From IMG/VR virus record IMGVR_UViG_3300027673_000001, positions 82,759 through 146,758 of that record: 64,000 nucleotides of DNA. One strand, 5' to 3'. The stretch comes from a virus. Taxonomy: Duplodnaviria; Heunggongvirae; Uroviricota; Caudoviricetes. Shown here piece by piece: positions 1 to 64,000 of the stretch (position 1 is the first letter of the stretch; the number at the start of each line of letters is the position of its first letter). The translations under genes were made by a program, and so were the position numbers. The notes beneath the pieces are model-generated. The model was not told where the DNA came from. It worked only from the letters and a program-made list of their open reading frames with translations, and ran no database searches.

Positions 1-285
1 CAAAGACTAGCTGCTGTATCTGGCAACCTTAGCACTGCTGCTTCCCAATTCCAAAATACTATAGGGAGCACTTTTGGCACCATACGTTCTGCCATAACAG
101 GTTACCAAAACGACTTTCTATCATTCCAGAGACAAATAAGCCAGGGACTTGGCGTCCTGAATGGCGTTGGCTCTGACATAAGATCCGTTCTCAACGCTCC
201 TAGAGACCTGATAAACTCCGGCAAGTCAACGATCGGGGATGTAAAATGGGGCATCAAAGAATTTAAGGGAGCGCTAAGGCTATGA
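1..285 (+). CDS. 3'-terminal part of a Gly/Ser/Gln-rich protein (probable virion/structural protein, 5' end outside window)
   Basis: Open frame from position 1 to TGA at 283-285 (..QRLAAVSGNLSTAASQFQNTIGSTFG..GALRL*); absent from ORF track because it has no start; heads a co-oriented + strand block. Confidence 0.4.
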   Translation, partial: QRLAAVSGNLSTAASQFQNTIGSTFGTIRSAITGYQNDFLSFQRQISQGLGVLNGVGSDIRSVLNAPRDLINSGKSTIGDVKWGIKEFKGALRL

Positions 286-617
286 CAACACCTTCTGGAA
301 AAAGAGAACACGAAGCATGGATGAATAGAACATGGAGACCAGCGATGGCGTGGGCCTATATGATTATCTGTTTGAATGACTTCCTGTTCGCTACACTCAT
401 CAACTATGCGTTTTTCTACTATACAGGTCTCGAATACATACCATGGGAGCCACTTACATTAGCAGGTGGAGGTTTGTTCCACATGGCGATGGGCGCCATT
501 GTTGGTGTAACTGCATGGCAAAGAACCCAAGAAAAGATGATAGAGTATAAGATGACTAGCATGAATACTTTGAGGGACAACACACCTTATGACCCAAGAG
601 ACACCGGACCCTATTGA
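282..617 (+). CDS. hypothetical membrane protein (two predicted TM segments)
   Basis: 111-aa ORF with hydrophobic stretches MAWAYMIICLNDFLFATLINYAFFYY and LAGGGLFHMAMGAIVGVTAW; start overlaps upstream stop (ATGA). Confidence 0.4.
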   Translation: MTTPSGKREHEAWMNRTWRPAMAWAYMIICLNDFLFATLINYAFFYYTGLEYIPWEPLTLAGGGLFHMAMGAIVGVTAWQRTQEKMIEYKMTSMNTLRDNTPYDPRDTGPY

Positions 618-1068
618 GCCGATAGGCCCTCAGGAAAAGACAAACAAGTCCCTGAGTGAAATTTTTGGGACTGCACCCATGACTGTCGTTGTAGACGAGC
701 ATGGGGTGTCTGTGCCTATGGAAGAAAATGAGTCAAAGAACATAGACGCCGATGCTGACCAAGCCAGGAAGAACCTCTATCATATTCTTAAGAGAGGCGA
801 CACAGCTCTGGACCTTGCCATAAAACTAGCAGAGGATAGTGAGTCGCCTAGAGCTATTGAGGTCATTGGAGGTCTGATAAAGAACCTCGCTGATATCAAT
901 ATGCAGATTATAGGAGTTCATGAAGCGAAAAACAAAGCCAAGGGTAAGACCGCAGCCTCTCAGGAACCATCGCAACCCAATAAGGTCGTCTCCAACACAA
1001 TCGTCTTTAATGGTTCAACTGCTGATTTGTCCAAAATGATATCTGACATGAGAAAAGAGAATGAATGA
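589..1068 (+). CDS. hypothetical acidic protein (late/structural module)
   Basis: 159-aa ORF, Glu/Asp-rich, overlapping stop-start coupling with neighbours. Confidence 0.4.
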   Translation: MTQETPDPIEPIGPQEKTNKSLSEIFGTAPMTVVVDEHGVSVPMEENESKNIDADADQARKNLYHILKRGDTALDLAIKLAEDSESPRAIEVIGGLIKNLADINMQIIGVHEAKNKAKGKTAASQEPSQPNKVVSNTIVFNGSTADLSKMISDMRKENE

Positions 1069-1766
1069 TGCTACCAAAACCAATTGATGAATTGTTTACC
1101 GCCACTATACCTAGCACAGGCAAGAAGATAAAGTTCAGGTCCTTCAACATCAGGGAAGAGAAGGCTCTTTTGTTAGCCAAGGAATCCAATGATGTTTCAA
1201 TGATGGTGGAAGCCATCAAGTCCCTCATTAGAGGTTGCACAGATGGTAAGGTAGACCCATCCTCTCTTGCTATGTTTGACATAGAGTACTTGCTGACACA
1301 GATAAGAGCCAAGAGCGTAGGAGAAATCGTTACACTTCTTCTACCCTGCGCCGCAGATGAAAAGCATGAGAGAGTAAGAGTCCCCATTGACCTCACAAAA
1401 ATGAATGTGAGGAAACACGACACCCATACCCTAAAGTTTGACATTGATGGAAACATAGGTGTGATGATGAAGTATCCGAATCTGGACGCCATATCCCAGA
1501 TTGAAAAATCAGATGAAGCTCTTTCTATTGCCCTGTGTATCGACTACATCTTTGATCAGGATCAAGTATATCATTCCAAGGATACCACAATAGAAGAACT
1601 TCTCGCCTGGGTACAGGAGAACCTAAAGCCCAAACATCTCAAGGAAATCAAGAGCAAGTTCTTTGACTTAACGCCAAACTTCGAGCACTCAGTAGAGTAC
1701 TCCTGTCCTGTTTGTGGACACATGAACAAAAAAGTAATCAAGGGAACTTCAAGTTTTTTCGTCTAA
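1065..1766 (+). CDS. hypothetical protein with C-terminal Zn-ribbon (CPVCGH)
   Basis: 233-aa ORF; ATGA overlap with upstream ORF; C-terminal CxxC-H motif. Confidence 0.45.
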   Translation: MMLPKPIDELFTATIPSTGKKIKFRSFNIREEKALLLAKESNDVSMMVEAIKSLIRGCTDGKVDPSSLAMFDIEYLLTQIRAKSVGEIVTLLLPCAADEKHERVRVPIDLTKMNVRKHDTHTLKFDIDGNIGVMMKYPNLDAISQIEKSDEALSIALCIDYIFDQDQVYHSKDTTIEELLAWVQENLKPKHLKEIKSKFFDLTPNFEHSVEYSCPVCGHMNKKVIKGTSSFFV

Positions 1767-1786
1767 ACCTTTCCCACGACGATCTC

Positions 1787-1942
1787 ATGACTTTCTATAA
1801 GACAAACTTCCTGTTGATAAAGCAACATGGTTTTAGTCTTACGGAACTCGAGAACATGATGCCTTGGGAAAGGGATGTGTATCTACAACTCCTTGAAAAC
1901 TTCCTAGAAGAGAAGAAAAAGAAGAGAGCAAAACATGGCTAA
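1787..1942 (+). CDS. small hypothetical protein
   Basis: Internal ATG of track ORF 1712..1942 chosen to avoid overlap with the 233-aa ORF; basic C-terminus; weak RBS. Confidence 0.25.
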   Translation: MTFYKTNFLLIKQHGFSLTELENMMPWERDVYLQLLENFLEEKKKKRAKHG

Positions 1943-3323
1943 CCTACCTGTATCCGTCACTCAAGACGACGAAATGTCCCTGGACTCTACAACCTCCATA
2001 GAAAGGCAGGAAGTAGAGAACATCCTAATGAGCATAAAGAATGACTTGTTGGAGGGAATAAAGGAAGGCATAGACAGTGAGATACAATCCGTAGGTCCTG
2101 AGTATAGAGAACAGATAGAACTCAATCAAGAGTACCTAAAACAAATCCTCGAAGCAATAGAGGAAGGAATGGTCTCTGAAATCAGGGAGTTTGTGTCCTC
2201 TGAGAAGGAGCTCAATGATGAGACTATCAAGGAAATCACAGAGAGGTTGTCTGAGATATCAACTAGGATAGTCGAAACTCCTATACCACAAGCCGAAGTT
2301 GAGCCAGCGGAGGACGTGGTTCCTAGGGAAGTACCCAAACAAAGAACAGTGACAGCTCAGGGCCCTATGGGGTTCCTTAGAGATGTTCTTCTAACGTCTG
2401 TTGGTTTAGAGGACTTTTCGGAAAAACTGAACGAGAGACCCAAACCAGAAAAGTTCTCTGACCCTTTGTTTGAAGATAGTCAAGAGGAAAGGTTCTTTGA
2501 GGAGGGACAGAAGGACAAAGCAGAGTTTGCTGAAGTTAAGAAGCAGACTGTGCTCCTTACTGAAATCAGGGACTACGCAAAACTTCTTGAAAATCAAGAA
2601 GGCATGATACCAGACACACAAGGCTCTAATGGAGAAGGCTCTGGGTTTAACTTTGACCTTGGGACTAGGTCTGGTCGAGGAGCCCTTTCTCGTTTAGGGT
2701 CTCTAGCTACTAGAGTTGCTTTACCAGCCGCCGCCGTTGGTACCGCTGGTCTTGCTGGTTACAAAGCAGGAGAGATACTAAATGACCAAGTCCTGAACCC
2801 CCTTGCTGGTAGCATAACTGGGGATGAGAACGATACCGTTGGTACGGCTCTCTTCAAGGGAGTAGACGCAGTCAAGGGTATCTTTGGGAATAGTGAAGAG
2901 GATAAGATGATGGAGGCAGACAGAGCCTCCGAACTTGAACTAGCAAAGAGAAAACTATCAGCTGGAGAACCCATAAGTAAGAACCTAGCCGATAAGGTTA
3001 GGAATTATGGGTTAGAAGTTCCTGATGAAATGATAGTAGATCCTTCTTCGAGGACTGTGCCCTTGGCGGATAGTTTATCTCAAGGAGAAGAGCTAGTAGG
3101 AGCCACAACGGATAGAACATCAAAGCTCATGGATAGCGGTGAGGTATCATCATTAGACGCAGCCAAGGAAATAGGGAAGAACATTGTTGTTCAAGCCCCG
3201 CCGCCAGTAGTCATTCCCCAGACATCATCAACACCAGTAATCATGCCCCCCTTTACCTCAAACATCAGAAACAATGAAAGCACTATGTCTGATTACATAA
3301 GGAGAAGGTTTAGACCTCATTAA
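1935..3323 (+). CDS. large acidic protein with Gly/Ala-rich central segment (possible virion/internal or tail-associated protein)
   Basis: 462-aa ORF; highly acidic N-terminus, GLAGYKAGE Gly-rich region; followed by a bidirectional terminator. Confidence 0.5.
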   Translation: MANLPVSVTQDDEMSLDSTTSIERQEVENILMSIKNDLLEGIKEGIDSEIQSVGPEYREQIELNQEYLKQILEAIEEGMVSEIREFVSSEKELNDETIKEITERLSEISTRIVETPIPQAEVEPAEDVVPREVPKQRTVTAQGPMGFLRDVLLTSVGLEDFSEKLNERPKPEKFSDPLFEDSQEERFFEEGQKDKAEFAEVKKQTVLLTEIRDYAKLLENQEGMIPDTQGSNGEGSGFNFDLGTRSGRGALSRLGSLATRVALPAAAVGTAGLAGYKAGEILNDQVLNPLAGSITGDENDTVGTALFKGVDAVKGIFGNSEEDKMMEADRASELELAKRKLSAGEPISKNLADKVRNYGLEVPDEMIVDPSSRTVPLADSLSQGEELVGATTDRTSKLMDSGEVSSLDAAKEIGKNIVVQAPPPVVIPQTSSTPVIMPPFTSNIRNNESTMSDYIRRRFRPH

Positions 3324-3352
3324 AAAGCCCCTTTACGGGGCTTTCTTGTCTT
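3323..3352. terminator. bidirectional rho-independent terminator between convergent 462-aa gene and gene 32
   Basis: Hairpin AGCCCCTTTACGGGGCT flanked by A-run upstream and T-run downstream, usable on both strands. Confidence 0.6.
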
Positions 3353-4280
3353 AGAACGCGATGTCGTCGTCTTCCATCATAGCTCGGAAGATTGCTTCAT
3401 CATCGTCGACCTCGATAGCTTTCGCTTTGGGCTCCTCCTTGACCTTACCGGCTTTCGGTGCCTCCTTGGCTACTGGCTTTTCGTCAGCCAACAGGAAGTC
3501 GTTCGCTTTCTGCATTGCCGCACCGCCGCCACTCAGAACCATATCCAGCTTACGCTTCAGTTCGTCGTAGGACTTGAATGTGGATGGGTCAGTAAACTCA
3601 GCCAGACCATGGCGGGAATTCAGGACTTTCAGAATCTCTTCGTCATCATCGCTGATAGGCTTGGGCGAATCAAACTCGGACTTATCTGTCGAGCTATAGC
3701 CGTCTACCTTACGGATACGGAGCCTGAAGTTGGCGCCTTCCCATGGGTCAAATACGTTGATTGCCTTCATATCCTCAAACTCTGGGGACAGAGCGTCTTG
3801 GATTTGGTCAAACAACTTCTTGCCGCATTTGAAGAGCTTTACTTGTCCTTCATTCTCTGGGTTCGCGGGATCTTTAATAACCAGAACGTTGAAGATGAAT
3901 GACAAGCGACGCTTACGCTTCCTGGCAATCTCTTTGTCTGCCTCAGTACCATTCCAGAGCTCGTTGCAATGCTCAACAACGGGGTCAGGTTGTCCAATAG
4001 TAGTCAGACACTTTTCAATGTACCACTTACCAGTAGGACCCTGGAAGCCTTTGTCGTAGACTTTTGCCCACGGCAGAGCGTCGTCATCAATAGCTGGGAG
4101 GAATCGAATAACAGCCGAGCCGTTGCCTGCTTTGTCGACAGCAGCTTTCCAGAAGCGAGTGTCTTCTTGACGACCGCCTTGGGAGTTGGCTTGTTTGGAG
4201 AGTTCAGTAGAAATCTTTGTGAGCGAAGATGCTGAGGATTTCTTCATTGCGCGTAGCGCTTGCAAGTCTAGTTTAGACAT
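3351..4280 (-). CDS. 32: single-stranded DNA-binding protein gp32
   Basis: Strong hand alignment to T4 gp32 (GNGSAVIRFLP.., KWYIEKC.., CNELWN, acidic DDDIAF C-terminus); start taken at internal MSKLDLQ with AGGAAAAACT RBS rather than track start. Confidence 0.9.
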   Translation of the reverse strand: MSKLDLQALRAMKKSSASSLTKISTELSKQANSQGGRQEDTRFWKAAVDKAGNGSAVIRFLPAIDDDALPWAKVYDKGFQGPTGKWYIEKCLTTIGQPDPVVEHCNELWNGTEADKEIARKRKRRLSFIFNVLVIKDPANPENEGQVKLFKCGKKLFDQIQDALSPEFEDMKAINVFDPWEGANFRLRIRKVDGYSSTDKSEFDSPKPISDDDEEILKVLNSRHGLAEFTDPSTFKSYDELKRKLDMVLSGGGAAMQKANDFLLADEKPVAKEAPKAGKVKEEPKAKAIEVDDDEAIFRAMMEDDDIAF

Positions 4281-4290
4281 AGTTTTTCCT

Positions 4291-4494
4291 TTAGTTTTCG
4301 TTGGATCGTTGGTTCGAGTTTGTATTGTAAGACTGTTCATCCTCCGTGTCAAGACTGTCGTCGAGATCAAGGTAGTAATCGGCGTCTTCCAATACTGATC
4401 TATTTAGTATCCTCATTCCCTCACCTGGGCGATTTGAGGCACGTTTAGACTTCTTTTTGTAATCTTTAGGTTCGTCTTCTTGCCAGTGTTTCAT
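4291..4494 (-). CDS. hypothetical small acidic protein
   Basis: 67-aa ORF immediately upstream of gene 32. Confidence 0.4.
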   Translation of the reverse strand: MKHWQEDEPKDYKKKSKRASNRPGEGMRILNRSVLEDADYYLDLDDSLDTEDEQSYNTNSNQRSNEN

Positions 4495-5126
4495 GCGATT
4501 GCTCCATTGAAGGCGGCAACGAACTCATTGTACTTGGTGATCATGTTCTGTGTGGGTTTAGTAAAATCTGCTGCTTTCTTGATTGTGAGAAACTCTTTAC
4601 GCCAGAGGGGAAACTTTCCCATCCAATCATATTTTGTGACAACGTCTTCTATGGCATTGATGTAGCATAGAGTCTGTATATCTATTCTACCATTCATAGC
4701 CATAGTATAAAGGATGGGGGTGTTGTTGTCTACACCGAAGATGTCATTGAAATTTGAACATCTGTTCATGATATAATCAATATCATCACCAAACTTCACA
4801 TCCCTGGAGAGCTTGTACTTTCTCCACTTCAAGACGTTCTTCTGTCCGGCGTCAAAATCAGTCAAGGGAAACTGGTTACCATAAACCATATTGGCTATGA
4901 AGTACGTTCCAGCTTCCTTTGTGTCGCCAAACTTCTTTGACAGAGACAGAAACAAGCCATAGTCTTTTCTGGTCTCTACCTTGACTGCCTTGATTCTGCC
5001 GTTCATCTTGACAGCATTGTACTTCTGGTTAGTGAAATGAGTCTTGACACTCAAGTATAACCAGAAGCACTTTTGGACATCAATCATATAGTGATGGTGA
5101 TTTCTTAAGAAGTCCTTGGTCAGCAA
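4491..5126 (-). CDS. 59: helicase-loading protein gp59-like
   Basis: 211 aa; position directly upstream of gene 32 as in T4; the FWLYLSVKTHFTNQKY segment recalls the T4 gp59 N-terminal segment from memory. Confidence 0.65.
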   Translation of the reverse strand: MLTKDFLRNHHHYMIDVQKCFWLYLSVKTHFTNQKYNAVKMNGRIKAVKVETRKDYGLFLSLSKKFGDTKEAGTYFIANMVYGNQFPLTDFDAGQKNVLKWRKYKLSRDVKFGDDIDYIMNRCSNFNDIFGVDNNTPILYTMAMNGRIDIQTLCYINAIEDVVTKYDWMGKFPLWRKEFLTIKKAADFTKPTQNMITKYNEFVAAFNGAIA

Positions 5127-5349
5127 ACTCTACAGCTAGCTTTTCCTTGAGCTGCCTGGATACTGACTTTGCTATATCTTCGGGGTCTATGTCGTGCTCT
5201 TCACAGAAACTCAGTAGAGCAGCACAACATGACACCCCTTCTGCCGCGGCTCTCTTCTCTATGTGTTGGGAGAACTCATTAGCAGTACCGAAGAGTTTTT
5301 TCTTTCTGGATGAAGTAGTCGACGGATTTGATTGCTCTGTTGTATGCAT
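5080..5349 (-). CDS. hypothetical small protein (position of T4 gene 33/dsbA-type regulators)
   Basis: 89-aa ORF; 70-nt overlap with next ORF so true start/stop uncertain. Confidence 0.35.
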   Translation of the reverse strand: MHTTEQSNPSTTSSRKKKLFGTANEFSQHIEKRAAAEGVSCCAALLSFCEEHDIDPEDIAKSVSRQLKEKLAVEFADQGLLKKSPSLYD

Positions 5350-5578
5350 TGTATTCTTCTGATTTAGCTAAGTAAAGTTTCCACTCAGGACTATCATCTC
5401 TTTCGCCCATTATCTTCGAACCAAACCTATCTATAAACTTGTCCAGAAAGGAATGCAACAGTTGTGTTTCCTTTACCCACTGGGCCTTGAGTTCCTGAAG
5501 ATCTCCGCCCTGGAGCATAGTGTCGGAAAGTTTGTAGTTCAAACGATTGTAGAAGTCAGACATGAGTTTCCTTTTCAC
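5279..5578 (-). CDS. hypothetical small protein
   Basis: 99-aa ORF in early array. Confidence 0.4.
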   Translation of the reverse strand: MKRKLMSDFYNRLNYKLSDTMLQGGDLQELKAQWVKETQLLHSFLDKFIDRFGSKIMGERDDSPEWKLYLAKSEEYNAYNRAIKSVDYFIQKEKTLRYC

Positions 5579-5604
5579 GATTATACATTATGAGCTTTCC
5601 GTTG

Positions 5605-6033
5605 TCAACGTCTCATACCAGCAAAGTCCTTGGCTTCTTGATCTGAGAAAACTGGTTGAAGGCATGACTTATGGACGATGGATACACCCTTAACCATCGT
5701 TCCGCTGTACATCATCGGCTGACGAGATGAGGCAACCCCACCAGGAGTATGATGAGAAGGTACATCAACTCGTTCACGCCCAGGTGGATTTGATAGCGTG
5801 TAACTAAGAACTGAGCTAGACGTATCAACCTTTGTCTTTGACTTAGACTTCCCATATTTTTCCTTAAGTTGTTCCCATGATCTTTGGTTTTCTTCAAACC
5901 TGCGCTTTTCTTCAGCTGATTTGAACTTTTGCTTCTTCATGCGGTAAAGTTGATTGCTACAACGATAGATGCACATATCAATGATATGACGGCATATTCC
6001 CATGGTTGTTTTTCCTTGGGGTATGCAAGCCAT
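5605..6033 (-). CDS. hypothetical protein
   Basis: 142-aa ORF. Confidence 0.4.
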   Translation of the reverse strand: MACIPQGKTTMGICRHIIDMCIYRCSNQLYRMKKQKFKSAEEKRRFEENQRSWEQLKEKYGKSKSKTKVDTSSSVLSYTLSNPPGRERVDVPSHHTPGGVASSRQPMMYSGTMVKGVSIVHKSCLQPVFSDQEAKDFAGMRR

Positions 6034-6078
6034 ATCAAGGCTATGGAAAGGAAGAACACCATCAAGGCGTCTATGAGA

Positions 6079-6252
6079 TCAACGACCATATAGAATGCTG
6101 TCCTTCTTGTTTAGGGGCACGCGATGTTTCGGGTGGAGGAGCCACTTCTCACCCATCTTCATGATGGTTTCCTTGGCTCGTTCCTCATTACGTTTCTTGA
6201 TTTCTTCGAGCTCTTGTTCGAGGGTTGATTTGGAGTTGGTTTGAACAATCAT
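6079..6252 (-). CDS. small hypothetical early protein (57 aa, below ORF-track cutoff)
   Basis: ATG at 6252 preceded by AAAGGA RBS and TTGACA-N17-TACAAT promoter; MIVQTNSKSTLEQELEEIKKRNEERAKE.. Confidence 0.35.
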   Translation of the reverse strand: MIVQTNSKSTLEQELEEIKKRNEERAKETIMKMGEKWLLHPKHRVPLNKKDSILYGR

Positions 6253-6275
6253 ATCAATAGTCCTTTCGTAAGGTT

Positions 6276-6304
6276 ATTGTAACATGAACATGAATAAATG
6301 TCAA
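6276..6304 (-). promoter_or_regulatory. sigma70-like early promoter (TTGACA-N17-TACAAT)
   Basis: Reverse complement reads GTTGACATTTATTCATGTTCATGTTACAAT immediately upstream of the 6252 start; lies at the edge of conserved 125-bp element copy A. Confidence 0.55.
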
Positions 6305-6430
6305 CAACCGCCAGATAGACGACAGGGGTGTTGCGTTGGTGTTTTGTGTGCCAGTACCCGTTAAGGGGTTCTAGAGCAAAATCGCACGTCTTGGGGTCAA
6401 TAAAATCAATGACTTAGGAGTGCATTTAGG
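6295..6430. repeat. conserved ~125-bp non-coding element, copy A of 3
   Basis: Near-identical to 31011..31149 and 45859..45988 (..CCAGATAGACGACAGGGGTGTTGCGTTGGTGTTTTGTGTGCCAGTACCCGTT..AAATCGCACGTCTTGGGGTCAATAAAATCAATGACTTAGGAG). Confidence 0.8.
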
Positions 6431-6956
6431 GGTTAGAAATGCCCTTTGGGACGTCAAACACAAAAGTGACCCTATCCACTTCGCCTATGTTTAGGGCCGT
6501 GTGGGGCTTCTTGTTGTCAAACCAAAAGAATGTGCCAGGCTCAATGACGTGAGCCTCGCCGTCTACTTCATAACGATACCTACCAGCAAGGGAGAAGTGG
6601 TAACGGTCCCTGGTGAGATAGTACTTGCCTTCATCTATGTGTAGACCTACTGAGTGTCCAGGCAGAAGCCTAAAGAAGGCAGCTCTTGAATGATTGTTGA
6701 CTTTGTTCTCTCTAAGCCATGCGTTGAGCCTCGGGAACAAAATCCTGGCCGGGGTGTCTCCTTGATGCTCGGAGTCCTTGATGTCCACGGCACCATATTG
6801 GATACCCATTGTGAGTGGTAAAAAACCATAGGGGTTTTGAATTCCGCCTATGTTTGACATCTGACTAACCATACCCCAGAGGTCCTTGTTTTGTTCAAGT
6901 TCCTCTAGGAATGGTTGAGTGTTTATGCCTGTCTTTATGAAACGAAAGTTGCTCAT
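6426..6956 (-). CDS. cupin-fold oxygenase-like protein (Asp/Asn beta-hydroxylase-like)
   Basis: 176 aa; H-x-D ... H arrangement (LHIDEG ... PHTALN) typical of cupin 2OG/Fe oxygenases; family assignment from motif only. Confidence 0.4.
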   Translation of the reverse strand: MSNFRFIKTGINTQPFLEELEQNKDLWGMVSQMSNIGGIQNPYGFLPLTMGIQYGAVDIKDSEHQGDTPARILFPRLNAWLRENKVNNHSRAAFFRLLPGHSVGLHIDEGKYYLTRDRYHFSLAGRYRYEVDGEAHVIEPGTFFWFDNKKPHTALNIGEVDRVTFVFDVPKGISNP

Positions 6957-7585
6957 TCTGCTTTTTTCGAACGACGGGTTCTGGGCTTCTGTTCTGGAGT
7001 TTCTTCTCCTTGAATCCCTAGCTTTGCCTCAATCCAGTTCTTACGATTGTTGATACGTTGTCTGATTTCTTCGGCGTCAAACCACATCTCTACACCGTCC
7101 TGAACCTTGAGCATCTCCTCCTCTGTTAGGAAGCCACTGTAAGCCTCATTCAGGATTCGGATGCTTTGTTTGTGTTCAAAGTCTGAATGGGCTTTCACGT
7201 TACCAACAAAGCCATAGGTGCCATATTGAGCAGTGTGAACCATCATCGAAGCATAGTCAAGTACAAGGACTTCATCGCAGTACATCGTAATGATGGAAGC
7301 TGCGCTATGAGTGTTGCCCACCAGTATTGCACAGACGGTAGCTTGAGTGTTCTTCATACCCTCTACAATAGCGCCACAGCTTGAAAGGTAGCCACCACAG
7401 GAATTGATGTAGACGTGGAACCTATCGTCGGGGCCTGCATTGAACAGGGCAGAGATGAGCTCTCTATAGTTCTCGGGCTCAGAGATGTCCTGGTCAAGGT
7501 GGACCTCATAGATGTAGGACTTCTTCTCTATCGCTTTGATGATGCCAACTTCCTGGAAGTCGTCTTCTTGATTGTTTTTGCTCAT
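6953..7585 (-). CDS. ClpP-like serine protease
   Basis: ClpP motifs YINSCGG, GNTHSAAS (Ser), MVHTAQYG (His); start moved to internal MSKNN (7585) to remove overlap with upstream SleB-like gene. Confidence 0.7.
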   Translation of the reverse strand: MSKNNQEDDFQEVGIIKAIEKKSYIYEVHLDQDISEPENYRELISALFNAGPDDRFHVYINSCGGYLSSCGAIVEGMKNTQATVCAILVGNTHSAASIITMYCDEVLVLDYASMMVHTAQYGTYGFVGNVKAHSDFEHKQSIRILNEAYSGFLTEEEMLKVQDGVEMWFDAEEIRQRINNRKNWIEAKLGIQGEETPEQKPRTRRSKKAE

Positions 7586-7586
7586 G

Positions 7587-8063
7587 TTACTTCTTGTAGA
7601 AAATGTGTCTGCCAATCTCGGCTGTGATTCTTTTACTTGCTGCCCAGGAAGGCTGGACATAAGTTGAGTGGAAGTGAGTTGCTCCCCTTGTGACAGTGTC
7701 CTTCTCTCTATGATAGATTGTCTCGGCTTGCTTGTAGATGTCCTCATAAATTTCCTGTCTTATCCTAGGTAGGTTTTTGCTGCACACCCATGAGAATTGG
7801 CAAGTTGACTTCCATTTCTGGTAGACAACGGAGCAAACATCATTTGGGTATGCCCTATGCTCAACTCTGTTCATTGTGACATGACCAACAGCTGCTCTTC
7901 CCTTTCGACTCTCGCCCCGGGCTTCATAGTAGATGTTCAAGGCCAGACATTCTATCTGACCCTTGGTCTTATCTATAACCTGGGGTGTTGAGTAAACGGG
8001 GGTTAACAAAAGAAGACTAAACGCTACCTTTGAACTTAGCGTTAATGCCCGACTCAATAACAC
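7587..8063 (-). CDS. SleB-like cell-wall hydrolase with signal peptide
   Basis: N-terminal signal sequence; NIYYEARGE hydrolase_2 signature. Confidence 0.6.
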   Translation of the reverse strand: MLLSRALTLSSKVAFSLLLLTPVYSTPQVIDKTKGQIECLALNIYYEARGESRKGRAAVGHVTMNRVEHRAYPNDVCSVVYQKWKSTCQFSWVCSKNLPRIRQEIYEDIYKQAETIYHREKDTVTRGATHFHSTYVQPSWAASKRITAEIGRHIFYKK

Positions 8064-8313
8064 ACGAAACTCCTTTAGACCTTGACGACTTCAGAACAGT
8101 CATCGTTCCTGTCACGGCGTTGAACCATACACTAATGATATGGTCATCGTTTTCCTCAGACAGGCCCACCAGAACAATGTTCTCCTTGAACCTTTCGGAG
8201 AGTAGGATAACAAAATCATCCGTAGGCGCACAGATTGGTTCATTTGCCATTGCCATGGATGATACCGTCAACAGTATGGCTGCTGTTATTTTCTTGAGCA
8301 TATTAGACTCCAA
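8017..8313 (-). CDS. hypothetical secreted protein
   Basis: 98 aa with signal peptide MLKKITAAILLTVSSMAMA. Confidence 0.4.
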   Translation of the reverse strand: MESNMLKKITAAILLTVSSMAMANEPICAPTDDFVILLSERFKENIVLVGLSEENDDHIISVWFNAVTGTMTVLKSSRSKGVSCVIESGINAKFKGSV

Positions 8314-8962
8314 AGGTTCTCTTATATTTTACACGAACACCAACGAACTTGTCAAGCCAGTTGGATACTTTATCATTGAATACTAGGGAGTCATCATCCT
8401 CTACGGACATCAGTATCACTAGGTCCTCAATCTTTTGACCAGTTCTTTCGAACCACATTCTTGAATAAGCAGCACATTGCATCCAGTATGAATCAATGTC
8501 CTCATGTCTCTTCTTTCGAGTCGAGGTCTTGAAGTCGATAATGGACAGCTTGCCTTCCCACATACCAACACAATCGACGGTCCCCGCCGTCATTAGAGTG
8601 TCGCTGTATAGTTGCCCCTCGATGGCATAGGTATCACCTATACGGTCAACAAGGGGTTTGAATCTTTTCCAGTTTGAACCATAGAGCATTTTGTCTATGG
8701 GTGTTACTCTTGGTTCCTCTCCCTTGAGATAGGCCTCCGTCATGGAGTGAACAAAGGTTCCTCTCTTTGCTGCTCTCGCGCCTATTCTCTTGGCTTCCTC
8801 TGCTCCTACTGCCTTCCTCCAAGCATCAAGGCCTGGGTTATCAATAACGGAAAAGACAGTTGTCACGGAAGGATACTTGTTCTTTTCAGGTGTAAGGTAT
8901 AGACGACCAAATTCAGTATTGTCTAGTCTTTGAATCCTTGGGAGTTCAACTGGTAGGTGCAT
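8303..8962 (-). CDS. PD-(D/E)XK-family nuclease-like protein
   Basis: 219 aa; D..IIDFKTS (D-x(n)-D/E-x-K) arrangement; assignment from motif only. Confidence 0.45.
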   Translation of the reverse strand: MHLPVELPRIQRLDNTEFGRLYLTPEKNKYPSVTTVFSVIDNPGLDAWRKAVGAEEAKRIGARAAKRGTFVHSMTEAYLKGEEPRVTPIDKMLYGSNWKRFKPLVDRIGDTYAIEGQLYSDTLMTAGTVDCVGMWEGKLSIIDFKTSTRKKRHEDIDSYWMQCAAYSRMWFERTGQKIEDLVILMSVEDDDSLVFNDKVSNWLDKFVGVRVKYKRTFGV

Positions 8963-9594
8963 TAAAGAATTCTCATTGCTCTATTGTAGATGTTGGTTCT
9001 GTCGTCTAGACCCTTGAACCCACCGTTCACTATTCTTGTTGTCCTTCTAACATCCCCAGCAAAGTCATTTAGCTTGTTGGAGTGCCAGAACCAACATGCA
9101 CTCATTATGGCATATTGTTTCTCGGAGAGCAACTCAGGAGTTTCCAAAAGGCGATCATCGCCAAAAAGGAAGTCGGAACAGGCCCTGTAGTTGTTCTTGC
9201 CCGTAACCTGAATGATGCCCCGACCTCTATACTTCCAACCTTCCTTGGAAGCCTCACCACCGTTGCCCATCCTGTTGGCATAGACTCTCGAGGCAATCCA
9301 TTCGGGTTGGCGGGCATACCTAAATGCCGTCTTGTCATCGGGGAAGTACTTGGGGAAGACTTTCCTTAGACCATCTTGGCTGTAGTTGAGGTTCTCAACA
9401 AGGACATTCAAGTGAGCAGACTCATGGCCACATTGAGCAAGGAAAGAAGCAATCCTCTCCTTGGTGTCGATATCATAGGAAGGCAGCACCATGGATAGCT
9501 CATAGGACCAAGGAGCTGGTTCCCTGATGTTAGGCAGGATGGCCTTTAGCTTATCAGTCTCTATCATATCAATACCCCAATCTGTCGCAGGCAA
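8962..9594 (-). CDS. endolysin, GH19 chitinase-like lysozyme
   Basis: GH19 signature CGHESAH and YRGRGIIQVTGKNNY. Confidence 0.7.
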   Translation of the reverse strand: MPATDWGIDMIETDKLKAILPNIREPAPWSYELSMVLPSYDIDTKERIASFLAQCGHESAHLNVLVENLNYSQDGLRKVFPKYFPDDKTAFRYARQPEWIASRVYANRMGNGGEASKEGWKYRGRGIIQVTGKNNYRACSDFLFGDDRLLETPELLSEKQYAIMSACWFWHSNKLNDFAGDVRRTTRIVNGGFKGLDDRTNIYNRAMRIL

Positions 9595-10420
9595 TGATGA
9601 AGGACTTCACAAGGGAACTCCTAACAATATCGTTGGGTGTGAACTCAACGTATTCATATTCCGTCATGCTGTTTAGAACATGGAGGAACTTCTCCAGACC
9701 AGACACATCGTGCTTGTTCTTCACAAGGTCGTTCTGCTTGAGGTCGCCCACAAAGATAATCTTGGATCTATGACCTGTGCGGGAGATAACAGAAGACAGT
9801 TCATGCCATGTCATGGACTGGCATTCGTCAACGATTATAATCGCGTCATCAATAGAAATACCACGAATGGCAGTAGTAGATATAAACCTGGCATAGCCTT
9901 GCTCCTTTAGACGATCCCATGCGTCGGCTCTTCCGAACAGGGTCTGACATATTTCCTTATAGGGTTGTTCATAGATTGCCATCTTCTCATCAAGGTCACC
10001 GGGCACAAAACCCTGGTCCCTAACCTGAACAGCAGAACGAACAATAACCACTTGCCTGAAGGAATTCTCACGATCCAGAACTTCCTCCAGGGCCTTGTAG
10101 ACAGAAAGAAAGGTCTTTCCAACTCCAGGGGAGCCAAAAAGACCTACACAATATGCGCCCTTCTTATACATATCAAAGAATTTTCTCTGATTGTCAGTAA
10201 GGGGCTCGAAACCCTTCAGGTGATCGAGCTTTATTTTAAGGGCATTGGAAACTCTATTTGTCTGTCCCTGAGTAGTAGAGCCTTCATCGGCTTCAAATAT
10301 TTCTTCTCGTCGGGACAGGGGGGTTTTCTTGGAAGCCATTAGGCGTTTCTCCTGAGTTTGACACAAGGTATATAGCCTAACGGATGTTGTCTCTAAGCTC
10401 CCTACCTCCTGGTGTTCCAT
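9569..10420 (-). CDS. phoH: PhoH-like ATPase
   Basis: Walker A GSPGVGKTF, Walker B IIVDECQ, overall PhoH layout; common T4-like accessory gene. Confidence 0.8.
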   Translation of the reverse strand: MEHQEVGSLETTSVRLYTLCQTQEKRLMASKKTPLSRREEIFEADEGSTTQGQTNRVSNALKIKLDHLKGFEPLTDNQRKFFDMYKKGAYCVGLFGSPGVGKTFLSVYKALEEVLDRENSFRQVVIVRSAVQVRDQGFVPGDLDEKMAIYEQPYKEICQTLFGRADAWDRLKEQGYARFISTTAIRGISIDDAIIIVDECQSMTWHELSSVISRTGHRSKIIFVGDLKQNDLVKNKHDVSGLEKFLHVLNSMTEYEYVEFTPNDIVRSSLVKSFIIACDRLGY

Positions 10421-10622
10421 CTGCTACCTTCTGTAGCACTTCCCTAAACCCATTGTCTATCTTAACTCGACCTAACCTTACTGGGTCACCAAATGAAGGC
10501 GAGTCCACTAGGGCTCTTTCTAGTTCTGGGTGTTGGGCCTTAAATTCGTCGAGCTCTGAGATCTTCATGACGTGCTCAACAAATTCCCCAGTCTCTTTGT
10601 TCTTAAATGTATAGGTTGGCAT
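10377..10622 (-). CDS. hypothetical protein
   Basis: 81-aa ORF. Confidence 0.4.
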   Translation of the reverse strand: MPTYTFKNKETGEFVEHVMKISELDEFKAQHPELERALVDSPSFGDPVRLGRVKIDNGFREVLQKVADGTPGGRELRDNIR

Positions 10623-11127
10623 AGGTTGTTCTGTAGTCTAGTCCCTTTAGGGCCCAGAAGATATCCTTTTTCATCTTCTCAAACTCCGATGCCTTATATA
10701 GCACACCTATACCCCCTGCCTGCCTAAAGTCCCTGATGATATCCTCTCGATCATCAATCAGGAGAGAAAGACTATGGGCAAAGTAATCTGCCTTGTGGGA
10801 GAACTTAGTCACGAAGTTCCGGGGATAAAATAACCCCCGGTCATGGAGCCAACGAGTTTTCTGTACCGAGCCAGCCTCAACCATATCTTTTTCAGATGAG
10901 CCTACCGAGGAAAGAATTTCGATTGGAATATCATGGCTCTCCAGGAAGAAAATAAGCTCTCGACCATTTTCCATGTAGTCAAGTTCCTCGAATATTTTCC
11001 TCTCCAAGACGGCATGTCGGAACTTTTTATAGTCCTTCTCGAACTTACCGTCTATATTGGTATAGGCCTTTTCAAAGTCGGCAATCACGCCGTCCATGTC
11101 AAGGTATATGACAGGTCGATTTCTCAT
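10603..11127 (-). CDS. HAD-family 5'(3')-deoxyribonucleotidase
   Basis: N-terminal DMDGV motif (IYLDMDGVIADF) of HAD phosphatases / deoxyribonucleotidase family. Confidence 0.6.
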   Translation of the reverse strand: MRNRPVIYLDMDGVIADFEKAYTNIDGKFEKDYKKFRHAVLERKIFEELDYMENGRELIFFLESHDIPIEILSSVGSSEKDMVEAGSVQKTRWLHDRGLFYPRNFVTKFSHKADYFAHSLSLLIDDREDIIRDFRQAGGIGVLYKASEFEKMKKDIFWALKGLDYRTTYANLYI

Positions 11128-11579
11128 CGTAGGTACTTCCTAAGTTCGGGCTTCCAGAATGTATCGGGCTTCATCACCTTACCATTCTCGTCCTTGAGCA
11201 TGACTCTATTGCCATCCTCATCCAATACGCTCTTGGATAGGTTACTGTCCATTACTTCATGACAGGCACCGGAGATATCCGCACCGAGGGCAATACCACC
11301 ACCGAGGGCAACGACAGCGAGATCAACATCGGCATCGAGGGCCTCTACTTGGTTTATATTCTCAACCAGGAAATCAAAGCGACCTTCCTTGAAGAGCTTG
11401 GAATGGTATTCAAGGGAAGTCTGGAGTTTGCCCAACTCCCCACCATGGGGTATGGATGAGATCTTCTCGGCCATTTCCTCGAGCTGGAGTCCGATGTAAA
11501 GAGCTACCTTGCGGGTATCAAAGCGTCCCCCGGTACCGGCAATCATGTTGAACTCAACGATTTTATCTACGAAAGTCAT
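11124..11579 (-). CDS. MazG-like nucleoside triphosphate pyrophosphohydrolase
   Basis: 151 aa all-alpha NTP-PPase pattern (LQLEEMAE ... EALDADVD). Confidence 0.5.
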   Translation of the reverse strand: MTFVDKIVEFNMIAGTGGRFDTRKVALYIGLQLEEMAEKISSIPHGGELGKLQTSLEYHSKLFKEGRFDFLVENINQVEALDADVDLAVVALGGGIALGADISGACHEVMDSNLSKSVLDEDGNRVMLKDENGKVMKPDTFWKPELRKYLR

Positions 11580-12880
11580 TCCTTTATTCCTTTTTCTGGT
11601 ATGTTGGCTAGAGTGTCTGCCTTGGTTTTGTCGAGCCTCACGCTCATGTATCTCGGCAGGAAGAGACTGTGCTTGGACCCTTCGGTCTTGGGTTTTATCC
11701 TCTCATTGTATGCGGTCTCAATAATTCTGTCAAGCCAGTACTCCTGAGGTTGAGCCCGGTCAAGGTCCGAGAAGCCAGTGCCTACGGATACAGACAGCTC
11801 ACCATCGGCTGATTCAAGGAGCAGGGCACCCATCTTGCCGACATATTTTCCAGTCCCCTCAACAATTCCAACGCATCGGAGGTCACAGGTCAGGAGACCC
11901 TTGAATTTAATCTGATCCTTGGATCTTTTATTTTCCCACACCGAGGAATAATTCTTGAGGATAGTTCCTTCGAATCCCTCGGACAATAATTCCCGGAAGT
12001 GGGCAACGGCTTCCTTCTCGGAATTAACGATCCGGGTATTTACCAGGGAAATATTATGGCGGAAGAATAGCGAGAGATCAGCCAATCGGGAGAGACGATC
12101 CCTATAGGGAGAATTATAGGTCTCGGCCCTATCGAAGTTCTCAAGGGGAATACGGTCAAAGGCAACGAAGTGCAGACCCCCTGCCTCCTGGGGAGAGATA
12201 GTGCCCTTAATGGCCTTGTTGACAATGCCATTCCCGGTCTTCCTATCGACGACCTTCCCGAATGTATCCTTGTAGAGGAGCTCACCATCAAGGACAAAAT
12301 CTGAGCCGAGAGCCCCGAGATAATCAAAAGACCCATGAACCTCGACTGGTCGCCCCGAGGAGGAAAAACACTCAACAACACCATCACAAACACGGATAGC
12401 AAGGCGAGCACCATCCAGCTTAACCTGACTGTAGGCAGGATAAACGATACGGAGCGAGGACTTGGCATCAAAAGCCGTTGCCTTCATCACGGGAAAATCC
12501 GGAATAAGACCAGGCCATACAACGGAGGCAGCACCCTCGGAAGCCCCGATCCGAAGATCCTTAAGGATGATACGATTCAGGACAATGGCATCTTCCTGGG
12601 ATAGCCCGGTGAGCATATCCACAAGGGCATCAATGGCGGCATTGCCCGTGAGTTCCCGACGACGAAAACGATCCAACAACCCAAAGGCATCGGAAAGAGA
12701 ATACTTTATGGAGTCATGGGAATAGTCTGGTATCTTCTTAATGCCATATGTGTAGTAGGGATTGAGGGCATAGAGAAAGACCTTCTTCAATTCATCATTA
12801 CTTTGATGAGAAGAAAGGATGCGAATCTTCTCATTCCGAGAAGAAACTGAGGAGACGGAATCGAGTATGGATAGAATCAT
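11576..12880 (-). CDS. 30: ATP-dependent DNA ligase (T4 gp30-like)
   Basis: Motif I KLDGAR (KxDG) and ligase-sized 434-aa ORF. Confidence 0.75.
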   Translation of the reverse strand: MILSILDSVSSVSSRNEKIRILSSHQSNDELKKVFLYALNPYYTYGIKKIPDYSHDSIKYSLSDAFGLLDRFRRRELTGNAAIDALVDMLTGLSQEDAIVLNRIILKDLRIGASEGAASVVWPGLIPDFPVMKATAFDAKSSLRIVYPAYSQVKLDGARLAIRVCDGVVECFSSSGRPVEVHGSFDYLGALGSDFVLDGELLYKDTFGKVVDRKTGNGIVNKAIKGTISPQEAGGLHFVAFDRIPLENFDRAETYNSPYRDRLSRLADLSLFFRHNISLVNTRIVNSEKEAVAHFRELLSEGFEGTILKNYSSVWENKRSKDQIKFKGLLTCDLRCVGIVEGTGKYVGKMGALLLESADGELSVSVGTGFSDLDRAQPQEYWLDRIIETAYNERIKPKTEGSKHSLFLPRYMSVRLDKTKADTLANIPEKGIKE

Positions 12881-13134
12881 GATTTACCTTGTTCAAATTC
12901 CCGGAGCATTATGTTGTAGGCAACGGGATCAAGTTTCTTAAGAATGTCCGAGGGAGAGAACGTAATGCCAGCTATAACGACAGAGGGATAGCTCTCGTCG
13001 ATACTGTAGTCAAGGAGCTCGGCAACGGAACCGAAATCACTCTCTGGCCACCCGCTCTCTTCGATCTCTTCGACATCTTTGATATCTTCGACATTACCTA
13101 ATTCAAGATCCTGTAGAGAAATATTCTTGCTCAT
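12877..13134 (-). CDS. hypothetical acidic protein
   Basis: Internal ATG (13134) of track ORF 12877..13506 used; upstream part of that track ORF is low-complexity read-through overlapping a membrane ORF in another frame. Confidence 0.4.
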   Translation of the reverse strand: MSKNISLQDLELGNVEDIKDVEEIEESGWPESDFGSVAELLDYSIDESYPSVVIAGITFSPSDILKKLDPVAYNIMLREFEQGKS

Positions 13135-13223
13135 TATGTACTCAAATCGAAGGAAAATTGCGGAGGAAATTCCGTATAAGACGGTTGACGAATGATGTGC
13201 GGAAACAGTATGTATGGCGATGT

Positions 13224-13445
13224 TTATGAGCGAGCAGCAGTGACCGCACCGCCGATGATACCACCGATCCATGTAAAGGTAGCGCCTATGGTGAACGCGG
13301 ATGCTGAAGTGCCTAGCGCATCGTTCAAGAAGGCGAACATCGATGGGTAGAGTAGGTTCAGTAGCATTGCGATGCCTCCGCCTAGAGCAGGCGCAATGAG
13401 TATAGCGAGGAGGATACCTAGAATGATTCCGAGAGCCTTGGACAT
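13224..13445 (-). CDS. small membrane protein
   Basis: 73 aa, two TM helices; AGGAA RBS and TTGACG-N17-TAAAAT promoter upstream. Confidence 0.45.
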   Translation of the reverse strand: MSKALGIILGILLAILIAPALGGGIAMLLNLLYPSMFAFLNDALGTSASAFTIGATFTWIGGIIGGAVTAARS

Positions 13446-13477
13446 GATTGATTCCTAATAGAGAGAATGGATACTGT

Positions 13478-13506
13478 ATTTTACGATGGAAGTTTGTTGT
13501 CGTCAA
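13478..13506 (-). promoter_or_regulatory. sigma70-like early promoter
   Basis: Reverse strand TTGACG-N17-TAAAAT upstream of 13445 start. Confidence 0.5.
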
Positions 13507-13831
13507 CCAGGAACCATCCTAGAACTTGAACTTCGTCGGTTTCGAGGTAGACGAACTCTTCTGAGGAGAACCGAGAAGCGCACTCGATGGCGAGGATCTT
13601 CTGGTACTCTGCACCGGCGTAGATCTCATAGTAGCGCAGCTCATCTTGCATCTCACTCTCTACGAATGCCTCGGCTTCTGCTCTAGTGCGGGGACGGAGT
13701 AGACCGAAGAACCGAGGCTTCATGCAGCTCTCGATCAACTGTTCAGTCTTATCGTGTATGCGTGCTGCTCGGAATTCACGGTACTTGAAGCAGGCATCCA
13801 GTACTCTTTGTTTCTCGAACTTAACTTGCAT
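13481..13831 (-). CDS. hypothetical protein
   Basis: Start at MQVKFEK (13831) with GGAGG RBS. Confidence 0.4.
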   Translation of the reverse strand: MQVKFEKQRVLDACFKYREFRAARIHDKTEQLIESCMKPRFFGLLRPRTRAEAEAFVESEMQDELRYYEIYAGAEYQKILAIECASRFSSEEFVYLETDEVQVLGWFLVDDNKLPS

Positions 13832-14213
13832 GGGGAACCTCCAGATTGTGGGTCTTTGCGATTCTCTCCATACGGCTGAGCCATTGACCAATGTCCTCAA
13901 CGAGGTCATCATCATGAGCGTCCTGGAGTTGTATGAGGAATTGGCTCATTTCTTCCCAATCAGTACCAACAACCTTCTCCAGTATCTCCCTGAGCTTGTA
14001 TTCACGTGAGCCCTCAGTTTCGCCATTAGTTATGACTCCCCGAACAGTAACACCTTCGATCATTGGGTTGTAGAGTTCATCTGGTATGAGGCAACCGATG
14101 GCGCATGACTGTTTGTATTCATTCCTATACCTACATTCGCCATGGGCATAGGCAGGACCACCTTGGGTCATGATGTGGGCATGGACTTTGTTGAAAACTT
14201 CTTGCTTGTTCAT
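13821..14213 (-). CDS. hypothetical Cys-rich protein
   Basis: Start at MNKQEVF (14213); several Cys/His. Confidence 0.4.
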   Translation of the reverse strand: MNKQEVFNKVHAHIMTQGGPAYAHGECRYRNEYKQSCAIGCLIPDELYNPMIEGVTVRGVITNGETEGSREYKLREILEKVVGTDWEEMSQFLIQLQDAHDDDLVEDIGQWLSRMERIAKTHNLEVPHAS

Positions 14214-14223
14214 TTGTTTGCTC

Positions 14224-14526
14224 TCACTTGATGATGAACTGCACGACAGAGCAGTCCTTGTTATAGACACCGGATGCCCAGTCATAGGACCCTTCGTGCT
14301 CCTGCCGCCCCATCAGTACTGCGTAATCACTCTTCAGCAGGACAATCGAAGCGACGTCATCTGCCACTTCGATGGGAGAGGAGACCTGTATCCACCACAC
14401 ACCCTTCTCATCCTTGCTGAAGTCATCGAGCTCCGCATGGGGAATGTTCTTTGTGAGCTTCTCAACAGCCTTCCGAATCTTGGCTACTTCCTTCTCTTCC
14501 CGCTTCGCTACATTGACCATTGCCAT
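14224..14526 (-). CDS. hypothetical early protein
   Basis: 100 aa; consensus early promoter + AGGAG RBS upstream. Confidence 0.45.
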   Translation of the reverse strand: MAMVNVAKREEKEVAKIRKAVEKLTKNIPHAELDDFSKDEKGVWWIQVSSPIEVADDVASIVLLKSDYAVLMGRQEHEGSYDWASGVYNKDCSVVQFIIK

Positions 14527-14548
14527 CTTCTTCTCCTAGTATGCTACT

Positions 14549-14577
14549 ATTATAGCACAGAGGGGATTAAAATTCAA
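14549..14577 (-). promoter_or_regulatory. consensus early promoter TTGAAT-N17-TATAAT
   Basis: Reverse strand TTGAATTTTAATCCCCTCTGTGCTATAAT, then AGGAG RBS and ATG at 14526. Confidence 0.65.
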
Positions 14578-15017
14578 GCCAGCCTCTCGTTGATCTCACT
14601 GTAGAACTTCATGTACTTGGCAATCCGAGCTACGTCCTTTTCAGTGACTCCCTTCAGGCGACGGATATCGCTATTGTGTCTCAGGTCGCATCGTTTGACC
14701 TTCATGGCATCTTCGTTGGCAAACACGCCTTCTTTGTACTCTTCGTAGGTCTGTCCGGGTTGTTTGGTCAGAGCACGGATACCAGCGATCACCCTCTCAG
14801 AGATCCCGAGAGCCCTGAGGTCGGCGTAAGTTACGGAGGTGTCCTCTATAACATCGTGGCCAAGAGCGATACACTGCAACTCCTCGTCTGCTTCCTTGAG
14901 AAAGCTCATCACGCGAAGGGGATGTAGGATGTAGGGGTTGCCGCCTTTGTCAAACTGCCCAGCATGGGCATTGGTGCAAAGTACCAACATCTTGTCCAGC
15001 ATCTCACCTTTTCTCAT
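14574..15017 (-). CDS. HD-domain hydrolase, small alarmone (p)ppGpp hydrolase-like (SpoT/Mesh1 hydrolase domain)
   Basis: H..HPLRV ... LGHDVIEDT matches the RelA/SpoT HD hydrolase signature. Confidence 0.55.
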   Translation of the reverse strand: MRKGEMLDKMLVLCTNAHAGQFDKGGNPYILHPLRVMSFLKEADEELQCIALGHDVIEDTSVTYADLRALGISERVIAGIRALTKQPGQTYEEYKEGVFANEDAMKVKRCDLRHNSDIRRLKGVTEKDVARIAKYMKFYSEINERLA

Positions 15018-15039
15018 CTTCTTCTCCTAGTATGCTACT

Positions 15040-15068
15040 ATTATAGCACAGAGGTGGTTAAAATTCAA
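15040..15068 (-). promoter_or_regulatory. consensus early promoter TTGAAT-N17-TATAAT
   Basis: Same element as at 14549; precedes the HD hydrolase gene. Confidence 0.65.
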
Positions 15069-15070
15069 AC

Positions 15071-15316
15071 TCAGAAGAACACCTTCTGGGTCTTAATGTG
15101 GTCAATGTTCTCGATGTTTAGATAGAACAGTTCATTGCCTAGGGACTTGTCCAGCCCTTCTGCTTTGTAGCTATACATCACCCCTTTGTTCTTCTCTATG
15201 ATGAAGTCATCACACTTGAAGGAGAATCGATGACCGGACTTCAGTGTGATAGTGACCTTGATTCGTTTCCCGAAAACCATCTTCAACTCCTTCTCTGTAT
15301 GTCTACAGTATAACAC
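15071..15316 (-). CDS. hypothetical protein
   Basis: 81-aa ORF. Confidence 0.4.
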   Translation of the reverse strand: MLYCRHTEKELKMVFGKRIKVTITLKSGHRFSFKCDDFIIEKNKGVMYSYKAEGLDKSLGNELFYLNIENIDHIKTQKVFF

Positions 15317-15331
15317 GGAGTTGAATAAAAT

Positions 15332-15832
15332 TCAACCCACCAGGGTAAATTTCTTTACAGTAACCTGGACCTTTCGCGTAGCAACATCATAGATCTTGAA
15401 CGTGTTCAGGTCCACTACCTTCAGATCCTCATCGCCATCGATGCAACCATCCTGCTTGGCGATGTTGATTGCATTGGCAATGGCCTCATCATTGGTCTCG
15501 TCGCTGTGGGCATAGAAGGTATCGGCATAATCATGCTCCTTGCAGACCAGCAGGAACTTTTCCAGCTTCGGCTCAACGGACTTCTGCTCTACGATCTTCT
15601 TGGTAGGGGTCTTGGAGGTCTGGAGCATCTCCAAGATCTGTTCCCACTTCAGTACTCGAGCTCGACCAGTATCGTCCTTGAGAGCGACCCGGCACTCAGG
15701 CCAAGTGGGACGAGTTTGCCAGCTCAGAGCATGACCCATGAAGCGGGGTTGCTTACTGATGATACGTCGATTGTCCACGTCCACAACGTACTTGGACAGT
15801 TTTGCGGAGGGTTTGAAACAGATGTAATTCAT
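15332..15832 (-). CDS. hypothetical protein
   Basis: 166-aa ORF. Confidence 0.4.
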   Translation of the reverse strand: MNYICFKPSAKLSKYVVDVDNRRIISKQPRFMGHALSWQTRPTWPECRVALKDDTGRARVLKWEQILEMLQTSKTPTKKIVEQKSVEPKLEKFLLVCKEHDYADTFYAHSDETNDEAIANAINIAKQDGCIDGDEDLKVVDLNTFKIYDVATRKVQVTVKKFTLVG

Positions 15833-15855
15833 GATGTGTAAGGTCTTTCAGTTGT

Positions 15856-16164
15856 TTAGAGAGTTTTCCAGCCAGAGGGCATACAGAGGTAGTCCACTCC
15901 GTCCACGTTGATGATATCCCCGACAGATACGCTTCGGGCATCACCATAGAGCTCTGCTCGTTCATCTTCCCGGGAAGGGTTGTTGGTGAGGTCAAACACT
16001 TCCTCTGCTACGGCTTCCCCTTCCTTGCCCTGGATAGACATGGAGCCATAATTTAGGTACTTGCCTTCCTTGATTGCCTTCTTCGCTACGTCTGCTGCGT
16101 TCTTCGAGAAGTAAAACTCAGAGAAGTACTCAGGGGCGACCAGTTTGATAGTTGCTACTGCCAT
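15856..16164 (-). CDS. hypothetical protein
   Basis: 102-aa ORF. Confidence 0.4.
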   Translation of the reverse strand: MAVATIKLVAPEYFSEFYFSKNAADVAKKAIKEGKYLNYGSMSIQGKEGEAVAEEVFDLTNNPSREDERAELYGDARSVSVGDIINVDGVDYLCMPSGWKTL

Positions 16165-16168
16165 GGGG

Positions 16169-16363
16169 TTACTCGTATTGGTCGATTGCGATGATGACTC
16201 GGTCAGTTCCTATGTTATCAAATTTAGCATCCGGGAGCCTCCCGATGAACACTCCAAGGACCTCTTCATAGTAGTTCCCATTGCCTTCGTCGTTGATGTG
16301 AACTTCGAGGTCCTTGGGGAATGCTTCGAGCTTCTTAATGAGGTCGCCTACGGTCAGTTTCAT
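16169..16363 (-). CDS. hypothetical protein
   Basis: 64-aa ORF. Confidence 0.35.
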   Translation of the reverse strand: MKLTVGDLIKKLEAFPKDLEVHINDEGNGNYYEEVLGVFIGRLPDAKFDNIGTDRVIIAIDQYE

Positions 16364-16417
16364 CTCTTGTTTCCTTGTTTCGCTATGTCTCTATTATAAG
16401 GCAGAGTTGAATAAAAT

Positions 16418-16615
16418 TCAAGGCGTGAACTTAATCGTTATGAACCCAAACATCAGGGAAAACAGGATGGCTACCAAAACCGTCCAAACCACTACTTGCA
16501 CAGCCCCAGTGGGTTGGTCATTGATTGGGCTTAGACAGAGAACACCCAGGAGTCCTGCACCAAACAGAAAGAATACAACCTTCAGAAGAAACGTTGCGCT
16601 CAGTACCAGTTCCAT
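16418..16615 (-). CDS. small membrane protein
   Basis: Start at MELVLS (16615) with AAGGAG RBS downstream of promoter 16640..16668. Confidence 0.4.
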   Translation of the reverse strand: MELVLSATFLLKVVFFLFGAGLLGVLCLSPINDQPTGAVQVVVWTVLVAILFSLMFGFITIKFTP

Positions 16616-16639
16616 CTTCAACTCCTTTACTATGTCTCT

Positions 16640-16668
16640 ATTATAGCACAAAGTTGAATAAAATTCAA
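16640..16668 (-). promoter_or_regulatory. consensus early promoter TTGAAT-N17-TATAAT
   Basis: ctattatagcacaaagttgaataaaattcaag on + strand = TTGAAT-N17-TATAAT on - strand. Confidence 0.6.
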
Positions 16669-16829
16669 GCCTTTCCGTGGTGGCGCTTGTTCTCACGGAT
16701 TGCATTCTTGACAGTCAAGTTGGTCTCGTATGCCGCGCGGCGCATCTCCTGGAAGAACACCATGGCCCACAGTAACGGGATAAGGAAGAGATTCAGGACA
16801 TAGGAGATGTTGTTCTTGACTTTGTTCAT
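16665..16829 (-). CDS. small membrane protein
   Basis: Start at MNKVKNN (16829) with AAGAGG RBS. Confidence 0.4.
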   Translation of the reverse strand: MNKVKNNISYVLNLFLIPLLWAMVFFQEMRRAAYETNLTVKNAIRENKRHHGKA

Positions 16830-16993
16830 TTCGTGTACCTCTTGTTTCGCTATGTCTCTATTATAAGGCAGAGTTGAATAAAATTCAAGAATTATCAATG
16901 GTGAGAGTACTGGTAGCTCCCCAGCTGGTGCCGCTCTTAAAAGACCTATACACTTGGTCCTGGACGTATGGCTCCATGGGACCGTCCACTGTA

Positions 16994-17215
16994 TCATTCA
17001 ATCCCGAAGTGAGTCATAAGATCTTCACCGTCTGCCCAGTCAGTAGCGCCGCTCCAGCTGGTTTCCAGACGAGAATCGATGAAGCTGGCACACTCCCGCA
17101 CGATCAACTCGGCGAACTTTTTAGTGTAAGCTTCATGGAACTCACCGCCTTGATCCACAATGTCATCGGCGTAGTCCTCAGCCTCAGAGGCCAGTGTTTG
17201 AATTCGTTCGTTCAT
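16994..17215 (-). CDS. small early protein, member of KFAELIVxEC paralogue family
   Basis: Shares MNERI..KFAELIVRECASF..HFG with 17212..17487 and 22793..23020. Confidence 0.45.
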   Translation of the reverse strand: MNERIQTLASEAEDYADDIVDQGGEFHEAYTKKFAELIVRECASFIDSRLETSWSGATDWADGEDLMTHFGIE

Positions 17216-17487
17216 TGTTTAACTCCGAAATGTGATTTGATCAGAGAACCAGCATCTTCTAACGCTTCTGCTTTTGCCTTCATACGTTCGTAGTATTCAA
17301 GAGATTCATATTTCCCGGGATTTGAGTAATATTCTTTCTCGCCATTCAACAGAGCCAAGCATTCCTTGACAATCAACTCAGCGAACTTTTCTTTATCAAA
17401 GATTTTTGAAGTCGCGTCCCAATCACGTTCGTGAGGAACTTCGACGTATGATTGTTCGGCGAGTTCCTTGATTCGTTCGTTCATCAT
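17212..17487 (-). CDS. small early protein, member of KFAELIVxEC paralogue family
   Basis: MMNERIKELAE..KFAELIVKEC..HFGV. Confidence 0.45.
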   Translation of the reverse strand: MMNERIKELAEQSYVEVPHERDWDATSKIFDKEKFAELIVKECLALLNGEKEYYSNPGKYESLEYYERMKAKAEALEDAGSLIKSHFGVKQ

Positions 17488-17499
17488 TTTGACCTCTTT

Positions 17500-17706
17500 T
17501 CAGGAGTTGAAGTAGACCACAAAGTGTGTTGCGTCTTCCTTGAGACAATCCGCTGCGCCATGGCGTACTTGGTAGGGAGTGCGAAGGAATCGAGGTCCCC
17601 GGAAGAACACCCTAACTCCCCGGTTGGCTTTTCGCCATTCCTCATACTTTTCCATGGGAATGTAACGGTGGTTCTTGGTCTGCTTGTTCATCTCAGAACG
17701 CCTCAC
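17500..17706 (-). CDS. hypothetical protein
   Basis: 68-aa ORF. Confidence 0.35.
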   Translation of the reverse strand: MRRSEMNKQTKNHRYIPMEKYEEWRKANRGVRVFFRGPRFLRTPYQVRHGAADCLKEDATHFVVYFNS

Positions 17707-17926
17707 ACATATTGGGAAAACGACCCGTCTCCTCGAGCTTCTTCAGGGCTCGGGCACCACCAGCCTCCGCTTCTTCCTTGGTGGCGAACACCGGAGCAGA
17801 GGCACAGGAACTACCAAGATAGGTCTCTCCTCGGGCAGTCACGAAGTTGTCAAAGCTCACGGACCACTTCCCGCTCTTGCTCTGCTCTACACCGGACATC
17901 ACTGTTTGATACGTTGCCATCTTCAA
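17693..17926 (-). CDS. hypothetical protein
   Basis: 77-aa ORF followed upstream by consensus promoter. Confidence 0.4.
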   Translation of the reverse strand: MKMATYQTVMSGVEQSKSGKWSVSFDNFVTARGETYLGSSCASAPVFATKEEAEAGGARALKKLEETGRFPNMCEAF

Positions 17927-17972
17927 CTCCTAGTATACCTACAGTATAGCAGAATCTTGAATAAAATTCAAC

Positions 17973-18191
17973 TCACTCACCCCTGATCATAACAAGCGTT
18001 TTCCCTGCCATGTTGGGATACTTCTTCCGATCTTCCTCGGAAGTATAGTCATAAACATCACAGTTCTGGATGCTCACCGGAACATAGCCCATGTAGGTAC
18101 TATATCCAGAGGTGAACTCAACGCCACACTCAACTTCGGCATCCTGGGGGAGGGTCTGCATCCACTTGATCATGTCTGCTACTGTCGTCAT
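17973..18191 (-). CDS. hypothetical protein
   Basis: 72-aa ORF. Confidence 0.35.
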   Translation of the reverse strand: MTTVADMIKWMQTLPQDAEVECGVEFTSGYSTYMGYVPVSIQNCDVYDYTSEEDRKKYPNMAGKTLVMIRGE

Positions 18192-18192
18192 C

Positions 18193-18396
18193 TTATGCTC
18201 CTATCATTTCCCGTACTGCATCAAACTTCGTCGATGCAGGAATCCACTTGAACTGCTCCCGTTTCCGGTTCGCCTTCTCCCAGTCCATGTTGATCATGAA
18301 CCAACCTTCTTCGGAGCTAAAGGAAACCTTCGAGGCAAACTTGACGATGTGTACCCATCGTCCCTCGTGCTTTGCTATTGTGTAGGTCATCTTCAA
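18193..18396 (-). CDS. hypothetical protein
   Basis: 67-aa ORF with promoter 18413..18441 upstream. Confidence 0.4.
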   Translation of the reverse strand: MKMTYTIAKHEGRWVHIVKFASKVSFSSEEGWFMINMDWEKANRKREQFKWIPASTKFDAVREMIGA

Positions 18397-18412
18397 CTCC
18401 TAGTATGCTACT

Positions 18413-18441
18413 ATTATAGCACAGGGTTGAATAAAATTCAA
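18413..18441 (-). promoter_or_regulatory. consensus early promoter TTGAAT-N17-TATAAT
   Basis: ctattatagcacagggttgaataaaattcaag. Confidence 0.6.
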
Positions 18442-18523
18442 GAGTCCCGGGGGAGCCCCTTATAGGGAGAAGAGCATGAACGCCACAAAAACCATGTAGA
18501 AGTAGATCAGGAAGAAGAACATA

Positions 18524-18706
18524 TCAGAAAGCGATCAGGAAGGCAATGGAGATGAGGGTCAGGAAGATTGCGGATCGATGAAACTCAAAACGCCCATTGC
18601 TTGTGAGTACCACCACAAGGGCACTCAGAGTAAAGTAACCCAACCATACCCAGCTGAGGGTGGTGAGGAAAGTGATTAGTTCGTTCATAGTAATTCCATC
18701 CAGCAA
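18524..18706 (-). CDS. small membrane protein
   Basis: 60 aa, two TM. Confidence 0.35.
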   Translation of the reverse strand: MLDGITMNELITFLTTLSWVWLGYFTLSALVVVLTSNGRFEFHRSAIFLTLISIAFLIAF

Positions 18707-18854
18707 ATGATTCTAAAGACGGCTGCGATAAACCCCACAACCAAGATAAGCCCAATCACGAAAACCGGGACAAAATAGGTCAAGACACTGAGCAGAAAGA
18801 CAAGGAAAGCAAAAGAGACCTTAACACTCAGGGGCATATTCTTAAGGATGTTTT

Positions 18855-19040
18855 TCATTTTTCAACACAGACAAAGTCAATACTCTTCACCGTACCCCGG
18901 GACATGGTGACTGCTGCTTTACCAGCTGCCTCGCATCGGGCTTTCGTTGTGAACTCCGCCGTAGTCAGGGCATTGGAGTTACCATCACCCATGGACCCTA
19001 CGTGAGCAAATATGATTAGGATAAACGCAGCCATTTTCAA
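18855..19040 (-). CDS. small secreted protein
   Basis: 61 aa with signal peptide. Confidence 0.35.
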   Translation of the reverse strand: MKMAAFILIIFAHVGSMGDGNSNALTTAEFTTKARCEAAGKAAVTMSRGTVKSIDFVCVEK

Positions 19041-19053
19041 TTTCCTCTTTCTG

Positions 19054-19425
19054 TTACAGTAGTTTCAGTAGCTTTCGCTCTTCCTGGGTAAGTTTCCCCA
19101 GGGCAGCAGTACGAGCCATTTCCATACGCTCGGCTTCTGCCATTACAGATTCCTTGAGCCCAACGCTCCACAAAAGAGTAGCCAGGGCCTGCTCGTTTTC
19201 CCGAGTATAGGTAGGCCCCATGGGCGGGGGAAGCACGTCATAACGATTATCCCGGTCCTCCAGCTGGAACTTTCCATCCCGAACAGTCAGTTCGAAGTTT
19301 GCCTTCTGGGCTCTCTCCAGTGTTTGCATAAGGCGCTGGGTATAGGTTGCTGCCGCCTCGGCTTCCTGGGCTAGAAGCTCTGCATTCAAACGCTCCTGGC
19401 GCTGTTCCTTAGTTTCCCGGGCCAT
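19054..19425 (-). CDS. hypothetical coiled-coil protein
   Basis: 123-aa ORF. Confidence 0.4.
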   Translation of the reverse strand: MARETKEQRQERLNAELLAQEAEAAATYTQRLMQTLERAQKANFELTVRDGKFQLEDRDNRYDVLPPPMGPTYTRENEQALATLLWSVGLKESVMAEAERMEMARTAALGKLTQEERKLLKLL

Positions 19426-19429
19426 TTTT

Positions 19430-19648
19430 TTAGACTCCTTGTTTGGTCAGCAGATAGTCGAGCATTTCCTCGACCCTTGCATCGTCATCGAGTTTTTCAA
19501 TAACGGGGTTGACTTTCTCGATGAACTTGTCAATGCGAGCTCGGTGTTCATCCGTCAGCCTACCCATCTTATGTGTTGCCCTTGCGTAGTGCTCCAGGGC
19601 ATAAAGGGCATTGACTGCGTCAATATTGGGGATGTCTTCGATCTTCAT
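19430..19648 (-). CDS. hypothetical protein
   Basis: 72-aa ORF. Confidence 0.35.
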   Translation of the reverse strand: MKIEDIPNIDAVNALYALEHYARATHKMGRLTDEHRARIDKFIEKVNPVIEKLDDDARVEEMLDYLLTKQGV

Positions 19649-19660
19649 TTCTGTTTTCCT

Positions 19661-19888
19661 TTAGTCAAAACGATGAGCCCATAGCCTCTCATAGTATTGG
19701 TCCATTAGCTTCCGGCAGATTGGGTCCTTCATCAGTTTATTGATCTTGCTCTGGGCGTATTCTACCAGGAACTGCTCATCTTCTTCGGAGAGCTCCATCT
19801 GGTCTTCCGTCAGTTTGGTTCCTGCAAAGTATCCACTCTTGATTTCCAGGAGCATCTCGTATTTTTGATTTATCTGGTAGGGGGTCAT
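19661..19888 (-). CDS. hypothetical protein
   Basis: 75-aa ORF; promoter-like element upstream at ~19900-19945. Confidence 0.4.
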   Translation of the reverse strand: MTPYQINQKYEMLLEIKSGYFAGTKLTEDQMELSEEDEQFLVEYAQSKINKLMKDPICRKLMDQYYERLWAHRFD

Positions 19889-19943
19889 TCTCTATATTCT
19901 TTCCTTGCTATGTCTATATTATAGCGGAATCTTGAATAAAAAT

Positions 19944-20171
19944 CTACTTCCTACCGAGCTTCGACACAGCTTCGGCCTTCGACTGGACAAGCAAGCCCAG
20001 GAAGTGCCTATAAGTTCTAACCCTCATTTCGGCGAACTTATCATTGGGGTTGAGTTCGAGGGACTTTTCTGCTTCCTCTAGCTTCAAGGAAAGATGTGCC
20101 TCCTCTTTTCTATGACGCTCTATATCTTCGTTTACGCCCCTGGCTTCCTGCCAGAAATACCTGGCTACCAT
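19944..20171 (-). CDS. hypothetical protein
   Basis: 75-aa ORF. Confidence 0.35.
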   Translation of the reverse strand: MVARYFWQEARGVNEDIERHRKEEAHLSLKLEEAEKSLELNPNDKFAEMRVRTYRHFLGLLVQSKAEAVSKLGRK

Positions 20172-20485
20172 GAGATGATATACCCATAGTTCCTTACTAG
20201 TAAGGGGTCCTTCTCTTCCTCAAGGGCTCTCGGAACATACGGATCCCCGTAGTATGCCACTGTAGCTTTGTAACCGAGGGCATAGAGCTTGTTCAGGACT
20301 CGACCCATTTGGGGCGTGGTTTCCAGTCTCTTCCAAGTTTCCTGGGCATCTAGTAGAATAGACACTGTGCTCTTACCTTCCATGGCGGCCGCCATGATTG
20401 CAGGTTCTATTGAGACATTCAGGAAGGTCTCTGCTTCCCTATCCGCGTAATCGAATAACTCCCGAGCTTCTTTTGCTGATATCAT
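20165..20485 (-). CDS. hypothetical protein
   Basis: 106-aa ORF. Confidence 0.4.
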   Translation of the reverse strand: MISAKEARELFDYADREAETFLNVSIEPAIMAAAMEGKSTVSILLDAQETWKRLETTPQMGRVLNKLYALGYKATVAYYGDPYVPRALEEEKDPLLVRNYGYIISW

Positions 20486-20775
20486 TGTCTCGCCCCTCCC
20501 AACATCTTGTTCAGAATTTTCCCATCGGCATCACCGTTGCTCTTGATCTTCAGGCTAATGCTTTCGCCGTAACATATCCAACCTTCTGAGGAATGATATA
20601 CACAGAACCCAGCGCCGCTGATCTTCTCCTTACCACCGAACATATTGTATGCCACATCTACATGAGCGAGCGTTTCGGGGAACACAACGGGGGTCATATC
20701 GTCATGAATGATGTATTTTGCTTGATAGAACATCTTATACCTTGAGTGAAAGGAACTCTTCTTCGGTAATTCCAC
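20482..20775 (-). CDS. hypothetical protein
   Basis: 97-aa ORF. Confidence 0.4.
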   Translation of the reverse strand: MELPKKSSFHSRYKMFYQAKYIIHDDMTPVVFPETLAHVDVAYNMFGGKEKISGAGFCVYHSSEGWICYGESISLKIKSNGDADGKILNKMLGGARQ

Positions 20776-20998
20776 TGAAATCCAGGGGTTTGGTGTATTG
20801 GTCAGTCACGCACCATATAACCCTGCCGTCAACCATCTTGCCAACTCGACGAGTATAGCCCGAGTCTGCCATGCTTGCGAACATGCCGTCCTCCCGCTCA
20901 TATCGATCTACTGCCCAGTTGTCCATTCTGGGGTACTTGGGCTCGATGTAGTTCCTACGGTCAGAGATCTTTCGGTAGACTTCCTCGAACTTAGACAT
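20735..20998 (-). CDS. hypothetical protein
   Basis: 87-aa ORF; promoter-like element upstream at ~21010-21050. Confidence 0.4.
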   Translation of the reverse strand: MSKFEEVYRKISDRRNYIEPKYPRMDNWAVDRYEREDGMFASMADSGYTRRVGKMVDGRVIWCVTDQYTKPLDFSGITEEEFLSLKV

Positions 20999-21177
20999 TT
21001 TCTACTCCTTGTTTCGCTATGTCTCTATTATAAAGGAACCTTGAATAAAAATCTAGGCCTGTTTCTGGAGAGAAAGATACCGGTGGTAGAGCCCAAGTAT
21101 TAGGCTCCAGTCCCGGGAAGGGCCACAGTTCAGGATGCTTCTATAGTAAAGCACCTGGCTGTCGATGAACTCCCTAC

Positions 21178-21468
21178 TCATGAGTTCCTTACCTCAGTGA
21201 TAAAGATATCTTCGAATTCGTCATAGGATCCAATAACGTCATAGAATATATTTTTGAGTACCTTTTCTGCTTGTTTGAAGTCCCCGGGATGATTCTTGAG
21301 ATGGTTTCTGCAGGAGAGGGAGAGATGAGTCAAACCAATCTGTTCGAGAATCTCCATAACCACGTCCAGGACATACTCAATCTGCTCAACCGTGTCAGAG
21401 GCATAAACCTCAATGTCACCGTGGCTTTTCCAAACTACTACTTTCATTCGAACTCCACCCCCACGCAA
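21178..21468 (-). CDS. hypothetical protein
   Basis: 96-aa ORF. Confidence 0.35.
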   Translation of the reverse strand: MRGGGVRMKVVVWKSHGDIEVYASDTVEQIEYVLDVVMEILEQIGLTHLSLSCRNHLKNHPGDFKQAEKVLKNIFYDVIGSYDEFEDIFITEVRNS

Positions 21469-21881
21469 TACTTTTCCCGGTAAGCCCTATACATCTTGTA
21501 GGCATTGCTGTCCCGGTCTAGTTTGTCTGGGGACGCCATGGACTTGATTTTTTCAAGGAGTAGGATTGATACGAATGCAATTGCCCCTATAGCCATGATA
21601 AAGAAAGACACCATGAGCCATTCTGAGGGTTGGATGTATGTCATATTGACTGCCATCCATGTAAGCCACACCAAAATAGGCGAAGCGATTACTGCCAGAA
21701 GAAAGGCAGAGACAGCCACACCAAATATGATTACCATTAGACCCCTAAGCATTATACCTAAGGCATTGCACATATTGTCTGCATTGTAGTTGATGGTGTT
21801 TACCGTCTCTCCACCATAGGTAGTCATAAGCCTCACGGGGAGACCACCGAAGAACGTTGACTTTGTTTTGAACTTGATCAT
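21444..21881 (-). CDS. integral membrane protein
   Basis: 145 aa with three to four hydrophobic helices. Confidence 0.4.
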   Translation of the reverse strand: MIKFKTKSTFFGGLPVRLMTTYGGETVNTINYNADNMCNALGIMLRGLMVIIFGVAVSAFLLAVIASPILVWLTWMAVNMTYIQPSEWLMVSFFIMAIGAIAFVSILLLEKIKSMASPDKLDRDSNAYKMYRAYREKYCVGVEFE

Positions 21882-21900
21882 TTTGATTCCTTTCAGAATT

Positions 21901-22158
21901 TTAACTTATGGACAGGGAAACCAATCTCTCCGCAATCTCCCGGGAAAATCTTCGGGCGGTTTCTTTAACGGTTTTCTCATTTCCCTTGACGTTATGGATC
22001 ATCATCCATAGGTCCGCATCTTCTTCGCAATGCTCAATCCACTTGCGCCATGTGAAATTGGGTCCACGGTTCTTGGGGTTGGAGAACATGGCAAACCCCG
22101 CAGACACGTTGGCGTAGCAGATGTTGGCGATTTCAAGACTTTTCTTTTCACTAATCAT
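21901..22158 (-). CDS. hypothetical protein
   Basis: 85-aa ORF. Confidence 0.35.
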   Translation of the reverse strand: MISEKKSLEIANICYANVSAGFAMFSNPKNRGPNFTWRKWIEHCEEDADLWMMIHNVKGNEKTVKETARRFSREIAERLVSLSIS

Positions 22159-22166
22159 TGTGTCTC

Positions 22167-22427
22167 CTACCCATAATGGGAATGAGTAACCTCCTTGATT
22201 GTCCTAGTCTTCCCACAGACTTTGCATTGAGACCAGTACTTTGTGAACGCCTTATCATAGTAGCTCCCTGAGTAATACGTTTCCTTGTCTTCTCTTTCAA
22301 CGCAAGGGCAGTCAATAAGGAGCTCATTCAGATCATCTTCTGCTTCGTCGAGAGCCTTTTTCGACTTTTCAACAGAGGATTTCAGGAAAGCAACTCTTTT
22401 CTTGAATTCTTCGTATGAATCCATCAT
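22167..22427 (-). CDS. hypothetical Zn-ribbon protein
   Basis: CPCVE ... CKVCGK cysteine pairs. Confidence 0.4.
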   Translation of the reverse strand: MMDSYEEFKKRVAFLKSSVEKSKKALDEAEDDLNELLIDCPCVEREDKETYYSGSYYDKAFTKYWSQCKVCGKTRTIKEVTHSHYG

Positions 22428-22783
22428 GAAGTTCCTTTCTTCTCAAACTTCTTCTTCAGGCGTTCATACTCTGTGCGTTCCTTTTCCTCTTTCTTTTCTT
22501 TTTCGGAATCCTCCCGGGCCCGGCGGATAGCAAGTGCCGCCATGCGCTTCTTGTATTCCTTTTCAGTCTCGAGACGGCTCTCCCAGAGCTCTAGTTCCTT
22601 TCCGCCATCATATCCATAGTAGTCCACAACGAAGTAAACATTTCGACCACTGAATCTTTCTATGAGGTAATCCATATGTTCCTTGACTTCCTGGGGTGTT
22701 TTCCCATCCAGAACACTATAGAAACATTCGTCTTGCACTTTCGAACCGATTACCTTATACTCAGTTTCTTTATCTTTTTTCAT
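22424..22783 (-). CDS. hypothetical charged protein
   Basis: 119 aa, KE-rich C-terminus. Confidence 0.4.
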   Translation of the reverse strand: MKKDKETEYKVIGSKVQDECFYSVLDGKTPQEVKEHMDYLIERFSGRNVYFVVDYYGYDGGKELELWESRLETEKEYKKRMAALAIRRAREDSEKEKKEEKERTEYERLKKKFEKKGTS

Positions 22784-22792
22784 TACTTTTCC

Positions 22793-23020
22793 TTAGGTCT
22801 TCACACCAAAGTGATCCATGATTAGCTTGCTGATCGCCACGTCATCGTCAATAGAGCATCCAATAGCTCCCCGGAAGTTGATGGAAGAGCATTCCTTGAC
22901 GATCAGTTCGGCGAACTTGTCCGCATCCAGACGTATGAAATTTTCTGGTTCACCAAAAGCACCATGGCTTCTCTCAACAACCATGGCCTGCTGCTTCAGT
23001 TTTTCAATTCTTTTGTTCAT
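22793..23020 (-). CDS. small early protein, third member of KFAELIVxEC paralogue family
   Basis: MNKRIEKLKQQ..KFAELIVKECSS..HFGVKT. Confidence 0.45.
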   Translation of the reverse strand: MNKRIEKLKQQAMVVERSHGAFGEPENFIRLDADKFAELIVKECSSINFRGAIGCSIDDDVAISKLIMDHFGVKT

Positions 23021-23418
23021 ACTTCCCTCAGGTACTTCTTGATTTCCACTGCGAACTTCTCGTCGTCACGAACATCACTCTCGATACTGAGATACACAGA
23101 GTACTTCGGTGAATACTGGCCGGCTTCCTTGGCTGTGAACATATCACGGTTGCCGCTCAGGGGGCTTCCATTGCGACCCCTAAGTTGTTCCTGTGTCAGG
23201 GACGCTGTATGGATGTTGGGGTAGAAAGATTCCTTGAAGTACTTCTCGTTATATTCCTCGAACTCCTTGAAGTCAAAGTAGAGCTGGTAACAATCAGTTT
23301 TGGCGTCCCACTCAATGTCCGTCAACCAGGCAATCATACCTTTTTCGACGAAGTCGTCTTCGAAGATGGGTTTGATGAACTGTACTTTAAGGGCGCTAAT
23401 CATGTTGACTGTAATCAT
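23017..23418 (-). CDS. hypothetical protein
   Basis: Internal ATG at 23418 overlapping stop of upstream gene; removes 85-nt overlap of track ORF. Confidence 0.4.
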   Translation of the reverse strand: MITVNMISALKVQFIKPIFEDDFVEKGMIAWLTDIEWDAKTDCYQLYFDFKEFEEYNEKYFKESFYPNIHTASLTQEQLRGRNGSPLSGNRDMFTAKEAGQYSPKYSVYLSIESDVRDDEKFAVEIKKYLREV

Positions 23419-23798
23419 TATGCCGATTCCTTTACTGCCTTGGCGTTCTTGAGAGCTTCGAGAGCGATCTCGAGGTTTTCGAGATCCCGGGATTTTGCGC
23501 ACTCCTGAACAGTCCCCCAGAGAGCGTGAATTTGGTTTTCGATGAGTTTCTTCTTCTCGCTCTCGAAGATTTGTTCCTGAGAGACGATATAAGGGCTCCA
23601 GCCAGGGTGCTTTTTGTAGAAGCTGGTGTCCTCGATGTTCTTCGAAGCCACGAAAGTCCGAATGTAAGAGTCGCCAATCCGTGAAACTGTAACACGGGTC
23701 TTGGTGGTTTTGATTACCTCATAGAGGCCCTGGGAGTAGCCCTGATTGCAAACCACACCAACTACGTCGCCTACCACCAATGTCGTTACATTCACCAT
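23418..23798 (-). CDS. hypothetical protein
   Basis: 126 aa; promoter-like element at ~23810-23860. Confidence 0.4.
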   Translation of the reverse strand: MVNVTTLVVGDVVGVVCNQGYSQGLYEVIKTTKTRVTVSRIGDSYIRTFVASKNIEDTSFYKKHPGWSPYIVSQEQIFESEKKKLIENQIHALWGTVQECAKSRDLENLEIALEALKNAKAVKESA

Positions 23799-23854
23799 TT
23801 CGTGTACCTCTTGTTTCGCTATGTCTCTATTATACGGCAGGCTTGAATAAATGT

Positions 23855-24250
23855 CTACCAGTCGATTTTGATGAGGTAGTCACCGGCAGGGAGGATGCCT
23901 CTCCTGTTTAGATCATTCGCCAGTGTTTCGAGATTCGGGTAGAAGTTCCTATGCCAGAAAATCTCTGTGTAGAAATCTTCTAGATTCGGTTGGGGCATTT
24001 TAGGGGGTTGTTTGGGGTCTCTTTCTAGCCAGGCATTGAAAGAAACGCCCATTTCATCACCATTAACGACTTCTGGAATCGTGTCGTTTTCAAAATCTTC
24101 TGGTTCACACGGAACGCTAATTTCGATTGAACCTCGTTCCATGCAACCATTTTGCTGCTGTAGGCAATAGGGTCGACCGTAAGTTTGAACTACGAGTTCG
24201 TCCCAATCGTAGCAATCAATCACTTTCATTTGATGAAAGAACACAGGCAT
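23855..24250 (-). CDS. hypothetical protein
   Basis: 131-aa ORF. Confidence 0.4.
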   Translation of the reverse strand: MPVFFHQMKVIDCYDWDELVVQTYGRPYCLQQQNGCMERGSIEISVPCEPEDFENDTIPEVVNGDEMGVSFNAWLERDPKQPPKMPQPNLEDFYTEIFWHRNFYPNLETLANDLNRRGILPAGDYLIKIDW

Positions 24251-24260
24251 AATTATCTCC

Positions 24261-24557
24261 TTAGGGGTTTTGAGCCATGTTCAGCTGTATGTCGAATCCA
24301 TTCCAGAAACCAGAATGACCAACACAGGCTCCCATGATAGGGCCGCCATACTTTCGTGCATCCTCCAGGGATTTGAGGCTTTCTTGAAGGGCCTTGTTGA
24401 AATCCATGAAATCACCAACACCGGCTCGAATCATTCCGGCTGTCGTATAGAAACAAGTCCGACCGCTTATGACCCGAAACCTAGTGCCTTTGGTGAACTT
24501 CTTAACTTTGTTCATGACAAATCCTTGTTGTGCTATGTGTCTAGTATAGCACAACAA
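24261..24557 (-). CDS. hypothetical protein
   Basis: 98-aa ORF. Confidence 0.4.
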   Translation of the reverse strand: MLCYTRHIAQQGFVMNKVKKFTKGTRFRVISGRTCFYTTAGMIRAGVGDFMDFNKALQESLKSLEDARKYGGPIMGACVGHSGFWNGFDIQLNMAQNP

Positions 24558-24576
24558 GGATTAAATTTCAAGAGGT

Positions 24577-25005
24577 TTAGTCTTTCTTGGGTATCGCGCT
24601 CATGCAAGCCTCTGCCGCTTCTCTGAGGTCCTTGTCAATTTTGTCTGCGTCCTCTTCAGAGAGTATGGTGTGGGAATCTATAGCTAGCAATGCGTTGATG
24701 GCATCCCTTGCTTTATGAAGGACATCAAAGACTGCTCTATTTGGGTATAGAAAAACCGGGAGGATGCTGATTGCAGTGTCTGGGTATATACCGGCCCGCT
24801 CTTTGCTGAATTGCCATTCATAAGGACCTTTGGTTGTATGTTGGCTTACCCAGCCATATGGCTCTGTGCTCGACAGCAGATCTTTCCATTGCTGGTCTCG
24901 TAGGTCAACTAAGGCGTTGCTAAATTGCTCCCAAGTCTGCCAGTTAGACTTTGCGGTTTCGTAAAGTGCCCTGATTTCTTTACTTGTTGGTTTCTGGGGT
25001 ATCAT
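24577..25005 (-). CDS. hypothetical protein (paralogue of 25382..25828)
   Basis: Shares DLRDQQW(K/R)(D/E)(L/M)L and W..Q segments with 25382..25828. Confidence 0.4.
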   Translation of the reverse strand: MIPQKPTSKEIRALYETAKSNWQTWEQFSNALVDLRDQQWKDLLSSTEPYGWVSQHTTKGPYEWQFSKERAGIYPDTAISILPVFLYPNRAVFDVLHKARDAINALLAIDSHTILSEEDADKIDKDLREAAEACMSAIPKKD

Positions 25006-25008
25006 GAT

Positions 25009-25389
25009 TTATCCTTTATTGACGGTTGCGACTTTGCCACCAAGACAACCTTGCGCTTGAACATACGGAGCATCTTTAAAAACTTCAAGCAGCTCAAGGG
25101 CGCATTTCTGTTCTGCGGCGATTAGTACTTCCCTCACAACACAAACAGCTTGGTCTTCTGTTGTTTCGCCTTCAGCAAATAGTTGAAGAGCCTCATCTAC
25201 TTCCGGTTCGTTAGCTATGCGAAGGCAGTCGTTCCATTCATACTTCCCTGAAACCAAGGCCTGCTCTATAGACTCTCTCAGAGACTCATACATCTCGGCA
25301 GTTTTGGTGTTGTATGCTTTGGACCCTTGGGTATGACGTAGCTCGGCATAGTTGTCAACCAAACCCATTATCTGTTCTAATTTATTCAT
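25009..25389 (-). CDS. hypothetical protein
   Basis: 126-aa ORF. Confidence 0.4.
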   Translation of the reverse strand: MNKLEQIMGLVDNYAELRHTQGSKAYNTKTAEMYESLRESIEQALVSGKYEWNDCLRIANEPEVDEALQLFAEGETTEDQAVCVVREVLIAAEQKCALELLEVFKDAPYVQAQGCLGGKVATVNKG

Positions 25390-25828
25390 CGTCGTTCCTT
25401 GTTTCCTTAGTGACGTCTATCTTTGTCCTGGCGGCATCCCATTTAGCCAGAACTGCTTCGCCGCCAGGGAGCTCTTTCAACCCTTCAATCAGGATATTGG
25501 TGCAGGGGTGGTATGTGGGTTTGGCTTCCAAAGGTTTTGGGAGAGGGATGGGTTTAGTGTAGACCATACGGGAACCAAGATGGGGTTCAATCAGTAGTTT
25601 TTCATAAAGATCTTTGTCGACATCAACCCAGGAAAGAGATGGATCTAGAGGATTCAGTACGCAAACTTGATACACTGGTTCCTGTCCCGCCAGCATCTCC
25701 CGCCACTGCTGGTCGCGTAGGTCGGCTATGGAGTGGGCAATGTACATTCCGCAGTTGTAGCTGTGCTTCTGCATAATTGCGTCACACACCTCATCTATCT
25801 TTTCTTCTGTGAGCTTCGGCGGGGTCAT
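25382..25828 (-). CDS. hypothetical protein (paralogue of 24577..25005)
   Basis: 148-aa ORF. Confidence 0.4.
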   Translation of the reverse strand: MTPPKLTEEKIDEVCDAIMQKHSYNCGMYIAHSIADLRDQQWREMLAGQEPVYQVCVLNPLDPSLSWVDVDKDLYEKLLIEPHLGSRMVYTKPIPLPKPLEAKPTYHPCTNILIEGLKELPGGEAVLAKWDAARTKIDVTKETRNDDE

Positions 25829-26790
25829 GCTGCACCCCCGTTCTTCTCGCGGAGCTTGGCTTCGATGATGTGATAGATCATTTGCGCGGCACCCATCTGT
25901 ACACCAGCCTGCAAAGCAGCGTCATATATCTCGCTGTATTCAAACCCCACCCACTCCCGCTGGGCTGTGGGCTGGGGTGCGGCGTTGAGCAGGGCATCAA
26001 TCATCATGTCGCGCAGCGAACCCTTACTGGCGACTGGCACCCGCGCCTCTTGGGCTGGGGGCTGGGGTGCGGCTGTCGCTGGTTTTCCGCAGTGCGGGCA
26101 GTGGGAAACCCAAAGCTCCACATCGTTTTGCAGCAGTGCAGCGCAGTCGTGTTGCCACTTGGACGTCGTCCAGCTTACTTTGACTTCTTGGGCTGGGGGC
26201 TCGGGTGCGCTGGCACTCAGATGCTGGTCGTCCTCTGCTGCCACGAGCGCAACCCACCGCCCGTCAAGCTCTTTCCAGTTCCAAAAGCAATTGACCCTGC
26301 CAGCATCATCTAAGCTCAGTTTGAACCGTGTGCCGTTAGCCAGATACTGCACAGGCACCCGCGCCTCTTGGGCTGGGGGCTGGGGTGAGAATTTCTTGCA
26401 GGGAAACGGAAGAACATCTTCATGAACCAATTCTGCGGCGCTGGCATTATCAAGCGCCTTGATTACAGACTCGTCATCGAACCGACCTGCCTCTTGCGCA
26501 AGTACCCCAATGACTTGGTAGCATTCAGCCAAGATGCGTGTCAGGTGCTGGTCTTGAGGCTTGGATGTTATATTGGCGCGACAGCAATTAGACGTTTCAC
26601 ACCCGGCTGGCGACCCACAATGACCTAGTACGCAATTGCCATCCCACGTCACCGACACCCGCGCACTCAGCGCCTGCTCTATGGCGGCGCGGAGGGCATC
26701 CATTGCCGCATCGTGCTCTTTCCACCGCGGTGGCCCGAAGGTCGCGCAGGCGTGCTCTGCCAACTCCATGATTCGATCTACTTCAGTCAT
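25825..26790 (-). CDS. GC-rich Cys-containing protein with repeated PQPPAQEARVPV linker motifs
   Basis: 321-aa ORF; visibly higher GC than neighbours; ~35-bp DNA direct repeats (TCTTGGGCTGGGGGCTGGGGTG) encode the repeated peptide; + strand ORFs here are GC artefacts. Confidence 0.45.
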   Translation of the reverse strand: MTEVDRIMELAEHACATFGPPRWKEHDAAMDALRAAIEQALSARVSVTWDGNCVLGHCGSPAGCETSNCCRANITSKPQDQHLTRILAECYQVIGVLAQEAGRFDDESVIKALDNASAAELVHEDVLPFPCKKFSPQPPAQEARVPVQYLANGTRFKLSLDDAGRVNCFWNWKELDGRWVALVAAEDDQHLSASAPEPPAQEVKVSWTTSKWQHDCAALLQNDVELWVSHCPHCGKPATAAPQPPAQEARVPVASKGSLRDMMIDALLNAAPQPTAQREWVGFEYSEIYDAALQAGVQMGAAQMIYHIIEAKLREKNGGAA

Positions 26791-26980
26791 ATGTGTCCTT
26801 TGAATGAATGAACATGAGCTTCTGCTCTAGTTCCTTGATTTTCCGGTCTCTCCAGGCGAGCTGCTCTGCGATTTCACTCTTACCATTCAACCCAAATCGG
26901 GTCATGGAGTCCATATGGAAAGCGAATTCAGAGGCAAAATCTTCAGGGTCTACGTTTGGGTAGGGGCAATCTTGATTCAT
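26783..26980 (-). CDS. hypothetical protein
   Basis: 65-aa ORF. Confidence 0.35.
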   Translation of the reverse strand: MNQDCPYPNVDPEDFASEFAFHMDSMTRFGLNGKSEIAEQLAWRDRKIKELEQKLMFIHSKDTYD

Positions 26981-26983
26981 GAT

Positions 26984-27334
26984 TTAACGATGTCGAGCTG
27001 CGCCAACTCGATCTTCTTTGGTCCAATGATACTTCTCCCCGTCAGGGAGAATTCCGTCAACAACCCCAGACACGCCAGCCTTGCCGACCATATTGGGATC
27101 TTCTGAAACCATCGTGACAAAGGAACGACCCATATCACGCAAGTCCTTGCACATAGTCAAAGCCTCATTTAGAGATCCTACATCTTTGTAGTAGGCCATT
27201 TCTTCATTGGTCCCAAACTTAGGACCCATCCAATACACCTTAAACATAGGTATTATCACTTTTTGAATTGTCATTTGTTGTTCACGTGTCCTGGTACGTT
27301 GAACCCCTCGCACTGCCCAACAGGCTTGATGCAA
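26984..27334 (-). CDS. hypothetical protein
   Basis: 116-aa ORF. Confidence 0.4.
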   Translation of the reverse strand: MHQACWAVRGVQRTRTREQQMTIQKVIIPMFKVYWMGPKFGTNEEMAYYKDVGSLNEALTMCKDLRDMGRSFVTMVSEDPNMVGKAGVSGVVDGILPDGEKYHWTKEDRVGAARHR

Positions 27335-27421
27335 ACGTGGTAGTCAAGGGAGCCTATGGAACCGAGAATGTGCATACTAAGGTGGAAGGCGCCGACGATG
27401 GCGAGGAAAGTTTTCATGCGC

Positions 27422-27685
27422 TTAGAATGTGTCAAAGATAACCATGTGGTCGACGGTCTTCATATCAAAAACGGGGCGGTATATCATCTGCATTCCGTCC
27501 CATTGGTCCTGACAGAACAAAGGGTCTCCTGGCTGTACTGGGATGAACTTTACTCTGGCTCCAGTGACGTGGCTCTCAACTTCAAAAGAAGGAGGCTTGC
27601 CAAAGTACTCACTGGAAAGTGTCAGCTTCTTCTTTTGCTTGTCGTAATCACAAAGTTTCAAGGAAACCAAATATTCCTTTTTCAT
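27422..27685 (-). CDS. hypothetical protein
   Basis: 87-aa ORF; promoter-like element at ~27690-27740. Confidence 0.4.
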   Translation of the reverse strand: MKKEYLVSLKLCDYDKQKKKLTLSSEYFGKPPSFEVESHVTGARVKFIPVQPGDPLFCQDQWDGMQMIYRPVFDMKTVDHMVIFDTF

Positions 27686-27828
27686 CTACAACTCCTTGTG
27701 CTATGCCTTAGTATAGCACAGAGCTGAATAAATTTCAAGCACTTGTGACTCTATATGCCCTGGACCAAAGGTCGATTCTAAAGAACCACCTATAGTTGTT
27801 CATCCCAAAACCTATTCGAATCATTCGA

Positions 27829-28611
27829 TTACCTGGTTCCAAATCTATCTTTGTTGCTTTTATCATATGATTCGATAATCTGCTTTAGGGAATCTTTTGG
27901 ACTACCTATCAGTCGATGAGAATAGCCGACGAATGGAACTATCTTATCACTGGTTTGGTTTACGATGATATTGTTTAGGGTATTGAGTTTTTGCACTTCC
28001 CTAATCACATCGTAAATGGAATAGGTGGTTCCGGAACCTATTTCATAAGTTCCTTGAATCCCTGTTAGGGCTGCCTGAGCAATAGCATCTCCCACATCAT
28101 TCACGCTTATGAAATCCAGCCTCGAATGACCAGAGACTTTCAATTCAAAAGATCTACGGGAATAGAAGCTATTGATCAAAGATGGAATGAGACGAGTGTC
28201 TTTATCATCAAACTCCCCCGCCACATTATGAATCCTTAGTATAGCGAAATTTGGGCGAGATTTGACTATATTCTCCATTCCCAGTTTCGTCCAACTGTAG
28301 GGAGATTCTGCTCCCTTAGCAGCAGCAATAGAGGAGATATGGATGAACCTATCACAATTCAATTGTGCCCTAAAGGAACGACACAATTCCTTTGCTTCCG
28401 TGTATTCTTCTAATGAACATCCCGGAGATGCGCCTGGACCGGAAGCGTTGATTATCGTACCATAGTTGCCCAAAGACGGAGGAGACCTATATCCATCGTA
28501 AACACCACCAAATGATGGATCTACTTTGATTATAGGCCTGTCTGTGTATTTCTCCAGACTCCTAACGATTCTCTTGCCAATATAACCATTGGCGCCAAGT
28601 ACAGTTATCAT
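27829..28611 (-). CDS. NAD(P)-dependent epimerase/dehydratase-like (short-chain Rossmann) protein
   Basis: N-terminal GxxGxxG (VLGANGYIGKR) Rossmann motif; 260 aa. Confidence 0.5.
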   Translation of the reverse strand: MITVLGANGYIGKRIVRSLEKYTDRPIIKVDPSFGGVYDGYRSPPSLGNYGTIINASGPGASPGCSLEEYTEAKELCRSFRAQLNCDRFIHISSIAAAKGAESPYSWTKLGMENIVKSRPNFAILRIHNVAGEFDDKDTRLIPSLINSFYSRRSFELKVSGHSRLDFISVNDVGDAIAQAALTGIQGTYEIGSGTTYSIYDVIREVQKLNTLNNIIVNQTSDKIVPFVGYSHRLIGSPKDSLKQIIESYDKSNKDRFGTR

Positions 28612-28985
28612 TCTGTATCAATAGAGACACGACCGAAGGTTATCACGCCTCCTCGAGAATAGGTTTCGAAGTCATGTTTGAATTCGACTATAACGCCGAG
28701 ACTCATCATATGCTCTTCATCAAAAACGCTATCGTCTCGAATTTGGTCCACCAAAATGCAACCAATTAGGCCTGCATCTACACCTACCGAACCGCCAGTG
28801 GAAACTGGGTATTCGCCGTCTCCCCAGGCGGTTCGGTAGGTAGCAAAACGGCGCCCGTCTTTCAGAGTGAATTCGCCATCAAGACATTCATTTCCTTTGA
28901 TTGTAATTTCACAGAACTCGTCCCAAGCATCGTGCAAAACATAGCACAGATCGCCAATGTAATATTTGCCAGCGGGCATAGTCAT
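28608..28985 (-). CDS. hypothetical protein
   Basis: 125-aa ORF translationally coupled to neighbours. Confidence 0.4.
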   Translation of the reverse strand: MTMPAGKYYIGDLCYVLHDAWDEFCEITIKGNECLDGEFTLKDGRRFATYRTAWGDGEYPVSTGGSVGVDAGLIGCILVDQIRDDSVFDEEHMMSLGVIVEFKHDFETYSRGGVITFGRVSIDTE

Positions 28986-29182
28986 TTGGGGTCCTTTTCT
29001 AGAGCAAAATACTCTTCGTTAGTCAGGTAGAAATCAGAGGTCGGATCGTAATAGGCGCCTTCTTTGGGATCGTAATACAGAACCTTTCCGCCGACCAAAA
29101 AAGGACCTTCGAGACCCTTGCGGGGCTCAAATCCCTTGAACAGCTCTTCCGTCAATCCCAAAACCTTGTAGCCCATAAACAA
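28982..29182 (-). CDS. hypothetical protein
   Basis: 66-aa ORF; promoter-like element at ~29190-29230. Confidence 0.35.
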   Translation of the reverse strand: MFMGYKVLGLTEELFKGFEPRKGLEGPFLVGGKVLYYDPKEGAYYDPTSDFYLTNEEYFALEKDPK

Positions 29183-29225
29183 CTCCTTGTGCTATGCCTT
29201 AGTATAGCACAAGGCTGAATAAATT

Positions 29226-29471
29226 TCAACTGACTTCAGGCCCTTCTATGTTGTACCGACCCCCGCACTTTGAGCAGTATGACCAGCTCCAACCTATTCC
29301 GTTGTCGTGTGAGGAACCAAATCTGTGACCTTCTTCGCTTTCTCCACACTCCCTTTGGAGGGCGAGCTTCGCAGGTAAGTAGACATTCTTGTCATACTGT
29401 TCAGTGGCTTGGCTATGGAACTCACGCCTCTCTTTTTCCAGCTGCCTGTACCTTTCCCATATGGTATTCAT
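29226..29471 (-). CDS. hypothetical Zn-ribbon protein
   Basis: CSKCGGRY motif. Confidence 0.35.
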   Translation of the reverse strand: MNTIWERYRQLEKERREFHSQATEQYDKNVYLPAKLALQRECGESEEGHRFGSSHDNGIGWSWSYCSKCGGRYNIEGPEVS

Positions 29472-29833
29472 TGAGAGACCTTATTCATATTCCTTGGACA
29501 CGAAACAGAACCACAAGCATGGTTAGGTCCTTGCCCACAGGCGGGACAGAGCCAAAAATTTTGCGGTGGTTTTGGCTCCACCGGCTTGAAGGGGTTGATC
29601 TCTGGCCAACGTGGGGGTTTTGGTGCTAGAGGTCCGGAGGGGTTGATTTCTGGCCAACGTGGGGGTTTTGGTGCTAGAGGTCCGGAGGGGTTGATCTCTG
29701 GCCAGCGCGGCGCATTTGGTTGCGTACCTATAGGACCTATAGGAAGGAGATTGTTTTCCAAATACCTGATTCGCCTTGATAGTTCCTCTATCTGCGCTTC
29801 AAGTCTTTTGATGAGTTTTTCTTGATCCTGCAT
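29468..29833 (-). CDS. protein with N-terminal coiled coil, tandem PRWPEINPSGPLAPKP repeats and C-terminal Cys cluster
   Basis: 121 aa; 48-bp tandem DNA repeat x~2.7 at 29583..29720 encodes the peptide repeat; CPACG...CGSVSCP at C-terminus. Confidence 0.45.
   Translation of the reverse strand: MQDQEKLIKRLEAQIEELSRRIRYLENNLLPIGPIGTQPNAPRWPEINPSGPLAPKPPRWPEINPSGPLAPKPPRWPEINPFKPVEPKPPQNFWLCPACGQGPNHACGSVSCPRNMNKVSQ
29583..29720. repeat. 48-bp tandem repeat (~2.7 copies) inside CDS
   Basis: GGGGTTGATCTCTGGCCAACGTGGGGGTTTTGGTGCTAGAGGTCCGGA repeated head-to-tail. Confidence 0.8.
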
Positions 29834-29840
29834 AATTACC

Positions 29841-30968
29841 TCAAAAAGCTGCCCAGTTGAATTTCTTGCGTTCCTTCCTCTGGAGGATCAGGTAGTCGCC
29901 GTTGGTTTTCTCGAACTTCAAGTATCCCTTGTCAAAGTCAACAGAAGTGAGTTCCTCAACCTCATAGGAGGCGTGACACCAAATGTACTCAGCATCTTCC
30001 TCGTCGATGCCCAATGCCTGGGGAGTTTGTTCTTTCTTCTTTGACTTCTTGTCGTTCTTAACACGGAAGCTGAAGCTGAACCCTTCGTTGAATGGGTTGA
30101 TGTCCTCGATTTCCAGGAAGTCCTTGTGGAGTTGGCTGATGCTGATATTATTTCCGTTATGCTTTATCATAACGATAGTGAAGGAGCTGTCGCTGTTCCC
30201 GGTGGGTTTGGTGTTCAGCATGGAAACCAGAGTTTTGGGCGACTCGTTGTATCGGTTCACTTCCTCAACCATGGCCTTGAGCATATCGAAGTTGAATGTG
30301 TCAAACACCGCAGACAGCCTCAGAATCTCCTCGGTGAAGTTTTTGTAGATGAGATTGTCCTCGCAGTATTCCCTGATGAATGCCTTGTCCAGCCCTTCAT
30401 ACTCTATCATGTAGAAGATGCGCCCAGGGCGATTCTTCATGTGGCTGTTCACACGGTAGGTGTCGTTGCAAGTCAACACAAAGAGCTTCTTGCTTGGGTA
30501 GACGCCGTCCAGGAGAGTCAAAAGAAGTTCCTGGTCATCTTTGTCATAAACCTTCTCGAACTCATCAAAGATGACAATCGCAGGTTGGTTGATTTGCTGG
30601 ATGAACTTGTTGAAGGAATCACCACACCAAGCATTGTTGATAACGATGGTTGGAATTCCTTTGGAGATACCTTGTATGGAGAGGTTCTTGGCCAAGAGAC
30701 TCTTGCCGCTACCCTTTTCTCCAGCAAGCAAAACACCAGTAGATGCAGCACGGGAATCAAATGTAGTCAAGATTCTGTCGGTATGCTTTTGGGTTTCACC
30801 GTACAGTTTACCCACGGGCTTGAACGCCTCGATGGGCTTAAGGAAGAACTCCTTAGTCATCGCATCCATATCAACGGTGTAGTTCCCAACAGGGAGCGCA
30901 TCGTGCATGTTCAATGCGTTGTGGGTTGTAACGAAAAAGTTCTCGCCGCGCTTCAGAAAAATGCTCAT
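29841..30968 (-). CDS. P-loop AAA-type ATPase
   Basis: Walker A GEKGSGKS, Walker B IVIFDEFEK; antisense 301-aa + ORF rejected. Confidence 0.6.
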   Translation of the reverse strand: MSIFLKRGENFFVTTHNALNMHDALPVGNYTVDMDAMTKEFFLKPIEAFKPVGKLYGETQKHTDRILTTFDSRAASTGVLLAGEKGSGKSLLAKNLSIQGISKGIPTIVINNAWCGDSFNKFIQQINQPAIVIFDEFEKVYDKDDQELLLTLLDGVYPSKKLFVLTCNDTYRVNSHMKNRPGRIFYMIEYEGLDKAFIREYCEDNLIYKNFTEEILRLSAVFDTFNFDMLKAMVEEVNRYNESPKTLVSMLNTKPTGNSDSSFTIVMIKHNGNNISISQLHKDFLEIEDINPFNEGFSFSFRVKNDKKSKKKEQTPQALGIDEEDAEYIWCHASYEVEELTSVDFDKGYLKFEKTNGDYLILQRKERKKFNWAAF

Positions 30969-30992
30969 TGTGATTCCAGGGTTGTTTTCTGT

Positions 30993-31021
30993 ATTCTACT
31001 AGAGAAGGGTTTAAATGTCAA
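30993..31021 (-). promoter_or_regulatory. sigma70-like early promoter TTGACA-N17-TAGAAT
   Basis: Reverse strand CATTGACATTTAAACCCTTCTCTAGTAGAAT upstream of ATPase start. Confidence 0.55.
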
Positions 31022-31149
31022 TGTTTGGTAGATAGACGACAGGGGTGTTGCGTTGGTGTTTTGTGTGCCAGTACCCGTTAAGGGGTTCTAGGGCAAAATC
31101 GCACGTCTTGGGGTCAATAAAATCAACGACTTAGGAGTGCATTTAGGGG
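31011..31149. repeat. conserved ~125-bp non-coding element, copy B of 3
   Basis: Near-identical to 6295..6430 (one or two substitutions). Confidence 0.8.
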
Positions 31150-31160
31150 AGAATTTGAGC

Positions 31161-31355
31161 TCAAATCCAGTCTTGGCTAAGATGTTTGCCATCTTCCTTA
31201 ACCATGACGGGCATTCCTTGCTCGTCTTTCTTGACTTTTATTCCCTCAAACCTGAGAACCTTCGCGCATGCCAGTTCAGAAGTCTCGGCGGGAACCCAGA
31301 AGTGCGTTTTGCCTTCCTTAGTGGGGGTTTCATACTCAAAAAGAAAGAGTTTCAT
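31161..31355 (-). CDS. hypothetical protein
   Basis: 64-aa ORF. Confidence 0.35.
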   Translation of the reverse strand: MKLFLFEYETPTKEGKTHFWVPAETSELACAKVLRFEGIKVKKDEQGMPVMVKEDGKHLSQDWI

Positions 31356-31552
31356 TTTCCCTTTAATCCTGCTTTGATTACCCTAGCAATCGCCAAAGCG
31401 AATATCACTGCTACGGTTTGCCAGGGGTAGAAAACCATACTCAACACAATCATCGCAAAGGAGAGGATACCCAACGCGACGAAAGATAACATTAGAGAAA
31501 CGCTTAAGTCGTATTCAAAAGCTCTTTGGATGTTAGAGAAGAATTTTTCCAT
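31352..31552 (-). CDS. small membrane protein
   Basis: 66 aa, two TM. Confidence 0.4.
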   Translation of the reverse strand: MEKFFSNIQRAFEYDLSVSLMLSFVALGILSFAMIVLSMVFYPWQTVAVIFALAIARVIKAGLKGK

Positions 31553-31585
31553 GATAAACCGCGGGAGTTTCCTCCCGCGTCTCTT

Positions 31586-32392
31586 TTACTTAGATGGAGC
31601 CATCAGGGCCGTAAAGTTGCTAGGCACTACGATAGTCTGAACTTTGCCGTCTCGGATACCTTCGGAGATGTTGATCATAGCCATGGCTTGCATATACTCC
31701 ACTGCTCCGGAGTTTGCGTTCAGGGCAGCGATGCGTTCAGCCTCAAGCTTCGCGGTTTTAACTTCGACTTCTTTCTTGAGCATCTCATTTTGGCTTCGAA
31801 CCAACTCGTTTGCGCTGTCCACAATCTTACGATCTGGCATGACGTTACGGATTAGAACTTGGCTTACGTTGATGGCACCATCCAGTTTTTCTTCTGCTAG
31901 GGACGCAATCATCTGCTCACGAATCTCGACTTCCATTTGGGCTCGATTGTCGTTCATCTCGAGGCTCTTATACTTTCGGGCACTCTTGTAAGCGGCGTTT
32001 CGAGCTACTTGGTGAATGTAATTATACATCAAGTAGATATCGCCTTCTCGATCTTCAGCCACTGTATGGAACCCTCGGTTCTTTTCAATCCAAATCTCAG
32101 CCACACTCGAAGGGTTGATCGAATAGATAACTGCGAGGTCAAAGTCCTGCAAGGTGCTGTTGTCGGATGCCAGGGGAGTCAAGTTCGAAACATCAACCTG
32201 AACGTCCTTTACTGGGAAGGTGAGTACATCACCGACTACAACCTGATTCCAAGAACCAGGAACAAGTTCATCAGCCTTGACTTGCTTGTCAAAGCCGATT
32301 CGGACACCCACCGTACCAGTTTCAATACGAGTGCAGCCTACGGAGAGGACAGCGGCGGAAAGCAGAGCTACAAAACCAAAACGAATTTTCAC
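31586..32392 (-). CDS. SPFH/band-7 (prohibitin/HflK-like) lipoprotein
   Basis: Lipoprotein signal LSVGC, SPFH-like core followed by coiled-coil; 268 aa. Confidence 0.55.
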   Translation of the reverse strand: MKIRFGFVALLSAAVLSVGCTRIETGTVGVRIGFDKQVKADELVPGSWNQVVVGDVLTFPVKDVQVDVSNLTPLASDNSTLQDFDLAVIYSINPSSVAEIWIEKNRGFHTVAEDREGDIYLMYNYIHQVARNAAYKSARKYKSLEMNDNRAQMEVEIREQMIASLAEEKLDGAINVSQVLIRNVMPDRKIVDSANELVRSQNEMLKKEVEVKTAKLEAERIAALNANSGAVEYMQAMAMINISEGIRDGKVQTIVVPSNFTALMAPSK

Positions 32393-32407
32393 TTCAAGTC
32401 CTTTAGA

Positions 32408-32580
32408 AAAGAATTACGAAACCAACCAACAAAGAAACAGAGACTAGAGAAAGTATCATGGCATATACAGCCGTCTTAGTTACGGACCAACGCTCACGGT
32501 ATGTCATGTCCCGAATCTTCTCGATTGAGAAGAACAGGACTGCCGTCAAGACCAGGAAAGCTACTATCGCCTTCAACATC
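32408..32580 (-). CDS. small two-TM membrane protein upstream of SPFH gene (NfeD-like partner?)
   Basis: 57-aa ORF MLKAIVAFLVLTAVLFFSIEKIRDMTYRERWSVTKTAVYAMILSLVSVSLLVGFVIL; not in track (<60 aa). Confidence 0.3.
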
Positions 32581-32625
32581 TTTTATCTCCTAAAACCATA
32601 GTCTAACACATCAACGAATAAATTT

Positions 32626-33027
32626 CTAGTCCTCGTATAGATGTGGCTTTTGTGAGATTCTCAGGGCAATGCGCTGCCTCACAAGGTTGTCATCATCTTC
32701 GGAGGACTGCCAATCACTGTAGAAAGTAGAGGGAAGACCGTTAAAGGAAACTACTCGCGTCCTGTCTGGCTTATACCCTCGCCTTTCCATCTCATCACAA
32801 AGAGCATTGAACCTCGTTATGAGGAACTTCTGCTTGTCATAGAAGAACTTCACGTGGCCAGAGTTTAGAGTGAACTTACCAGGTATTGATCCTAGTATGG
32901 AGGACTCTGTCTTTGTGCGGAGGGAGCGCCTAAGTGCCGCCGGCACCATGGTAATCTCCCTAAGCTCTGCTATGAGGTGAGCTCGTTTGAGCTCCTTGGG
33001 TGGTATGTTTGAGTTGATTCTCGTCAT
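32626..33027 (-). CDS. denV: endonuclease V, pyrimidine-dimer DNA glycosylase
   Basis: Hand alignment with T4 DenV: MTRIN.., AEYRELP-like, SPTF-LG-GHVTFFYDK-EFL motif (GHVKFFYDKQKFL). Confidence 0.85.
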   Translation of the reverse strand: MTRINSNIPPKELKRAHLIAELREITMVPAALRRSLRTKTESSILGSIPGKFTLNSGHVKFFYDKQKFLITRFNALCDEMERRGYKPDRTRVVSFNGLPSTFYSDWQSSEDDDNLVRQRIALRISQKPHLYED

Positions 33028-33043
33028 ACCTTATGATATAACA

Positions 33044-34117
33044 TCAACGGTTTCTAGTCAACCCATTCAAGAATTCATACATCTTGGTTCCCGTGAAGAA
33101 GTCCCTTAGGTTGGCATCATGAATTTTCTTGGCATTGTAAATGTTGAATGTTGTCATCTTCTCAGTTATGAGATCAGCCAAGTACTCAACATTTGAAGGC
33201 TTCATTTCTGGTTCATACCCATAGGCGACTTCAGAAGGATAGAACGAACCATCAAAGTGCATAACTTCATATGACAGTCTCTTGGGAACCAAAACTTCAC
33301 AGCCAGCTCTCGGCGCTTCTATGCCTATACTGATGCCAAGTGTCTCCTGCATAGAAGCAGAGAACGCTAGCTTGGATCTGTAAAGAAGGTTGTGGTATTC
33401 AAACTTTGTTTCACAGACATCCATTGCCACGATGAACTTGTAAGATGGAAGCCTTTCTGCTAGGGCATAGAACAAGTTCAGGTTCTTCTCTGGGGACTTT
33501 CTGTGGGGGAAAACCACGATGTTCTCTTTCGGCGGAGCATTTTCCAGTTCCCAATAAGGAGTGAACACCTCATCATAGTACTCCATGGGAAACCCCGTGG
33601 ATAAGGTACTGGCTTTGTGAATAGACCAGGAGTAAAGGCGTTCAGAGAAAGGAGTTGCAAAAAGTATCTTGTCATACGCCTTTGCAAAGGTTTCCTCCAT
33701 TGTCCATCCCCATCTCTTGTCTTTTGACTTGTTGGGCAGAAGGTCAGCGGGATCCCAGTAACCAGCGTGAGCAATACCTATGATCTTCACATCAATACCC
33801 ATCAACTCAGCCATGTACTTGGTGTTATTCACAGTTGGGTTCCAGTAGTCCATGTAAAGAAACACGTCTCCAGATTTGACTTCTCCCCTGCTGAACATCT
33901 CTGCAATGAGAGCAGATTGCCGGGACTTGAAGTCGATAGTAGCTGTGAAGTTTAGGAAAGCACCGGGCGTGTTTTCACAAGTTGAGAACAGAACCTCAAC
34001 CGTCTTTACGTTGAAGTTAGGACAGTTCTTGGCGAACAGAGTGGGTACAAATTGATACCAGTGCTTTGTATAGCGAGTCTCAATGGGTTCTATAGGAACT
34101 ATGAAGAGGTTCTGCAT
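33044..34117 (-). CDS. GT-B glycosyltransferase-like protein
   Basis: 357 aa; C-terminal E-x7-E-like motif ETLGISIGIEAPRAGCEVLV of GT1/GT4 enzymes; assignment tentative. Confidence 0.4.
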   Translation of the reverse strand: MQNLFIVPIEPIETRYTKHWYQFVPTLFAKNCPNFNVKTVEVLFSTCENTPGAFLNFTATIDFKSRQSALIAEMFSRGEVKSGDVFLYMDYWNPTVNNTKYMAELMGIDVKIIGIAHAGYWDPADLLPNKSKDKRWGWTMEETFAKAYDKILFATPFSERLYSWSIHKASTLSTGFPMEYYDEVFTPYWELENAPPKENIVVFPHRKSPEKNLNLFYALAERLPSYKFIVAMDVCETKFEYHNLLYRSKLAFSASMQETLGISIGIEAPRAGCEVLVPKRLSYEVMHFDGSFYPSEVAYGYEPEMKPSNVEYLADLITEKMTTFNIYNAKKIHDANLRDFFTGTKMYEFLNGLTRNR

Positions 34118-34510
34118 TTATTCTCCAATGGTGTTTCTGAGGTCCGGCACCCAAGTAATGATGCCATCGGATTCCCCGTCCTCGCTTACCCTAATCGTGT
34201 ATTCTCGCAAAGGCCCATACTTGGAGATCAGATGGGAAAGAATTCCGTCGGCAATCATCTCACATGATTTGTGATTTTGGTTACCGCCCTTAATGAACTC
34301 CTGAAGGTCCCACTTTACAAGGAAGAACTCCAGCTCACGATCGTGGTGGTTCACGGAGATCGTAACCTCAACCTTGAACATATGGCGATGCTCAGATTCA
34401 AGGAACTTGATCCTTGGGTCGATAGTTCCCGCATTGGGGTAGAAGTGAAACCCTTCAAATTCCGTTCTTACGGTGATGAAGGATTTCTTTATGCCTACAT
34501 AATGGTTCAT
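34118..34510 (-). CDS. T-fold (PTPS/QueD-like) protein, second copy
   Basis: 130 aa; His-rich ESEHRHMFKVEV segment resembling Zn-binding site of 6-pyruvoyl-tetrahydropterin synthase family. Confidence 0.35.
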   Translation of the reverse strand: MNHYVGIKKSFITVRTEFEGFHFYPNAGTIDPRIKFLESEHRHMFKVEVTISVNHHDRELEFFLVKWDLQEFIKGGNQNHKSCEMIADGILSHLISKYGPLREYTIRVSEDGESDGIITWVPDLRNTIGE

Positions 34511-35772
34511 CAGAAAAAGTCCTCTAGGTCGGTTGGTTTGCCGCTTTGAACTCTCTTGCTTTTCACCCTTCTGGAGAAGTGTCCTAGCCAGATGTCAAAG
34601 TCGCCTTTGCTCTTCACATTATACAGAGCCTTCGCCGGATTGTAAAATTCAGCATCGATGGCTAGTTGAAGCATATTCTCTCTGCTCTCCATCATCCAGT
34701 CAACGTGCTCAATGTAGTTCATTATTGATTTGACAGTAAAGGCAGTCCTTGCCCTAAGGAAGTCAAAGTCCTCTCCACCCTGATCAATATACTTTGTGTA
34801 CCCTGTGTTCATAATCTTGTGGAACTTATGGGCATCAAGGCCAGCCATGTCGCATATTGTGCTGATGTCCTCAAATGTCGCTTCGTAGAACTTCGACATC
34901 TTTCTATCAAAAGCTACCTGTTTCCTGTTCTTGGTGTAGTAAAGCCCAAGCTCAACACCACTGGTGTGAGTTGTGCTATCGTATGACATAGTTAGAGATT
35001 CGTCATACAGACCAGATTGTTTGAATATCAAGTAGGGTAGCATCCTCTTGGCTGAGCCTACACCCAGGACGTGGAGATGTTTCTTTTCCATTTGCAGTTG
35101 GGAGAATATGAAAGCTCTTTCGATATCTTCCAACGTGCCTGTACCAAGAGCAGCAGCACCCATAGCCACTGCCGTAACCTCTCCCTTATCTTCATAGGGG
35201 ATTTGTTCAAGGACAATGTCAACCCACTTCATGTAAGTGTCATAACAGTTTCCTTGAGCGATAAGAATAGGCTTGCACTCGGACTTTTGCTCTCTATAGA
35301 CGTGAATCTGCCTGGCGATGTTCTTCCCGGTGAGCTTGGCGTAATGTTCCATCTCGTCGGGTTTGAACCAACGATTAGTCACATCGTTCCTGCCAGACGT
35401 CTTACCCTGAGTGCCGATTGGTATTTCATCAAAGCACATACCAAAGTCTGCAGAAGCGCATTGGTTCCTATAGATATCGTCCTTGATTTCGTCCGTTACA
35501 GCCTTGCCTTGAGTGATAATCTGAAGACCACCACTGTCAGCATGAATGCTATGGTACCCATCTAGTTTCCTAAACCTCGGACCAAAGGATTGCTCAGTGA
35601 ATCCATTGAATAACAAACCAAACTCATGGTTAGGCGAGGATTTTGCAATCTTCGACAGAAGTTCAGAGATGAATGGCCCATTAACGGGGTCACCGGCATT
35701 GCGTGGCGAATGAAGCCTCATGTAGCTAGTACCTGAGGCGATGTATTCTATTTTCTTATCCGAAGAAAGCAT
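34510..35772 (-). CDS. dpdA: DpdA / tRNA-guanine transglycosylase-family DNA transglycosylase
   Basis: 420 aa with TGT-family DSGG(F/L)Q motif (HADSGGLQII); sits in cluster with FolE/QueD/QueE. Confidence 0.6.
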   Translation of the reverse strand: MLSSDKKIEYIASGTSYMRLHSPRNAGDPVNGPFISELLSKIAKSSPNHEFGLLFNGFTEQSFGPRFRKLDGYHSIHADSGGLQIITQGKAVTDEIKDDIYRNQCASADFGMCFDEIPIGTQGKTSGRNDVTNRWFKPDEMEHYAKLTGKNIARQIHVYREQKSECKPILIAQGNCYDTYMKWVDIVLEQIPYEDKGEVTAVAMGAAALGTGTLEDIERAFIFSQLQMEKKHLHVLGVGSAKRMLPYLIFKQSGLYDESLTMSYDSTTHTSGVELGLYYTKNRKQVAFDRKMSKFYEATFEDISTICDMAGLDAHKFHKIMNTGYTKYIDQGGEDFDFLRARTAFTVKSIMNYIEHVDWMMESRENMLQLAIDAEFYNPAKALYNVKSKGDFDIWLGHFSRRVKSKRVQSGKPTDLEDFF

Positions 35773-37123
35773 CTAAGTTGTCCTCTTCTTCCTTTACTAC
35801 CATCTCTTCGGATTTGGTAAGGAAGGTTCTTGTTAGTGTTTGGAAATTGTTGAACTTCTTCCTGTTGCCATAGATTGATATCAAGTCCTCAGTAGATGCA
35901 AACCTACCCAGCGTCTTATCAATGAAAGCATCAACAAAGAAGTCGTCTTGCTCGTTGATTTTAGCGGAAGAAGAGTTGGACGTCAACCCATGGGGCTGTT
36001 CAATGAAGTCTCTCCACATCAGATCAGAAGCCGAGTCAAGAGACCTAACATATTTGATCCCCTTCTCCGTTCCTTCTTCTGAGTAGTGTAGGTTCCTCAA
36101 CCTAAGACCTACTTTAGAAGAACCAACCCTTTCAATGCTCAACAAATCTGTTTTGAAGTTGTAGACCCAGTCGTAATCCTCCACAACGCAATGGCAATGA
36201 CACAGGGCTTCCATCAGAGCAAAACCAAAGCTCTCGGACTTTGACGGCATATAGAATACCTTCGCCGATTTGATGAAGTTGACCTTATCTTCGCCTATGA
36301 TACTCTTCTTGATTACGAAGTTCTCGATGCCTTCTTTCTTGAACTCCTCTTCGAACTTCTTGGCTCCGTTCTCATTAGTCATGACCTTAGCCATTAGACC
36401 AGAGTCCTTGATTGCCTTCACAAACGCCTTGGGGTTTTTTCTTTCCTCCCATCTTCCGATGAACAGGCAACCTTCTTTCTTTAAACCGTCTGAGGAATCC
36501 AATAGACTTCTTTCAGGGATAGGCATTGGCAACCACGCTGTTCTAGTGAGACCTGCTTCCTTTAGCTCCGCATTGTTCCTGGAAGACTGAGTACCAACAA
36601 AGATACCTGGGAGTCTCATGAAGGACTCAATCATTGGATCATAGTTGTCATTGAACACACCCTTGAATGTGTTGTTTCTGAAAACCAAGTTCTCGTTGTG
36701 GGTATAAAAGACTATCTTGATGTAGTCCTGTATCCCCAAAGCATAGGTTGAGAAAAGGGCCTCGGGCGTATTGATTACCAGAGCGTCATACAAAGAAGAC
36801 TGCATTGCCTTCATTAGTGAATCTCTGAACTTCATCACTTTCTCAAAGTTCAGAGATTCACTGAAAGAATGAATCTTTTGGTGAGCCACAAAGTCGTTGG
36901 AAGGAGGGACTAAGCTCTTGAAGTTTACATTTGGGATAGACTTCAAGTAACCCACAAACTCAGAGGCGCCGGGCAAAGGTGGCGCATCCATGATTATGTC
37001 TACTACCCAATCCAACCTCCCAGCCATCTCAACAAACCCCTTGGCGAACTGTCCGATTCCGCCATGGGGTATGAGATGTTGAGAAGAGATCAGGAATCCG
37101 ATTCTCTTCTTAAAGACTTTCAT
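35756..37123 (-). CDS. GT-B (GT1/GT4 family) glycosyltransferase
   Basis: 455 aa; classic motif SESFGFALMEA (E-x7-E). Confidence 0.6.
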   Translation of the reverse strand: MKVFKKRIGFLISSQHLIPHGGIGQFAKGFVEMAGRLDWVVDIIMDAPPLPGASEFVGYLKSIPNVNFKSLVPPSNDFVAHQKIHSFSESLNFEKVMKFRDSLMKAMQSSLYDALVINTPEALFSTYALGIQDYIKIVFYTHNENLVFRNNTFKGVFNDNYDPMIESFMRLPGIFVGTQSSRNNAELKEAGLTRTAWLPMPIPERSLLDSSDGLKKEGCLFIGRWEERKNPKAFVKAIKDSGLMAKVMTNENGAKKFEEEFKKEGIENFVIKKSIIGEDKVNFIKSAKVFYMPSKSESFGFALMEALCHCHCVVEDYDWVYNFKTDLLSIERVGSSKVGLRLRNLHYSEEGTEKGIKYVRSLDSASDLMWRDFIEQPHGLTSNSSSAKINEQDDFFVDAFIDKTLGRFASTEDLISIYGNRKKFNNFQTLTRTFLTKSEEMVVKEEEDNLDAFFG

Positions 37124-37789
37124 TTAGCCTCGCACCAAGTCCATGAATTCCTTACGCAGGGCAGGATCATTCTTGAATCCACCACCAAGTTTGGAAGTGA
37201 TTGTATAGGAGGAAGTGTCCTCCACGCCACGTTGTGCTACGCAGTAATGCTTACCACGAACAACAATAGCGATGTTGTCTGTCTCAAGGATACACTCGAG
37301 GGCATAGAAGAGCTGCTCAGCATAGCGTTCCTGAATCTGGGGACGTTGTGCGAAGAACTTGGCGATACGGTTCAGCTTGCTTAGACCCAATACCTTGTGC
37401 TTGGGAATGTAGGCGATGGACACCTTCTGGTCGATGGTAACGAAGTGATGTTCGCAGGAACTGATTGCGATGATGTCCTTTTCGACAACCATCTCATCGT
37501 AGTTCATCTTGTTATCAACTGTCGTGCACTTGGGGAAGTTGGCGTAGTCAAGACCTTGGAAGATCTCATTGACGTACATCTTTGCTACACGCTTTGGTGT
37601 ATCGACCAGGGAGTCATCCTGCAGGTCGAGACCAAGTACTTCCATGATAGCCGTGAAGTAATTCTCGATATAGGAGATCTTATGATCCTTTGGCATATCG
37701 CTATAGGCGTTCTTGACTACAGGAGTCTCTACGCCCTTGGCGATCAGGTAGGCGTTTACTTTTTCTCCGAGCTTTGCATCTGTTTTCAT
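37124..37789 (-). CDS. folE: GTP cyclohydrolase I
   Basis: SSCEHHF and KHYCVAQRG motifs, 221 aa. Confidence 0.8.
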   Translation of the reverse strand: MKTDAKLGEKVNAYLIAKGVETPVVKNAYSDMPKDHKISYIENYFTAIMEVLGLDLQDDSLVDTPKRVAKMYVNEIFQGLDYANFPKCTTVDNKMNYDEMVVEKDIIAISSCEHHFVTIDQKVSIAYIPKHKVLGLSKLNRIAKFFAQRPQIQERYAEQLFYALECILETDNIAIVVRGKHYCVAQRGVEDTSSYTITSKLGGGFKNDPALRKEFMDLVRG

Positions 37790-37824
37790 ATTTGTTCCTT
37801 GTTGTGGTGATTGTTTATTTAGGT

Positions 37825-38337
37825 TCAGTCAAAAAGGTTCTCGTTCCACTCACGATGACCTTCCCTGAATGCCATGTTTGCCTGAGTCTCGCGGACTTCA
37901 ACTTTGTAGCACCACAGGCGTTGTGCTTCTCCAGGACCCCACATATCAGGGATGTAGACTCCATTGACGTATTTGTAGAGCATATCAGCCAGGGACTCAC
38001 AACCCAGTCTAGGCAGGACAACAATCTTTGCCATACCCTTCTGCTCTAGAAGTTTGAATGTCTCCATCTCTGGGTCATCTTGTGCTACGATAAGAGTGTG
38101 ATCGAACTGAGATTCCAGGACCTTCTTCAGTTCCTTCAACCCGCCGTAGTCCGCCACCCAGTTGCGAACATCAAGGTCGTTCGTGCCGAAGTAGAACTTC
38201 ATGCTAAACGCATAACCATGGATAGTGTTGCAGTGGCTGTCCGCTCTCCACTGGCGATAGGCGCAGGGGAAGGCATCGACGTACTCCTTGGTACTGGTGT
38301 ATTTGTAAGTGATTGGTTGGTTCATTATGTATTCCAT
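37825..38337 (-). CDS. queD: 6-carboxy-5,6,7,8-tetrahydropterin synthase QueD
   Basis: CxxxHG(H/Y) motif HCNTIHGYAF; 170 aa. Confidence 0.65.
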   Translation of the reverse strand: MEYIMNQPITYKYTSTKEYVDAFPCAYRQWRADSHCNTIHGYAFSMKFYFGTNDLDVRNWVADYGGLKELKKVLESQFDHTLIVAQDDPEMETFKLLEQKGMAKIVVLPRLGCESLADMLYKYVNGVYIPDMWGPGEAQRLWCYKVEVRETQANMAFREGHREWNENLFD

Positions 38338-39194
38338 TCGTTACCGTAGATAATGCACTGGAGCCTAGGAGAGAACCTAAATCCATACTTCATTGCCAAG
38401 TCTGCCACCTTACGTTGGTTCTTGGCGTAAGCTTCGTTCGTCCCGCCTTCGGGCATCAGGTAAACACTGACGCGGTCAAAAGGTATGTTCTCATAACCAG
38501 TCATCATAACATCGATGACTTCAAGAACAGATTCCTCGTCGTCCACTACGAACTTCAGGTCAACTTCACCCACTTTCAGATAGCTCTCGATTGCTTCTGG
38601 CTTGATGGCGTCCTCGATGCTTTCCCCAGAAGCCATGAGCTTTGGAGAAACGCTAAAGTGCATGTTTGCTTTTGTCTTATCAAAAACGTTTTCTCCTAGA
38701 ATCTGAGTGCCGTTAGTCTCGACAGTGATATATAGACTCTCAGCCAAACCCCTATCGTGAATCTGGTCGATCAATTCAGAATATGCTTTTTGCCATCCAG
38801 GGAGTAGAGGTTCTCCGCCTGTCAGTATCAGATGAAAGTCACGACTGAATACCTTAACATCCAAGAGCTCTTCAATTTTGTCTGTGATCTCATATACAGA
38901 CATCATGGGGCTAAAGTCCTTGAACTCAGGATAGACCGCCGCGTAAGTGTCACACCCAGTATTAACCAAGGGAAGTTCAGTAAACTTCTTACCCCTGTAC
39001 TTTTCAATATCGTTGATGATTTGTTGAACTTCAGGGTTTGGACCGTCAAACTTTGTTCCGTGAGTCAAGCCAAAGGACTTGCACCGAAAGTTACAACCAA
39101 AGCTCCTGAGAAAGATAGAAGGCACTCCTGCGTACCTACCTTCGCCTTGAATTGAGGAGAACAGCTCCGAGACTTTAATCTTTGCCTTTGACAT
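38325..39194 (-). CDS. queE: 7-carboxy-7-deazaguanine synthase QueE (radical SAM)
   Basis: Cx3Cx2C-like cluster FLRSFGCNFRCKSFGLTHG near N-terminus; 289 aa. Confidence 0.65.
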   Translation of the reverse strand: MSKAKIKVSELFSSIQGEGRYAGVPSIFLRSFGCNFRCKSFGLTHGTKFDGPNPEVQQIINDIEKYRGKKFTELPLVNTGCDTYAAVYPEFKDFSPMMSVYEITDKIEELLDVKVFSRDFHLILTGGEPLLPGWQKAYSELIDQIHDRGLAESLYITVETNGTQILGENVFDKTKANMHFSVSPKLMASGESIEDAIKPEAIESYLKVGEVDLKFVVDDEESVLEVIDVMMTGYENIPFDRVSVYLMPEGGTNEAYAKNQRKVADLAMKYGFRFSPRLQCIIYGNEWNT

Positions 39195-39301
39195 AGGGCT
39201 CCTTGTCTAAAAATATGTCTATGTGAGTATTATATAGGTTCATTTGCATTTCGTCTATTCATGGTTGAAGTCCCCGAAGGGACTTGAACTGTATTGAGTG
39301 C

Positions 39302-39514
39302 TTAGACCCAATAAGTTTCGCCGAAGTGTTGGTTATATTGTTTCTCAAAAGCTTCGGAGAACTCCTCCACTGCTTGACGGGTAACAACCAAACGCTCGTT
39401 CATTCGGTGGAACTTCTTATAGGCAAACTCCGGTCCGCCGATCAGTTCGTTTTCGCTATCGTAAATGCCCTTGAGTTGTTGGAGCTCGGCGGGGTTGAAT
39501 TTGTATTCGATCAT
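39302..39514 (-). CDS. hypothetical protein
   Basis: 70-aa ORF. Confidence 0.35.
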   Translation of the reverse strand: MIEYKFNPAELQQLKGIYDSENELIGGPEFAYKKFHRMNERLVVTRQAVEEFSEAFEKQYNQHFGETYWV

Positions 39515-39537
39515 CTTCGTTTCCTTTTGGTTAGTGC

Positions 39538-40434
39538 TTACTTGCAGGTCAGGTACTCGGCGTGCTCTGCCCAGGTGCCATCTTCGTCAGCTGCCCGAAC
39601 TTTTGCTACGGTGATCAGGGTGCGGAGGTTAACTTCGCTCATCTTCTCCTTGTTGTTGTCAATGAACTTCAGGGCGTCCTTCTTGATCGACATATCGAAC
39701 ATGGGCAGGAACTCATCTTCTTTGATCATAACCGCCATGCGGTCAACCACTTCCTGCAGAGTCATCGACAGGTCGATCACTGCGCTACGGCTACGGATAG
39801 CCTGGTCAATCTTGTCTTCGCTCATGTTGGAGATGAACACCACGCGACCAGTAAAGATAAACGAGCGAGGCAGATCTTCGTCACGCATATCTGCGTTCCA
39901 GGAAATAATGCGAGTGTCATAGGAATCCAGGGCGCCTTTGAGCAAGTTCAGTGCAACGGGATCCTTCAGAACGCTGTCGCAGTCGTCGAACACAATCACA
40001 GTATCGTTGTTCTCGAACAGGGTGCGATACAGACCCTTGGCAGTGCTGTAGCCCTTAACGATCACGAAGCTACGGGCCCGACGGATGTTAGAGCCTTCTT
40101 CGCTCTCTGCTACGATAGTGGAAATGTCCTTCAGACCACTTTCAATGAGTGCCTTCTTCACGGAGAAGGACTTGCCAAGACCGCCACTGCCAGAAACTAC
40201 AGCGGAAGCCTGGAGACCTTTGGCGACCATCTTGACAGTCTTGTTCAGGAACTCGAAGCGCTTGTTGACATGGAAGCGGTTCTCCGTCTTTTCGATGGAC
40301 ACTGCAGCCTTACCAACAGTCTTTGCGAAGAAGTTTTCTGCGTGCATCTTCAGGTTTGCGCGCTTGACCATCTCGCCATTGATGTAAACTTCAAAACGCT
40401 TACCTGCTGCATATACACCGTGTTTCATCTTCAA
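39538..40434 (-). CDS. P-loop AAA-type ATPase
   Basis: Walker A GSGGLGKS, Walker B VIVFDDCD; antisense 306-aa + ORF rejected. Confidence 0.55.
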   Translation of the reverse strand: MKMKHGVYAAGKRFEVYINGEMVKRANLKMHAENFFAKTVGKAAVSIEKTENRFHVNKRFEFLNKTVKMVAKGLQASAVVSGSGGLGKSFSVKKALIESGLKDISTIVAESEEGSNIRRARSFVIVKGYSTAKGLYRTLFENNDTVIVFDDCDSVLKDPVALNLLKGALDSYDTRIISWNADMRDEDLPRSFIFTGRVVFISNMSEDKIDQAIRSRSAVIDLSMTLQEVVDRMAVMIKEDEFLPMFDMSIKKDALKFIDNNKEKMSEVNLRTLITVAKVRAADEDGTWAEHAEYLTCK

Positions 40435-40464
40435 CTCCTGTTTAACTTGTTTCGCTATGTTTCT

Positions 40465-40493
40465 ATTATAGCACAGTCTTGAATAAAATTCAA
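40465..40493 (-). promoter_or_regulatory. consensus early promoter TTGAAT-N17-TATAAT
   Basis: ctattatagcacagtcttgaataaaattcaa. Confidence 0.6.
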
Positions 40494-40582
40494 ACTTTGT
40501 TGCGCCCTAAAAGTGCTTAAATTTCAGGCATTTAGGGAGTTTCAAACACAGAAAACAAGTGTAACAGAAGCCAGATTAAATG

Positions 40583-40996
40583 TCAAGGGTGAAGAACCTC
40601 TCCAGCAAAGACCTGGAATCGGTCACGCATCTCTTGCATTTTATTCTCAGGTACGTTATGAATGCTACCAAAGTGGCTAGTCATCCTGAAGACCTTCAAG
40701 GCGTGGTTGTTTTCCCGACAATAGTCAACATATGGTTTCATTTCCTTGAAAGTGGTAAAGGTATTAGAAACCACAACCAACTTACCAGCATCAAGGGATT
40801 CCGTAACACTGACGAAGCACTTGGAGTGAGCATAGTGAAGCCTCGAGGCTAGAAACTCATACTCACCTTTATCGTTTACCATGAACTGGTCAGCCTCAAA
40901 GTGAGCAGAATTTTCAACATCACGGAGAATATGCTTCGCTAAGGTAGACTTGCCGGACCCAGGCAACCCCCTGATAATGATAAGACCTTTTTCCAT
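40583..40996 (-). CDS. P-loop polynucleotide-kinase-like NTPase
   Basis: Walker A GLPGSGKSTLAK at N-terminus, 137 aa; resembles kinase module of Pnkp enzymes. Confidence 0.5.
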   Translation of the reverse strand: MEKGLIIIRGLPGSGKSTLAKHILRDVENSAHFEADQFMVNDKGEYEFLASRLHYAHSKCFVSVTESLDAGKLVVVSNTFTTFKEMKPYVDYCRENNHALKVFRMTSHFGSIHNVPENKMQEMRDRFQVFAGEVLHP

Positions 40997-41964
40997 TAAA
41001 ATCCCTTAATCTTTCTGTACTGAACCCAACCCTTGAGGTTTCCACTCCACAGATTTCCTTCCATATCCACATGGGAGACTCCCTTCTCGAAAGCCTCGTG
41101 GAGGTAGAATCTTGGATTCTCCATGGGGGTTGCCTGATGCTCTGTAGGGGAAGCATGGGCTTGTCTGTTTCCTGGAGTAAGATTCAGCATATCGAAAATC
41201 TTTTGTGCTTTCTCAACGCTAGTATCGTTCTTTCGATAGGATACCTGAGCGCAACAGCTAACGGAAATCTTCATTGCTTCATCTAGCGTGACTTCGATGC
41301 CCTCTGACCAATATTTACCTTCGCGCCTTTCGACGTAGGGCAAGTGCCATTCCCCGGGTGCGAGATGTTGAGGAGTAGAATGATGCCTAGCATCCCTGAC
41401 GCACTTCGCAAGCTCATGAATTTCTGGTTGCGCATCGTCATGATCCCTGAGCCAAAGGAAGTTGTCCCACTCAGTGCCACTCACAACAGAACGAACCATC
41501 ATGAATGGCTCAGTAACCCGGTTCACTACCTGCTTATGATTACCAAGTTCTGCCAGGGCCTTTGCGGAATCAATTGCGTTTGACGCAGCCAAACCCCATG
41601 CAATCTGAGATTTTAGGATTTCATCCTGCCCCAGCTCTTCAACGGCAGTCATCCCAGGTTTGTTCTTACCCCAATAAACAGGAACAGCCATGTTTTCAAG
41701 TATCTGCTTGTGCATGGCTTCAACAGGGATAGCACGGCTAGAGGCTGTGTTCTTGCTCAACATCCTATGTGTATTGAGTTCCGCAAGGATAAACCTCGGG
41801 TACTCAAGCTCCATAGTTACCATCCTATTGCCAATATCGTTTATGGAGTCAGCCACAACCCTAGCACTGATTCCGTTCTTACCTACAACCTTAACTGATT
41901 TCATGTCAATCTCCGTGATGTTTGAGGACTTCTTTGTTGCGAAGTTCTCGATGTATTTCTTCAA
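40996..41964 (-). CDS. thyX: flavin-dependent thymidylate synthase ThyX
   Basis: ThyX motif RHR-x7-S: THRMLSKNTASSRA. Confidence 0.7.
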   Translation of the reverse strand: MKKYIENFATKKSSNITEIDMKSVKVVGKNGISARVVADSINDIGNRMVTMELEYPRFILAELNTHRMLSKNTASSRAIPVEAMHKQILENMAVPVYWGKNKPGMTAVEELGQDEILKSQIAWGLAASNAIDSAKALAELGNHKQVVNRVTEPFMMVRSVVSGTEWDNFLWLRDHDDAQPEIHELAKCVRDARHHSTPQHLAPGEWHLPYVERREGKYWSEGIEVTLDEAMKISVSCCAQVSYRKNDTSVEKAQKIFDMLNLTPGNRQAHASPTEHQATPMENPRFYLHEAFEKGVSHVDMEGNLWSGNLKGWVQYRKIKGF

Positions 41965-42463
41965 AGGACCAGGGAGCCATATCCGCCGGACAGCGAGTAT
42001 CTATACCTACATCCATGGAGCGACCATGTGGTTTCGTCATAAGTCCCCCATGAACGTGCCCAAAAAGGTGGTATGAGCCATCATGCATATGCTGCCACTC
42101 CCTCATTGGATAATGGAACAGAACAATGGCGATCTTATCCACGCTGATTTTCTTGTAGTCCTGAACAGTGACGAACATGGACTGAATGGATTTGTCTCCT
42201 CGGATCACTTTATCGTGGTTGCCAAGGATTAGGTGTTTCTGTCCGTTCAACCTACGAACGATGCTCTTGGTTTCCTCGGCATTACCAAAGCTAAAGTCTC
42301 CTAGGAAGTAGACTGTGTCGTTTTGGCGAACTCGATTGTTGTGGGCCTCGATCATGAGCTCATTCATATGTAGAACGGTTTCCCCAAACCTAGTGTTGGG
42401 ACAGAACTTCTGAATGTTCTTATGATAGAAGTGGTTGTCTGATGTGAAAAATACGTTGTTCAT
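41906..42463 (-). CDS. calcineurin-like metallophosphoesterase
   Basis: SDNHFYH, GDFSFGN, GNHD motifs. Confidence 0.65.
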   Translation of the reverse strand: MNNVFFTSDNHFYHKNIQKFCPNTRFGETVLHMNELMIEAHNNRVRQNDTVYFLGDFSFGNAEETKSIVRRLNGQKHLILGNHDKVIRGDKSIQSMFVTVQDYKKISVDKIAIVLFHYPMREWQHMHDGSYHLFGHVHGGLMTKPHGRSMDVGIDTRCPADMAPWSFEEIHRELRNKEVLKHHGD

Positions 42464-42464
42464 T

Positions 42465-43373
42465 TTACTTTGTAGGTCCGTTTTCCTCGAACCACCTTTC
42501 TATGTATTCTCTTCGAGCCATTTCATCAAGCTCAAAGAACCTTTCGCGCTCTACTTCCTGTATCCAATGATGCAAGCCATAGAACTCCTCGTCAATAGAT
42601 TCCTTATCGAATCTGAGGAACTTTTCCCAGTTGCCCCTCATGAAGAACTTCTTAGTCAAGTAATGAGGAGACTTTATCTTTGTCCATTGCTCATCGTTAG
42701 TACAGAGAACGAACCCCTCATGCTTACAGTTCTTGACTATTTCCTTCAAGTGACCAAACCTGTAATATTGAGCGTCTACAATCAAAACAGGTGTACCATG
42801 CCATATCATCTTCTCGACTGATGTGTTGGCAAGTTCTGCTTCACGATTGAAGTCGTGCAAACGGTAACCTATAAAATGCAGGCCTTCAGGCTCTTCGATG
42901 ATATGTGGGTCTTTCTTGTGGACACACTCAAACATGAATGTTCCCCCTGCCCCCTCCTCGACAATGCACTTGAAGGTAGTCTTTTGAGATTCGCTCCAGC
43001 TTTCAAATATCTCCTTGGCGTACCCAATAAAGTCAGAATCCAAAGATCCTGTGGTGCTCCAAAGTAGGTCATCTTTATACCAAGTACAGGCTATCATAAA
43101 GCCGTTCACTTTTCTCGAGGCAAACACGAGCTCGTCGTCCTTAATGAAAGGCGCGTCTTCTTCTATGCCATAGTTGTGGATTTTCTTAAATGGCAGGGAA
43201 ACTATGTTCCAGTCACTATCAACCACAAGCCCCCGACATTCCCTCAGGAAATCATTCCAAAGAGATTTGAAGAAGACAGATCGCCTGTACTTCATGACAA
43301 AGAGGTCTGGGTTGGAAGTTTCCTTCCTCACTACCAAATCTTTGTTTGCTTCATAAAGGGATTCGATGTTCAT
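42465..43373 (-). CDS. RNA ligase-like nucleotidyltransferase
   Basis: Lysine motif I KVNG (KxNG), 302 aa, adjacent to kinase and phosphoesterase. Confidence 0.45.
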   Translation of the reverse strand: MNIESLYEANKDLVVRKETSNPDLFVMKYRRSVFFKSLWNDFLRECRGLVVDSDWNIVSLPFKKIHNYGIEEDAPFIKDDELVFASRKVNGFMIACTWYKDDLLWSTTGSLDSDFIGYAKEIFESWSESQKTTFKCIVEEGAGGTFMFECVHKKDPHIIEEPEGLHFIGYRLHDFNREAELANTSVEKMIWHGTPVLIVDAQYYRFGHLKEIVKNCKHEGFVLCTNDEQWTKIKSPHYLTKKFFMRGNWEKFLRFDKESIDEEFYGLHHWIQEVERERFFELDEMARREYIERWFEENGPTK

Positions 43374-43804
43374 AGCATATCCATCATATCACCAGGGTCT
43401 CCTCGAAGCTTCAGGATTTCTGCATCCATACCTTCTTCAAAGAGTGTCCAATTTTCATAAATGCAGTCTGCAGCACCGTTTCGTTTCAGCTTCTCAGACA
43501 CAATGAAAGCCACAAATGCCGAGGAGATTCGCCGTCCTTCTTCTTCGCTCTGCAGGAGACCACCTTCGGCTGAGTAAGCAGTGATAGCCAGAAGAAGAAT
43601 TTGACACGCCGCTTCAACGTCCGATTCAAATGCCTCCGCCAGAGTGATGACTTCATTAAGATCATCATCGCTCATTTTGCTAATGTACTCGCCGGGTGAG
43701 AAGTACTCCTGCTCCTTGATGGTTGATATCATGTCTCTTAGTACACTAGAGCACGGTCCCTGGAGTACGCTATCGTAGTTTACGGTGTAGGCTTCGAAGT
43801 TCAT
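43370..43804 (-). CDS. hypothetical acidic protein
   Basis: 144-aa ORF. Confidence 0.4.
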   Translation of the reverse strand: MNFEAYTVNYDSVLQGPCSSVLRDMISTIKEQEYFSPGEYISKMSDDDLNEVITLAEAFESDVEAACQILLLAITAYSAEGGLLQSEEEGRRISSAFVAFIVSEKLKRNGAADCIYENWTLFEEGMDAEILKLRGDPGDMMDML

Positions 43805-43989
43805 TTTGATTGCTCTTTCTTCTCCAAGGAGAGTTCATATTTGGCGAGTTTTGCCATGTATAGAAAAGTTTTAGGGAACTGTTCAAAGTCGGGTATTCTG
43901 TCCCCGAACATCGTTTCCATCTTTTGGAGTATAGATTCCTCAATCAACCCAGACGTCTGAGTGGATTTGCTTGTGTTTTCGCTTTTCAT
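43801..43989 (-). CDS. hypothetical protein
   Basis: 62-aa ORF. Confidence 0.3.
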   Translation of the reverse strand: MKSENTSKSTQTSGLIEESILQKMETMFGDRIPDFEQFPKTFLYMAKLAKYELSLEKKEQSK

Positions 43990-44101
43990 TCTTTCGCTTG
44001 TCTTTGTGTTTACCCGCCTTGCGTTTGATTGCCAACACCACTAGGAAGTTTCTTTCCTTGAGGTTTTTTACTTTGATTTCAAATCCTTGCTTCTTGGACA
44101 T
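43940..44101 (-). CDS. small basic protein
   Basis: Internal ATG (44101); Lys/Arg-rich; overlaps previous ORF in different frame. Confidence 0.3.
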   Translation of the reverse strand: MSKKQGFEIKVKNLKERNFLVVLAIKRKAGKHKDKRKNEKRKHKQIHSDVWVD

Positions 44102-44161
44102 TCTAAGCCTCGCTGGCAACATAAATAAGATGTACACAAAGTCTAACAGGAAAAGGAATAA

Positions 44162-44365
44162 ATGTCAAGGTTCGTCGTCCTCAAAGGTTCTGAACTCATC
44201 ATCTCTGAAACCATAGAAGAACTCCCAGACGACTTTGATCACCTTATAGAGTTTGCTCCAGACTACCCAGAAGGTCCTCATACTCATGAGCAACATGAGG
44301 AGATGGAGTCATGGAACGACAAACTTCAAAAACTTTTGGAGAAGGAACGTGCCCGCAGTCACTAG
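44162..44365 (+). CDS. hypothetical acidic protein
   Basis: 67-aa + strand ORF in a 3-gene + island. Confidence 0.4.
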   Translation: MSRFVVLKGSELIISETIEELPDDFDHLIEFAPDYPEGPHTHEQHEEMESWNDKLQKLLEKERARSH

Positions 44366-44639
44366 AATAGGCGATGCCGACGTTCCCCATTGTTCAGGTA
44401 TGGTTAGGGCTCAAGGAAGCCCCGACGTTTTTGCCAATAACATACCGATCTCCAGACAGTCGGACTTAAACACCACTCACTTACTTCCTGGTGTTCCGTG
44501 CCCGCCTCATGCAGCGCCGATTACGACAGGAAGCTCAACGGTTTTTATAAATGGGCTAGGTTGTGGGAGAATTGGAGATGCCATCACTGGTTGCACATCG
44601 GTGGCAGCCGGTTCCCATAACGTGTTCGCAGGGGGTTAA
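44286..44639 (+). CDS. PAAR-repeat protein (gp5.4-like spike tip)
   Basis: PAAR-domain pattern RIGDADVPHCSG ... PCPPHAAPITTGSSTVFINGLGCGRIGDAITGC; start uncertain (44286 overlapping upstream ORF or ATG at 44400). Confidence 0.55.
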   Translation: MSNMRRWSHGTTNFKNFWRRNVPAVTRIGDADVPHCSGMVRAQGSPDVFANNIPISRQSDLNTTHLLPGVPCPPHAAPITTGSSTVFINGLGCGRIGDAITGCTSVAAGSHNVFAGG

Positions 44640-44978
44640 ATGGAAATGGCAGGTATATTGGGTCTTGCTTCTGGGCTTCCGGGAGCCTTCAGCGTGGTCT
44701 TCTCTTTTACAGCTCTGGCTGTTTCTACATGGCTGTACTTCAAAAGAGTAGGTCTAGAGAAGGAGAAAACTGAGAGTTCGGTGCATGACCTTCAAATCAA
44801 ATCATTGATAGAACAGATAGAGCTTTTGTCTACTGAGCTTTCCAGCGCCAGAATACAAATATCTGTCATCCACACGCAAAACTTGGAGCTCATGGCTCAA
44901 TTAAGAACCGCGAACTCCAAGATTAACGAATTGGAGAGCATCCTCTCCAAATCATCAGACAGCTCAAAGAGTCTTTAA
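44640..44978 (+). CDS. type-II membrane protein with coiled coil (i-spanin-like?)
   Basis: N-terminal TM (ILGLASGLPGAFSVVFSFTALAV) followed by heptad-rich region. Confidence 0.4.
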   Translation: MEMAGILGLASGLPGAFSVVFSFTALAVSTWLYFKRVGLEKEKTESSVHDLQIKSLIEQIELLSTELSSARIQISVIHTQNLELMAQLRTANSKINELESILSKSSDSSKSL

Positions 44979-45440
44979 GCGATCCGCACAGATAGAAGCT
45001 GCCCAGGAGTTTGGCTTAACCACAGGGTCAAGACCACAAACCCCCTTGATGTATCCAACAGCTTCACCAAGGGCGCAGGAGCTTCCATGGATTTCCAAGG
45101 GGTTGATATCCAAGTGAAGCTCAACGTGTCGCTTCTCGAGATCGACAGCTTCGGACACCTTCAAGTACAGTTCGGCGATTTTCATCACCTCTGTCATCAA
45201 ACGCATCTTTGGTCGATCTAGGTTGCGATCATAGTCTCGCTCCCTTTGTACCTCACCGAACACTTTTGCTCCGTGCTTTCCGTCTATATGGACAGCCACG
45301 ATAAGCAAGTAGTCGACCATCCAAACCCCATCAACATTCACACGCTCGGAGTCCGCACCAAAGTAAATCTTTGTTTCCGCAGATTGTGATTCGATGTATG
45401 ACTTCAGTGTTTCGATGTCGATGGTGATTTGCCGTGCCAT
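44964..45440 (-). CDS. hypothetical protein
   Basis: 158-aa ORF. Confidence 0.4.
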   Translation of the reverse strand: MARQITIDIETLKSYIESQSAETKIYFGADSERVNVDGVWMVDYLLIVAVHIDGKHGAKVFGEVQRERDYDRNLDRPKMRLMTEVMKIAELYLKVSEAVDLEKRHVELHLDINPLEIHGSSCALGEAVGYIKGVCGLDPVVKPNSWAASICADRLKTL

Positions 45441-45449
45441 GGTTTTTCC

Positions 45450-45698
45450 TTAGATGTATTCTTGGTAGAGTTTGGTGATGACGCCGTGGTCCATTTTCCA
45501 CATCACCTTGGGTTTTGCGCCTTCTTTATAGGCTTCCAGTGCCGAGTTCAGGCGGTCAGTGAACTCGATGCAAACGCCCAGGCTTTCTACTTTGTAGATG
45601 GGCTGGCGTTGCTTTTGTACGGGTTTGTCAAACACCGCACGATTCTGTACCTCCACGACTTTGCGTTTGTGGGGGCGAGGGGTATAGTTGATTGCCAT
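45450..45698 (-). CDS. hypothetical protein
   Basis: Start at MAINYTP (45698) with AAGGAG RBS. Confidence 0.4.
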   Translation of the reverse strand: MAINYTPRPHKRKVVEVQNRAVFDKPVQKQRQPIYKVESLGVCIEFTDRLNSALEAYKEGAKPKVMWKMDHGVITKLYQEYI

Positions 45699-45700
45699 TT

Positions 45701-45814
45701 TTACTCCTTGTTGAAAACCATAAAGATAATGCCCACCATGATGAATAGGCACAAAACCAGAATCATGTCGTTCCACATGCCGTCCATGGAGACCCAAGCA
45801 AAAAGTTCAGTCAT
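45701..45814 (-). CDS. very small membrane protein (37 aa)
   Basis: ATG 45814 with AAAGGAA RBS; hydrophobic MTELFAWVSMDGMWNDMILVLCLFIMVGIIFMVF. Confidence 0.3.
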   Translation of the reverse strand: MTELFAWVSMDGMWNDMILVLCLFIMVGIIFMVFNKE

Positions 45815-45840
45815 CTGATTTCCTTTGTTACTAAGTCTCT

Positions 45841-45869
45841 AGTATAAGAGTTCTATGATTAAATGTCAA
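45841..45869 (-). promoter_or_regulatory. sigma70-like early promoter TTGACA-N17-TATACT
   Basis: Reverse strand GTTGACATTTAATCATAGAACTCTTATACT. Confidence 0.5.
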
Positions 45870-45988
45870 CATCCGCCAGATAGACGACAGGGGCGTTGCG
45901 TTGGTGTTTTGTGTGCCAGTACCCGTTTAGATGAATCTAGCTGAAATCGCACGTCTTGGAGTCAATAAAATCAATGACTTAGGAGCCA
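45859..45988. repeat. conserved ~125-bp non-coding element, copy C of 3 (central segment diverged)
   Basis: Flanks identical to copies A and B; central ~20 nt replaced. Confidence 0.75.
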
Positions 45989-46013
45989 CAAAAAAGGCTG
46001 GATCGTGCCAGCC
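45987..46013 (-). terminator. rho-independent terminator
   Basis: Hairpin GGCTGG-ATCGTG-CCAGCC with T-run on minus strand, just 3' of gene 46033..46503. Confidence 0.55.
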
Positions 46014-46032
46014 TTTGTTCTTCGAGTAGAGT

Positions 46033-46503
46033 TTACAGTACTCGTCGCTGGTAGATACCATAGTAGTCGAACAATTCCTGGGGCGTCATCTTTTCTGATT
46101 TTGGGATCATCAGACAAGCACCTATGAAAGACACACAGAACCACTTCTTTGGGTTATGTCTTATGAAGCTGAACTGGGAGCCAATGGCACCAAACCAATC
46201 GTATTTCTTACCGTTCTGTCTGTTGCACCAAGCAACAATCTCATCTTCAGTGAAGTCCGTCATAACCTCATAGACTTCCCATCTACCAGAACCATAGTCT
46301 ATGCTTGTTGCCCTAACACCGCCATCCCTGGGCGAAGAGCTCCATGACAAACCAATCTTCGATACTTCGCTAAAGTCATAGACAAGCTCGACGTGTGAGT
46401 ACTTTGAGTTTGTGAAAAAGCAGATGACTCTATCAAGCCATCTTGCTTTTGGGTTGTCTTTTTTTCTACCGTAGTAATAGGCAATGTGAGTTTTGTGTTT
46501 CAT
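46033..46503 (-). CDS. hypothetical protein
   Basis: 156-aa ORF. Confidence 0.4.
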   Translation of the reverse strand: MKHKTHIAYYYGRKKDNPKARWLDRVICFFTNSKYSHVELVYDFSEVSKIGLSWSSSPRDGGVRATSIDYGSGRWEVYEVMTDFTEDEIVAWCNRQNGKKYDWFGAIGSQFSFIRHNPKKWFCVSFIGACLMIPKSEKMTPQELFDYYGIYQRRVL

Positions 46504-46542
46504 GTTTCCCCCTGATGCTATATTTAGCTCAAGGGGAACACA

Positions 46543-46902
46543 TCAACCCCACTGGGTTACAGTCACTTGCTTGGGGTGTACCTCAAACATATCCTGGAAA
46601 GTGGCTCCTTCATAGGAAGCATACCAGCCATAAAGTTTGATATAGCACACCTCATCCCCACGTTTGAATTCATACACAGACCAAAAGTCATCTCCCTGAC
46701 CTTCGCCACCATAACTGTCCATCAACCTGAACTTGATGTTTGCGTCATCGAACAACTTCATGCAGTTTGGGTTGTATCGTTCAGTGATGCCTTCGTCATA
46801 AAAGAAAGCTTCCTGTAGATTGTTGTATTCAGCGTCATAGCCCTCGAAGCTATCTTCTGAAGTTTCCAGTATAGATTTCAATTCTTCGAAAAATGTAGTC
46901 AT
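46543..46902 (-). CDS. hypothetical protein
   Basis: 119-aa ORF. Confidence 0.4.
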   Translation of the reverse strand: MTTFFEELKSILETSEDSFEGYDAEYNNLQEAFFYDEGITERYNPNCMKLFDDANIKFRLMDSYGGEGQGDDFWSVYEFKRGDEVCYIKLYGWYASYEGATFQDMFEVHPKQVTVTQWG

Positions 46903-47690
46903 GTCAAAACCTCTTTGATACCTGAGAACTTTGTTTCACTATGGAGCGATAGAACCTCAGGGTAATGATCTATCGCCCAATCTCTAAACCACCCAGAGCA
47001 AAGAGTGGTGCATACCTTATCGAGGGACTTCATGAATGCCATCTTGGAAGGGTACTTCCAATCTTTAGGCACCATGAATCTCTCGATTGCAATTGTGTAG
47101 GCCTCCTCTGCCACACAAAAGTTCTTCTCTTCAACTGTGAACTTTTCCCACTTTTCTTTCGAGCAGAATACCTGTTCACCGTCCTCTAACATTCTAACAT
47201 ACATTGGCTTTTCCGTAAAGGCGACCAAGGTATGAATATAGTCATGGTCAAAGACCTTAACCACTGCATCATCGAAGAACTCGTCCTTGGACTTCTTCAG
47301 ACTGATAATGTGTTGACTGAACTCCCTTCTTGAGAGTTCCATCCTAACATCGAGAAAATCCTTGTCTTTTTCCGTAATCTCAATGGCGTGATGTTTCAAG
47401 AACTTGTGGTAGTGAGTGATATGCTTTTGGAACCCCAGATCTCTCCACAGATGGCTTCTCTTAATCAGAGCCAGACCCTTCATGGAAACTACCCTGAGCT
47501 CAGAACCATTAAACTTGATTACGTTGTCTGTTGCGAACTGCTCAATGTCTGCATTGTTTAGGAAGTCAAGCCTGTGGTGTTCTGTCCCTTCTATTGGGTG
47601 GGGAGATACAACATCCCAATCAGCGTCTTTCTTAAGCGAAAAAGACGGATCGTGGTAGGCTATAGCCCTCGAGCCGATCAGTAGGTTCAT
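46899..47690 (-). CDS. hypothetical protein
   Basis: 263-aa ORF. Confidence 0.4.
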   Translation of the reverse strand: MNLLIGSRAIAYHDPSFSLKKDADWDVVSPHPIEGTEHHRLDFLNNADIEQFATDNVIKFNGSELRVVSMKGLALIKRSHLWRDLGFQKHITHYHKFLKHHAIEITEKDKDFLDVRMELSRREFSQHIISLKKSKDEFFDDAVVKVFDHDYIHTLVAFTEKPMYVRMLEDGEQVFCSKEKWEKFTVEEKNFCVAEEAYTIAIERFMVPKDWKYPSKMAFMKSLDKVCTTLCSGWFRDWAIDHYPEVLSLHSETKFSGIKEVLT

Positions 47691-48469
47691 ACATCAAACG
47701 TCTTCAGTTTGAAGGGGAAGGCTTCAGTGTAGGTTTCATTTGGGTAACCCTTGGGATTCGCCAAAACTCTAGTTTCACACACCATGTAATCCACTGGCTC
47801 GTGCATATGCCCATGAACCCAAACTTTGATGTTGGGGTTATAGCACATGAAGTCCGACAGGTCCGAGGCATAACCCCCGTTCATCTCAAAGTCGTCCTGG
47901 AACTTAGCAGGCACAGATCGAAAAGATGGAGCGTGATGAGTCATCACAACCATGGGTTTGCCTTTCTCGGCTTCCTTCTTCAGGGCCTCGAGAGTGATTG
48001 AGTGTCTGTTCTTTGTGTCCACGGGACGAAGCTTGCGGTAGATGTTGACAACCTTGTCATCGTATGTGATGGCTTGGTAGTCATTCATGTACTGCCCAAC
48101 GGACCAGTTGGTCAACGGGCAGCCCTTGTTGAGGTTGGTCCACAAAGTCCCACCAAACAAGGTAACGTCGCCCAAGTCAACAACCTCATCATTGAGGAAT
48201 GTGATTCCGTGCTTGGCGTATTCTTCTTTCAGTTTTGGCAACGTCTTGTTGAAGTAGCCACCATAGAATTCATGATTACCTGCGACTGCGTAGATGCGAG
48301 GAAATTTGCTTGCCAGATCAGCCAAGAAACCCTGATAGTGGTCCTTGTGCATCTTGTCGCCAATTAGGATGTCGCCAGCGAGAAGTAGAACGTCTGCTTC
48401 TACATCATTCACCAAACGAGTAGAGTGATTGAACTCCATATGGAGATCACTGGCAAAGGCGATTTTCAT
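47687..48469 (-). CDS. calcineurin-like metallophosphoesterase
   Basis: DLHMEF, AGDILIGD, GNHEFY, HHAP motifs. Confidence 0.6.
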   Translation of the reverse strand: MKIAFASDLHMEFNHSTRLVNDVEADVLLLAGDILIGDKMHKDHYQGFLADLASKFPRIYAVAGNHEFYGGYFNKTLPKLKEEYAKHGITFLNDEVVDLGDVTLFGGTLWTNLNKGCPLTNWSVGQYMNDYQAITYDDKVVNIYRKLRPVDTKNRHSITLEALKKEAEKGKPMVVMTHHAPSFRSVPAKFQDDFEMNGGYASDLSDFMCYNPNIKVWVHGHMHEPVDYMVCETRVLANPKGYPNETYTEAFPFKLKTFDV

Positions 48470-48834
48470 AGTTTGTTTTCTTTGTGCAGACCACGGAGGG
48501 TTTTGATGGAACCAAAACGGACACCGAGGTTATACTCCAGGTGTTCTTCGTCGCCCATGGCGCGATGCTTTTCCATCAGAGATTCAATCACCTCTTCGAA
48601 GGAAGAACCCTTGAGCATTTCTTCCTTGATCTTCGCTGTGAGTGACACCAAGCGGCGAGTTTCAAGAGTGTGTTCCTCTTCCATGACTGCAATCAAGGAC
48701 TGCTCGAGGGCTCGTATCTCATCAATGATTTCCTTGTTGGTGCCGAACGCGACATCCCGGGGACGCACACCATAGACATCCTTGTAGATGTCCGAATACG
48801 TTTGGAGCAGTTCTTCGCGTTCCAGGATACTCAT
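48466..48834 (-). CDS. hypothetical protein
   Basis: Start at MSILERE (48834) downstream of promoter 48868..48896 with AAGGAAAGAAA RBS; rest of track ORF overlaps the promoter. Confidence 0.4.
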   Translation of the reverse strand: MSILEREELLQTYSDIYKDVYGVRPRDVAFGTNKEIIDEIRALEQSLIAVMEEEHTLETRRLVSLTAKIKEEMLKGSSFEEVIESLMEKHRAMGDEEHLEYNLGVRFGSIKTLRGLHKENKL

Positions 48835-48867
48835 TTTCTTTCCTTGATTTCTAACAACGGATGCCTT

Positions 48868-48896
48868 ATTGTAGCACGAAGTTGAATAAATTTCAA
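48868..48896 (-). promoter_or_regulatory. sigma70-like early promoter TTGAAA-N17-TACAAT
   Basis: ccttattgtagcacgaagttgaataaatttcaag. Confidence 0.55.
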
Positions 48897-49525
48897 GAGT
48901 TTTCTCGAACCCAGTCTTCTCTGCTGTAAGTGTAATCCCCGAAAGTCTTTTGGAACAAGGAAGGGTCGTTGAAGCACGCCACAACAAAGTCCCTGACAGG
49001 AACAAAGTCCTCGGGCTTCTTGACCTCGAATGGAGCAACCAGGGAAACGCCTCGGCAGTAACCATACTGCTTAACAGTCATGGAGCAGGTCTGGACGTAG
49101 TCACCTTCTCGTTTCAGACGTTCCTCTTCTTCTTTCCATTTGTCAAAGAATGTACGGTCGTTGTCTTCGAACTTGGATTCCCATGCCACAATTTTCTTTC
49201 TCTTCTTGTTCTTGCCTAGGTACTTGTAGACAGGAACGGAGTTGGCGAAAATATCGTCTTCGTCTTTTCTTTCGTTCTTGAAGGAGTTGTAAGCGATGTC
49301 GCTATTTTTGTCCGAGTACTCAAGCCTTGGATGAACCAACCAAACAACCACTTGGTGGGAGCCGTGCATAAAAGCAACATCATCCCACCAAGTGTATTCC
49401 CTCTCGTCATCATAAACGTGATAGATCTTTAGACCTAGCTTATGATTCCAACGGCTATCGTTCTTTGCTTTCTTGGCGTAACGCTTACTTTTCTCGATGA
49501 GGGCTTCGATGTAGCGATTCTTCAT
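48893..49525 (-). CDS. hypothetical protein
   Basis: 210-aa ORF. Confidence 0.4.
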   Translation of the reverse strand: MKNRYIEALIEKSKRYAKKAKNDSRWNHKLGLKIYHVYDDEREYTWWDDVAFMHGSHQVVVWLVHPRLEYSDKNSDIAYNSFKNERKDEDDIFANSVPVYKYLGKNKKRKKIVAWESKFEDNDRTFFDKWKEEEERLKREGDYVQTCSMTVKQYGYCRGVSLVAPFEVKKPEDFVPVRDFVVACFNDPSLFQKTFGDYTYSREDWVRENS

Positions 49526-50286
49526 ATGTCACCTTCGTGCAGTTCCCTGAACTTTCTTTTGGCTTCTGACAACATGAAAACCTTTTCGTTGTCATTGGAC
49601 CAGTCTTCCTCGAGAGGCTTGAAGTTGATACTGTGGGGTTCGTTCTCGTCGTAGGCCCAGCCCAGAGTCTTCATCATTTTGTGTTTGACCAAAAGATTTG
49701 GGCTCCGAAAAACCTCAGTATCCTGAAAACCAAGCATAACGCCTATCTCAGCCACTGCGCCACTTCGGCAAATGCCTGCGTGACAGTGAACAATGACATT
49801 GGTGTTTTTCTCCAATGCTTTCTGAAGCAGCCCAACCAAAGTGTCGGCGTCTTTCTGAGTGACAGCAAAGCCAGACATGTCGATCATTGTTCCAGACCCG
49901 TCGTTGGTCATCCCATCTTTTTCTATGTCCAGAAATTTGAACTGATGAACTTCCCTGAAATCCTTTAGAGGTTGAGGGAATTCCATGTCGGGGTCAACGA
50001 TTTGGATGAGCATCGAGTTGGGACCTGCATCAAAGTGCAAACCTCTTTTGATATCACTCAATGCTACGTTCTGAATCCAAGGCATGATATACTTTCGTTT
50101 TATGGCGGGGCGTAATCGAATCGAACGATCACCGGTATCAGCGATGGCACGGTGTTCAAGGCCGTTTTGCCTCCAAGGCGCTACACCCCAAAATCTTTGC
50201 TGGTTACGTCTTGTCCAGCTTCCAGGGAAGGGTATGACCCCCAGAACGTCTACACACTCAATCACATACCATAGATGTCTTTCCAT
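49522..50286 (-). CDS. dual-specificity/tyrosine protein phosphatase (CX5R)
   Basis: Active-site signature VHCHAGICRSGAV (HCxxGxxRS). Confidence 0.65.
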   Translation of the reverse strand: MERHLWYVIECVDVLGVIPFPGSWTRRNQQRFWGVAPWRQNGLEHRAIADTGDRSIRLRPAIKRKYIMPWIQNVALSDIKRGLHFDAGPNSMLIQIVDPDMEFPQPLKDFREVHQFKFLDIEKDGMTNDGSGTMIDMSGFAVTQKDADTLVGLLQKALEKNTNVIVHCHAGICRSGAVAEIGVMLGFQDTEVFRSPNLLVKHKMMKTLGWAYDENEPHSINFKPLEEDWSNDNEKVFMLSEAKRKFRELHEGDI

Positions 50287-50295
50287 CAGTCTTAT

Positions 50296-50370
50296 TGGTA
50301 GCGGAGTCCTGGAATCGAACCAGGGACCTGGAGCTTATGAGACTCCCGAGATACCACTTCTCCAACCCGC
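50296..50370 (-). tRNA. tRNA-Met/Ile2 (anticodon CAT)
   Basis: Hand-folded cloverleaf; T-arm GGTTCGATTCC, anticodon loop CTCATAA, 3' CCA encoded. Confidence 0.55.
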
Positions 50371-50376
50371 AACATT

Positions 50377-50452
50377 TGGCGCGCCCAGAAGGATTCAAAC
50401 CTCCGACCCACTGCTTAGGACGCAGCTGCTCTATTCACTGAGCTATGGACGC
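50377..50452 (-). tRNA. tRNA-Arg (anticodon CCT by hand fold)
   Basis: Perfect acceptor GCGTCCA/TGGGCGC, D-arm GCTCAGTGAATAGAGC, loop GTCCTAA. Confidence 0.5.
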
Positions 50453-50459
50453 ATTATAT

Positions 50460-50534
50460 TGGCCTGCCCGGCAGGAATCGAACCCACATTCACGGTGTAG
50501 AAGACCGCTGTATTATCCGTTATACGACGGGCAG
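50460..50534 (-). tRNA. tRNA-Arg (TCT)
   Basis: Acceptor CTGCCCG/CGGGCAG, loop CTTCTAC. Confidence 0.6.
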
Positions 50535-50535
50535 A

Positions 50536-50682
50536 TTATCCTAGTTCACGTTCCTCCATAATGGAGTTCCAAATCTGTTCTACAAAGGAGACAGGTACTC
50601 CGTACTTTTCTGAGATTTCAACATTAGAAGAAACTCCCAGTTCGAGCTCTTCCTTAATATCAAAAACCAGTTCCTTCAACAT
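50536..50682 (-). CDS. small early protein (48 aa)
   Basis: ATG 50682 with TAGGAG RBS after promoter-like element at ~50700-50745; stop abuts tRNA cluster. Confidence 0.3.
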   Translation of the reverse strand: MLKELVFDIKEELELGVSSNVEISEKYGVPVSFVEQIWNSIMEERELG

Positions 50683-50738
50683 ACCATCTCCTAACTGTCT
50701 ATGTATCTATTATAGCACAGTCACGAATAAAAATCTAG

Positions 50739-50815
50739 TGGTGCCCCTTGACAGATTCGAACTGTCACTACAGAGGTTTTGAATCTCTCGCCTCTTCCAA
50801 TTGGGCTAAAGGGGC
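50739..50815 (-). tRNA. tRNA, class I body with anticodon CAA (hand fold; identity uncertain)
   Basis: Acceptor GCCCCTT/AAGGGGC, T-arm GACAGTTCGAATCTGTC, loop TTCAAAA, 5-nt variable loop. Confidence 0.45.
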
Positions 50816-50816
50816 T

Positions 50817-50905
50817 TGGAGGAGAGCGACGGTATCGAACCGTATCCGATTTCTCGAACCACTCGCTTTCCAAGCGAGGGCAATCACCATCATGCATCAC
50901 TCTCC
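50817..50905 (-). tRNA. tRNA-Ser (GGA)
   Basis: Class II, acceptor GGAGAGT/GCTCTCC, loop TTGGAAA, long variable arm. Confidence 0.6.
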
Positions 50906-50906
50906 G

Positions 50907-51179
50907 TTACCAGTTTCTTGGTAGCTTTGCCTTATGGCTAGTATCAACGAGCCAAGCAGTATCAACAAATCCATGTGTGGGTTCCATGGTCTCGGTAAAC
51001 AATTCATAGATCATACTAGCTACAGGCTCAGGAAATCCTTTCCTGCTGTCCCTTCTCTCGTCCATCAACAAGGTGGACAAATAGTTGTTCAAGGCATCCT
51101 TGTTTGACCAAAGGAAGTCTATCCTATCCCTAACGTGGGGATAAGACTCTAAGATGTGAAGGACGTGTTCTTTTTTCAT
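50907..51179 (-). CDS. hypothetical protein embedded in tRNA cluster
   Basis: Internal ATG (51179) used so that it does not overlap tRNA at 51192..51268. Confidence 0.35.
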   Translation of the reverse strand: MKKEHVLHILESYPHVRDRIDFLWSNKDALNNYLSTLLMDERRDSRKGFPEPVASMIYELFTETMEPTHGFVDTAWLVDTSHKAKLPRNW

Positions 51180-51191
51180 CTTGTATGTATG

Positions 51192-51268
51192 TGGTGCGCC
51201 GGGAGGGATTCGAACCCTCACTCGATGGCTTCTAAGGCCATTGCCTCTGCCAATTGGGCTACCAGCGC
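51192..51268 (-). tRNA. tRNA, class I body with anticodon TAG (hand fold; identity uncertain)
   Basis: Acceptor GCGCTGG/CCGGCGC, anticodon stem ATGGC/GCCAT, loop CTTAGAA. Confidence 0.45.
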
Positions 51269-51276
51269 ATTATTCC

Positions 51277-51351
51277 TGGTGGTGATAGTTGGTAACGATC
51301 CAACCTTCTCGGCTTATGAAACCGGCCTACATCCTTCTATAGCATATCACC
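51277..51351 (-). tRNA. tRNA (CAT), third CAU-anticodon tRNA
   Basis: Acceptor GGTGATA/TATCACC, T-arm GTTGGATCGTTACCAAC, loop TTCATAA. Confidence 0.45.
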
Positions 51352-51356
51352 GAAGT

Positions 51357-51431
51357 TGGGCAGACGTTACGGATACGATCCGTTCCTACGAGTGTCACAG
51401 ACTCGGGTGCTTCCACTACACTAAACGCTGC
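51357..51431 (-). tRNA. tRNA-His (GTG)
   Basis: Loop CTGTGAC, D-arm GTGTAGTGGAAGCAC, extra 5' G opposite discriminator C; acceptor has one bulge. Confidence 0.45.
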
Positions 51432-51436
51432 ATAAA

Positions 51437-51511
51437 TGGCATACCAGGAAGGATTCGAACCCTCACTGCAAGGTTTTGGAGACCTGCCGACTGCCGTTGT
51501 CTTACTGGTAT
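51437..51511 (-). tRNA. tRNA-Trp (CCA)
   Basis: Acceptor ATACCAG/CTGGTAT, loop CTCCAAA. Confidence 0.6.
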
Positions 51512-51517
51512 ATAATT

Positions 51518-51593
51518 TGGAGTACGCGGCAGGAGTCAAACCTGCTTGAAGTGGATTTGCAATCCACCGCCTAAGTCGTTCAGCCACGCGCAC
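51518..51593 (-). tRNA. tRNA-Cys (GCA)
   Basis: Anticodon stem GTGGA/TCCAC, loop TTGCAAA. Confidence 0.6.
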
Positions 51594-51647
51594 AAAATGT
51601 TGCACACCACTTATCCTATTATACACCGTGTGCAATGGTGAGTTTCT

Positions 51648-51723
51648 TGGCCCCGCCCTCTGGTAACGATCCAGACCCTCAGCGTTTTCAGCGCCGCGCT
51701 TCCACCTGGTTAGCTTGAGCGGG
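51648..51723 (-). tRNA. tRNA-Phe (GAA)
   Basis: Acceptor CCCGCTC/GGGCGGG, loop CTGAAAA, T-loop ATCGTTA variant. Confidence 0.55.
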
Positions 51724-51730
51724 ATATACT

Positions 51731-51805
51731 TGGTGCGCCCGGAGGGAATTGAACCCCCACTCGATCGATTATGAGTCGACTGCTTTACCATTAAGCTACA
51801 AGCGC
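51731..51805 (-). tRNA. tRNA-Met (CAT)
   Basis: Acceptor GCGCTTG/CGGGCGC, loop CTCATAA. Confidence 0.55.
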
Positions 51806-51812
51806 ATCAATT

Positions 51813-51890
51813 TGGTGGGATCGACGAGATTCGAACTCGTAGTCTGTTGACTCTCATTCAACAAGGTATGCCAATTCCCTTCACGATCCC
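51813..51890 (-). tRNA. tRNA, anticodon GAG by hand fold (identity uncertain)
   Basis: Acceptor GGGATCG/CGATCCC, T-arm ACGAGTTCGAATCTCGT, stem GTTGA/TCAAC loop ATGAGAG. Confidence 0.4.
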
Positions 51891-51896
51891 AAATTT

Positions 51897-51978
51897 CCTA
51901 TATTGAAACACACAGTACAACGTGCGCCCTCTCAGGTCTTAAACAGCGTCCCGTACACGCCTATGCGTTTCAATATAG
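51897..51978. repeat. hairpin element H1 (conserved inverted-repeat termini, variable core)
   Basis: CCTATATTGAAACACACAG ... CTATGCGTTTCAATATAG. Confidence 0.6.
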
Positions 51979-52120
51979 CGACCCATTGTGGGCAGGACTC
52001 GAACCTGCAAGTGGCGTCTATTTCCACCGGCCCTATTAGGGACCTATGTTTACCGTTTCCATCACCACGGGTCATCGGGTTAATTACTCCCGACTACGGA
52101 GACTGATGATCAGTCAATCA

Positions 52121-52208
52121 CCATATAGAAACACACTGACCTCGGAATGACTTATGAGAATACGCGGAGTTCCGATTTAGCGTCTTTCACCAGTGTGTTT
52201 GTATATGG
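52121..52208. repeat. hairpin element H2
   Basis: CCATATAGAAACACACTG ... CAGTGTGTTTGTATATGG. Confidence 0.7.
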
Positions 52209-52324
52209 TATCACCTTTTCCCATACCTTGCGGAGTATATTCGGTATGAGCATCTAGCCGCTCTCACATTACTGTGAGCCTCCCGCTTGACACTTTGATG
52301 ATGCAAAGCCTCTTGGAAACACTA

Positions 52325-52413
52325 CCATATAGAAACACACTCAAACTGGTCTGTTCTCCTACCCCCGTACAGCCGTTCCAGACAGGAGCAAGGTAGAGTG
52401 CGTTTTTATATGG
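52325..52413. repeat. hairpin element H3
   Basis: CCATATAGAAACACACTC ... GAGTGCGTTTTTATATGG. Confidence 0.7.
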
Positions 52414-52516
52414 AATGGTACGCCATCTCACAGCCGACACAAAGAGCCCCACTACTCAACAACTCTGCCGTTACCTAGGTGGGCAGTTTTCCGAGGGTAG
52501 TTTCGTTTGCGTTATA

Positions 52517-52605
52517 CCATATAGAAACACACTAGCCAATACAGATTGATTACTGCGATTGTTCAAATGCCACTCAAATTCGGCAACTAGTGTATTTGTA
52601 TATGG
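52517..52605. repeat. hairpin element H4 (terminal TGG = CCA of tRNA-Lys)
   Basis: CCATATAGAAACACACTAG ... CTAGTGTATTTGTATATGG. Confidence 0.7.
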
Positions 52606-52677
52606 TAGGGGTGGAGAATTTCGAAATCTCGACTCACCGGGTAAAAGCCGGTTACTCTGCCTCTGAGTTACACCCCC
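52603..52677 (-). tRNA. tRNA-Lys (TTT)
   Basis: D-arm GCTCAGAGGCAGAGT, stem ACCGG/CCGGT, loop CTTTTAC; 3' CCA lies inside hairpin element. Confidence 0.6.
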
Positions 52678-52682
52678 AAATA

Positions 52683-52759
52683 TGGTCCCTCGCCTCAGAT
52701 TCGAACTGAGACCTCACGGATTAAGAGTCCGGTACGCTAACCATTAACGCCAGCGAGGG
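52683..52759 (-). tRNA. tRNA (anticodon CTT by hand fold, Lys?)
   Basis: Perfect acceptor CCCTCGC/GCGAGGG, T-arm CTCAGTTCGAATCTGAG, loop CTCTTAA. Confidence 0.45.
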
Positions 52760-52866
52760 AAAGCTCAAGTAAAGATTGTCTTTAGAGTGCTTTCCGGGAC
52801 CATACTTGGGTGGTTCAGGAAAACACTGGTTGTTTACCAGGTTTCATTTCTTTCTCCGTTAAAATT

Positions 52867-52941
52867 TGGTGCCCCTTGACGGAATCGAACCGCCACCCCT
52901 GGATTACAAAACCAGTCCACTGCCATTATGATTAAAAGGGC
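52867..52941 (-). tRNA. tRNA-Thr (TGT)
   Basis: Acceptor GCCCTTT/AAGGGGC, loop TTTGTAA. Confidence 0.55.
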
Positions 52942-52959
52942 TTGTCTTTGTAAGTATCT

Positions 52960-52988
52960 AGTATAGCATACTCACGATTAAAAGTAAA
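52960..52988 (-). promoter_or_regulatory. sigma70-like promoter TTTACT-N17-TATACT inside tRNA cluster
   Basis: Reverse strand CATTTTACTTTTAATCGTGAGTATGCTATACT. Confidence 0.5.
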
Positions 52989-52989
52989 A

Positions 52990-53065
52990 TGGTCTGGGTG
53001 GGGAATTCCGAGATCCCGTCCTCTAGCTTCCAAAGCCAGCCGTCTGCCTCTGACAATACACCCAG
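52990..53065 (-). tRNA. tRNA-Pro (TGG)
   Basis: Acceptor CTGGGTG/CACCCAG, loop TTTGGAA; atypical T-loop. Confidence 0.5.
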
Positions 53066-53071
53066 GTTATA

Positions 53072-53148
53072 TGGCGCCTCCTGAAGGATTTGAACCCTCA
53101 ACCTCTCAGTTCGTAGCCGAGTACTCTTTCCAGTTGAGCTAAGGAGGC
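53072..53148 (-). tRNA. tRNA-Arg (ACG)
   Basis: Acceptor GCCTCCT/AGGAGGC, loop CTACGAA. Confidence 0.6.
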
Positions 53149-53153
53149 ATGAA

Positions 53154-53239
53154 TGGCGGAGAAGAGAGGACTCGAACCTCCACGCCCTTTAGAACGACAG
53201 TTTAGCAAACTGTTGCGGCTACCATTTCGCCACTTCTCC
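53154..53239 (-). tRNA. tRNA-Ser (GCT)
   Basis: Class II, acceptor GGAGAAG/CTTCTCC, loop TTGCTAA. Confidence 0.6.
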
Positions 53240-53244
53240 ATTAT

Positions 53245-53350
53245 AGGCCCACTGTCCTGGAATCGAACCAGGTTAGCCAATCGGACGGAATCGAACCGTC
53301 TCTTCGGGGTGCGCGCAAGGTCCCGGGCGCCAAGCCTACAGTGGATTAAT
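53245..53350 (-). pseudogene. tRNA-like segment with two tandem T-arm motifs (degenerate or unusual tRNA)
   Basis: CCTGGTTCGATTCCAGG and GACGGTTCGATTCCGTC 30 nt apart; complementary acceptor halves CCACTGT/ACAGTGG but ~35 nt too long for a cloverleaf. Confidence 0.3.
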
Positions 53351-53354
53351 CTTT

Positions 53355-53443
53355 TGGCTGAGGAGGTAGGGGTCGAACCTACACGGTCATTACAACCGCC
53401 AGAGTCAAAGTCTGGTGCGTCTAGCCATTTTCGCCACTCCCCA
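53355..53443 (-). tRNA. class II tRNA, Leu/Ser-like body with anticodon TTG by hand fold (identity uncertain)
   Basis: 89 nt; D-arm GCGAAAATGGCTAGACGC, stem CCAGA/TCTGG loop CTTTGAC, long variable stem CGGT..ACCG, discriminator G. Confidence 0.4.
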
Positions 53444-53550
53444 ACAAAACTTACATATATGGTATCAGCGCCACCCCACCTTAGGAAGCCAACCCCTTGA
53501 TACTATCGCCGAGCCAGCGAGGGATCGAACCTCCTGGTCTTATCTGAACA

Positions 53551-53641
53551 CCATATTCAAACTCTCTGCTGCACGCTAAGGCCACTATCACTTACCGCGG
53601 AGTTGTGCGCCGGTCTGCTCCTTCAAAGAGTTTGAATATGG
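53551..53641. repeat. hairpin element H5 (terminal TGG = CCA of tRNA-Pro)
   Basis: CCATATTCAAACTCT ... AGAGTTTGAATATGG. Confidence 0.65.
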
Positions 53642-53717
53642 TCTCGGTAGTGGGATTCGAACTCACGATCTCCTGCTCCCAAAGCAGGCGCTTTAAGCCG
53701 GACTAAGCTACACCGAG
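53639..53717 (-). tRNA. tRNA-Pro (TGG), second copy
   Basis: Stem CCTGC/GCAGG loop TTTGGGA; 3' CCA lies inside hairpin element. Confidence 0.5.
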
Positions 53718-53803
53718 ATTATCTTTACTCATCTATTATTCTCTCGGGCAGTTGCACCCGCCCTTCCCTCTACCAATTGTGCAAACTGTTAGAGGAGTAC
53801 TCT

Positions 53804-53878
53804 TGGTACCTGGTGACGGGATTGAACCGCCGACAGCCTGCTTGTAAGGCAGGAGCTCTACCGCTGAGCTAACCAGGC
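53804..53878 (-). tRNA. tRNA-Val (TAC)
   Basis: Acceptor GCCTGGT/ACCAGGT, loop CTTACAA. Confidence 0.6.
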
Positions 53879-54461
53879 ATTGTTTGGAGCAGGTAGCCAG
53901 TAACGATCTGGTCTATTCAAGTTTGGAAGACTCGCGTGTATCCGTAAACACCTTACCTGCATTATCTTGGTGGAGGCCGTCGGTATCGAACCGATCTAGA
54001 CACGAATCTTGCAAGGATCCGCCGCAGCCCTCTGCTGCCCCCATGAATCTTTCTATACTGAAGAACACTGTAGCTGGACTTTCACCAATCTTATCAGTAC
54101 ACGAATCTTACCAATGCTCTTTAGCATAGTGGAGTGCTGAGAATACACACTTACCGGGCAACACTTCAGACATTATAGTAGGCCTTGCGAGCTTACCTTC
54201 TTCTGACTTCCACTGAGACCTCTTTCGGAGTATCACAGTATGCTACCAACATCGCCGTTTAGAGACAGGCATTAGTCTTGTCGTCATATGCTATTCTACG
54301 CTTTCCTTCCCGTTGACCTTGCGAGCCATTCAAGTGCGCTAACACTTTACGAAACATCCTGCATAAACAGATTTCGCCTTGCGAGCTACGTCTGACTTGA
54401 TTATCTTTCGACTCAAGTATTAGATGTCTTTCACATACGACCGGAGCAGTCTTTGCTTTTT

Positions 54462-54532
54462 GTATAAGGTTGGATTCGAACCAACAGCCTATTCCTTAAC
54501 AGGGAACTGCACTACCATTGTGCTACTTGAAA
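54462..54532 (-). pseudogene. tRNA-Asn(GTT)-like pseudogene
   Basis: Good D-arm GCACAATGGTAGTGC, stem GTTCC/GGAAT loop CTGTTAA, T-arm GTTGGTTCGAATCCAAC, but acceptor stem pairs only 4/7. Confidence 0.3.
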
Positions 54533-55021
54533 CCTACTGCGATGTGCTGCTCCAGTTGCTGCGTAAATTTTTGATCTACACAATACAACACACCACGTAC
54601 CTTTTGCCTTGCGAGCTACTCAGTCGTACTCTGCGATCGGTGTTCCTGCCCAGAAGGCACAGCCCACTAACCACTCATACTGCATTCTAGCCCTTGGCTG
54701 CAAAACCTCGGACACGAACACTACCCTTTCTCATACCTATTGGCTGGTTGGTTTTGCATGGAAGTCAGCACCACCTGTTACTTTTCTCGAACCCCAGTTC
54801 CTTGCGGCTGGTCGGCTCCAGTTCTTTCCCATACACCAGCTTCATAGTTACGTCCCCCGGTCTTATCAAGGAACGCTACCTCGCGGTAGTGAGCAGGCTT
54901 GCGTAAATGAACTATCTCTAGCGGAGTTATGTAGGAATACCTCCTTTGGGTCCTTCACAGGACTTATTCTTCGTAGTGGCGAACCACCACAGGACATTAC
55001 GCTGCCCTTAAAACTTCTTTG

Positions 55022-55094
55022 CTCCGTACCTTGGAATCGAACCAAGCTTCAAGGATTAACAGTCCTCTGCCCACACCGTGTTTGCTTGTACGGA
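55022..55094 (-). tRNA. tRNA-Asn (GTT)-like, atypical D-arm
   Basis: Perfect acceptor TCCGTAC/GTACGGA extended by 13-bp inverted repeat, loop CTGTTAA, T-arm CTTGGTTCGATTCCAAG. Confidence 0.35.
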
Positions 55095-55116
55095 GCAAAG
55101 AAGTTTCTTTGCTATT

Positions 55117-55191
55117 TGGAGCGGGTGAAGAATTTTGAAATCTCGTCCTGTTCGTTGGCAACGAACTGCTCTGCCTCTGAGCTACACCCGC
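55117..55191 (-). tRNA. tRNA-Gly (GCC)
   Basis: Perfect acceptor GCGGGTG/CACCCGC, loop TTGCCAA. Confidence 0.55.
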
Positions 55192-55198
55192 ATCTATC

Positions 55199-55272
55199 TG
55201 GTGCTCCTGGAAAGTTTCGATCTCTCGTCTAGCCCATACCAAGGGCTTGTTCTACCATTGAACTACAGGAGC
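55199..55272 (-). tRNA. tRNA-Thr (GGT)
   Basis: Acceptor GCTCCTG/CAGGAGC, loop TTGGTAT. Confidence 0.5.
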
Positions 55273-55278
55273 AATATC

Positions 55279-55353
55279 TGGCGGTCCCAAGGGGTAACGA
55301 TCCCCTTCTTCGGCAGTGACAGTGCCGTGTGCGTCCATGAACACTTTGAGACC
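55279..55353 (-). tRNA. tRNA-Asp (GTC)
   Basis: Stem CGGCA/TGCCG loop CTGTCAC; T-loop ATCGTTA. Confidence 0.5.
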
Positions 55354-55592
55354 AAGAATTTCTGCACATCTCCATGTGGGGACTCTTACCCCAGCCTTTC
55401 TAAGATTCACCGAGATGGCCTGATGAACGCTGTTTACTTTGCGGCTCTTGCTTTCCGCTTGATTCTTCTATAACTGGAGACCGCCTACATACAGCCATGA
55501 GCCATATGCCGTCCACGTTATCCGCTTACCTTTGAACATTGACCGAACGTACTGGCCGGTTGCACAAGTGGTAAGTTTCTGTCTCCGAAACT

Positions 55593-55668
55593 TGGTGCAG
55601 GGCGTGGTATCGAACCACATTCTCCTCGAGGTCATGACTCCTTTTAGAAGCACCATGCCATACCCCGC
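55593..55668 (-). tRNA. tRNA-like, anticodon arm not resolvable by hand
   Basis: 76 nt with good acceptor GCGGGGT/GCCCTGC, T-loop TTCGATA and CCA, but internal palindromes instead of a clear anticodon stem. Confidence 0.3.
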
Positions 55669-55673
55669 TTATT

Positions 55674-55756
55674 TGGTGGAGTGAGTAGGGATCGAACCTA
55701 CCTGCCAGAGGCCACCGGGTTACAGCCGGCTAGAACACCATTGTTCCATTCACTCC
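55674..55756 (-). tRNA. tRNA-Tyr (GTA)
   Basis: Class II, acceptor GGAGTGA/TCACTCC, loop CTGTAAC. Confidence 0.55.
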
Positions 55757-55762
55757 AATATC

Positions 55763-55837
55763 TGGTACTGCTACGGGGAATCGAACCCCGCTTTCCGCCT
55801 TGAAAGGGCAGCGTCCTAACCGATAGACGATAGCAGC
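55763..55837 (-). tRNA. tRNA-Glu (TTC)
   Basis: T-arm CGGGGTTCGATTCCCCG, loop CTTTCAA. Confidence 0.55.
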
Positions 55838-55844
55838 ATTGTTT

Positions 55845-55919
55845 GGAGTTCCGTAGGGGTTTCGATCCCCTCTCACTTGGTTGAAGGCCAAGTTGCCACA
55901 CCAGCTGCATCACGGAACA
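55845..55919 (-). tRNA. tRNA with loop CCTTCAA (TTC, atypical C33)
   Basis: Perfect acceptor GTTCCGT/ACGGAAC, stem CTTGG/CCAAG. Confidence 0.4.
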
Positions 55920-55988
55920 TATTCGACGAACTGTTCAAATTAACCATCGGTCAACTTTACTTGGTTCTAGGTTTCGGTTAACCCGTTA

Positions 55989-56094
55989 CCATATTGAAGC
56001 ACACTACTGAAATTGAGGATGGTGGATTCGAACCACTCTTGGCAACCCTGCTCCTCGATGCCCGTTTCAGTCAGGCTAGTGTACTTCAATATGG
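55989..56094. repeat. hairpin element H6 (terminal TGG = CCA of tRNA-Ile; core contains a T-arm-like motif)
   Basis: CCATATTGAAGCACACTACTG ... CTAGTGTACTTCAATATGG; internal GGTGGATTCGAACCAC. Confidence 0.65.
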
Positions 56095-56165
56095 TACCCA
56101 GTACTGGTAACGATCCAGTGTCTATCGATTATCAGTCGATTGCTCTGCCTTTGAGCTAACCGGGT
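56092..56165 (-). tRNA. tRNA-Ile (GAT)
   Basis: D-arm GCTCAAAGGCAGAGC, stem ATCGA/TCGAT loop CTGATAA; CCA lies inside hairpin element. Confidence 0.55.
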
Positions 56166-56264
56166 AGGTTTATGGTAGCCGTGCTGAAGCCTCGGCTTGG
56201 TGGGTTACCTAAGGTGTTGGGTCACCATCTCCAAACACCATCAGCGCATCAGCCTGCGCACTTA

Positions 56265-56358
56265 CCATATTGAAACACACAGAAGCTCTCTTATCCGCAT
56301 CACTAGACATTTTGTCGTAGCGTCGGTCATTGTACCCGATCGATGTGTTTCAATATGG
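56265..56358. repeat. hairpin element H7
   Basis: CCATATTGAAACACACAG ... GATGTGTTTCAATATGG. Confidence 0.7.
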
Positions 56359-56504
56359 AACCTTTGTGAGACCCCGTTATACCACCTACTTTTCAAGAAT
56401 CTTGCAGCCTGCTTATCCGGATTGACGCCGCTACTGCTGGGTTACCCCGTTCACAAAGGTCATTAGTTTCGAGTAGAGATAACACGAACTCTACACTCTA
56501 CTTA

Positions 56505-56582
56505 CCATATTGAACCACACTGGATAACCACCATACTTCCGGGTCTTACGCCGGCTATGTCTCTCAATGTGTTTCAATATGG
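56505..56582. repeat. hairpin element H8 (abuts orphan T-arm GTCGGTTCGAGTCCGAC + CCA)
   Basis: CCATATTGAACCACACTGG ... CAATGTGTTTCAATATGG. Confidence 0.65.
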
Positions 56583-56704
56583 TGTCGGACTCGAACCGAC
56601 AGTCTAAACGGATTTGACACTCGGTAGTACTACCTCCGAGCGCCACACATACATCCAGGAATCACCCCTTATCTCTGTGTGCTGCATCTAAACTATAACC
56701 TATA

Positions 56705-56791
56705 CCATATTGAACCACACTAAAAGTAATCTAACACCCGTTGGTCCGTGGAGCCCGAATGCTGAAAGAAATCTAGTACAGTTCAATATGG
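56705..56791. repeat. hairpin element H9
   Basis: CCATATTGAACCACACTA ... TAGTACAGTTCAATATGG. Confidence 0.65.
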
Positions 56792-56951
56792 CTTCTCCGA
56801 CAGAGGCATAGCTTACGCGAGCGTGTCTGGAGAATACCATCAACTTAGCGTATCGTCTCTCCCGAGAAGACTTCCTGCTGGAAACCGCTAAGTTTCTAGT
56901 ATGACTATGAATTGTTAATGAGCGTTGGTACTTTCTGCACCGTCATATGCT

Positions 56952-56981
56952 ATTGTAGCACACAACCGATTAAAAGTAAAC
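56952..56981 (-). promoter_or_regulatory. sigma70-like promoter GTTTAC-N18-TACAAT
   Basis: Reverse strand CAGGTTTACTTTTAATCGGTTGTGTGCTACAAT upstream of tRNA/hairpin array. Confidence 0.5.
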
Positions 56982-57295
56982 CTGTTTAGGCTGATGTCTC
57001 CTTAAACCTCTACCTGGATTCGAACTCAGGCCCTCTGGCAACCCCTATATGGGCTGGCGTGCAGGCACCCAGCACCTTAGAGGACTCATCTTAGTTCCGC
57101 GGCAACGTTGGTCGATGAGAGGAGAATCAGACTATCTGACGATTGCCGTCATCAGCCTAAACAGCACTTTGTTAACGAACTACCGACAAGCCTCGATCAA
57201 CTTGCCTTCTTATATCTCTATTATAGTGCCAAAACGATTAAATTTCAACACCTTTTGCTTCAGTGCCTTTCGGCGACTTCTGCTACACAAATCAC

Positions 57296-57324
57296 AGTAT
57301 AACAGTCCTAGGATTAAACGTCAA
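57296..57324 (-). promoter_or_regulatory. sigma70-like promoter TTGACG-N17-TATACT
   Basis: Reverse strand GCTTGACGTTTAATCCTAGGACTGTTATACT; second similar element at ~57215-57250. Confidence 0.5.
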
Positions 57325-57325
57325 G

Positions 57326-57354
57326 CACAAACAAGAAACCCTGCGAAGTGCAGG
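57326..57354 (-). terminator. rho-independent terminator
   Basis: Hairpin CCCTGCACTTCGCAGGG followed by TTTCTTGTTTGT on minus strand, downstream of gene 57525..57929. Confidence 0.55.
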
Positions 57355-57524
57355 GTCTTAGTATGAACTTGTGTTGCATCTAAAACCCTACGATACTCTA
57401 CCCTCGATAAGGGGGCGGTAGGAGACTTGCATGGCATCACTATGCCAATTGGTTGTCTGCTTCGCGGTGGTAAAGGATTTTTGTGTCATACAGTATATAG
57501 TCGTCTCTACACCAAAATTGGTGC

Positions 57525-57929
57525 CTAGTGCAAAAATATTTTGCTTTTTTTCACTTCTTCTTCGAACGGAGTAGCACCACCCATGTCGTCCTGTTCAACT
57601 TCGTAGAAGGATTCCCTTGACGGGAAGAGATGGTCAAGGTTTACTTCTTCTACAATGTTGTCAAAACTCTTTGAGAAAACCTGAGCATACTTGCCAAGCA
57701 CCCCATGGGTCCTAAAGACTAGCTTAGACACGTCTTTGATTGTTTGAATCTTATCTTTGTTCCTTATGAAGGTTGGGATGAAGAAGAACACACCATCTTC
57801 TAAGCTGACAACAAACTGAAGTGTAGCCACGTACCAAGTGTCCCCGTCAAACTCATGCTGACCAACAAAGACATTCACCACTTCTGGCACTAGCATGCCT
57901 GCATTTTCAAGAACGAATTCTTCACTCAT
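57525..57929 (-). CDS. hypothetical protein
   Basis: 134-aa ORF. Confidence 0.4.
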   Translation of the reverse strand: MSEEFVLENAGMLVPEVVNVFVGQHEFDGDTWYVATLQFVVSLEDGVFFFIPTFIRNKDKIQTIKDVSKLVFRTHGVLGKYAQVFSKSFDNIVEEVNLDHLFPSRESFYEVEQDDMGGATPFEEEVKKSKIFLH

Positions 57930-58344
57930 CTAGTCGCTCCACCTCAACACCACATTTTATCAGCTCGTCGATACCCCTGGAGTCCCTATAGAACTTCCCA
58001 AAGTAAACCTTCTTGAAGCCACTAGCCACGATGCCAAGACTACATGGATAACAAGGAGCGATCGTAACAAAGAGATCCGCCTCTTTGGCTGACTGCCCAT
58101 CTCGTGCCATCTTATAGATCAGGTTTTTCTCTGCGTGAATGACGCTGTCCAAAGTATAGGTTGACCCGTCATCATTGTGCCCCTCACAAACATTTGAGGA
58201 GCCAGGAGTAGTGCCATTGTATCCTATGGAAAGAACTCTATGTTCCTTCACGGCAACGGCGCCTACTTTGGCTCTCTCGGCGTATGATTGCTGAGCAACC
58301 AACTTCGCCATGTCCATGTAGAGTTTCTTATGCTTGGGACTCAT
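57922..58344 (-). CDS. cd: dCMP (cytidine/deoxycytidylate) deaminase
   Basis: Zinc-binding HAE ... PCYPC motifs. Confidence 0.7.
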   Translation of the reverse strand: MSPKHKKLYMDMAKLVAQQSYAERAKVGAVAVKEHRVLSIGYNGTTPGSSNVCEGHNDDGSTYTLDSVIHAEKNLIYKMARDGQSAKEADLFVTIAPCYPCSLGIVASGFKKVYFGKFYRDSRGIDELIKCGVEVERLDE

Positions 58345-58957
58345 TGCCTTCTACTTTTGCTTTCTTTGTAGAACCTTTCGGGCGACCTCTACCACGTTTT
58401 TCAGGAACCCCTGGCGGAGGTCCGAGTTTGTCTTTTGGTTGGGTAACATCAAGGACTGAGACCACATAGGTTCTTCCTTCTTCTCCCTGAATAACCTTGA
58501 CTTGGTTTTCCCGACGAAAGGCATTTTCTTCTTTGACTATACCTGCCTTCACTACCAAATCTGCGGTGATGTTGGGATATAGATCATCTAACTTTTGGTC
58601 CTTCACAAGGATCATAAGTTCTGCTTCGGTTGGGTGTACGCTCTCGAGTAGCTGGATGAAAAGCTGCTCGCGCCTAACTTGGTTAAGATCTGGGTTAGTG
58701 AAGATATAGAACTTCTTTACTTGCTGATACAGTGTGGCTGGGCTCATACCCAAAGGAGCAGAGTCTCTTTTGAAAGGAGGAGTTCCTTCGGGGAGCAAAA
58801 ACTTTGCTCTCTTATCAAAAGAGTAACCAAGGATGTTTGCAACGGCGTAGTTGGTTCTATACTCCTTTGCTAGGAGCTCAGGCTCGTCGTTGATCTTCTT
58901 CAAAATTTCAGTAACGTATGGGGTCATATTTTCCTCAAAAAGACTCAATGTCATCAA
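58328..58957 (-). CDS. hypothetical protein with C-terminal AT-hook-like RGRGRPKGS
   Basis: 209-aa ORF. Confidence 0.4.
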   Translation of the reverse strand: MMTLSLFEENMTPYVTEILKKINDEPELLAKEYRTNYAVANILGYSFDKRAKFLLPEGTPPFKRDSAPLGMSPATLYQQVKKFYIFTNPDLNQVRREQLFIQLLESVHPTEAELMILVKDQKLDDLYPNITADLVVKAGIVKEENAFRRENQVKVIQGEEGRTYVVSVLDVTQPKDKLGPPPGVPEKRGRGRPKGSTKKAKVEGNESQA

Positions 58958-59834
58958 GTAGGTTTTTGCAACGATGGGAGATCAAGTAGTCCATGATCTT
59001 CTTTTTGCTAACCGTAGGTTCATGTGTTAGGTATGTATGGATGATTCTTTCCCGTATTTCCTGGGGAATCTTCTCATACGAGACAAGCATTTCGTTACGC
59101 TGGAACCTAGCTCTTTCTGTATCGTTCTTACAAGCATCAATTCCCAACTTATAGAACTCCTCAAGGCGAGCTTTCTTGAAAGGGCTTTGACGTATGCCTT
59201 CCATCAAGCAGTTGTCTGCTGACATGATGTTTGGTATGCCGTCTCCTGTATCACCCATGCAGATTTTGTCAATCAGGCTTTTCTGGGCTGACAAAGCAGG
59301 CTTCACTGCCTTCTTCTGCATGGGGCTCCATTGACTTACACCTCGATACTTCTGAAGTTGAAGGTTGTCCTGGTCAGAAGAGAGGATGAGAATCTTTTGT
59401 GGTTCAGTCTCGAGCCCCTGCTCAATGAGCTCGTTTTCCTGGAAGTATTCAGTAAGGACGCCGATGACGTCATCTGCCTCTGCGCCTTCGGTAACTACAA
59501 CCTTGTAGGGAAAGTGTTCCTTGAGATCATCACGCAGTGAACTGATAGTGTCGAACACCAAGCCCCAATTGATTTTGCTTTCCTCTCTACCCTGAGCCCT
59601 TTTGCCTTTATACAAGGGAAACACCTTCTTTCGCCAATAGTTCCTACCATCAGCGCAGATGATCATGTTGCCATAGGTAGGTCCAAATTTACGCTTGTTG
59701 GAGACAAGGGAGGTAAGAACAACATGGCGAATCAAGTTGACAATCTTTTCATCGGAGCCTGTTTCCAAGTCCTTTTGGAAAGCGAAGATGCCTGATATTG
59801 CTACCTGGCTAAAGTCTACTAGAATTGGCATCAA
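58935..59834 (-). CDS. rnh: RNase H / 5'-3' flap exonuclease
   Basis: Hand alignment with T4 RNase H: DFSQVAI, Y-KG-R, SSDQD..QL..Y..V.QWSP. Confidence 0.8.
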   Translation of the reverse strand: MMPILVDFSQVAISGIFAFQKDLETGSDEKIVNLIRHVVLTSLVSNKRKFGPTYGNMIICADGRNYWRKKVFPLYKGKRAQGREESKINWGLVFDTISSLRDDLKEHFPYKVVVTEGAEADDVIGVLTEYFQENELIEQGLETEPQKILILSSDQDNLQLQKYRGVSQWSPMQKKAVKPALSAQKSLIDKICMGDTGDGIPNIMSADNCLMEGIRQSPFKKARLEEFYKLGIDACKNDTERARFQRNEMLVSYEKIPQEIRERIIHTYLTHEPTVSKKKIMDYLISHRCKNLLDDIESF

Positions 59835-60919
59835 AACACTTTCAAGATAATCATTTTGTCATTGACACGACCGTTTACGGGATGTGCCTTGGTAGTCAGG
59901 GCCTTGTATGCTGTAGCGATGGCTCTACGAGCCAGAGACCCAGCCATAAACACTTCGGGTTTACGAAGTAGCTTTACAGAGGAATGCTCTACGCTGAACC
60001 CAGTGATTGTCGTCCCACGAACGCCCAGCTTCTGGCCTGTCTCGGCTCCATACACGAAGAGCTTTCGCTTCTCGGTGTCATACAAATAAACCTGCTCTGC
60101 CCCGATTATACGTTCGGGATTCTCTGAAGTCAATTTCAACTCCGTGAAGGACTTCATATACTTCAGCTTCGCTACTTGAACAGACGCGGGCTTTTCCTTG
60201 CGAACTCGGGGCTTTCGAACCTTGACAGTAACAACCTGCTGAGCGCAGTCAGAAATGATTGACTGTACGAACTTAACGAAGCGCTTCAGCCTCACTTTAC
60301 CAAAGTTTCGATAACCTTCAACCAACTGTTCGTCATCACCATCTACGGCTGCTTGAAGTTCCTTCATAAGGGGAACATATAGGCTCCCAATAGCTTTGGC
60401 AACAGGGCCAGGAACATTGTTGGATTCCAAATATGCCTTAGCAGAGAAGTCCAACTTTCCCTGAGCCCAAGCATCAATTTCTGCGTCAATCTCTGCCTTG
60501 TGTTTGGATATAAGGATTGCGTTCTTATCTTCAACAACAGGCTTGGCTGCTACCTTTGTTGCTACCTTTACCTTGGGTTTCTTCTGGTACTTCAACTCAA
60601 GGACATGGAGCTCTTCGAGCATTTTCTGCTTGTGTTCTGGGGTAATGGGGTATCCCTTAGCTAGGGCCCGCCCAATCACACCAATACTCTTCAGCTCAAA
60701 GTCAGAAGGTTGGTCCAGATCAATCTTAGACTTGGGGGCATGAACAGCCACAAACTCGACAGCCCACTTCCGAATGGTTCGGTTGTCGGTGTTTCGATTG
60801 TGGTAGTTCATGAAGTGTATCAAGTCCTGAGTGTAGTTCTCTGACGTGATCTTAGGGTCAAAACTACGTTGACGAGCAACATACTCATGACGCTGTTCTG
60901 CTGTAGACTGTCTAGCCAT
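59831..60919 (-). CDS. hypothetical basic protein
   Basis: 362-aa ORF; promoter-like element at ~60940-60980. Confidence 0.4.
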   Translation of the reverse strand: MARQSTAEQRHEYVARQRSFDPKITSENYTQDLIHFMNYHNRNTDNRTIRKWAVEFVAVHAPKSKIDLDQPSDFELKSIGVIGRALAKGYPITPEHKQKMLEELHVLELKYQKKPKVKVATKVAAKPVVEDKNAILISKHKAEIDAEIDAWAQGKLDFSAKAYLESNNVPGPVAKAIGSLYVPLMKELQAAVDGDDEQLVEGYRNFGKVRLKRFVKFVQSIISDCAQQVVTVKVRKPRVRKEKPASVQVAKLKYMKSFTELKLTSENPERIIGAEQVYLYDTEKRKLFVYGAETGQKLGVRGTTITGFSVEHSSVKLLRKPEVFMAGSLARRAIATAYKALTTKAHPVNGRVNDKMIILKVF

Positions 60920-61004
60920 TAGTGCAATCCTTTACGTTATCCTATATTGTAACGCCTTCTGGAATAAATTTCAAGACTAAAAACCCGCCGAAGCGGGTTG
61001 ATTT

Positions 61005-61259
61005 TTATTCAGTCCCTACGACTGTTTCGTACAAAGTGTTGAACTCGTCTTGTTCTTCCTGCTCCTTCATGAAGGTCTGCTTGTGGTAAACACGAGCAGC
61101 CTTGTTTAGGGCCTTCTTGGAAAGACCATGCTCATCAGCCAAAGTCTTTACTGTTTCCTTAATGAGGTCACGTTCTGCTTCAATGCGAGTCATGCTCGCG
61201 CTAATCTCACCAAGCGCAGCTCTTACTGCTGCCTTAACTTTTGGGTCTTGCATATTCAT
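61005..61259 (-). CDS. hypothetical protein
   Basis: 84-aa ORF. Confidence 0.35.
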   Translation of the reverse strand: MNMQDPKVKAAVRAALGEISASMTRIEAERDLIKETVKTLADEHGLSKKALNKAARVYHKQTFMKEQEEQDEFNTLYETVVGTE

Positions 61260-61262
61260 GAT

Positions 61263-61523
61263 TTAAGATACCTTTACGATTGAGTCCCAGCGGAAACTGC
61301 GCCAGGCCTTTTTGTTGACGTCATACACAGCAAGGCTGGTAGTTGGGCGTGTCTTCCCTTCTTTGGGTTCTTTCGAACCTCCGGTGCCGACAGCAACATC
61401 TGGTTTGAGTGTGCACTCCATGTCCCTGAATTCACCGTTGAGCTTTTGGAAAGTAACCAACAAAGTTTTTTCACGCAGAGAGTTCCTTAGAGAGTTTTGG
61501 TTTTCTTCGAGAGTGTAGTCCAT
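61263..61523 (-). CDS. hypothetical protein
   Basis: 86-aa ORF. Confidence 0.35.
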   Translation of the reverse strand: MDYTLEENQNSLRNSLREKTLLVTFQKLNGEFRDMECTLKPDVAVGTGGSKEPKEGKTRPTTSLAVYDVNKKAWRSFRWDSIVKVS

Positions 61524-61569
61524 AACAACCTTTCTTTACTCACTCTCTAAGTATATGAGATTCTGACGT

Positions 61570-61974
61570 TCAAGTCAACTTTACATGGCTTCTCTTGATT
61601 CTTGCTAGCACGGCGTCGTTATAGAAGTGGTCTGGGCGTTCAAGAACTCTATGGTCCATCTGTTCCCTAAGTTCAAGATATGACATAGTACCTTTGTTGT
61701 AGCAAATATGAAGTATCTCTCTACTAAAGGCGTCCTTACCAAAAGCAGCAACATCATCTTGAAGAGCTTTGGATGAGCCAAAGTAGTCCTTCCAATCGCT
61801 TTCGCTCTTAACCTTCTTGCGCTTACCTGTGGAGTCTGTCTTTGTTCTGGTGAAGTGGAATATCTTTTTACCAAAGTATGACTTGCCAGTGTTCTTCGAA
61901 ACGATAACGTAAACAAACCCAACTGCTTTTTCTGGTATCTCAGTGAGTTCCTGACCTTTGTATTTCCAAGTCAT
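61570..61974 (-). CDS. GIY-YIG nuclease-domain protein (EndoII/DenA-like or degenerate Seg)
   Basis: GFVYVIVSKNTGKSYFGKK GIY-YIG motif; 134 aa; near nrd genes as denA is in T4. Confidence 0.45.
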   Translation of the reverse strand: MTWKYKGQELTEIPEKAVGFVYVIVSKNTGKSYFGKKIFHFTRTKTDSTGKRKKVKSESDWKDYFGSSKALQDDVAAFGKDAFSREILHICYNKGTMSYLELREQMDHRVLERPDHFYNDAVLARIKRSHVKLT

Positions 61975-62126
61975 TCATCATCCTCTGTATCATATTCCTC
62001 ATCCTCTGTGATGTCAGACCCACACACAGGGCAGAATGAAATGTCATTCTTCAGGAACTCGTCTTCGTTATATCTTAAGGTGCCGATGAAGTCACAGCTA
62101 TCGCACTCTATTTTTCTTGTTGCCAT
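61971..62126 (-). CDS. small Zn-ribbon protein
   Basis: Start at MATRKIE (62126) right after terminator hairpin; CDSC ... CPVCG. Confidence 0.35.
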   Translation of the reverse strand: MATRKIECDSCDFIGTLRYNEDEFLKNDISFCPVCGSDITEDEEYDTEDDE

Positions 62127-62154
62127 AAAAATACCCAGGTTGTTTAGTCCTGGG
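62127..62154 (-). terminator. rho-independent terminator
   Basis: Hairpin CCCAGGACTAAACAACCTGGG + TATTTTT on minus strand. Confidence 0.55.
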
Positions 62155-62253
62155 TATTTAGTGGAAGTTGAATTCAGCTCTACTAAATAGATGTGGGTCA
62201 CGGAACGGGAATTCCTACCCACTCTAGACATCAAAACAATCTAAGGAGACTAT

Positions 62254-62949
62254 ATGTCCAGCAATAGTATTTATTGCGTTTACCTCACCATCTACAGGGG
62301 TAACAAGCTTCCCCCATTCTATATTGGCTCATCATCCGTAGAAAAGGTTGAGCGAGGCTACCATGGCTCTGTTGGCTCGAAACAATACGGGAAGATATGG
62401 AAGAAAGAACTAAAACACCACCCCGAACTCTTTGAAACGAAAGTCCTTTCTACCTACTCATCTAGAGAAGAAGCAACCAAACGAGAGAACTATTTGCACC
62501 ACACATTGAATGTAGTGAGGAATCCTTTATACACTAACCTATGGTATGCAGTAGTAAACGGGTTTAGAGGATACAACTCAAAAGGTAAAATGAATTCAAT
62601 GTACGGGAAGAAGCGCCCCGACTCAGCAGAGAGAATGAGACAATACAACCCAATGCACAACCCAGTGACTAAAGCAAAAGTTGGTAAGTCACTAAAAGGA
62701 AGGGTTGCACCAAACAAAGGGAAAAGGAACCCACGCCAATCAAAGAGATTCACTGAGTCAAATCCTATGAAGGACAAAAGAGTTGTGGCAAAGATGCTAG
62801 CATCTAGGACACCGGAGTCTATAGGTAAGGGTAAGATTTGGGTAGCAAACACAATCACAAAAGAACGAAGTCGAATCCAGCCAGAGGACTTAGAACATAT
62901 GAAAAGTTCTGGCTGGATTCGACTAGCTAACAAAAAGCCAATACCTTAA
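62254..62949 (+). mobile_element. GIY-YIG homing endonuclease gene (Seg-like), free-standing between nrdA and downstream genes
   Basis: 231-aa + strand ORF inserted in minus-strand region; IYCVYLTIYRGNKLPPFYIGSSS..Y.GS motif plus basic NUMOD-like C-terminal half. Confidence 0.7.
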
Positions 62950-62951
62950 GA

Positions 62952-64000
62952 CTATTGACAAGCCTCGCACTCACCTTTTGATGCCTGGACACCTGCTTGA
63001 GTGTAGATATAGTAGAGACCTAGGATATTTGGGTCTCTGAATGCCTCGGAGTGAACCTCAGCAATCCAAGCAGGATCTTCGTCGGCAGCGAAGAACAGGT
63101 TTAGGGACTGCCACTGGTCAACATACCTGCTTCTGGTAGAAGCCATGCGGATGATTGTCTTTTGGTTTATCTCAAAGGCAGTTCTGAATACAGCCTTTTC
63201 TTCTTCAGACAACCAGGACACCTTTTGAACAGAACCTTGAGCAGCAGTAATCTCTGCAACGTGCTTCTTGGAGTAGACGCCTTTCTTCTTCATCAGGTTC
63301 AGAAGAGCGGGATTGAGTCTATCCACATCACCAGCGGCGGTCTGTTGCGTAAAGCTCATTGCTGGGTCTGGGTTGATGCCTTCCGAAATGCCTCCCATAA
63401 TCAGAGCAGTTGACTTGGTTGGAGCAATAGCGATGCGGTGAGTATTGCGAAGACCATGCCCCTTACACCATTCCGGTTCCCCCAACTCCACTGCCATGTC
63501 CCTAGATGCCTCTAGAGATTGGTCCCAAATCTGCCCGGAGATTCTCATGTTCAGCATCTGAGCCTGGAAGCTCTCAAAGCTCACCATGTTTTCCTGCAGA
63601 TAGGTATGGAAGCCACATTGACCAAGACCAAGAGCTCTACCCTTTTGTGTGAAACGAACTGCTTTCTCCAGACCCGGAATGTCTTTTGCTTTTTCGATGA
63701 GTTCCGACGCCACACAGTCAAGGAAGATTGTTGCCCAGAACACAGCGTCGGTATCTTTCCACTCATCGTACTTTGCAACGTTCATCGAGGATAGAACGCA
63801 AGTGAAGGTATGATCTTCGTCGGCAAACAAGGTAATCTCATCACAAAGGTTGGAAGCCTTAACGTCCAGACCAAGTTCCTTGTACATCAAAGGTCTCTTT
63901 TCATTGATCTTGTCAATGAAGCAGAAGTAACCCTTACCAACAACCATCTTTATCTTCAGGGCCTTGGCGAACCTACGCTGCATTTCTGCGTCGCCATTCT
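62952..64000 (-). CDS. nrdA: ribonucleoside-diphosphate reductase alpha subunit NrdA (C-terminal part; 5' end beyond window)
   Basis: Active-site SNLCDEI, C-terminal GECEACQ Cys pair; frame stays open upstream of the track start to the window edge. Confidence 0.75.
   Translation of the reverse strand, partial: NGDAEMQRRFAKALKIKMVVGKGYFCFIDKINEKRPLMYKELGLDVKASNLCDEITLFADEDHTFTCVLSSMNVAKYDEWKDTDAVFWATIFLDCVASELIEKAKDIPGLEKAVRFTQKGRALGLGQCGFHTYLQENMVSFESFQAQMLNMRISGQIWDQSLEASRDMAVELGEPEWCKGHGLRNTHRIAIAPTKSTALIMGGISEGINPDPAMSFTQQTAAGDVDRLNPALLNLMKKKGVYSKKHVAEITAAQGSVQKVSWLSEEEKAVFRTAFEINQKTIIRMASTRSRYVDQWQSLNLFFAADEDPAWIAEVHSEAFRDPNILGLYYIYTQAGVQASKGECEACQ

What the first reader, a model, noticed from the sequence alone, without database searches (positions are those of the whole stretch)
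51897..56791. Family of ~90-nt hairpin elements with conserved terminal inverted repeats interleaved with tRNA genes, several incorporating the tRNA CCA end
At least nine elements share ~18-20-bp near-perfect inverted-repeat termini (CCATAT[A/T]GAAACACAC ... GTGTGTTT[C/G][A/T]ATATGG) around unrelated 45-60-nt cores. In four cases (after tRNA-Lys 52603, tRNA-Pro 53639, tRNA-Ile 56092 and an orphan T-arm at 56582) the outer TGG of the repeat is the encoded CCA of the upstream tRNA or tRNA-like sequence, so the tRNA 3' end would be base-paired in a long duplex. One core (H6) carries its own T-arm-like motif. Candidate roles are RNase III-type processing sites or 3' trailers of the polycistronic tRNA precursor, structured small RNAs, or MITE/cassette-like recombination units that shuffle tRNA genes. 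They are not a CRISPR array, since the repeats are inverted and not direct.
Basis: seen in the sequence. Interest (0 to 1): 0.75.

Follow-up and report, generated by a model that had tools for sequence, protein, structure and literature searches.

The report
Conserved-stem hairpin cassettes behind phage tRNAs
The nine hairpins are real members of a large, apparently undescribed family of transcribed hairpin elements (one conserved 17-19 bp stem, many different middles) that start exactly on the CCA end of tRNAs, above all tRNA-Lys(UUU), in the tRNA islands of uncultured T4-like phages and one cultured cyanophage.

Summary
Observation confirmed and extended. The window is part of a T4-like phage. 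Its tRNA/ncRNA island lies on the minus strand and holds nine hairpins with near-identical 18-nt arms (19 arm matches against 1.6 expected). On the tRNA-sense strand, stem mismatches are G.U pairs (11 G.U, 5 mismatches); on the other strand they are mismatches (1 G.U, 15 mismatches). The same arms occur in at least 145 sources (252 distinct elements), nearly all phage tRNA clusters. The elements always point the same way as the tRNAs. 96 of 181 begin on a tRNA's encoded CCA, and 33 end on G1G2 of the next tRNA. The upstream tRNA is strongly biased: Lys(UUU) 37/96, then Gln(UUG), Glu(UUC), Leu(UAG). Cores are mostly unrelated. Some form conserved families: H6 is a T-arm-bearing RNA with covariation. 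Identical cores sit at different tRNA junctions, and copy number ranges from 0 to 9 per island. One filled/empty site pair exists. I found no Rfam match, no paper and no GenBank isolate with the canonical arms; Synechococcus phage BUCT-ZZ01 carries diverged copies. Best reading: transcribed spacer hairpins that act as a double-stranded RNA processing or 3'-end module of the polycistronic tRNA precursor and also drive recombinational shuffling. The enzyme is unknown.

The parts
51898..51978 (-). H1 hairpin, T-type arms. It starts CUA, is preceded by a tRNA-like RNA, and ends 7 nt before tRNA-Leu(GAG) at 51890.
   Evidence: 16 WC + 2 G.U of 18 on the sense strand, against 2 mismatches on the antisense strand
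52121..52208 (-). H2 hairpin, A-type arms with a C.C mismatch at stem position 8. It follows a non-tRNA RNA ending GAUACCA.
52325..52413 (-). H3 hairpin, A-type arms with an A.C mismatch at stem position 8. Its core has homologues in L066 and L001.
52517..52605 (-). H4 hairpin, A-type arms. Its first three bases are the CCA of tRNA-Lys(UUU).
   Evidence: Lys(UUU) is the family's preferred upstream tRNA
53551..53641 (-). H5 hairpin fused to the CCA of tRNA-Pro(UGG). The outer arm is canonical; the inner arm is changed on both sides (CUCUUUG/CAGAGAG).
55989..56094 (-). H6 hairpin fused to the CCA of tRNA-Ile(GAU). Its core is a conserved T-arm-bearing small RNA: P1, hairpin A, then P2 enclosing hairpin B and the T-arm.
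   Evidence: 13 distinct homologues, and 17 of 35 pairs show a compensatory change
56265..56358 (-). H7 hairpin, T-type arms. It follows a 146-nt non-tRNA RNA ending GGUUCCA.
56505..56582 (-). H8 hairpin, T-type arms. Its CCA is the end of the T-arm-ending RNA upstream.
56705..56791 (-). H9 hairpin, T-type arms with 3 G.U pairs. Its core family is present in 11 viral loci, and in L068/L103 it directly follows GOLLD.
52603..52677 (-). tRNA-Lys(UUU), whose A73-CCA is paired into H4.
53639..53717 (-). tRNA-Pro(UGG), whose CCA is paired into H5.
56092..56165 (-). tRNA-Ile(GAU), whose CCA is paired into H6.
56583..56704 (-).
51979..52120 (-). Segment between H2 and H1 that holds a tRNA-like RNA (ARAGORN 'tRNA-???' 51984-52071; T-arm + CACAAUGGGUCG). 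The same family precedes hairpins in L035, L074, L094, L110, L004 and L073.
52209..52324 (-). Non-tRNA RNA between H3 and H2, ending GAUACCA.
52414..52516 (-). Non-tRNA RNA between H4 and H3, ending GUACCAUUCCA.
56359..56504 (-). Non-tRNA RNA between H8 and H7, ending GGUUCCA.
57220..57324 (-). Two sigma-70-like promoter matches (11/12 and 10/12) at the 5' end of the RNA island. A terminator-like site lies just upstream at 57336-57358.
   Evidence: consensus matches only

Best explanation
The elements are transcribed spacer cassettes of the phage's polycistronic tRNA/ncRNA precursor. Each is an RNA hairpin whose 17-19 bp stem is conserved in sequence. The stem starts on the encoded (A)CCA of the upstream tRNA or other CCA-ending RNA and ends at or a few nucleotides before the next gene. 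It encloses a 30-90 nt core that differs from copy to copy.

Proposed mechanism (inferred, not shown). The stem forms co-transcriptionally and stacks directly on the upstream acceptor stem with its ACCA paired. It then acts as a double-stranded RNA processing or 3'-end-definition module. A duplex-specific endonuclease (host RNase III is the default candidate), together with RNase P at the downstream gene, cuts the precursor there. The upstream tRNA is protected from 3' exonucleases until it is released, and the hairpin, with whatever core it carries, comes out as a separate small RNA. The module is kept preferentially behind tRNA-Lys(UUU), Gln(UUG) and Glu(UUC).

At the DNA level, the many near-identical arms act as portable homology in a highly recombinogenic T4-like genome. 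Hairpins, cores and the tRNA genes between them are therefore gained, lost and exchanged.

Shown: sense-strand pairing, polarity, the junction rule, the tRNA bias, deep conservation of the arms, and mobility. Inferred: transcription, cleavage, the enzyme, and any effect on tRNA yield.
For: RNA-level, sense-strand folding:
- In the window, stems have 11 G.U and 5 mismatches on the sense strand, against 1 and 15 on the antisense strand.
- In the family, G.U vs A.C outside the two consensus-asymmetric positions is 111 vs 22, p = 1.7e-15.
- Stem position 16 is U.G 133, C-G 41, U-A 7 and never a mismatch. Position 7 swaps A-U (91) and U-A (87). Positions 11 and 18 also covary.
- Arms pair better with their own partner than with shuffled partners: 95.6% vs 89.1 +/- 0.3%.
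- H5, L240, L243, L247 and L254 have different stems with compensatory changes.

Polarity: the asymmetric positions 8 and 16 never appear in the reverse sense relative to the tRNAs.

Junction rule:
- 96 of 181 elements start exactly on an ARAGORN tRNA's CCA, and 33 end with G1G2 of the next tRNA.
- 1732 of 1775 tRNAs encode CCA.
- The other upstream neighbours are recurrent non-tRNA RNAs that also end in ACCA.
- The MFE fold places the hairpin directly against the acceptor stem, with A73-CCA paired.

Selective retention:
- Lys(UUU) is upstream in 37 of 96 cases (3.9 expected), Gln 15, Glu 12, Leu(UAG) 9.
- In a sample chosen through a flanking protein and scanned without using the arm sequence, 6 of 7 tRNA-Lys(UUU) contexts carry a CCA-fused hairpin, against 13 of 212 overall.
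- BUCT-ZZ01 (ThyX 45% identical to the window's) still has a related hairpin right after tRNA-Lys(UUU).

Other support: promoter-like sites lie upstream on the same strand. As precedent, E. coli RNase P removes terminator hairpins placed just after a tRNA's CCA and processes tRNA operons from 3' to 5' (PMC4176162).

Shuffling: identical cores sit at different tRNA junctions. L081 is filled where L027 is empty. Syntenic relatives carry 0-3 copies, against 9 here.
Against: - No transcript or cleavage data exist.
- Only about 6% of tRNAs in these islands are followed by a hairpin, and some relatives with 20 tRNAs have none in the covered region. The elements are therefore not generally required for tRNA maturation.
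- The stem sequence is conserved far beyond what RNase III normally requires, which points to a more specific reader or to concerted evolution.
- No RNase III homologue occurs in the window or in about 2.5 Mb of related loci.
- A processing signal does not need a 30-90 nt core. Cores as a class are no more stable than control sequence.
- A strand-specific G.T pattern would also arise if a single DNA strand folded.
Confidence: 0.5

Rival explanations
1. The elements are selfish, mobile palindromic DNA (MITE-, REP/RAYT- or attC-like). A DNA enzyme recognises the arms, possibly as a hairpin in one DNA strand, and inserts the element next to the CCA of tRNA genes. The RNA hairpin is a tolerated by-product.
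For: - One filled/empty polymorphism, L081 vs L027.
- Copy number ranges from 0 to 9 among syntenic relatives.
- Identical cores occur at non-orthologous junctions.
- The arms are conserved in sequence, not only in pairing.
- HNH and DUF559 endonuclease genes and an uncharacterised RNase H-like (DUF458) gene recur in these islands.
- Folding of a single DNA strand would also produce a strand-specific G.T bias.
Against: - No target-site duplication: among 136 informative cases, 5 are direct repeats and 14 are stem extensions.
- There are more than 100 unrelated interiors rather than one shared interior.
- Orientation is 100% the same as the tRNAs.
- No transposase or integrase appears among about 52 window ORFs scanned.
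- A hairpin is retained at the tRNA-Lys(UUU) junction down to about 45% protein identity.
- The empty site carries an ordinary spacer (GTTTAT), not a footprint.
Confidence: 0.22
2. The elements are a modular small-RNA system. The conserved stem is a handle bound by one dedicated protein, as the Y RNA stem is bound by Ro60. The variable cores are effector domains, for example tRNA mimics or decoys against tRNA-targeting host defences.
For: - Stem sequence conservation exceeds what pairing requires.
- Some cores are conserved structured RNAs with a T-arm: 20 of 181 cores, including the H6 family with covariation.
- Core families persist at a divergence where GOLLD is about 75% identical.
- A 488-aa DUF2828/DUF7788 protein lies in the tRNA islands of 14 loci. 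I recall, but did not test, that DUF2828 proteins carry a vWA domain and are related to the TROVE domain of Ro60.
- The hairpins are enriched behind Lys(UUU), Gln and Glu tRNAs. From my own knowledge, these are the classical targets of anticodon nucleases.
Against: - The Rfam YrlA model does not match any element at E <= 1.
- No TROVE/Ro or DUF2828 gene is in this window.
- Most cores are singletons (107 of 139 clusters) and no more structured than background.
- Copy number is very variable.
- DUF2828 gave no PDB sequence match, so its Ro-likeness is untested.
Confidence: 0.18
3. The elements are CRISPR-related mimics: solitary-repeat-like RNAs or mini-arrays. This lead comes from the AUUGAAAC string in the T-type arms, which equals the common 8-nt crRNA 5' handle (my own knowledge).
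For: The only support is the ATTGAAAC/ATTGAAGC string in T-type arms.
Against: - The repeats are inverted, not direct.
- Half the family has AUAAAAAC instead.
- Cores match nothing outside other hairpins and tRNA T-arms in about 1.2 Mb of related phage DNA.
- No cas genes were seen.
Confidence: 0.03

Closest known systems
RNase III processing stems (the stems flanking 16S/23S rRNA; phage T7 early-mRNA RNase III sites)
   Same: A duplex about two helical turns long is formed by sequences flanking an RNA unit inside a polycistronic transcript. Sites within one phage share sequence. Mismatches or internal loops occur in the stem. (Own knowledge of these systems.)
   Different: Here the stem encloses spacer cores rather than the functional RNA. 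It is fused to the tRNA CCA, is conserved across very divergent phages, and carries long variable loops. Cleavage is untested, and no rnc gene was found.
Hairpins just 3' of tRNA CCA that RNase P removes in E. coli val/lys tRNA operons (PMC4176162)
   Same: A stem-loop lies directly after an encoded CCA in a polycistronic tRNA transcript, lysine tRNAs are involved, and endonucleolytic removal starts processing.
   Different: The E. coli hairpins are Rho-independent terminators at operon ends. These elements are internal, lack a U-tract, have 17-19 bp sequence-conserved stems, and pair the CCA itself.
PeSL (promoter-early stem-loop) cassettes of T4-type phages (PMC4122927, PMC2839356)
   Same: Short repeated motifs containing a stem-loop, located in plastic regions of T4-like genomes, that serve as points of homologous exchange and cause indels and modular shuffling.
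   Different: PeSLs are promoter/terminator composites flanking ORFs. The hairpins here contain no promoter or terminator match, sit in tRNA islands, are fused to CCA, and have variable interiors.
Transcribed palindromic repeats of bacteria (Neisseria Correia/nemis elements, ERIC, REP/BIME)
   Same: Dispersed inverted-repeat elements that are co-transcribed, fold as RNA hairpins, and in some cases are cut by RNase III or RNase E. They show copy-number variation. (Own knowledge.)
   Different: Those elements share their interior sequence. Correia elements insert in both orientations and duplicate a TA target (own knowledge). These elements have unrelated interiors, one orientation, no target-site duplication, and a tRNA-CCA junction.
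Y RNA / YrlA
   Same: The ends pair into a long stem that is conserved in sequence, the other end of the RNA varies, and a subset carries a tRNA-like T-arm module.
   Different: No match to the Rfam YrlA model on any element. There is no Ro60 gene in the window. In H6-type elements the T-arm lies next to the closing stem, as in a tRNA acceptor/T stack.
Integron attC sites
   Same: Imperfect inverted repeats of 60-140 nt with conserved ends and a variable middle. One strand folds, and the sites lie at the 3' end of each cassette.
   Different: attC sites conserve only 7-nt cores (RYYYAAC/GTTRRRY) and need an IntI integrase (own knowledge). These elements have 17-nt conserved arms of different sequence, and no integrase was found.

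Membership tests
CRISPR array | Direct repeats regularly interspaced with spacers | tested here: not met
   The arms are inverted pairs with alternating orientation and irregular spacing.
MITE / IS-derived miniature transposon | Terminal inverted repeats | tested here: met
   17-18 nt arms.
MITE / IS-derived miniature transposon | Target-site duplication flanking the element | tested here: not met
   In 45 cases both flanks are TA, which is ambiguous. Among the other 136 cases, 5 are direct repeats and 14 are reverse complements, i.e. stem extension.
MITE / IS-derived miniature transposon | Copies share their internal sequence | tested here: not met
   139 core clusters among 181 elements, 107 of them singletons.
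MITE / IS-derived miniature transposon | A cognate transposase with matching TIRs somewhere in the genome | tested here: inconclusive
   None among about 52 window ORFs scanned. The genome is incomplete.
Integron attC | R''/R' core sites RYYYAAC...GTTRRRY and an adjacent IntI integrase | tested here: not met
   The arm ends are CCATAT...ATATGG. No integrase was found in the window ORFs scanned.
Rho-independent terminator | A GC-rich stem followed by a U-tract | tested here: not met
   The stems are AU-rich and are followed by UA(A/U). None of the nine hairpins was called by the terminator scan.
PeSL cassette | An early promoter plus a terminator stem-loop in one about 50-70 bp unit | tested here: not met
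   No promoter-like match lies inside any hairpin.
RNase III substrate | About 20 bp of near-continuous duplex RNA | tested here: met
   17-18 conserved pairs, plus A73.U and often U72.A extensions.
RNase III substrate | Staggered cleavage by RNase III | not testable with these tools
   Needs an in vitro assay or end-mapping.
Y RNA / YrlA (RF02553) | A match to the covariance model | tested here: not met
   The only YrlA hit (24.7 bits, gathering score 69) lies on tRNAs at 51759-51864, not on any hairpin.
Y RNA / YrlA (RF02553) | A linked Ro60/Rsr (TROVE) gene | tested here: not met
   None in the window ORFs scanned. A DUF2828/DUF7788 protein occurs in 14 related loci, but its relation to TROVE was not testable.
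tRNA (for the H6 core) | A cloverleaf recognised by ARAGORN or Rfam RF00005 | tested here: not met
   Not called. Only a T-arm and a 5-bp acceptor-like P2 are present.
Any Rfam 15 family | A covariance-model match at E <= 1 on a hairpin | tested here: not met
   The only overlap is a chance-level mir-653 hit (22.9 bits against a gathering score of 77) on H3.

The most novel reading that the evidence does not exclude
The conserved stem is a universal adaptor. It would let a phage lineage plug arbitrary small RNAs into its tRNA precursor and have them excised and bound by one dedicated, still unidentified factor. That makes it a natural modular 'RNA cassette' system. Some payloads are tRNA mimics. 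The preferred position behind tRNA-Lys(UUU), Gln and Glu would reflect a role in countering host anticodon nucleases or in controlling the supply of exactly those tRNAs.
Probability: 0.15. Interest if true: 0.9.

Novelty: new variant of a known kind. Interest (0 to 1): 0.72.

Why it matters
Phage tRNA islands are usually treated as plain lists of tRNA genes. This one shows a second, conserved layer. A sequence-defined hairpin module occurs in hundreds of copies across an uncultured T4-like lineage. It is welded to the functional CCA end of particular tRNAs, and it wraps a changing set of small RNAs that sit beside GOLLD and other unknown RNAs.

If the module controls precursor processing, it would be a virus-specific way to set the yield or timing of tRNA-Lys, tRNA-Gln and tRNA-Glu, which (from my own knowledge) are the tRNAs that host anticodon nucleases attack. 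If it is a recombination module, it explains how tRNA gene sets are reshuffled so quickly between related phages.

It is directly testable. A cultured carrier exists, Synechococcus phage BUCT-ZZ01, on the genetically tractable host S. elongatus PCC 7942. The elements are also a practical annotation warning: they and 28 tRNAs are unannotated in that GenBank record.

Tried and rejected
- Megablast and blastn of the 5.1-kb region against 50,697 phage records found no relative apart from tRNA and GOLLD pieces.
- A loop-less 42-nt arm query against the same collection gave only chance hits.
- A scan of one genome from each of 185,579 bacterial and archaeal species gave isolated matches at about the number expected by chance. 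Three short MAG contigs had paired arms and are probably binned phage DNA (not examined further).
- The window's own contig is not in IMG/VR.
- Rfam at E <= 1 matched no hairpin.
- Full-text searches for the arm sequences returned 0 papers. Searches on tRNA-cluster hairpins, GOLLD, PeSL, S-CRM01/S-CREM1 and BUCT-ZZ01 found no description of these elements.
- Spacer-like cores are rejected: cores match nothing except other hairpins and T-arms.
- 'Cores are generally structured' is rejected: z = -0.42 vs -0.30 for controls.
- 'Cores are replaced rather than drifting' is left undecided. Identity among syntenic pairs is bimodal, either >= 97.6% or at the random level. However, those genomes are only about 70-80% identical in coding DNA, so saturation is not excluded.
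- The alternative register, in which arms flank tRNAs as extended acceptor stems, is rejected as the main form. Most hairpin-adjacent tRNAs have an arm on one side only, and arm subtypes co-vary within a hairpin.
- The apparent CCA-fused hairpin in Xanthomonas phage X1 is the acceptor stem of a tRNA gene interrupted by about 140 nt. Stenotrophomonas phage DLP6 has none.
- An A-to-I editing idea (A.C mismatch plus a neighbouring deaminase) was dropped. The deaminase is of the ComEB/dCMP type, not TadA.
- PDB sequence searches with the DUF2828 and DUF458 proteins gave nothing useful.

Full report
WHAT THE WINDOW IS. The window encodes gp32, a T4 baseplate protein, T4-type RNase H, PhoH, ThyX, ribonucleotide reductase, DNA ligase and dCMP deaminase. 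The nearest cultured phages by gp32 are cyanomyoviruses and Pelagibacter phage HTVC008M, at only 43-53% identity. It is therefore an uncultured T4-like myovirus. ARAGORN finds 32 tRNA genes, all on the minus strand, between 50300 and 56165. Rfam adds a GOLLD RNA (216 bits) inside the same island. The best sigma-70-like promoter matches in the region lie on the minus strand just upstream of the island (57324-57296 and 57248-57220), behind a terminator-like site.

CHECK OF THE OBSERVATION. Nine inverted-repeat elements are present (coordinates under 'parts'). The arm motif occurs 19 times at up to 3 mismatches, against 1.56 expected. Read on the tRNA-sense strand, the 162 stem positions give 146 Watson-Crick pairs, 11 G.U and 5 mismatches. 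Read on the other strand, they give 146, 1 and 15. Folding energies favour the sense strand in eight of the nine elements; H2 is the exception. H4, H5 and H6 begin on the encoded CCA of tRNA-Lys(UUU), tRNA-Pro and tRNA-Ile. H8 begins on the CCA of an RNA that ends with a T-arm. In MFE folds of tRNA plus hairpin, the hairpin abuts the acceptor stem with no unpaired nucleotide, and A73-C74-C75-A76 are all paired. Only the strand and the scale were missed.

THE FAMILY.
- Distribution. 106 of these carry at least 3 tRNAs. With later loci I count 252 distinct elements in 145 sources.
- Consensus, from 181 distinct elements oriented by their tRNAs: CCAUAUW(G/A)AAACACAYU-core-AGUGUGUUUCWAUAUGG, total length 63-195 nt, median 85.
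- Covariation. Position 7 is A-U in 91 elements and U-A in 87. Position 16 is U.G in 133, C-G in 41 and U-A in 7, and is never a mismatch. Positions 11 and 18 also covary.
- Strand bias. Position 8 is G-C (87) or an A.C mismatch (75). Outside positions 8 and 16, G.U outnumbers A.C by 111 to 22 (p = 1.7e-15).
- Polarity. The two asymmetric positions never occur in the reverse sense, so every element is co-oriented with the tRNAs.
- Subtypes. There are two arm subtypes: T-type (UAUUGAA...UUCAAUA, fully paired) and A-type (UAUAAAA...UUUCUAUA, with the A.C mismatch).

JUNCTION RULE. 96 of 181 elements start exactly on the CCA of an ARAGORN tRNA. In 33, the last two G's are +1 and +2 of the next tRNA, and others end 4-14 nt before it. 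Nearly all tRNAs in these phages encode CCA (1732 of 1775). Where the upstream neighbour is not a tRNA, it is one of several recurrent non-tRNA RNAs that also end in ACCA. One such family is the tRNA-like RNA before H1. In L068 and L103 the upstream neighbour is the 3' end of GOLLD. Ordinary inter-tRNA spacers are 5-8 nt of the type AGUUUUAU. A hairpin is in effect an expanded spacer.

NON-RANDOM POSITION. The upstream tRNA is Lys(UUU) in 37 of 96 cases (3.9 expected), Gln(UUG) in 15, Glu(UUC) in 12 and Leu(UAG) in 9. tRNA-Met is over-represented downstream. Shared ancestry inflates these counts. The hairpins behind tRNA-Lys nevertheless carry more than 30 unrelated cores under virtually invariant A-type arms. 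I made an independent check with 33 loci found through the phosphatase gene that flanks the island (54-66% identity), scanned with a hairpin detector that ignores the arm sequence. It gave 13 CCA-fused hairpins among 212 tRNA contexts, and 6 of the 7 tRNA-Lys(UUU) contexts had one. The cultured Synechococcus phage BUCT-ZZ01 (ThyX 45% identical) has 28 unannotated tRNAs and at least five diverged elements. One of these lies directly after tRNA-Lys(UUU) and keeps the same inner stem, GCACAUU/AGUGUGC. A hairpin behind tRNA-Lys(UUU) is therefore old and has been retained.

THE CORES. Within the window the cores are unrelated. Across the family there are 139 clusters, of which 107 are singletons.
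- Some cores are real RNA families. The H6 core occurs in 23 viral loci. An RNAalifold consensus of 13 distinct members gives P1 (the arms), an invariant hairpin A (its invariance follows from the exact-match search pattern), and a 5-bp P2 enclosing hairpin B and a T-arm. 17 of 35 pairs show compensatory change. Several members have closing stems of quite different sequence.
- The H9 core occurs in 11 loci, and H3 has two homologues.
- 20 of 181 cores contain a T-loop motif, usually 4 nt from the 3' arm.
- As a class, however, cores are not more stable than control segments (z = -0.42 vs -0.30).
- Cores match nothing outside other hairpins and tRNA T-arms.

MOBILITY.
- The same core lies behind different tRNAs in different phages. 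For example, ACUAAGAGUCCAGGUUCAGAGCGUGGCAU follows Glu, Pro and Lys. An identical 37-nt core follows Gln in L045 and sits between Lys and His in L081.
- L027 has an ordinary GTTTAT spacer at the Lys-His junction where L081 has a hairpin, and their flanks are identical. This is the only such pair I found.
- Syntenic relatives carry 0-3 hairpins in the covered part of their islands, against nine here.
- tRNA order differs widely between relatives.
- There is no target-site duplication.
- Core identity among syntenic pairs is either >= 97.6% or at the random level. The genomes concerned are only about 70-80% identical in coding DNA, so I cannot separate replacement from saturation.

WHAT IT MOST LIKELY IS. 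The data fit a transcribed spacer cassette whose conserved duplex acts on the RNA. It would define and protect the 3' end of the upstream CCA-ending RNA, and provide a cleavage site that separates units of the precursor. The arms also act as dispersed homology for recombination in the DNA. RNase III is the default enzyme for a 17-20 bp duplex. RNase P is known to remove hairpins placed just after a tRNA CCA and to process lysine/valine tRNA operons from 3' to 5' in E. coli (PMC4176162). Neither cleavage is shown here.

Three facts argue against a simple RNase III signal: the degree of sequence conservation, the long cores, and the dispensability at most junctions. These facts keep two rivals alive. 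One is a selfish palindromic DNA element. The other is an adaptor stem read by a dedicated protein, as in Y RNAs. Candidate partners seen in related islands are an uncharacterised RNase H-like DUF458 protein, DUF2828/DUF7788, and HNH and DUF559 endonucleases. DUF458 is also encoded in the window at 44964-45440 and lies inside the tRNA islands of unrelated tRNA-rich phages. None of these is linked specifically to the hairpins.

NOVELTY. I found no Rfam family, no paper containing the arm sequence, and no description in the phage tRNA, GOLLD, PeSL or cyanophage papers I checked. No GenBank isolate has canonical arms. The parts have precedents: processing stems, tRNA-operon spacer RNAs, PeSL-type recombination motifs, and transcribed palindromic repeats. 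The combination does not, as far as these sources show. That combination is one conserved stem, many cores, fusion to the CCA end, and a preference for tRNA-Lys, tRNA-Gln and tRNA-Glu. I file it as a new variant of a known kind and rate it of high interest, because a cultured phage-host pair makes it testable.

Noticed in passing
window 54113-55019 (-): GOLLD RNA. Rfam RF02032 scores 216 bits on 54134-54596, with tRNA-Asn(GUU) at 54461-54532 inside it. BLAST shows about 900 nt conserved at about 75% identity in L046, L003, L103, L068, L007 and L113. In L068 and L103 its 3' end (...CCUCCACCA) runs straight into an H9-type hairpin.
   Followed up: partly
window 55011-55106 (-): A second tRNA-Asn (55021-55094), just upstream of GOLLD, is flanked by a perfect 19-bp inverted repeat (AAACTTCTTTGCTCCGTAC/GTACGGAGCAAAGAAGTTT). 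Leader and trailer therefore extend the acceptor stem. No CCA is encoded, unlike almost all other tRNAs here.
   Followed up: no
window 51979-52120, 52209-52324, 52414-52516, 56359-56504, 56583-56704 (-): Five 100-146 nt segments between hairpins contain no tRNA called with a normal anticodon (ARAGORN calls only a 'tRNA-???' in 51984-52071) and no plausible ORF, and four of them end in CCA. Related loci hold recurrent families of such CCA-ending RNAs, for example ...GAGGACCGGGAUUCC...CAGCAACACUG..ACCA in 7 loci and a T-arm + CACAAUGRRUY family in 7 loci. They look like undescribed small RNAs.
   Followed up: partly
window 53967-54045 (-): A tRNA-like element of about 78 nt (GGGGGCAGCAG...GGUUCGAUACCGACGGCCUCCACCA) is not called by ARAGORN or Rfam. 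It is conserved at 77-82% in 8 other viral loci.
   Followed up: no
window 52942-53071, 53240-53354, 53444-53549, 55354-55673 (-): Further gaps in the island contain T-arm motifs. There are two in 53240-53354. Folding shows an apparent cloverleaf (GCGGGGUAUGG...GGUUCGAUACCACGCCCUGCACCA) near the 5' end of the 55354-55673 segment. These may be degenerate or non-canonical tRNAs.
   Followed up: no
window 44964-45440 (-): A DUF458/PF04308 RNase H-like protein of unknown function. Homologues lie within the flanks of 40 of 119 hairpin loci. They also lie inside the tRNA islands of unrelated tRNA-rich phages: right after tRNA-Lys(UUU) in Stenotrophomonas phage DLP6, in Xanthomonas phages X1 and BUDD next to GOLLD-like sequence, and in Ruegeria/Rhodobacter phages. 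This is a recurrent but unexplained association with tRNA islands.
   Followed up: partly
L035 10795-12261 and 13 other loci: A 488-aa DUF2828/DUF7788 protein with a DVSGSM motif (typical of vWA domains) is embedded in tRNA islands of relatives. It is not in this window. A possible relation to Ro60/TROVE is recalled from memory and could not be tested.
   Followed up: partly
L301 (ON615601.1, Synechococcus phage BUCT-ZZ01), locus 7600-24900: The GenBank record annotates no tRNAs here, but ARAGORN finds 28, including a CUA-anticodon tRNA. Many small 'hypothetical protein' CDS in this stretch probably overlie RNA genes.
   Followed up: partly
window 37124-39194 (-): GTP cyclohydrolase I, a 6-pyruvoyl-tetrahydropterin (QueD-type) synthase and a weak radical-SAM match lie in a row. 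I take this to be a 7-deazaguanine (preQ0/queuosine-type) pathway, relevant to either DNA or tRNA modification.
   Followed up: no
window 62254-62949 (+): An ORF with a NUMOD3 motif (a DNA-binding motif of homing endonucleases) lies on the opposite strand to its neighbours, next to the ribonucleotide reductase gene. It is probably a free-standing homing endonuclease.
   Followed up: no
window 56952-56980 and 52960-52988 (-): Two internal promoter-like sites share the motif TTTACTTTTAATCG...TA(C/T)A(A/C)T with an extended -10 TG. The island may be transcribed in several units.
   Followed up: no
L303 (Xanthomonas phage X1) 17934-18146: A tRNA-like gene has its acceptor/D-arm start and its T-arm/acceptor/CCA end separated by about 140 nt. 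It may be an intron-containing or otherwise interrupted tRNA.
   Followed up: no
window 40583-40996, 41906-42463, 47687-48469, 49522-50286 (-): A P-loop kinase (weak similarity to polynucleotide kinase), two metallophosphoesterases and a dual-specificity-phosphatase-like protein lie within 10 kb downstream of the tRNA island. They could be RNA end-healing enzymes. This was not examined.
   Followed up: no
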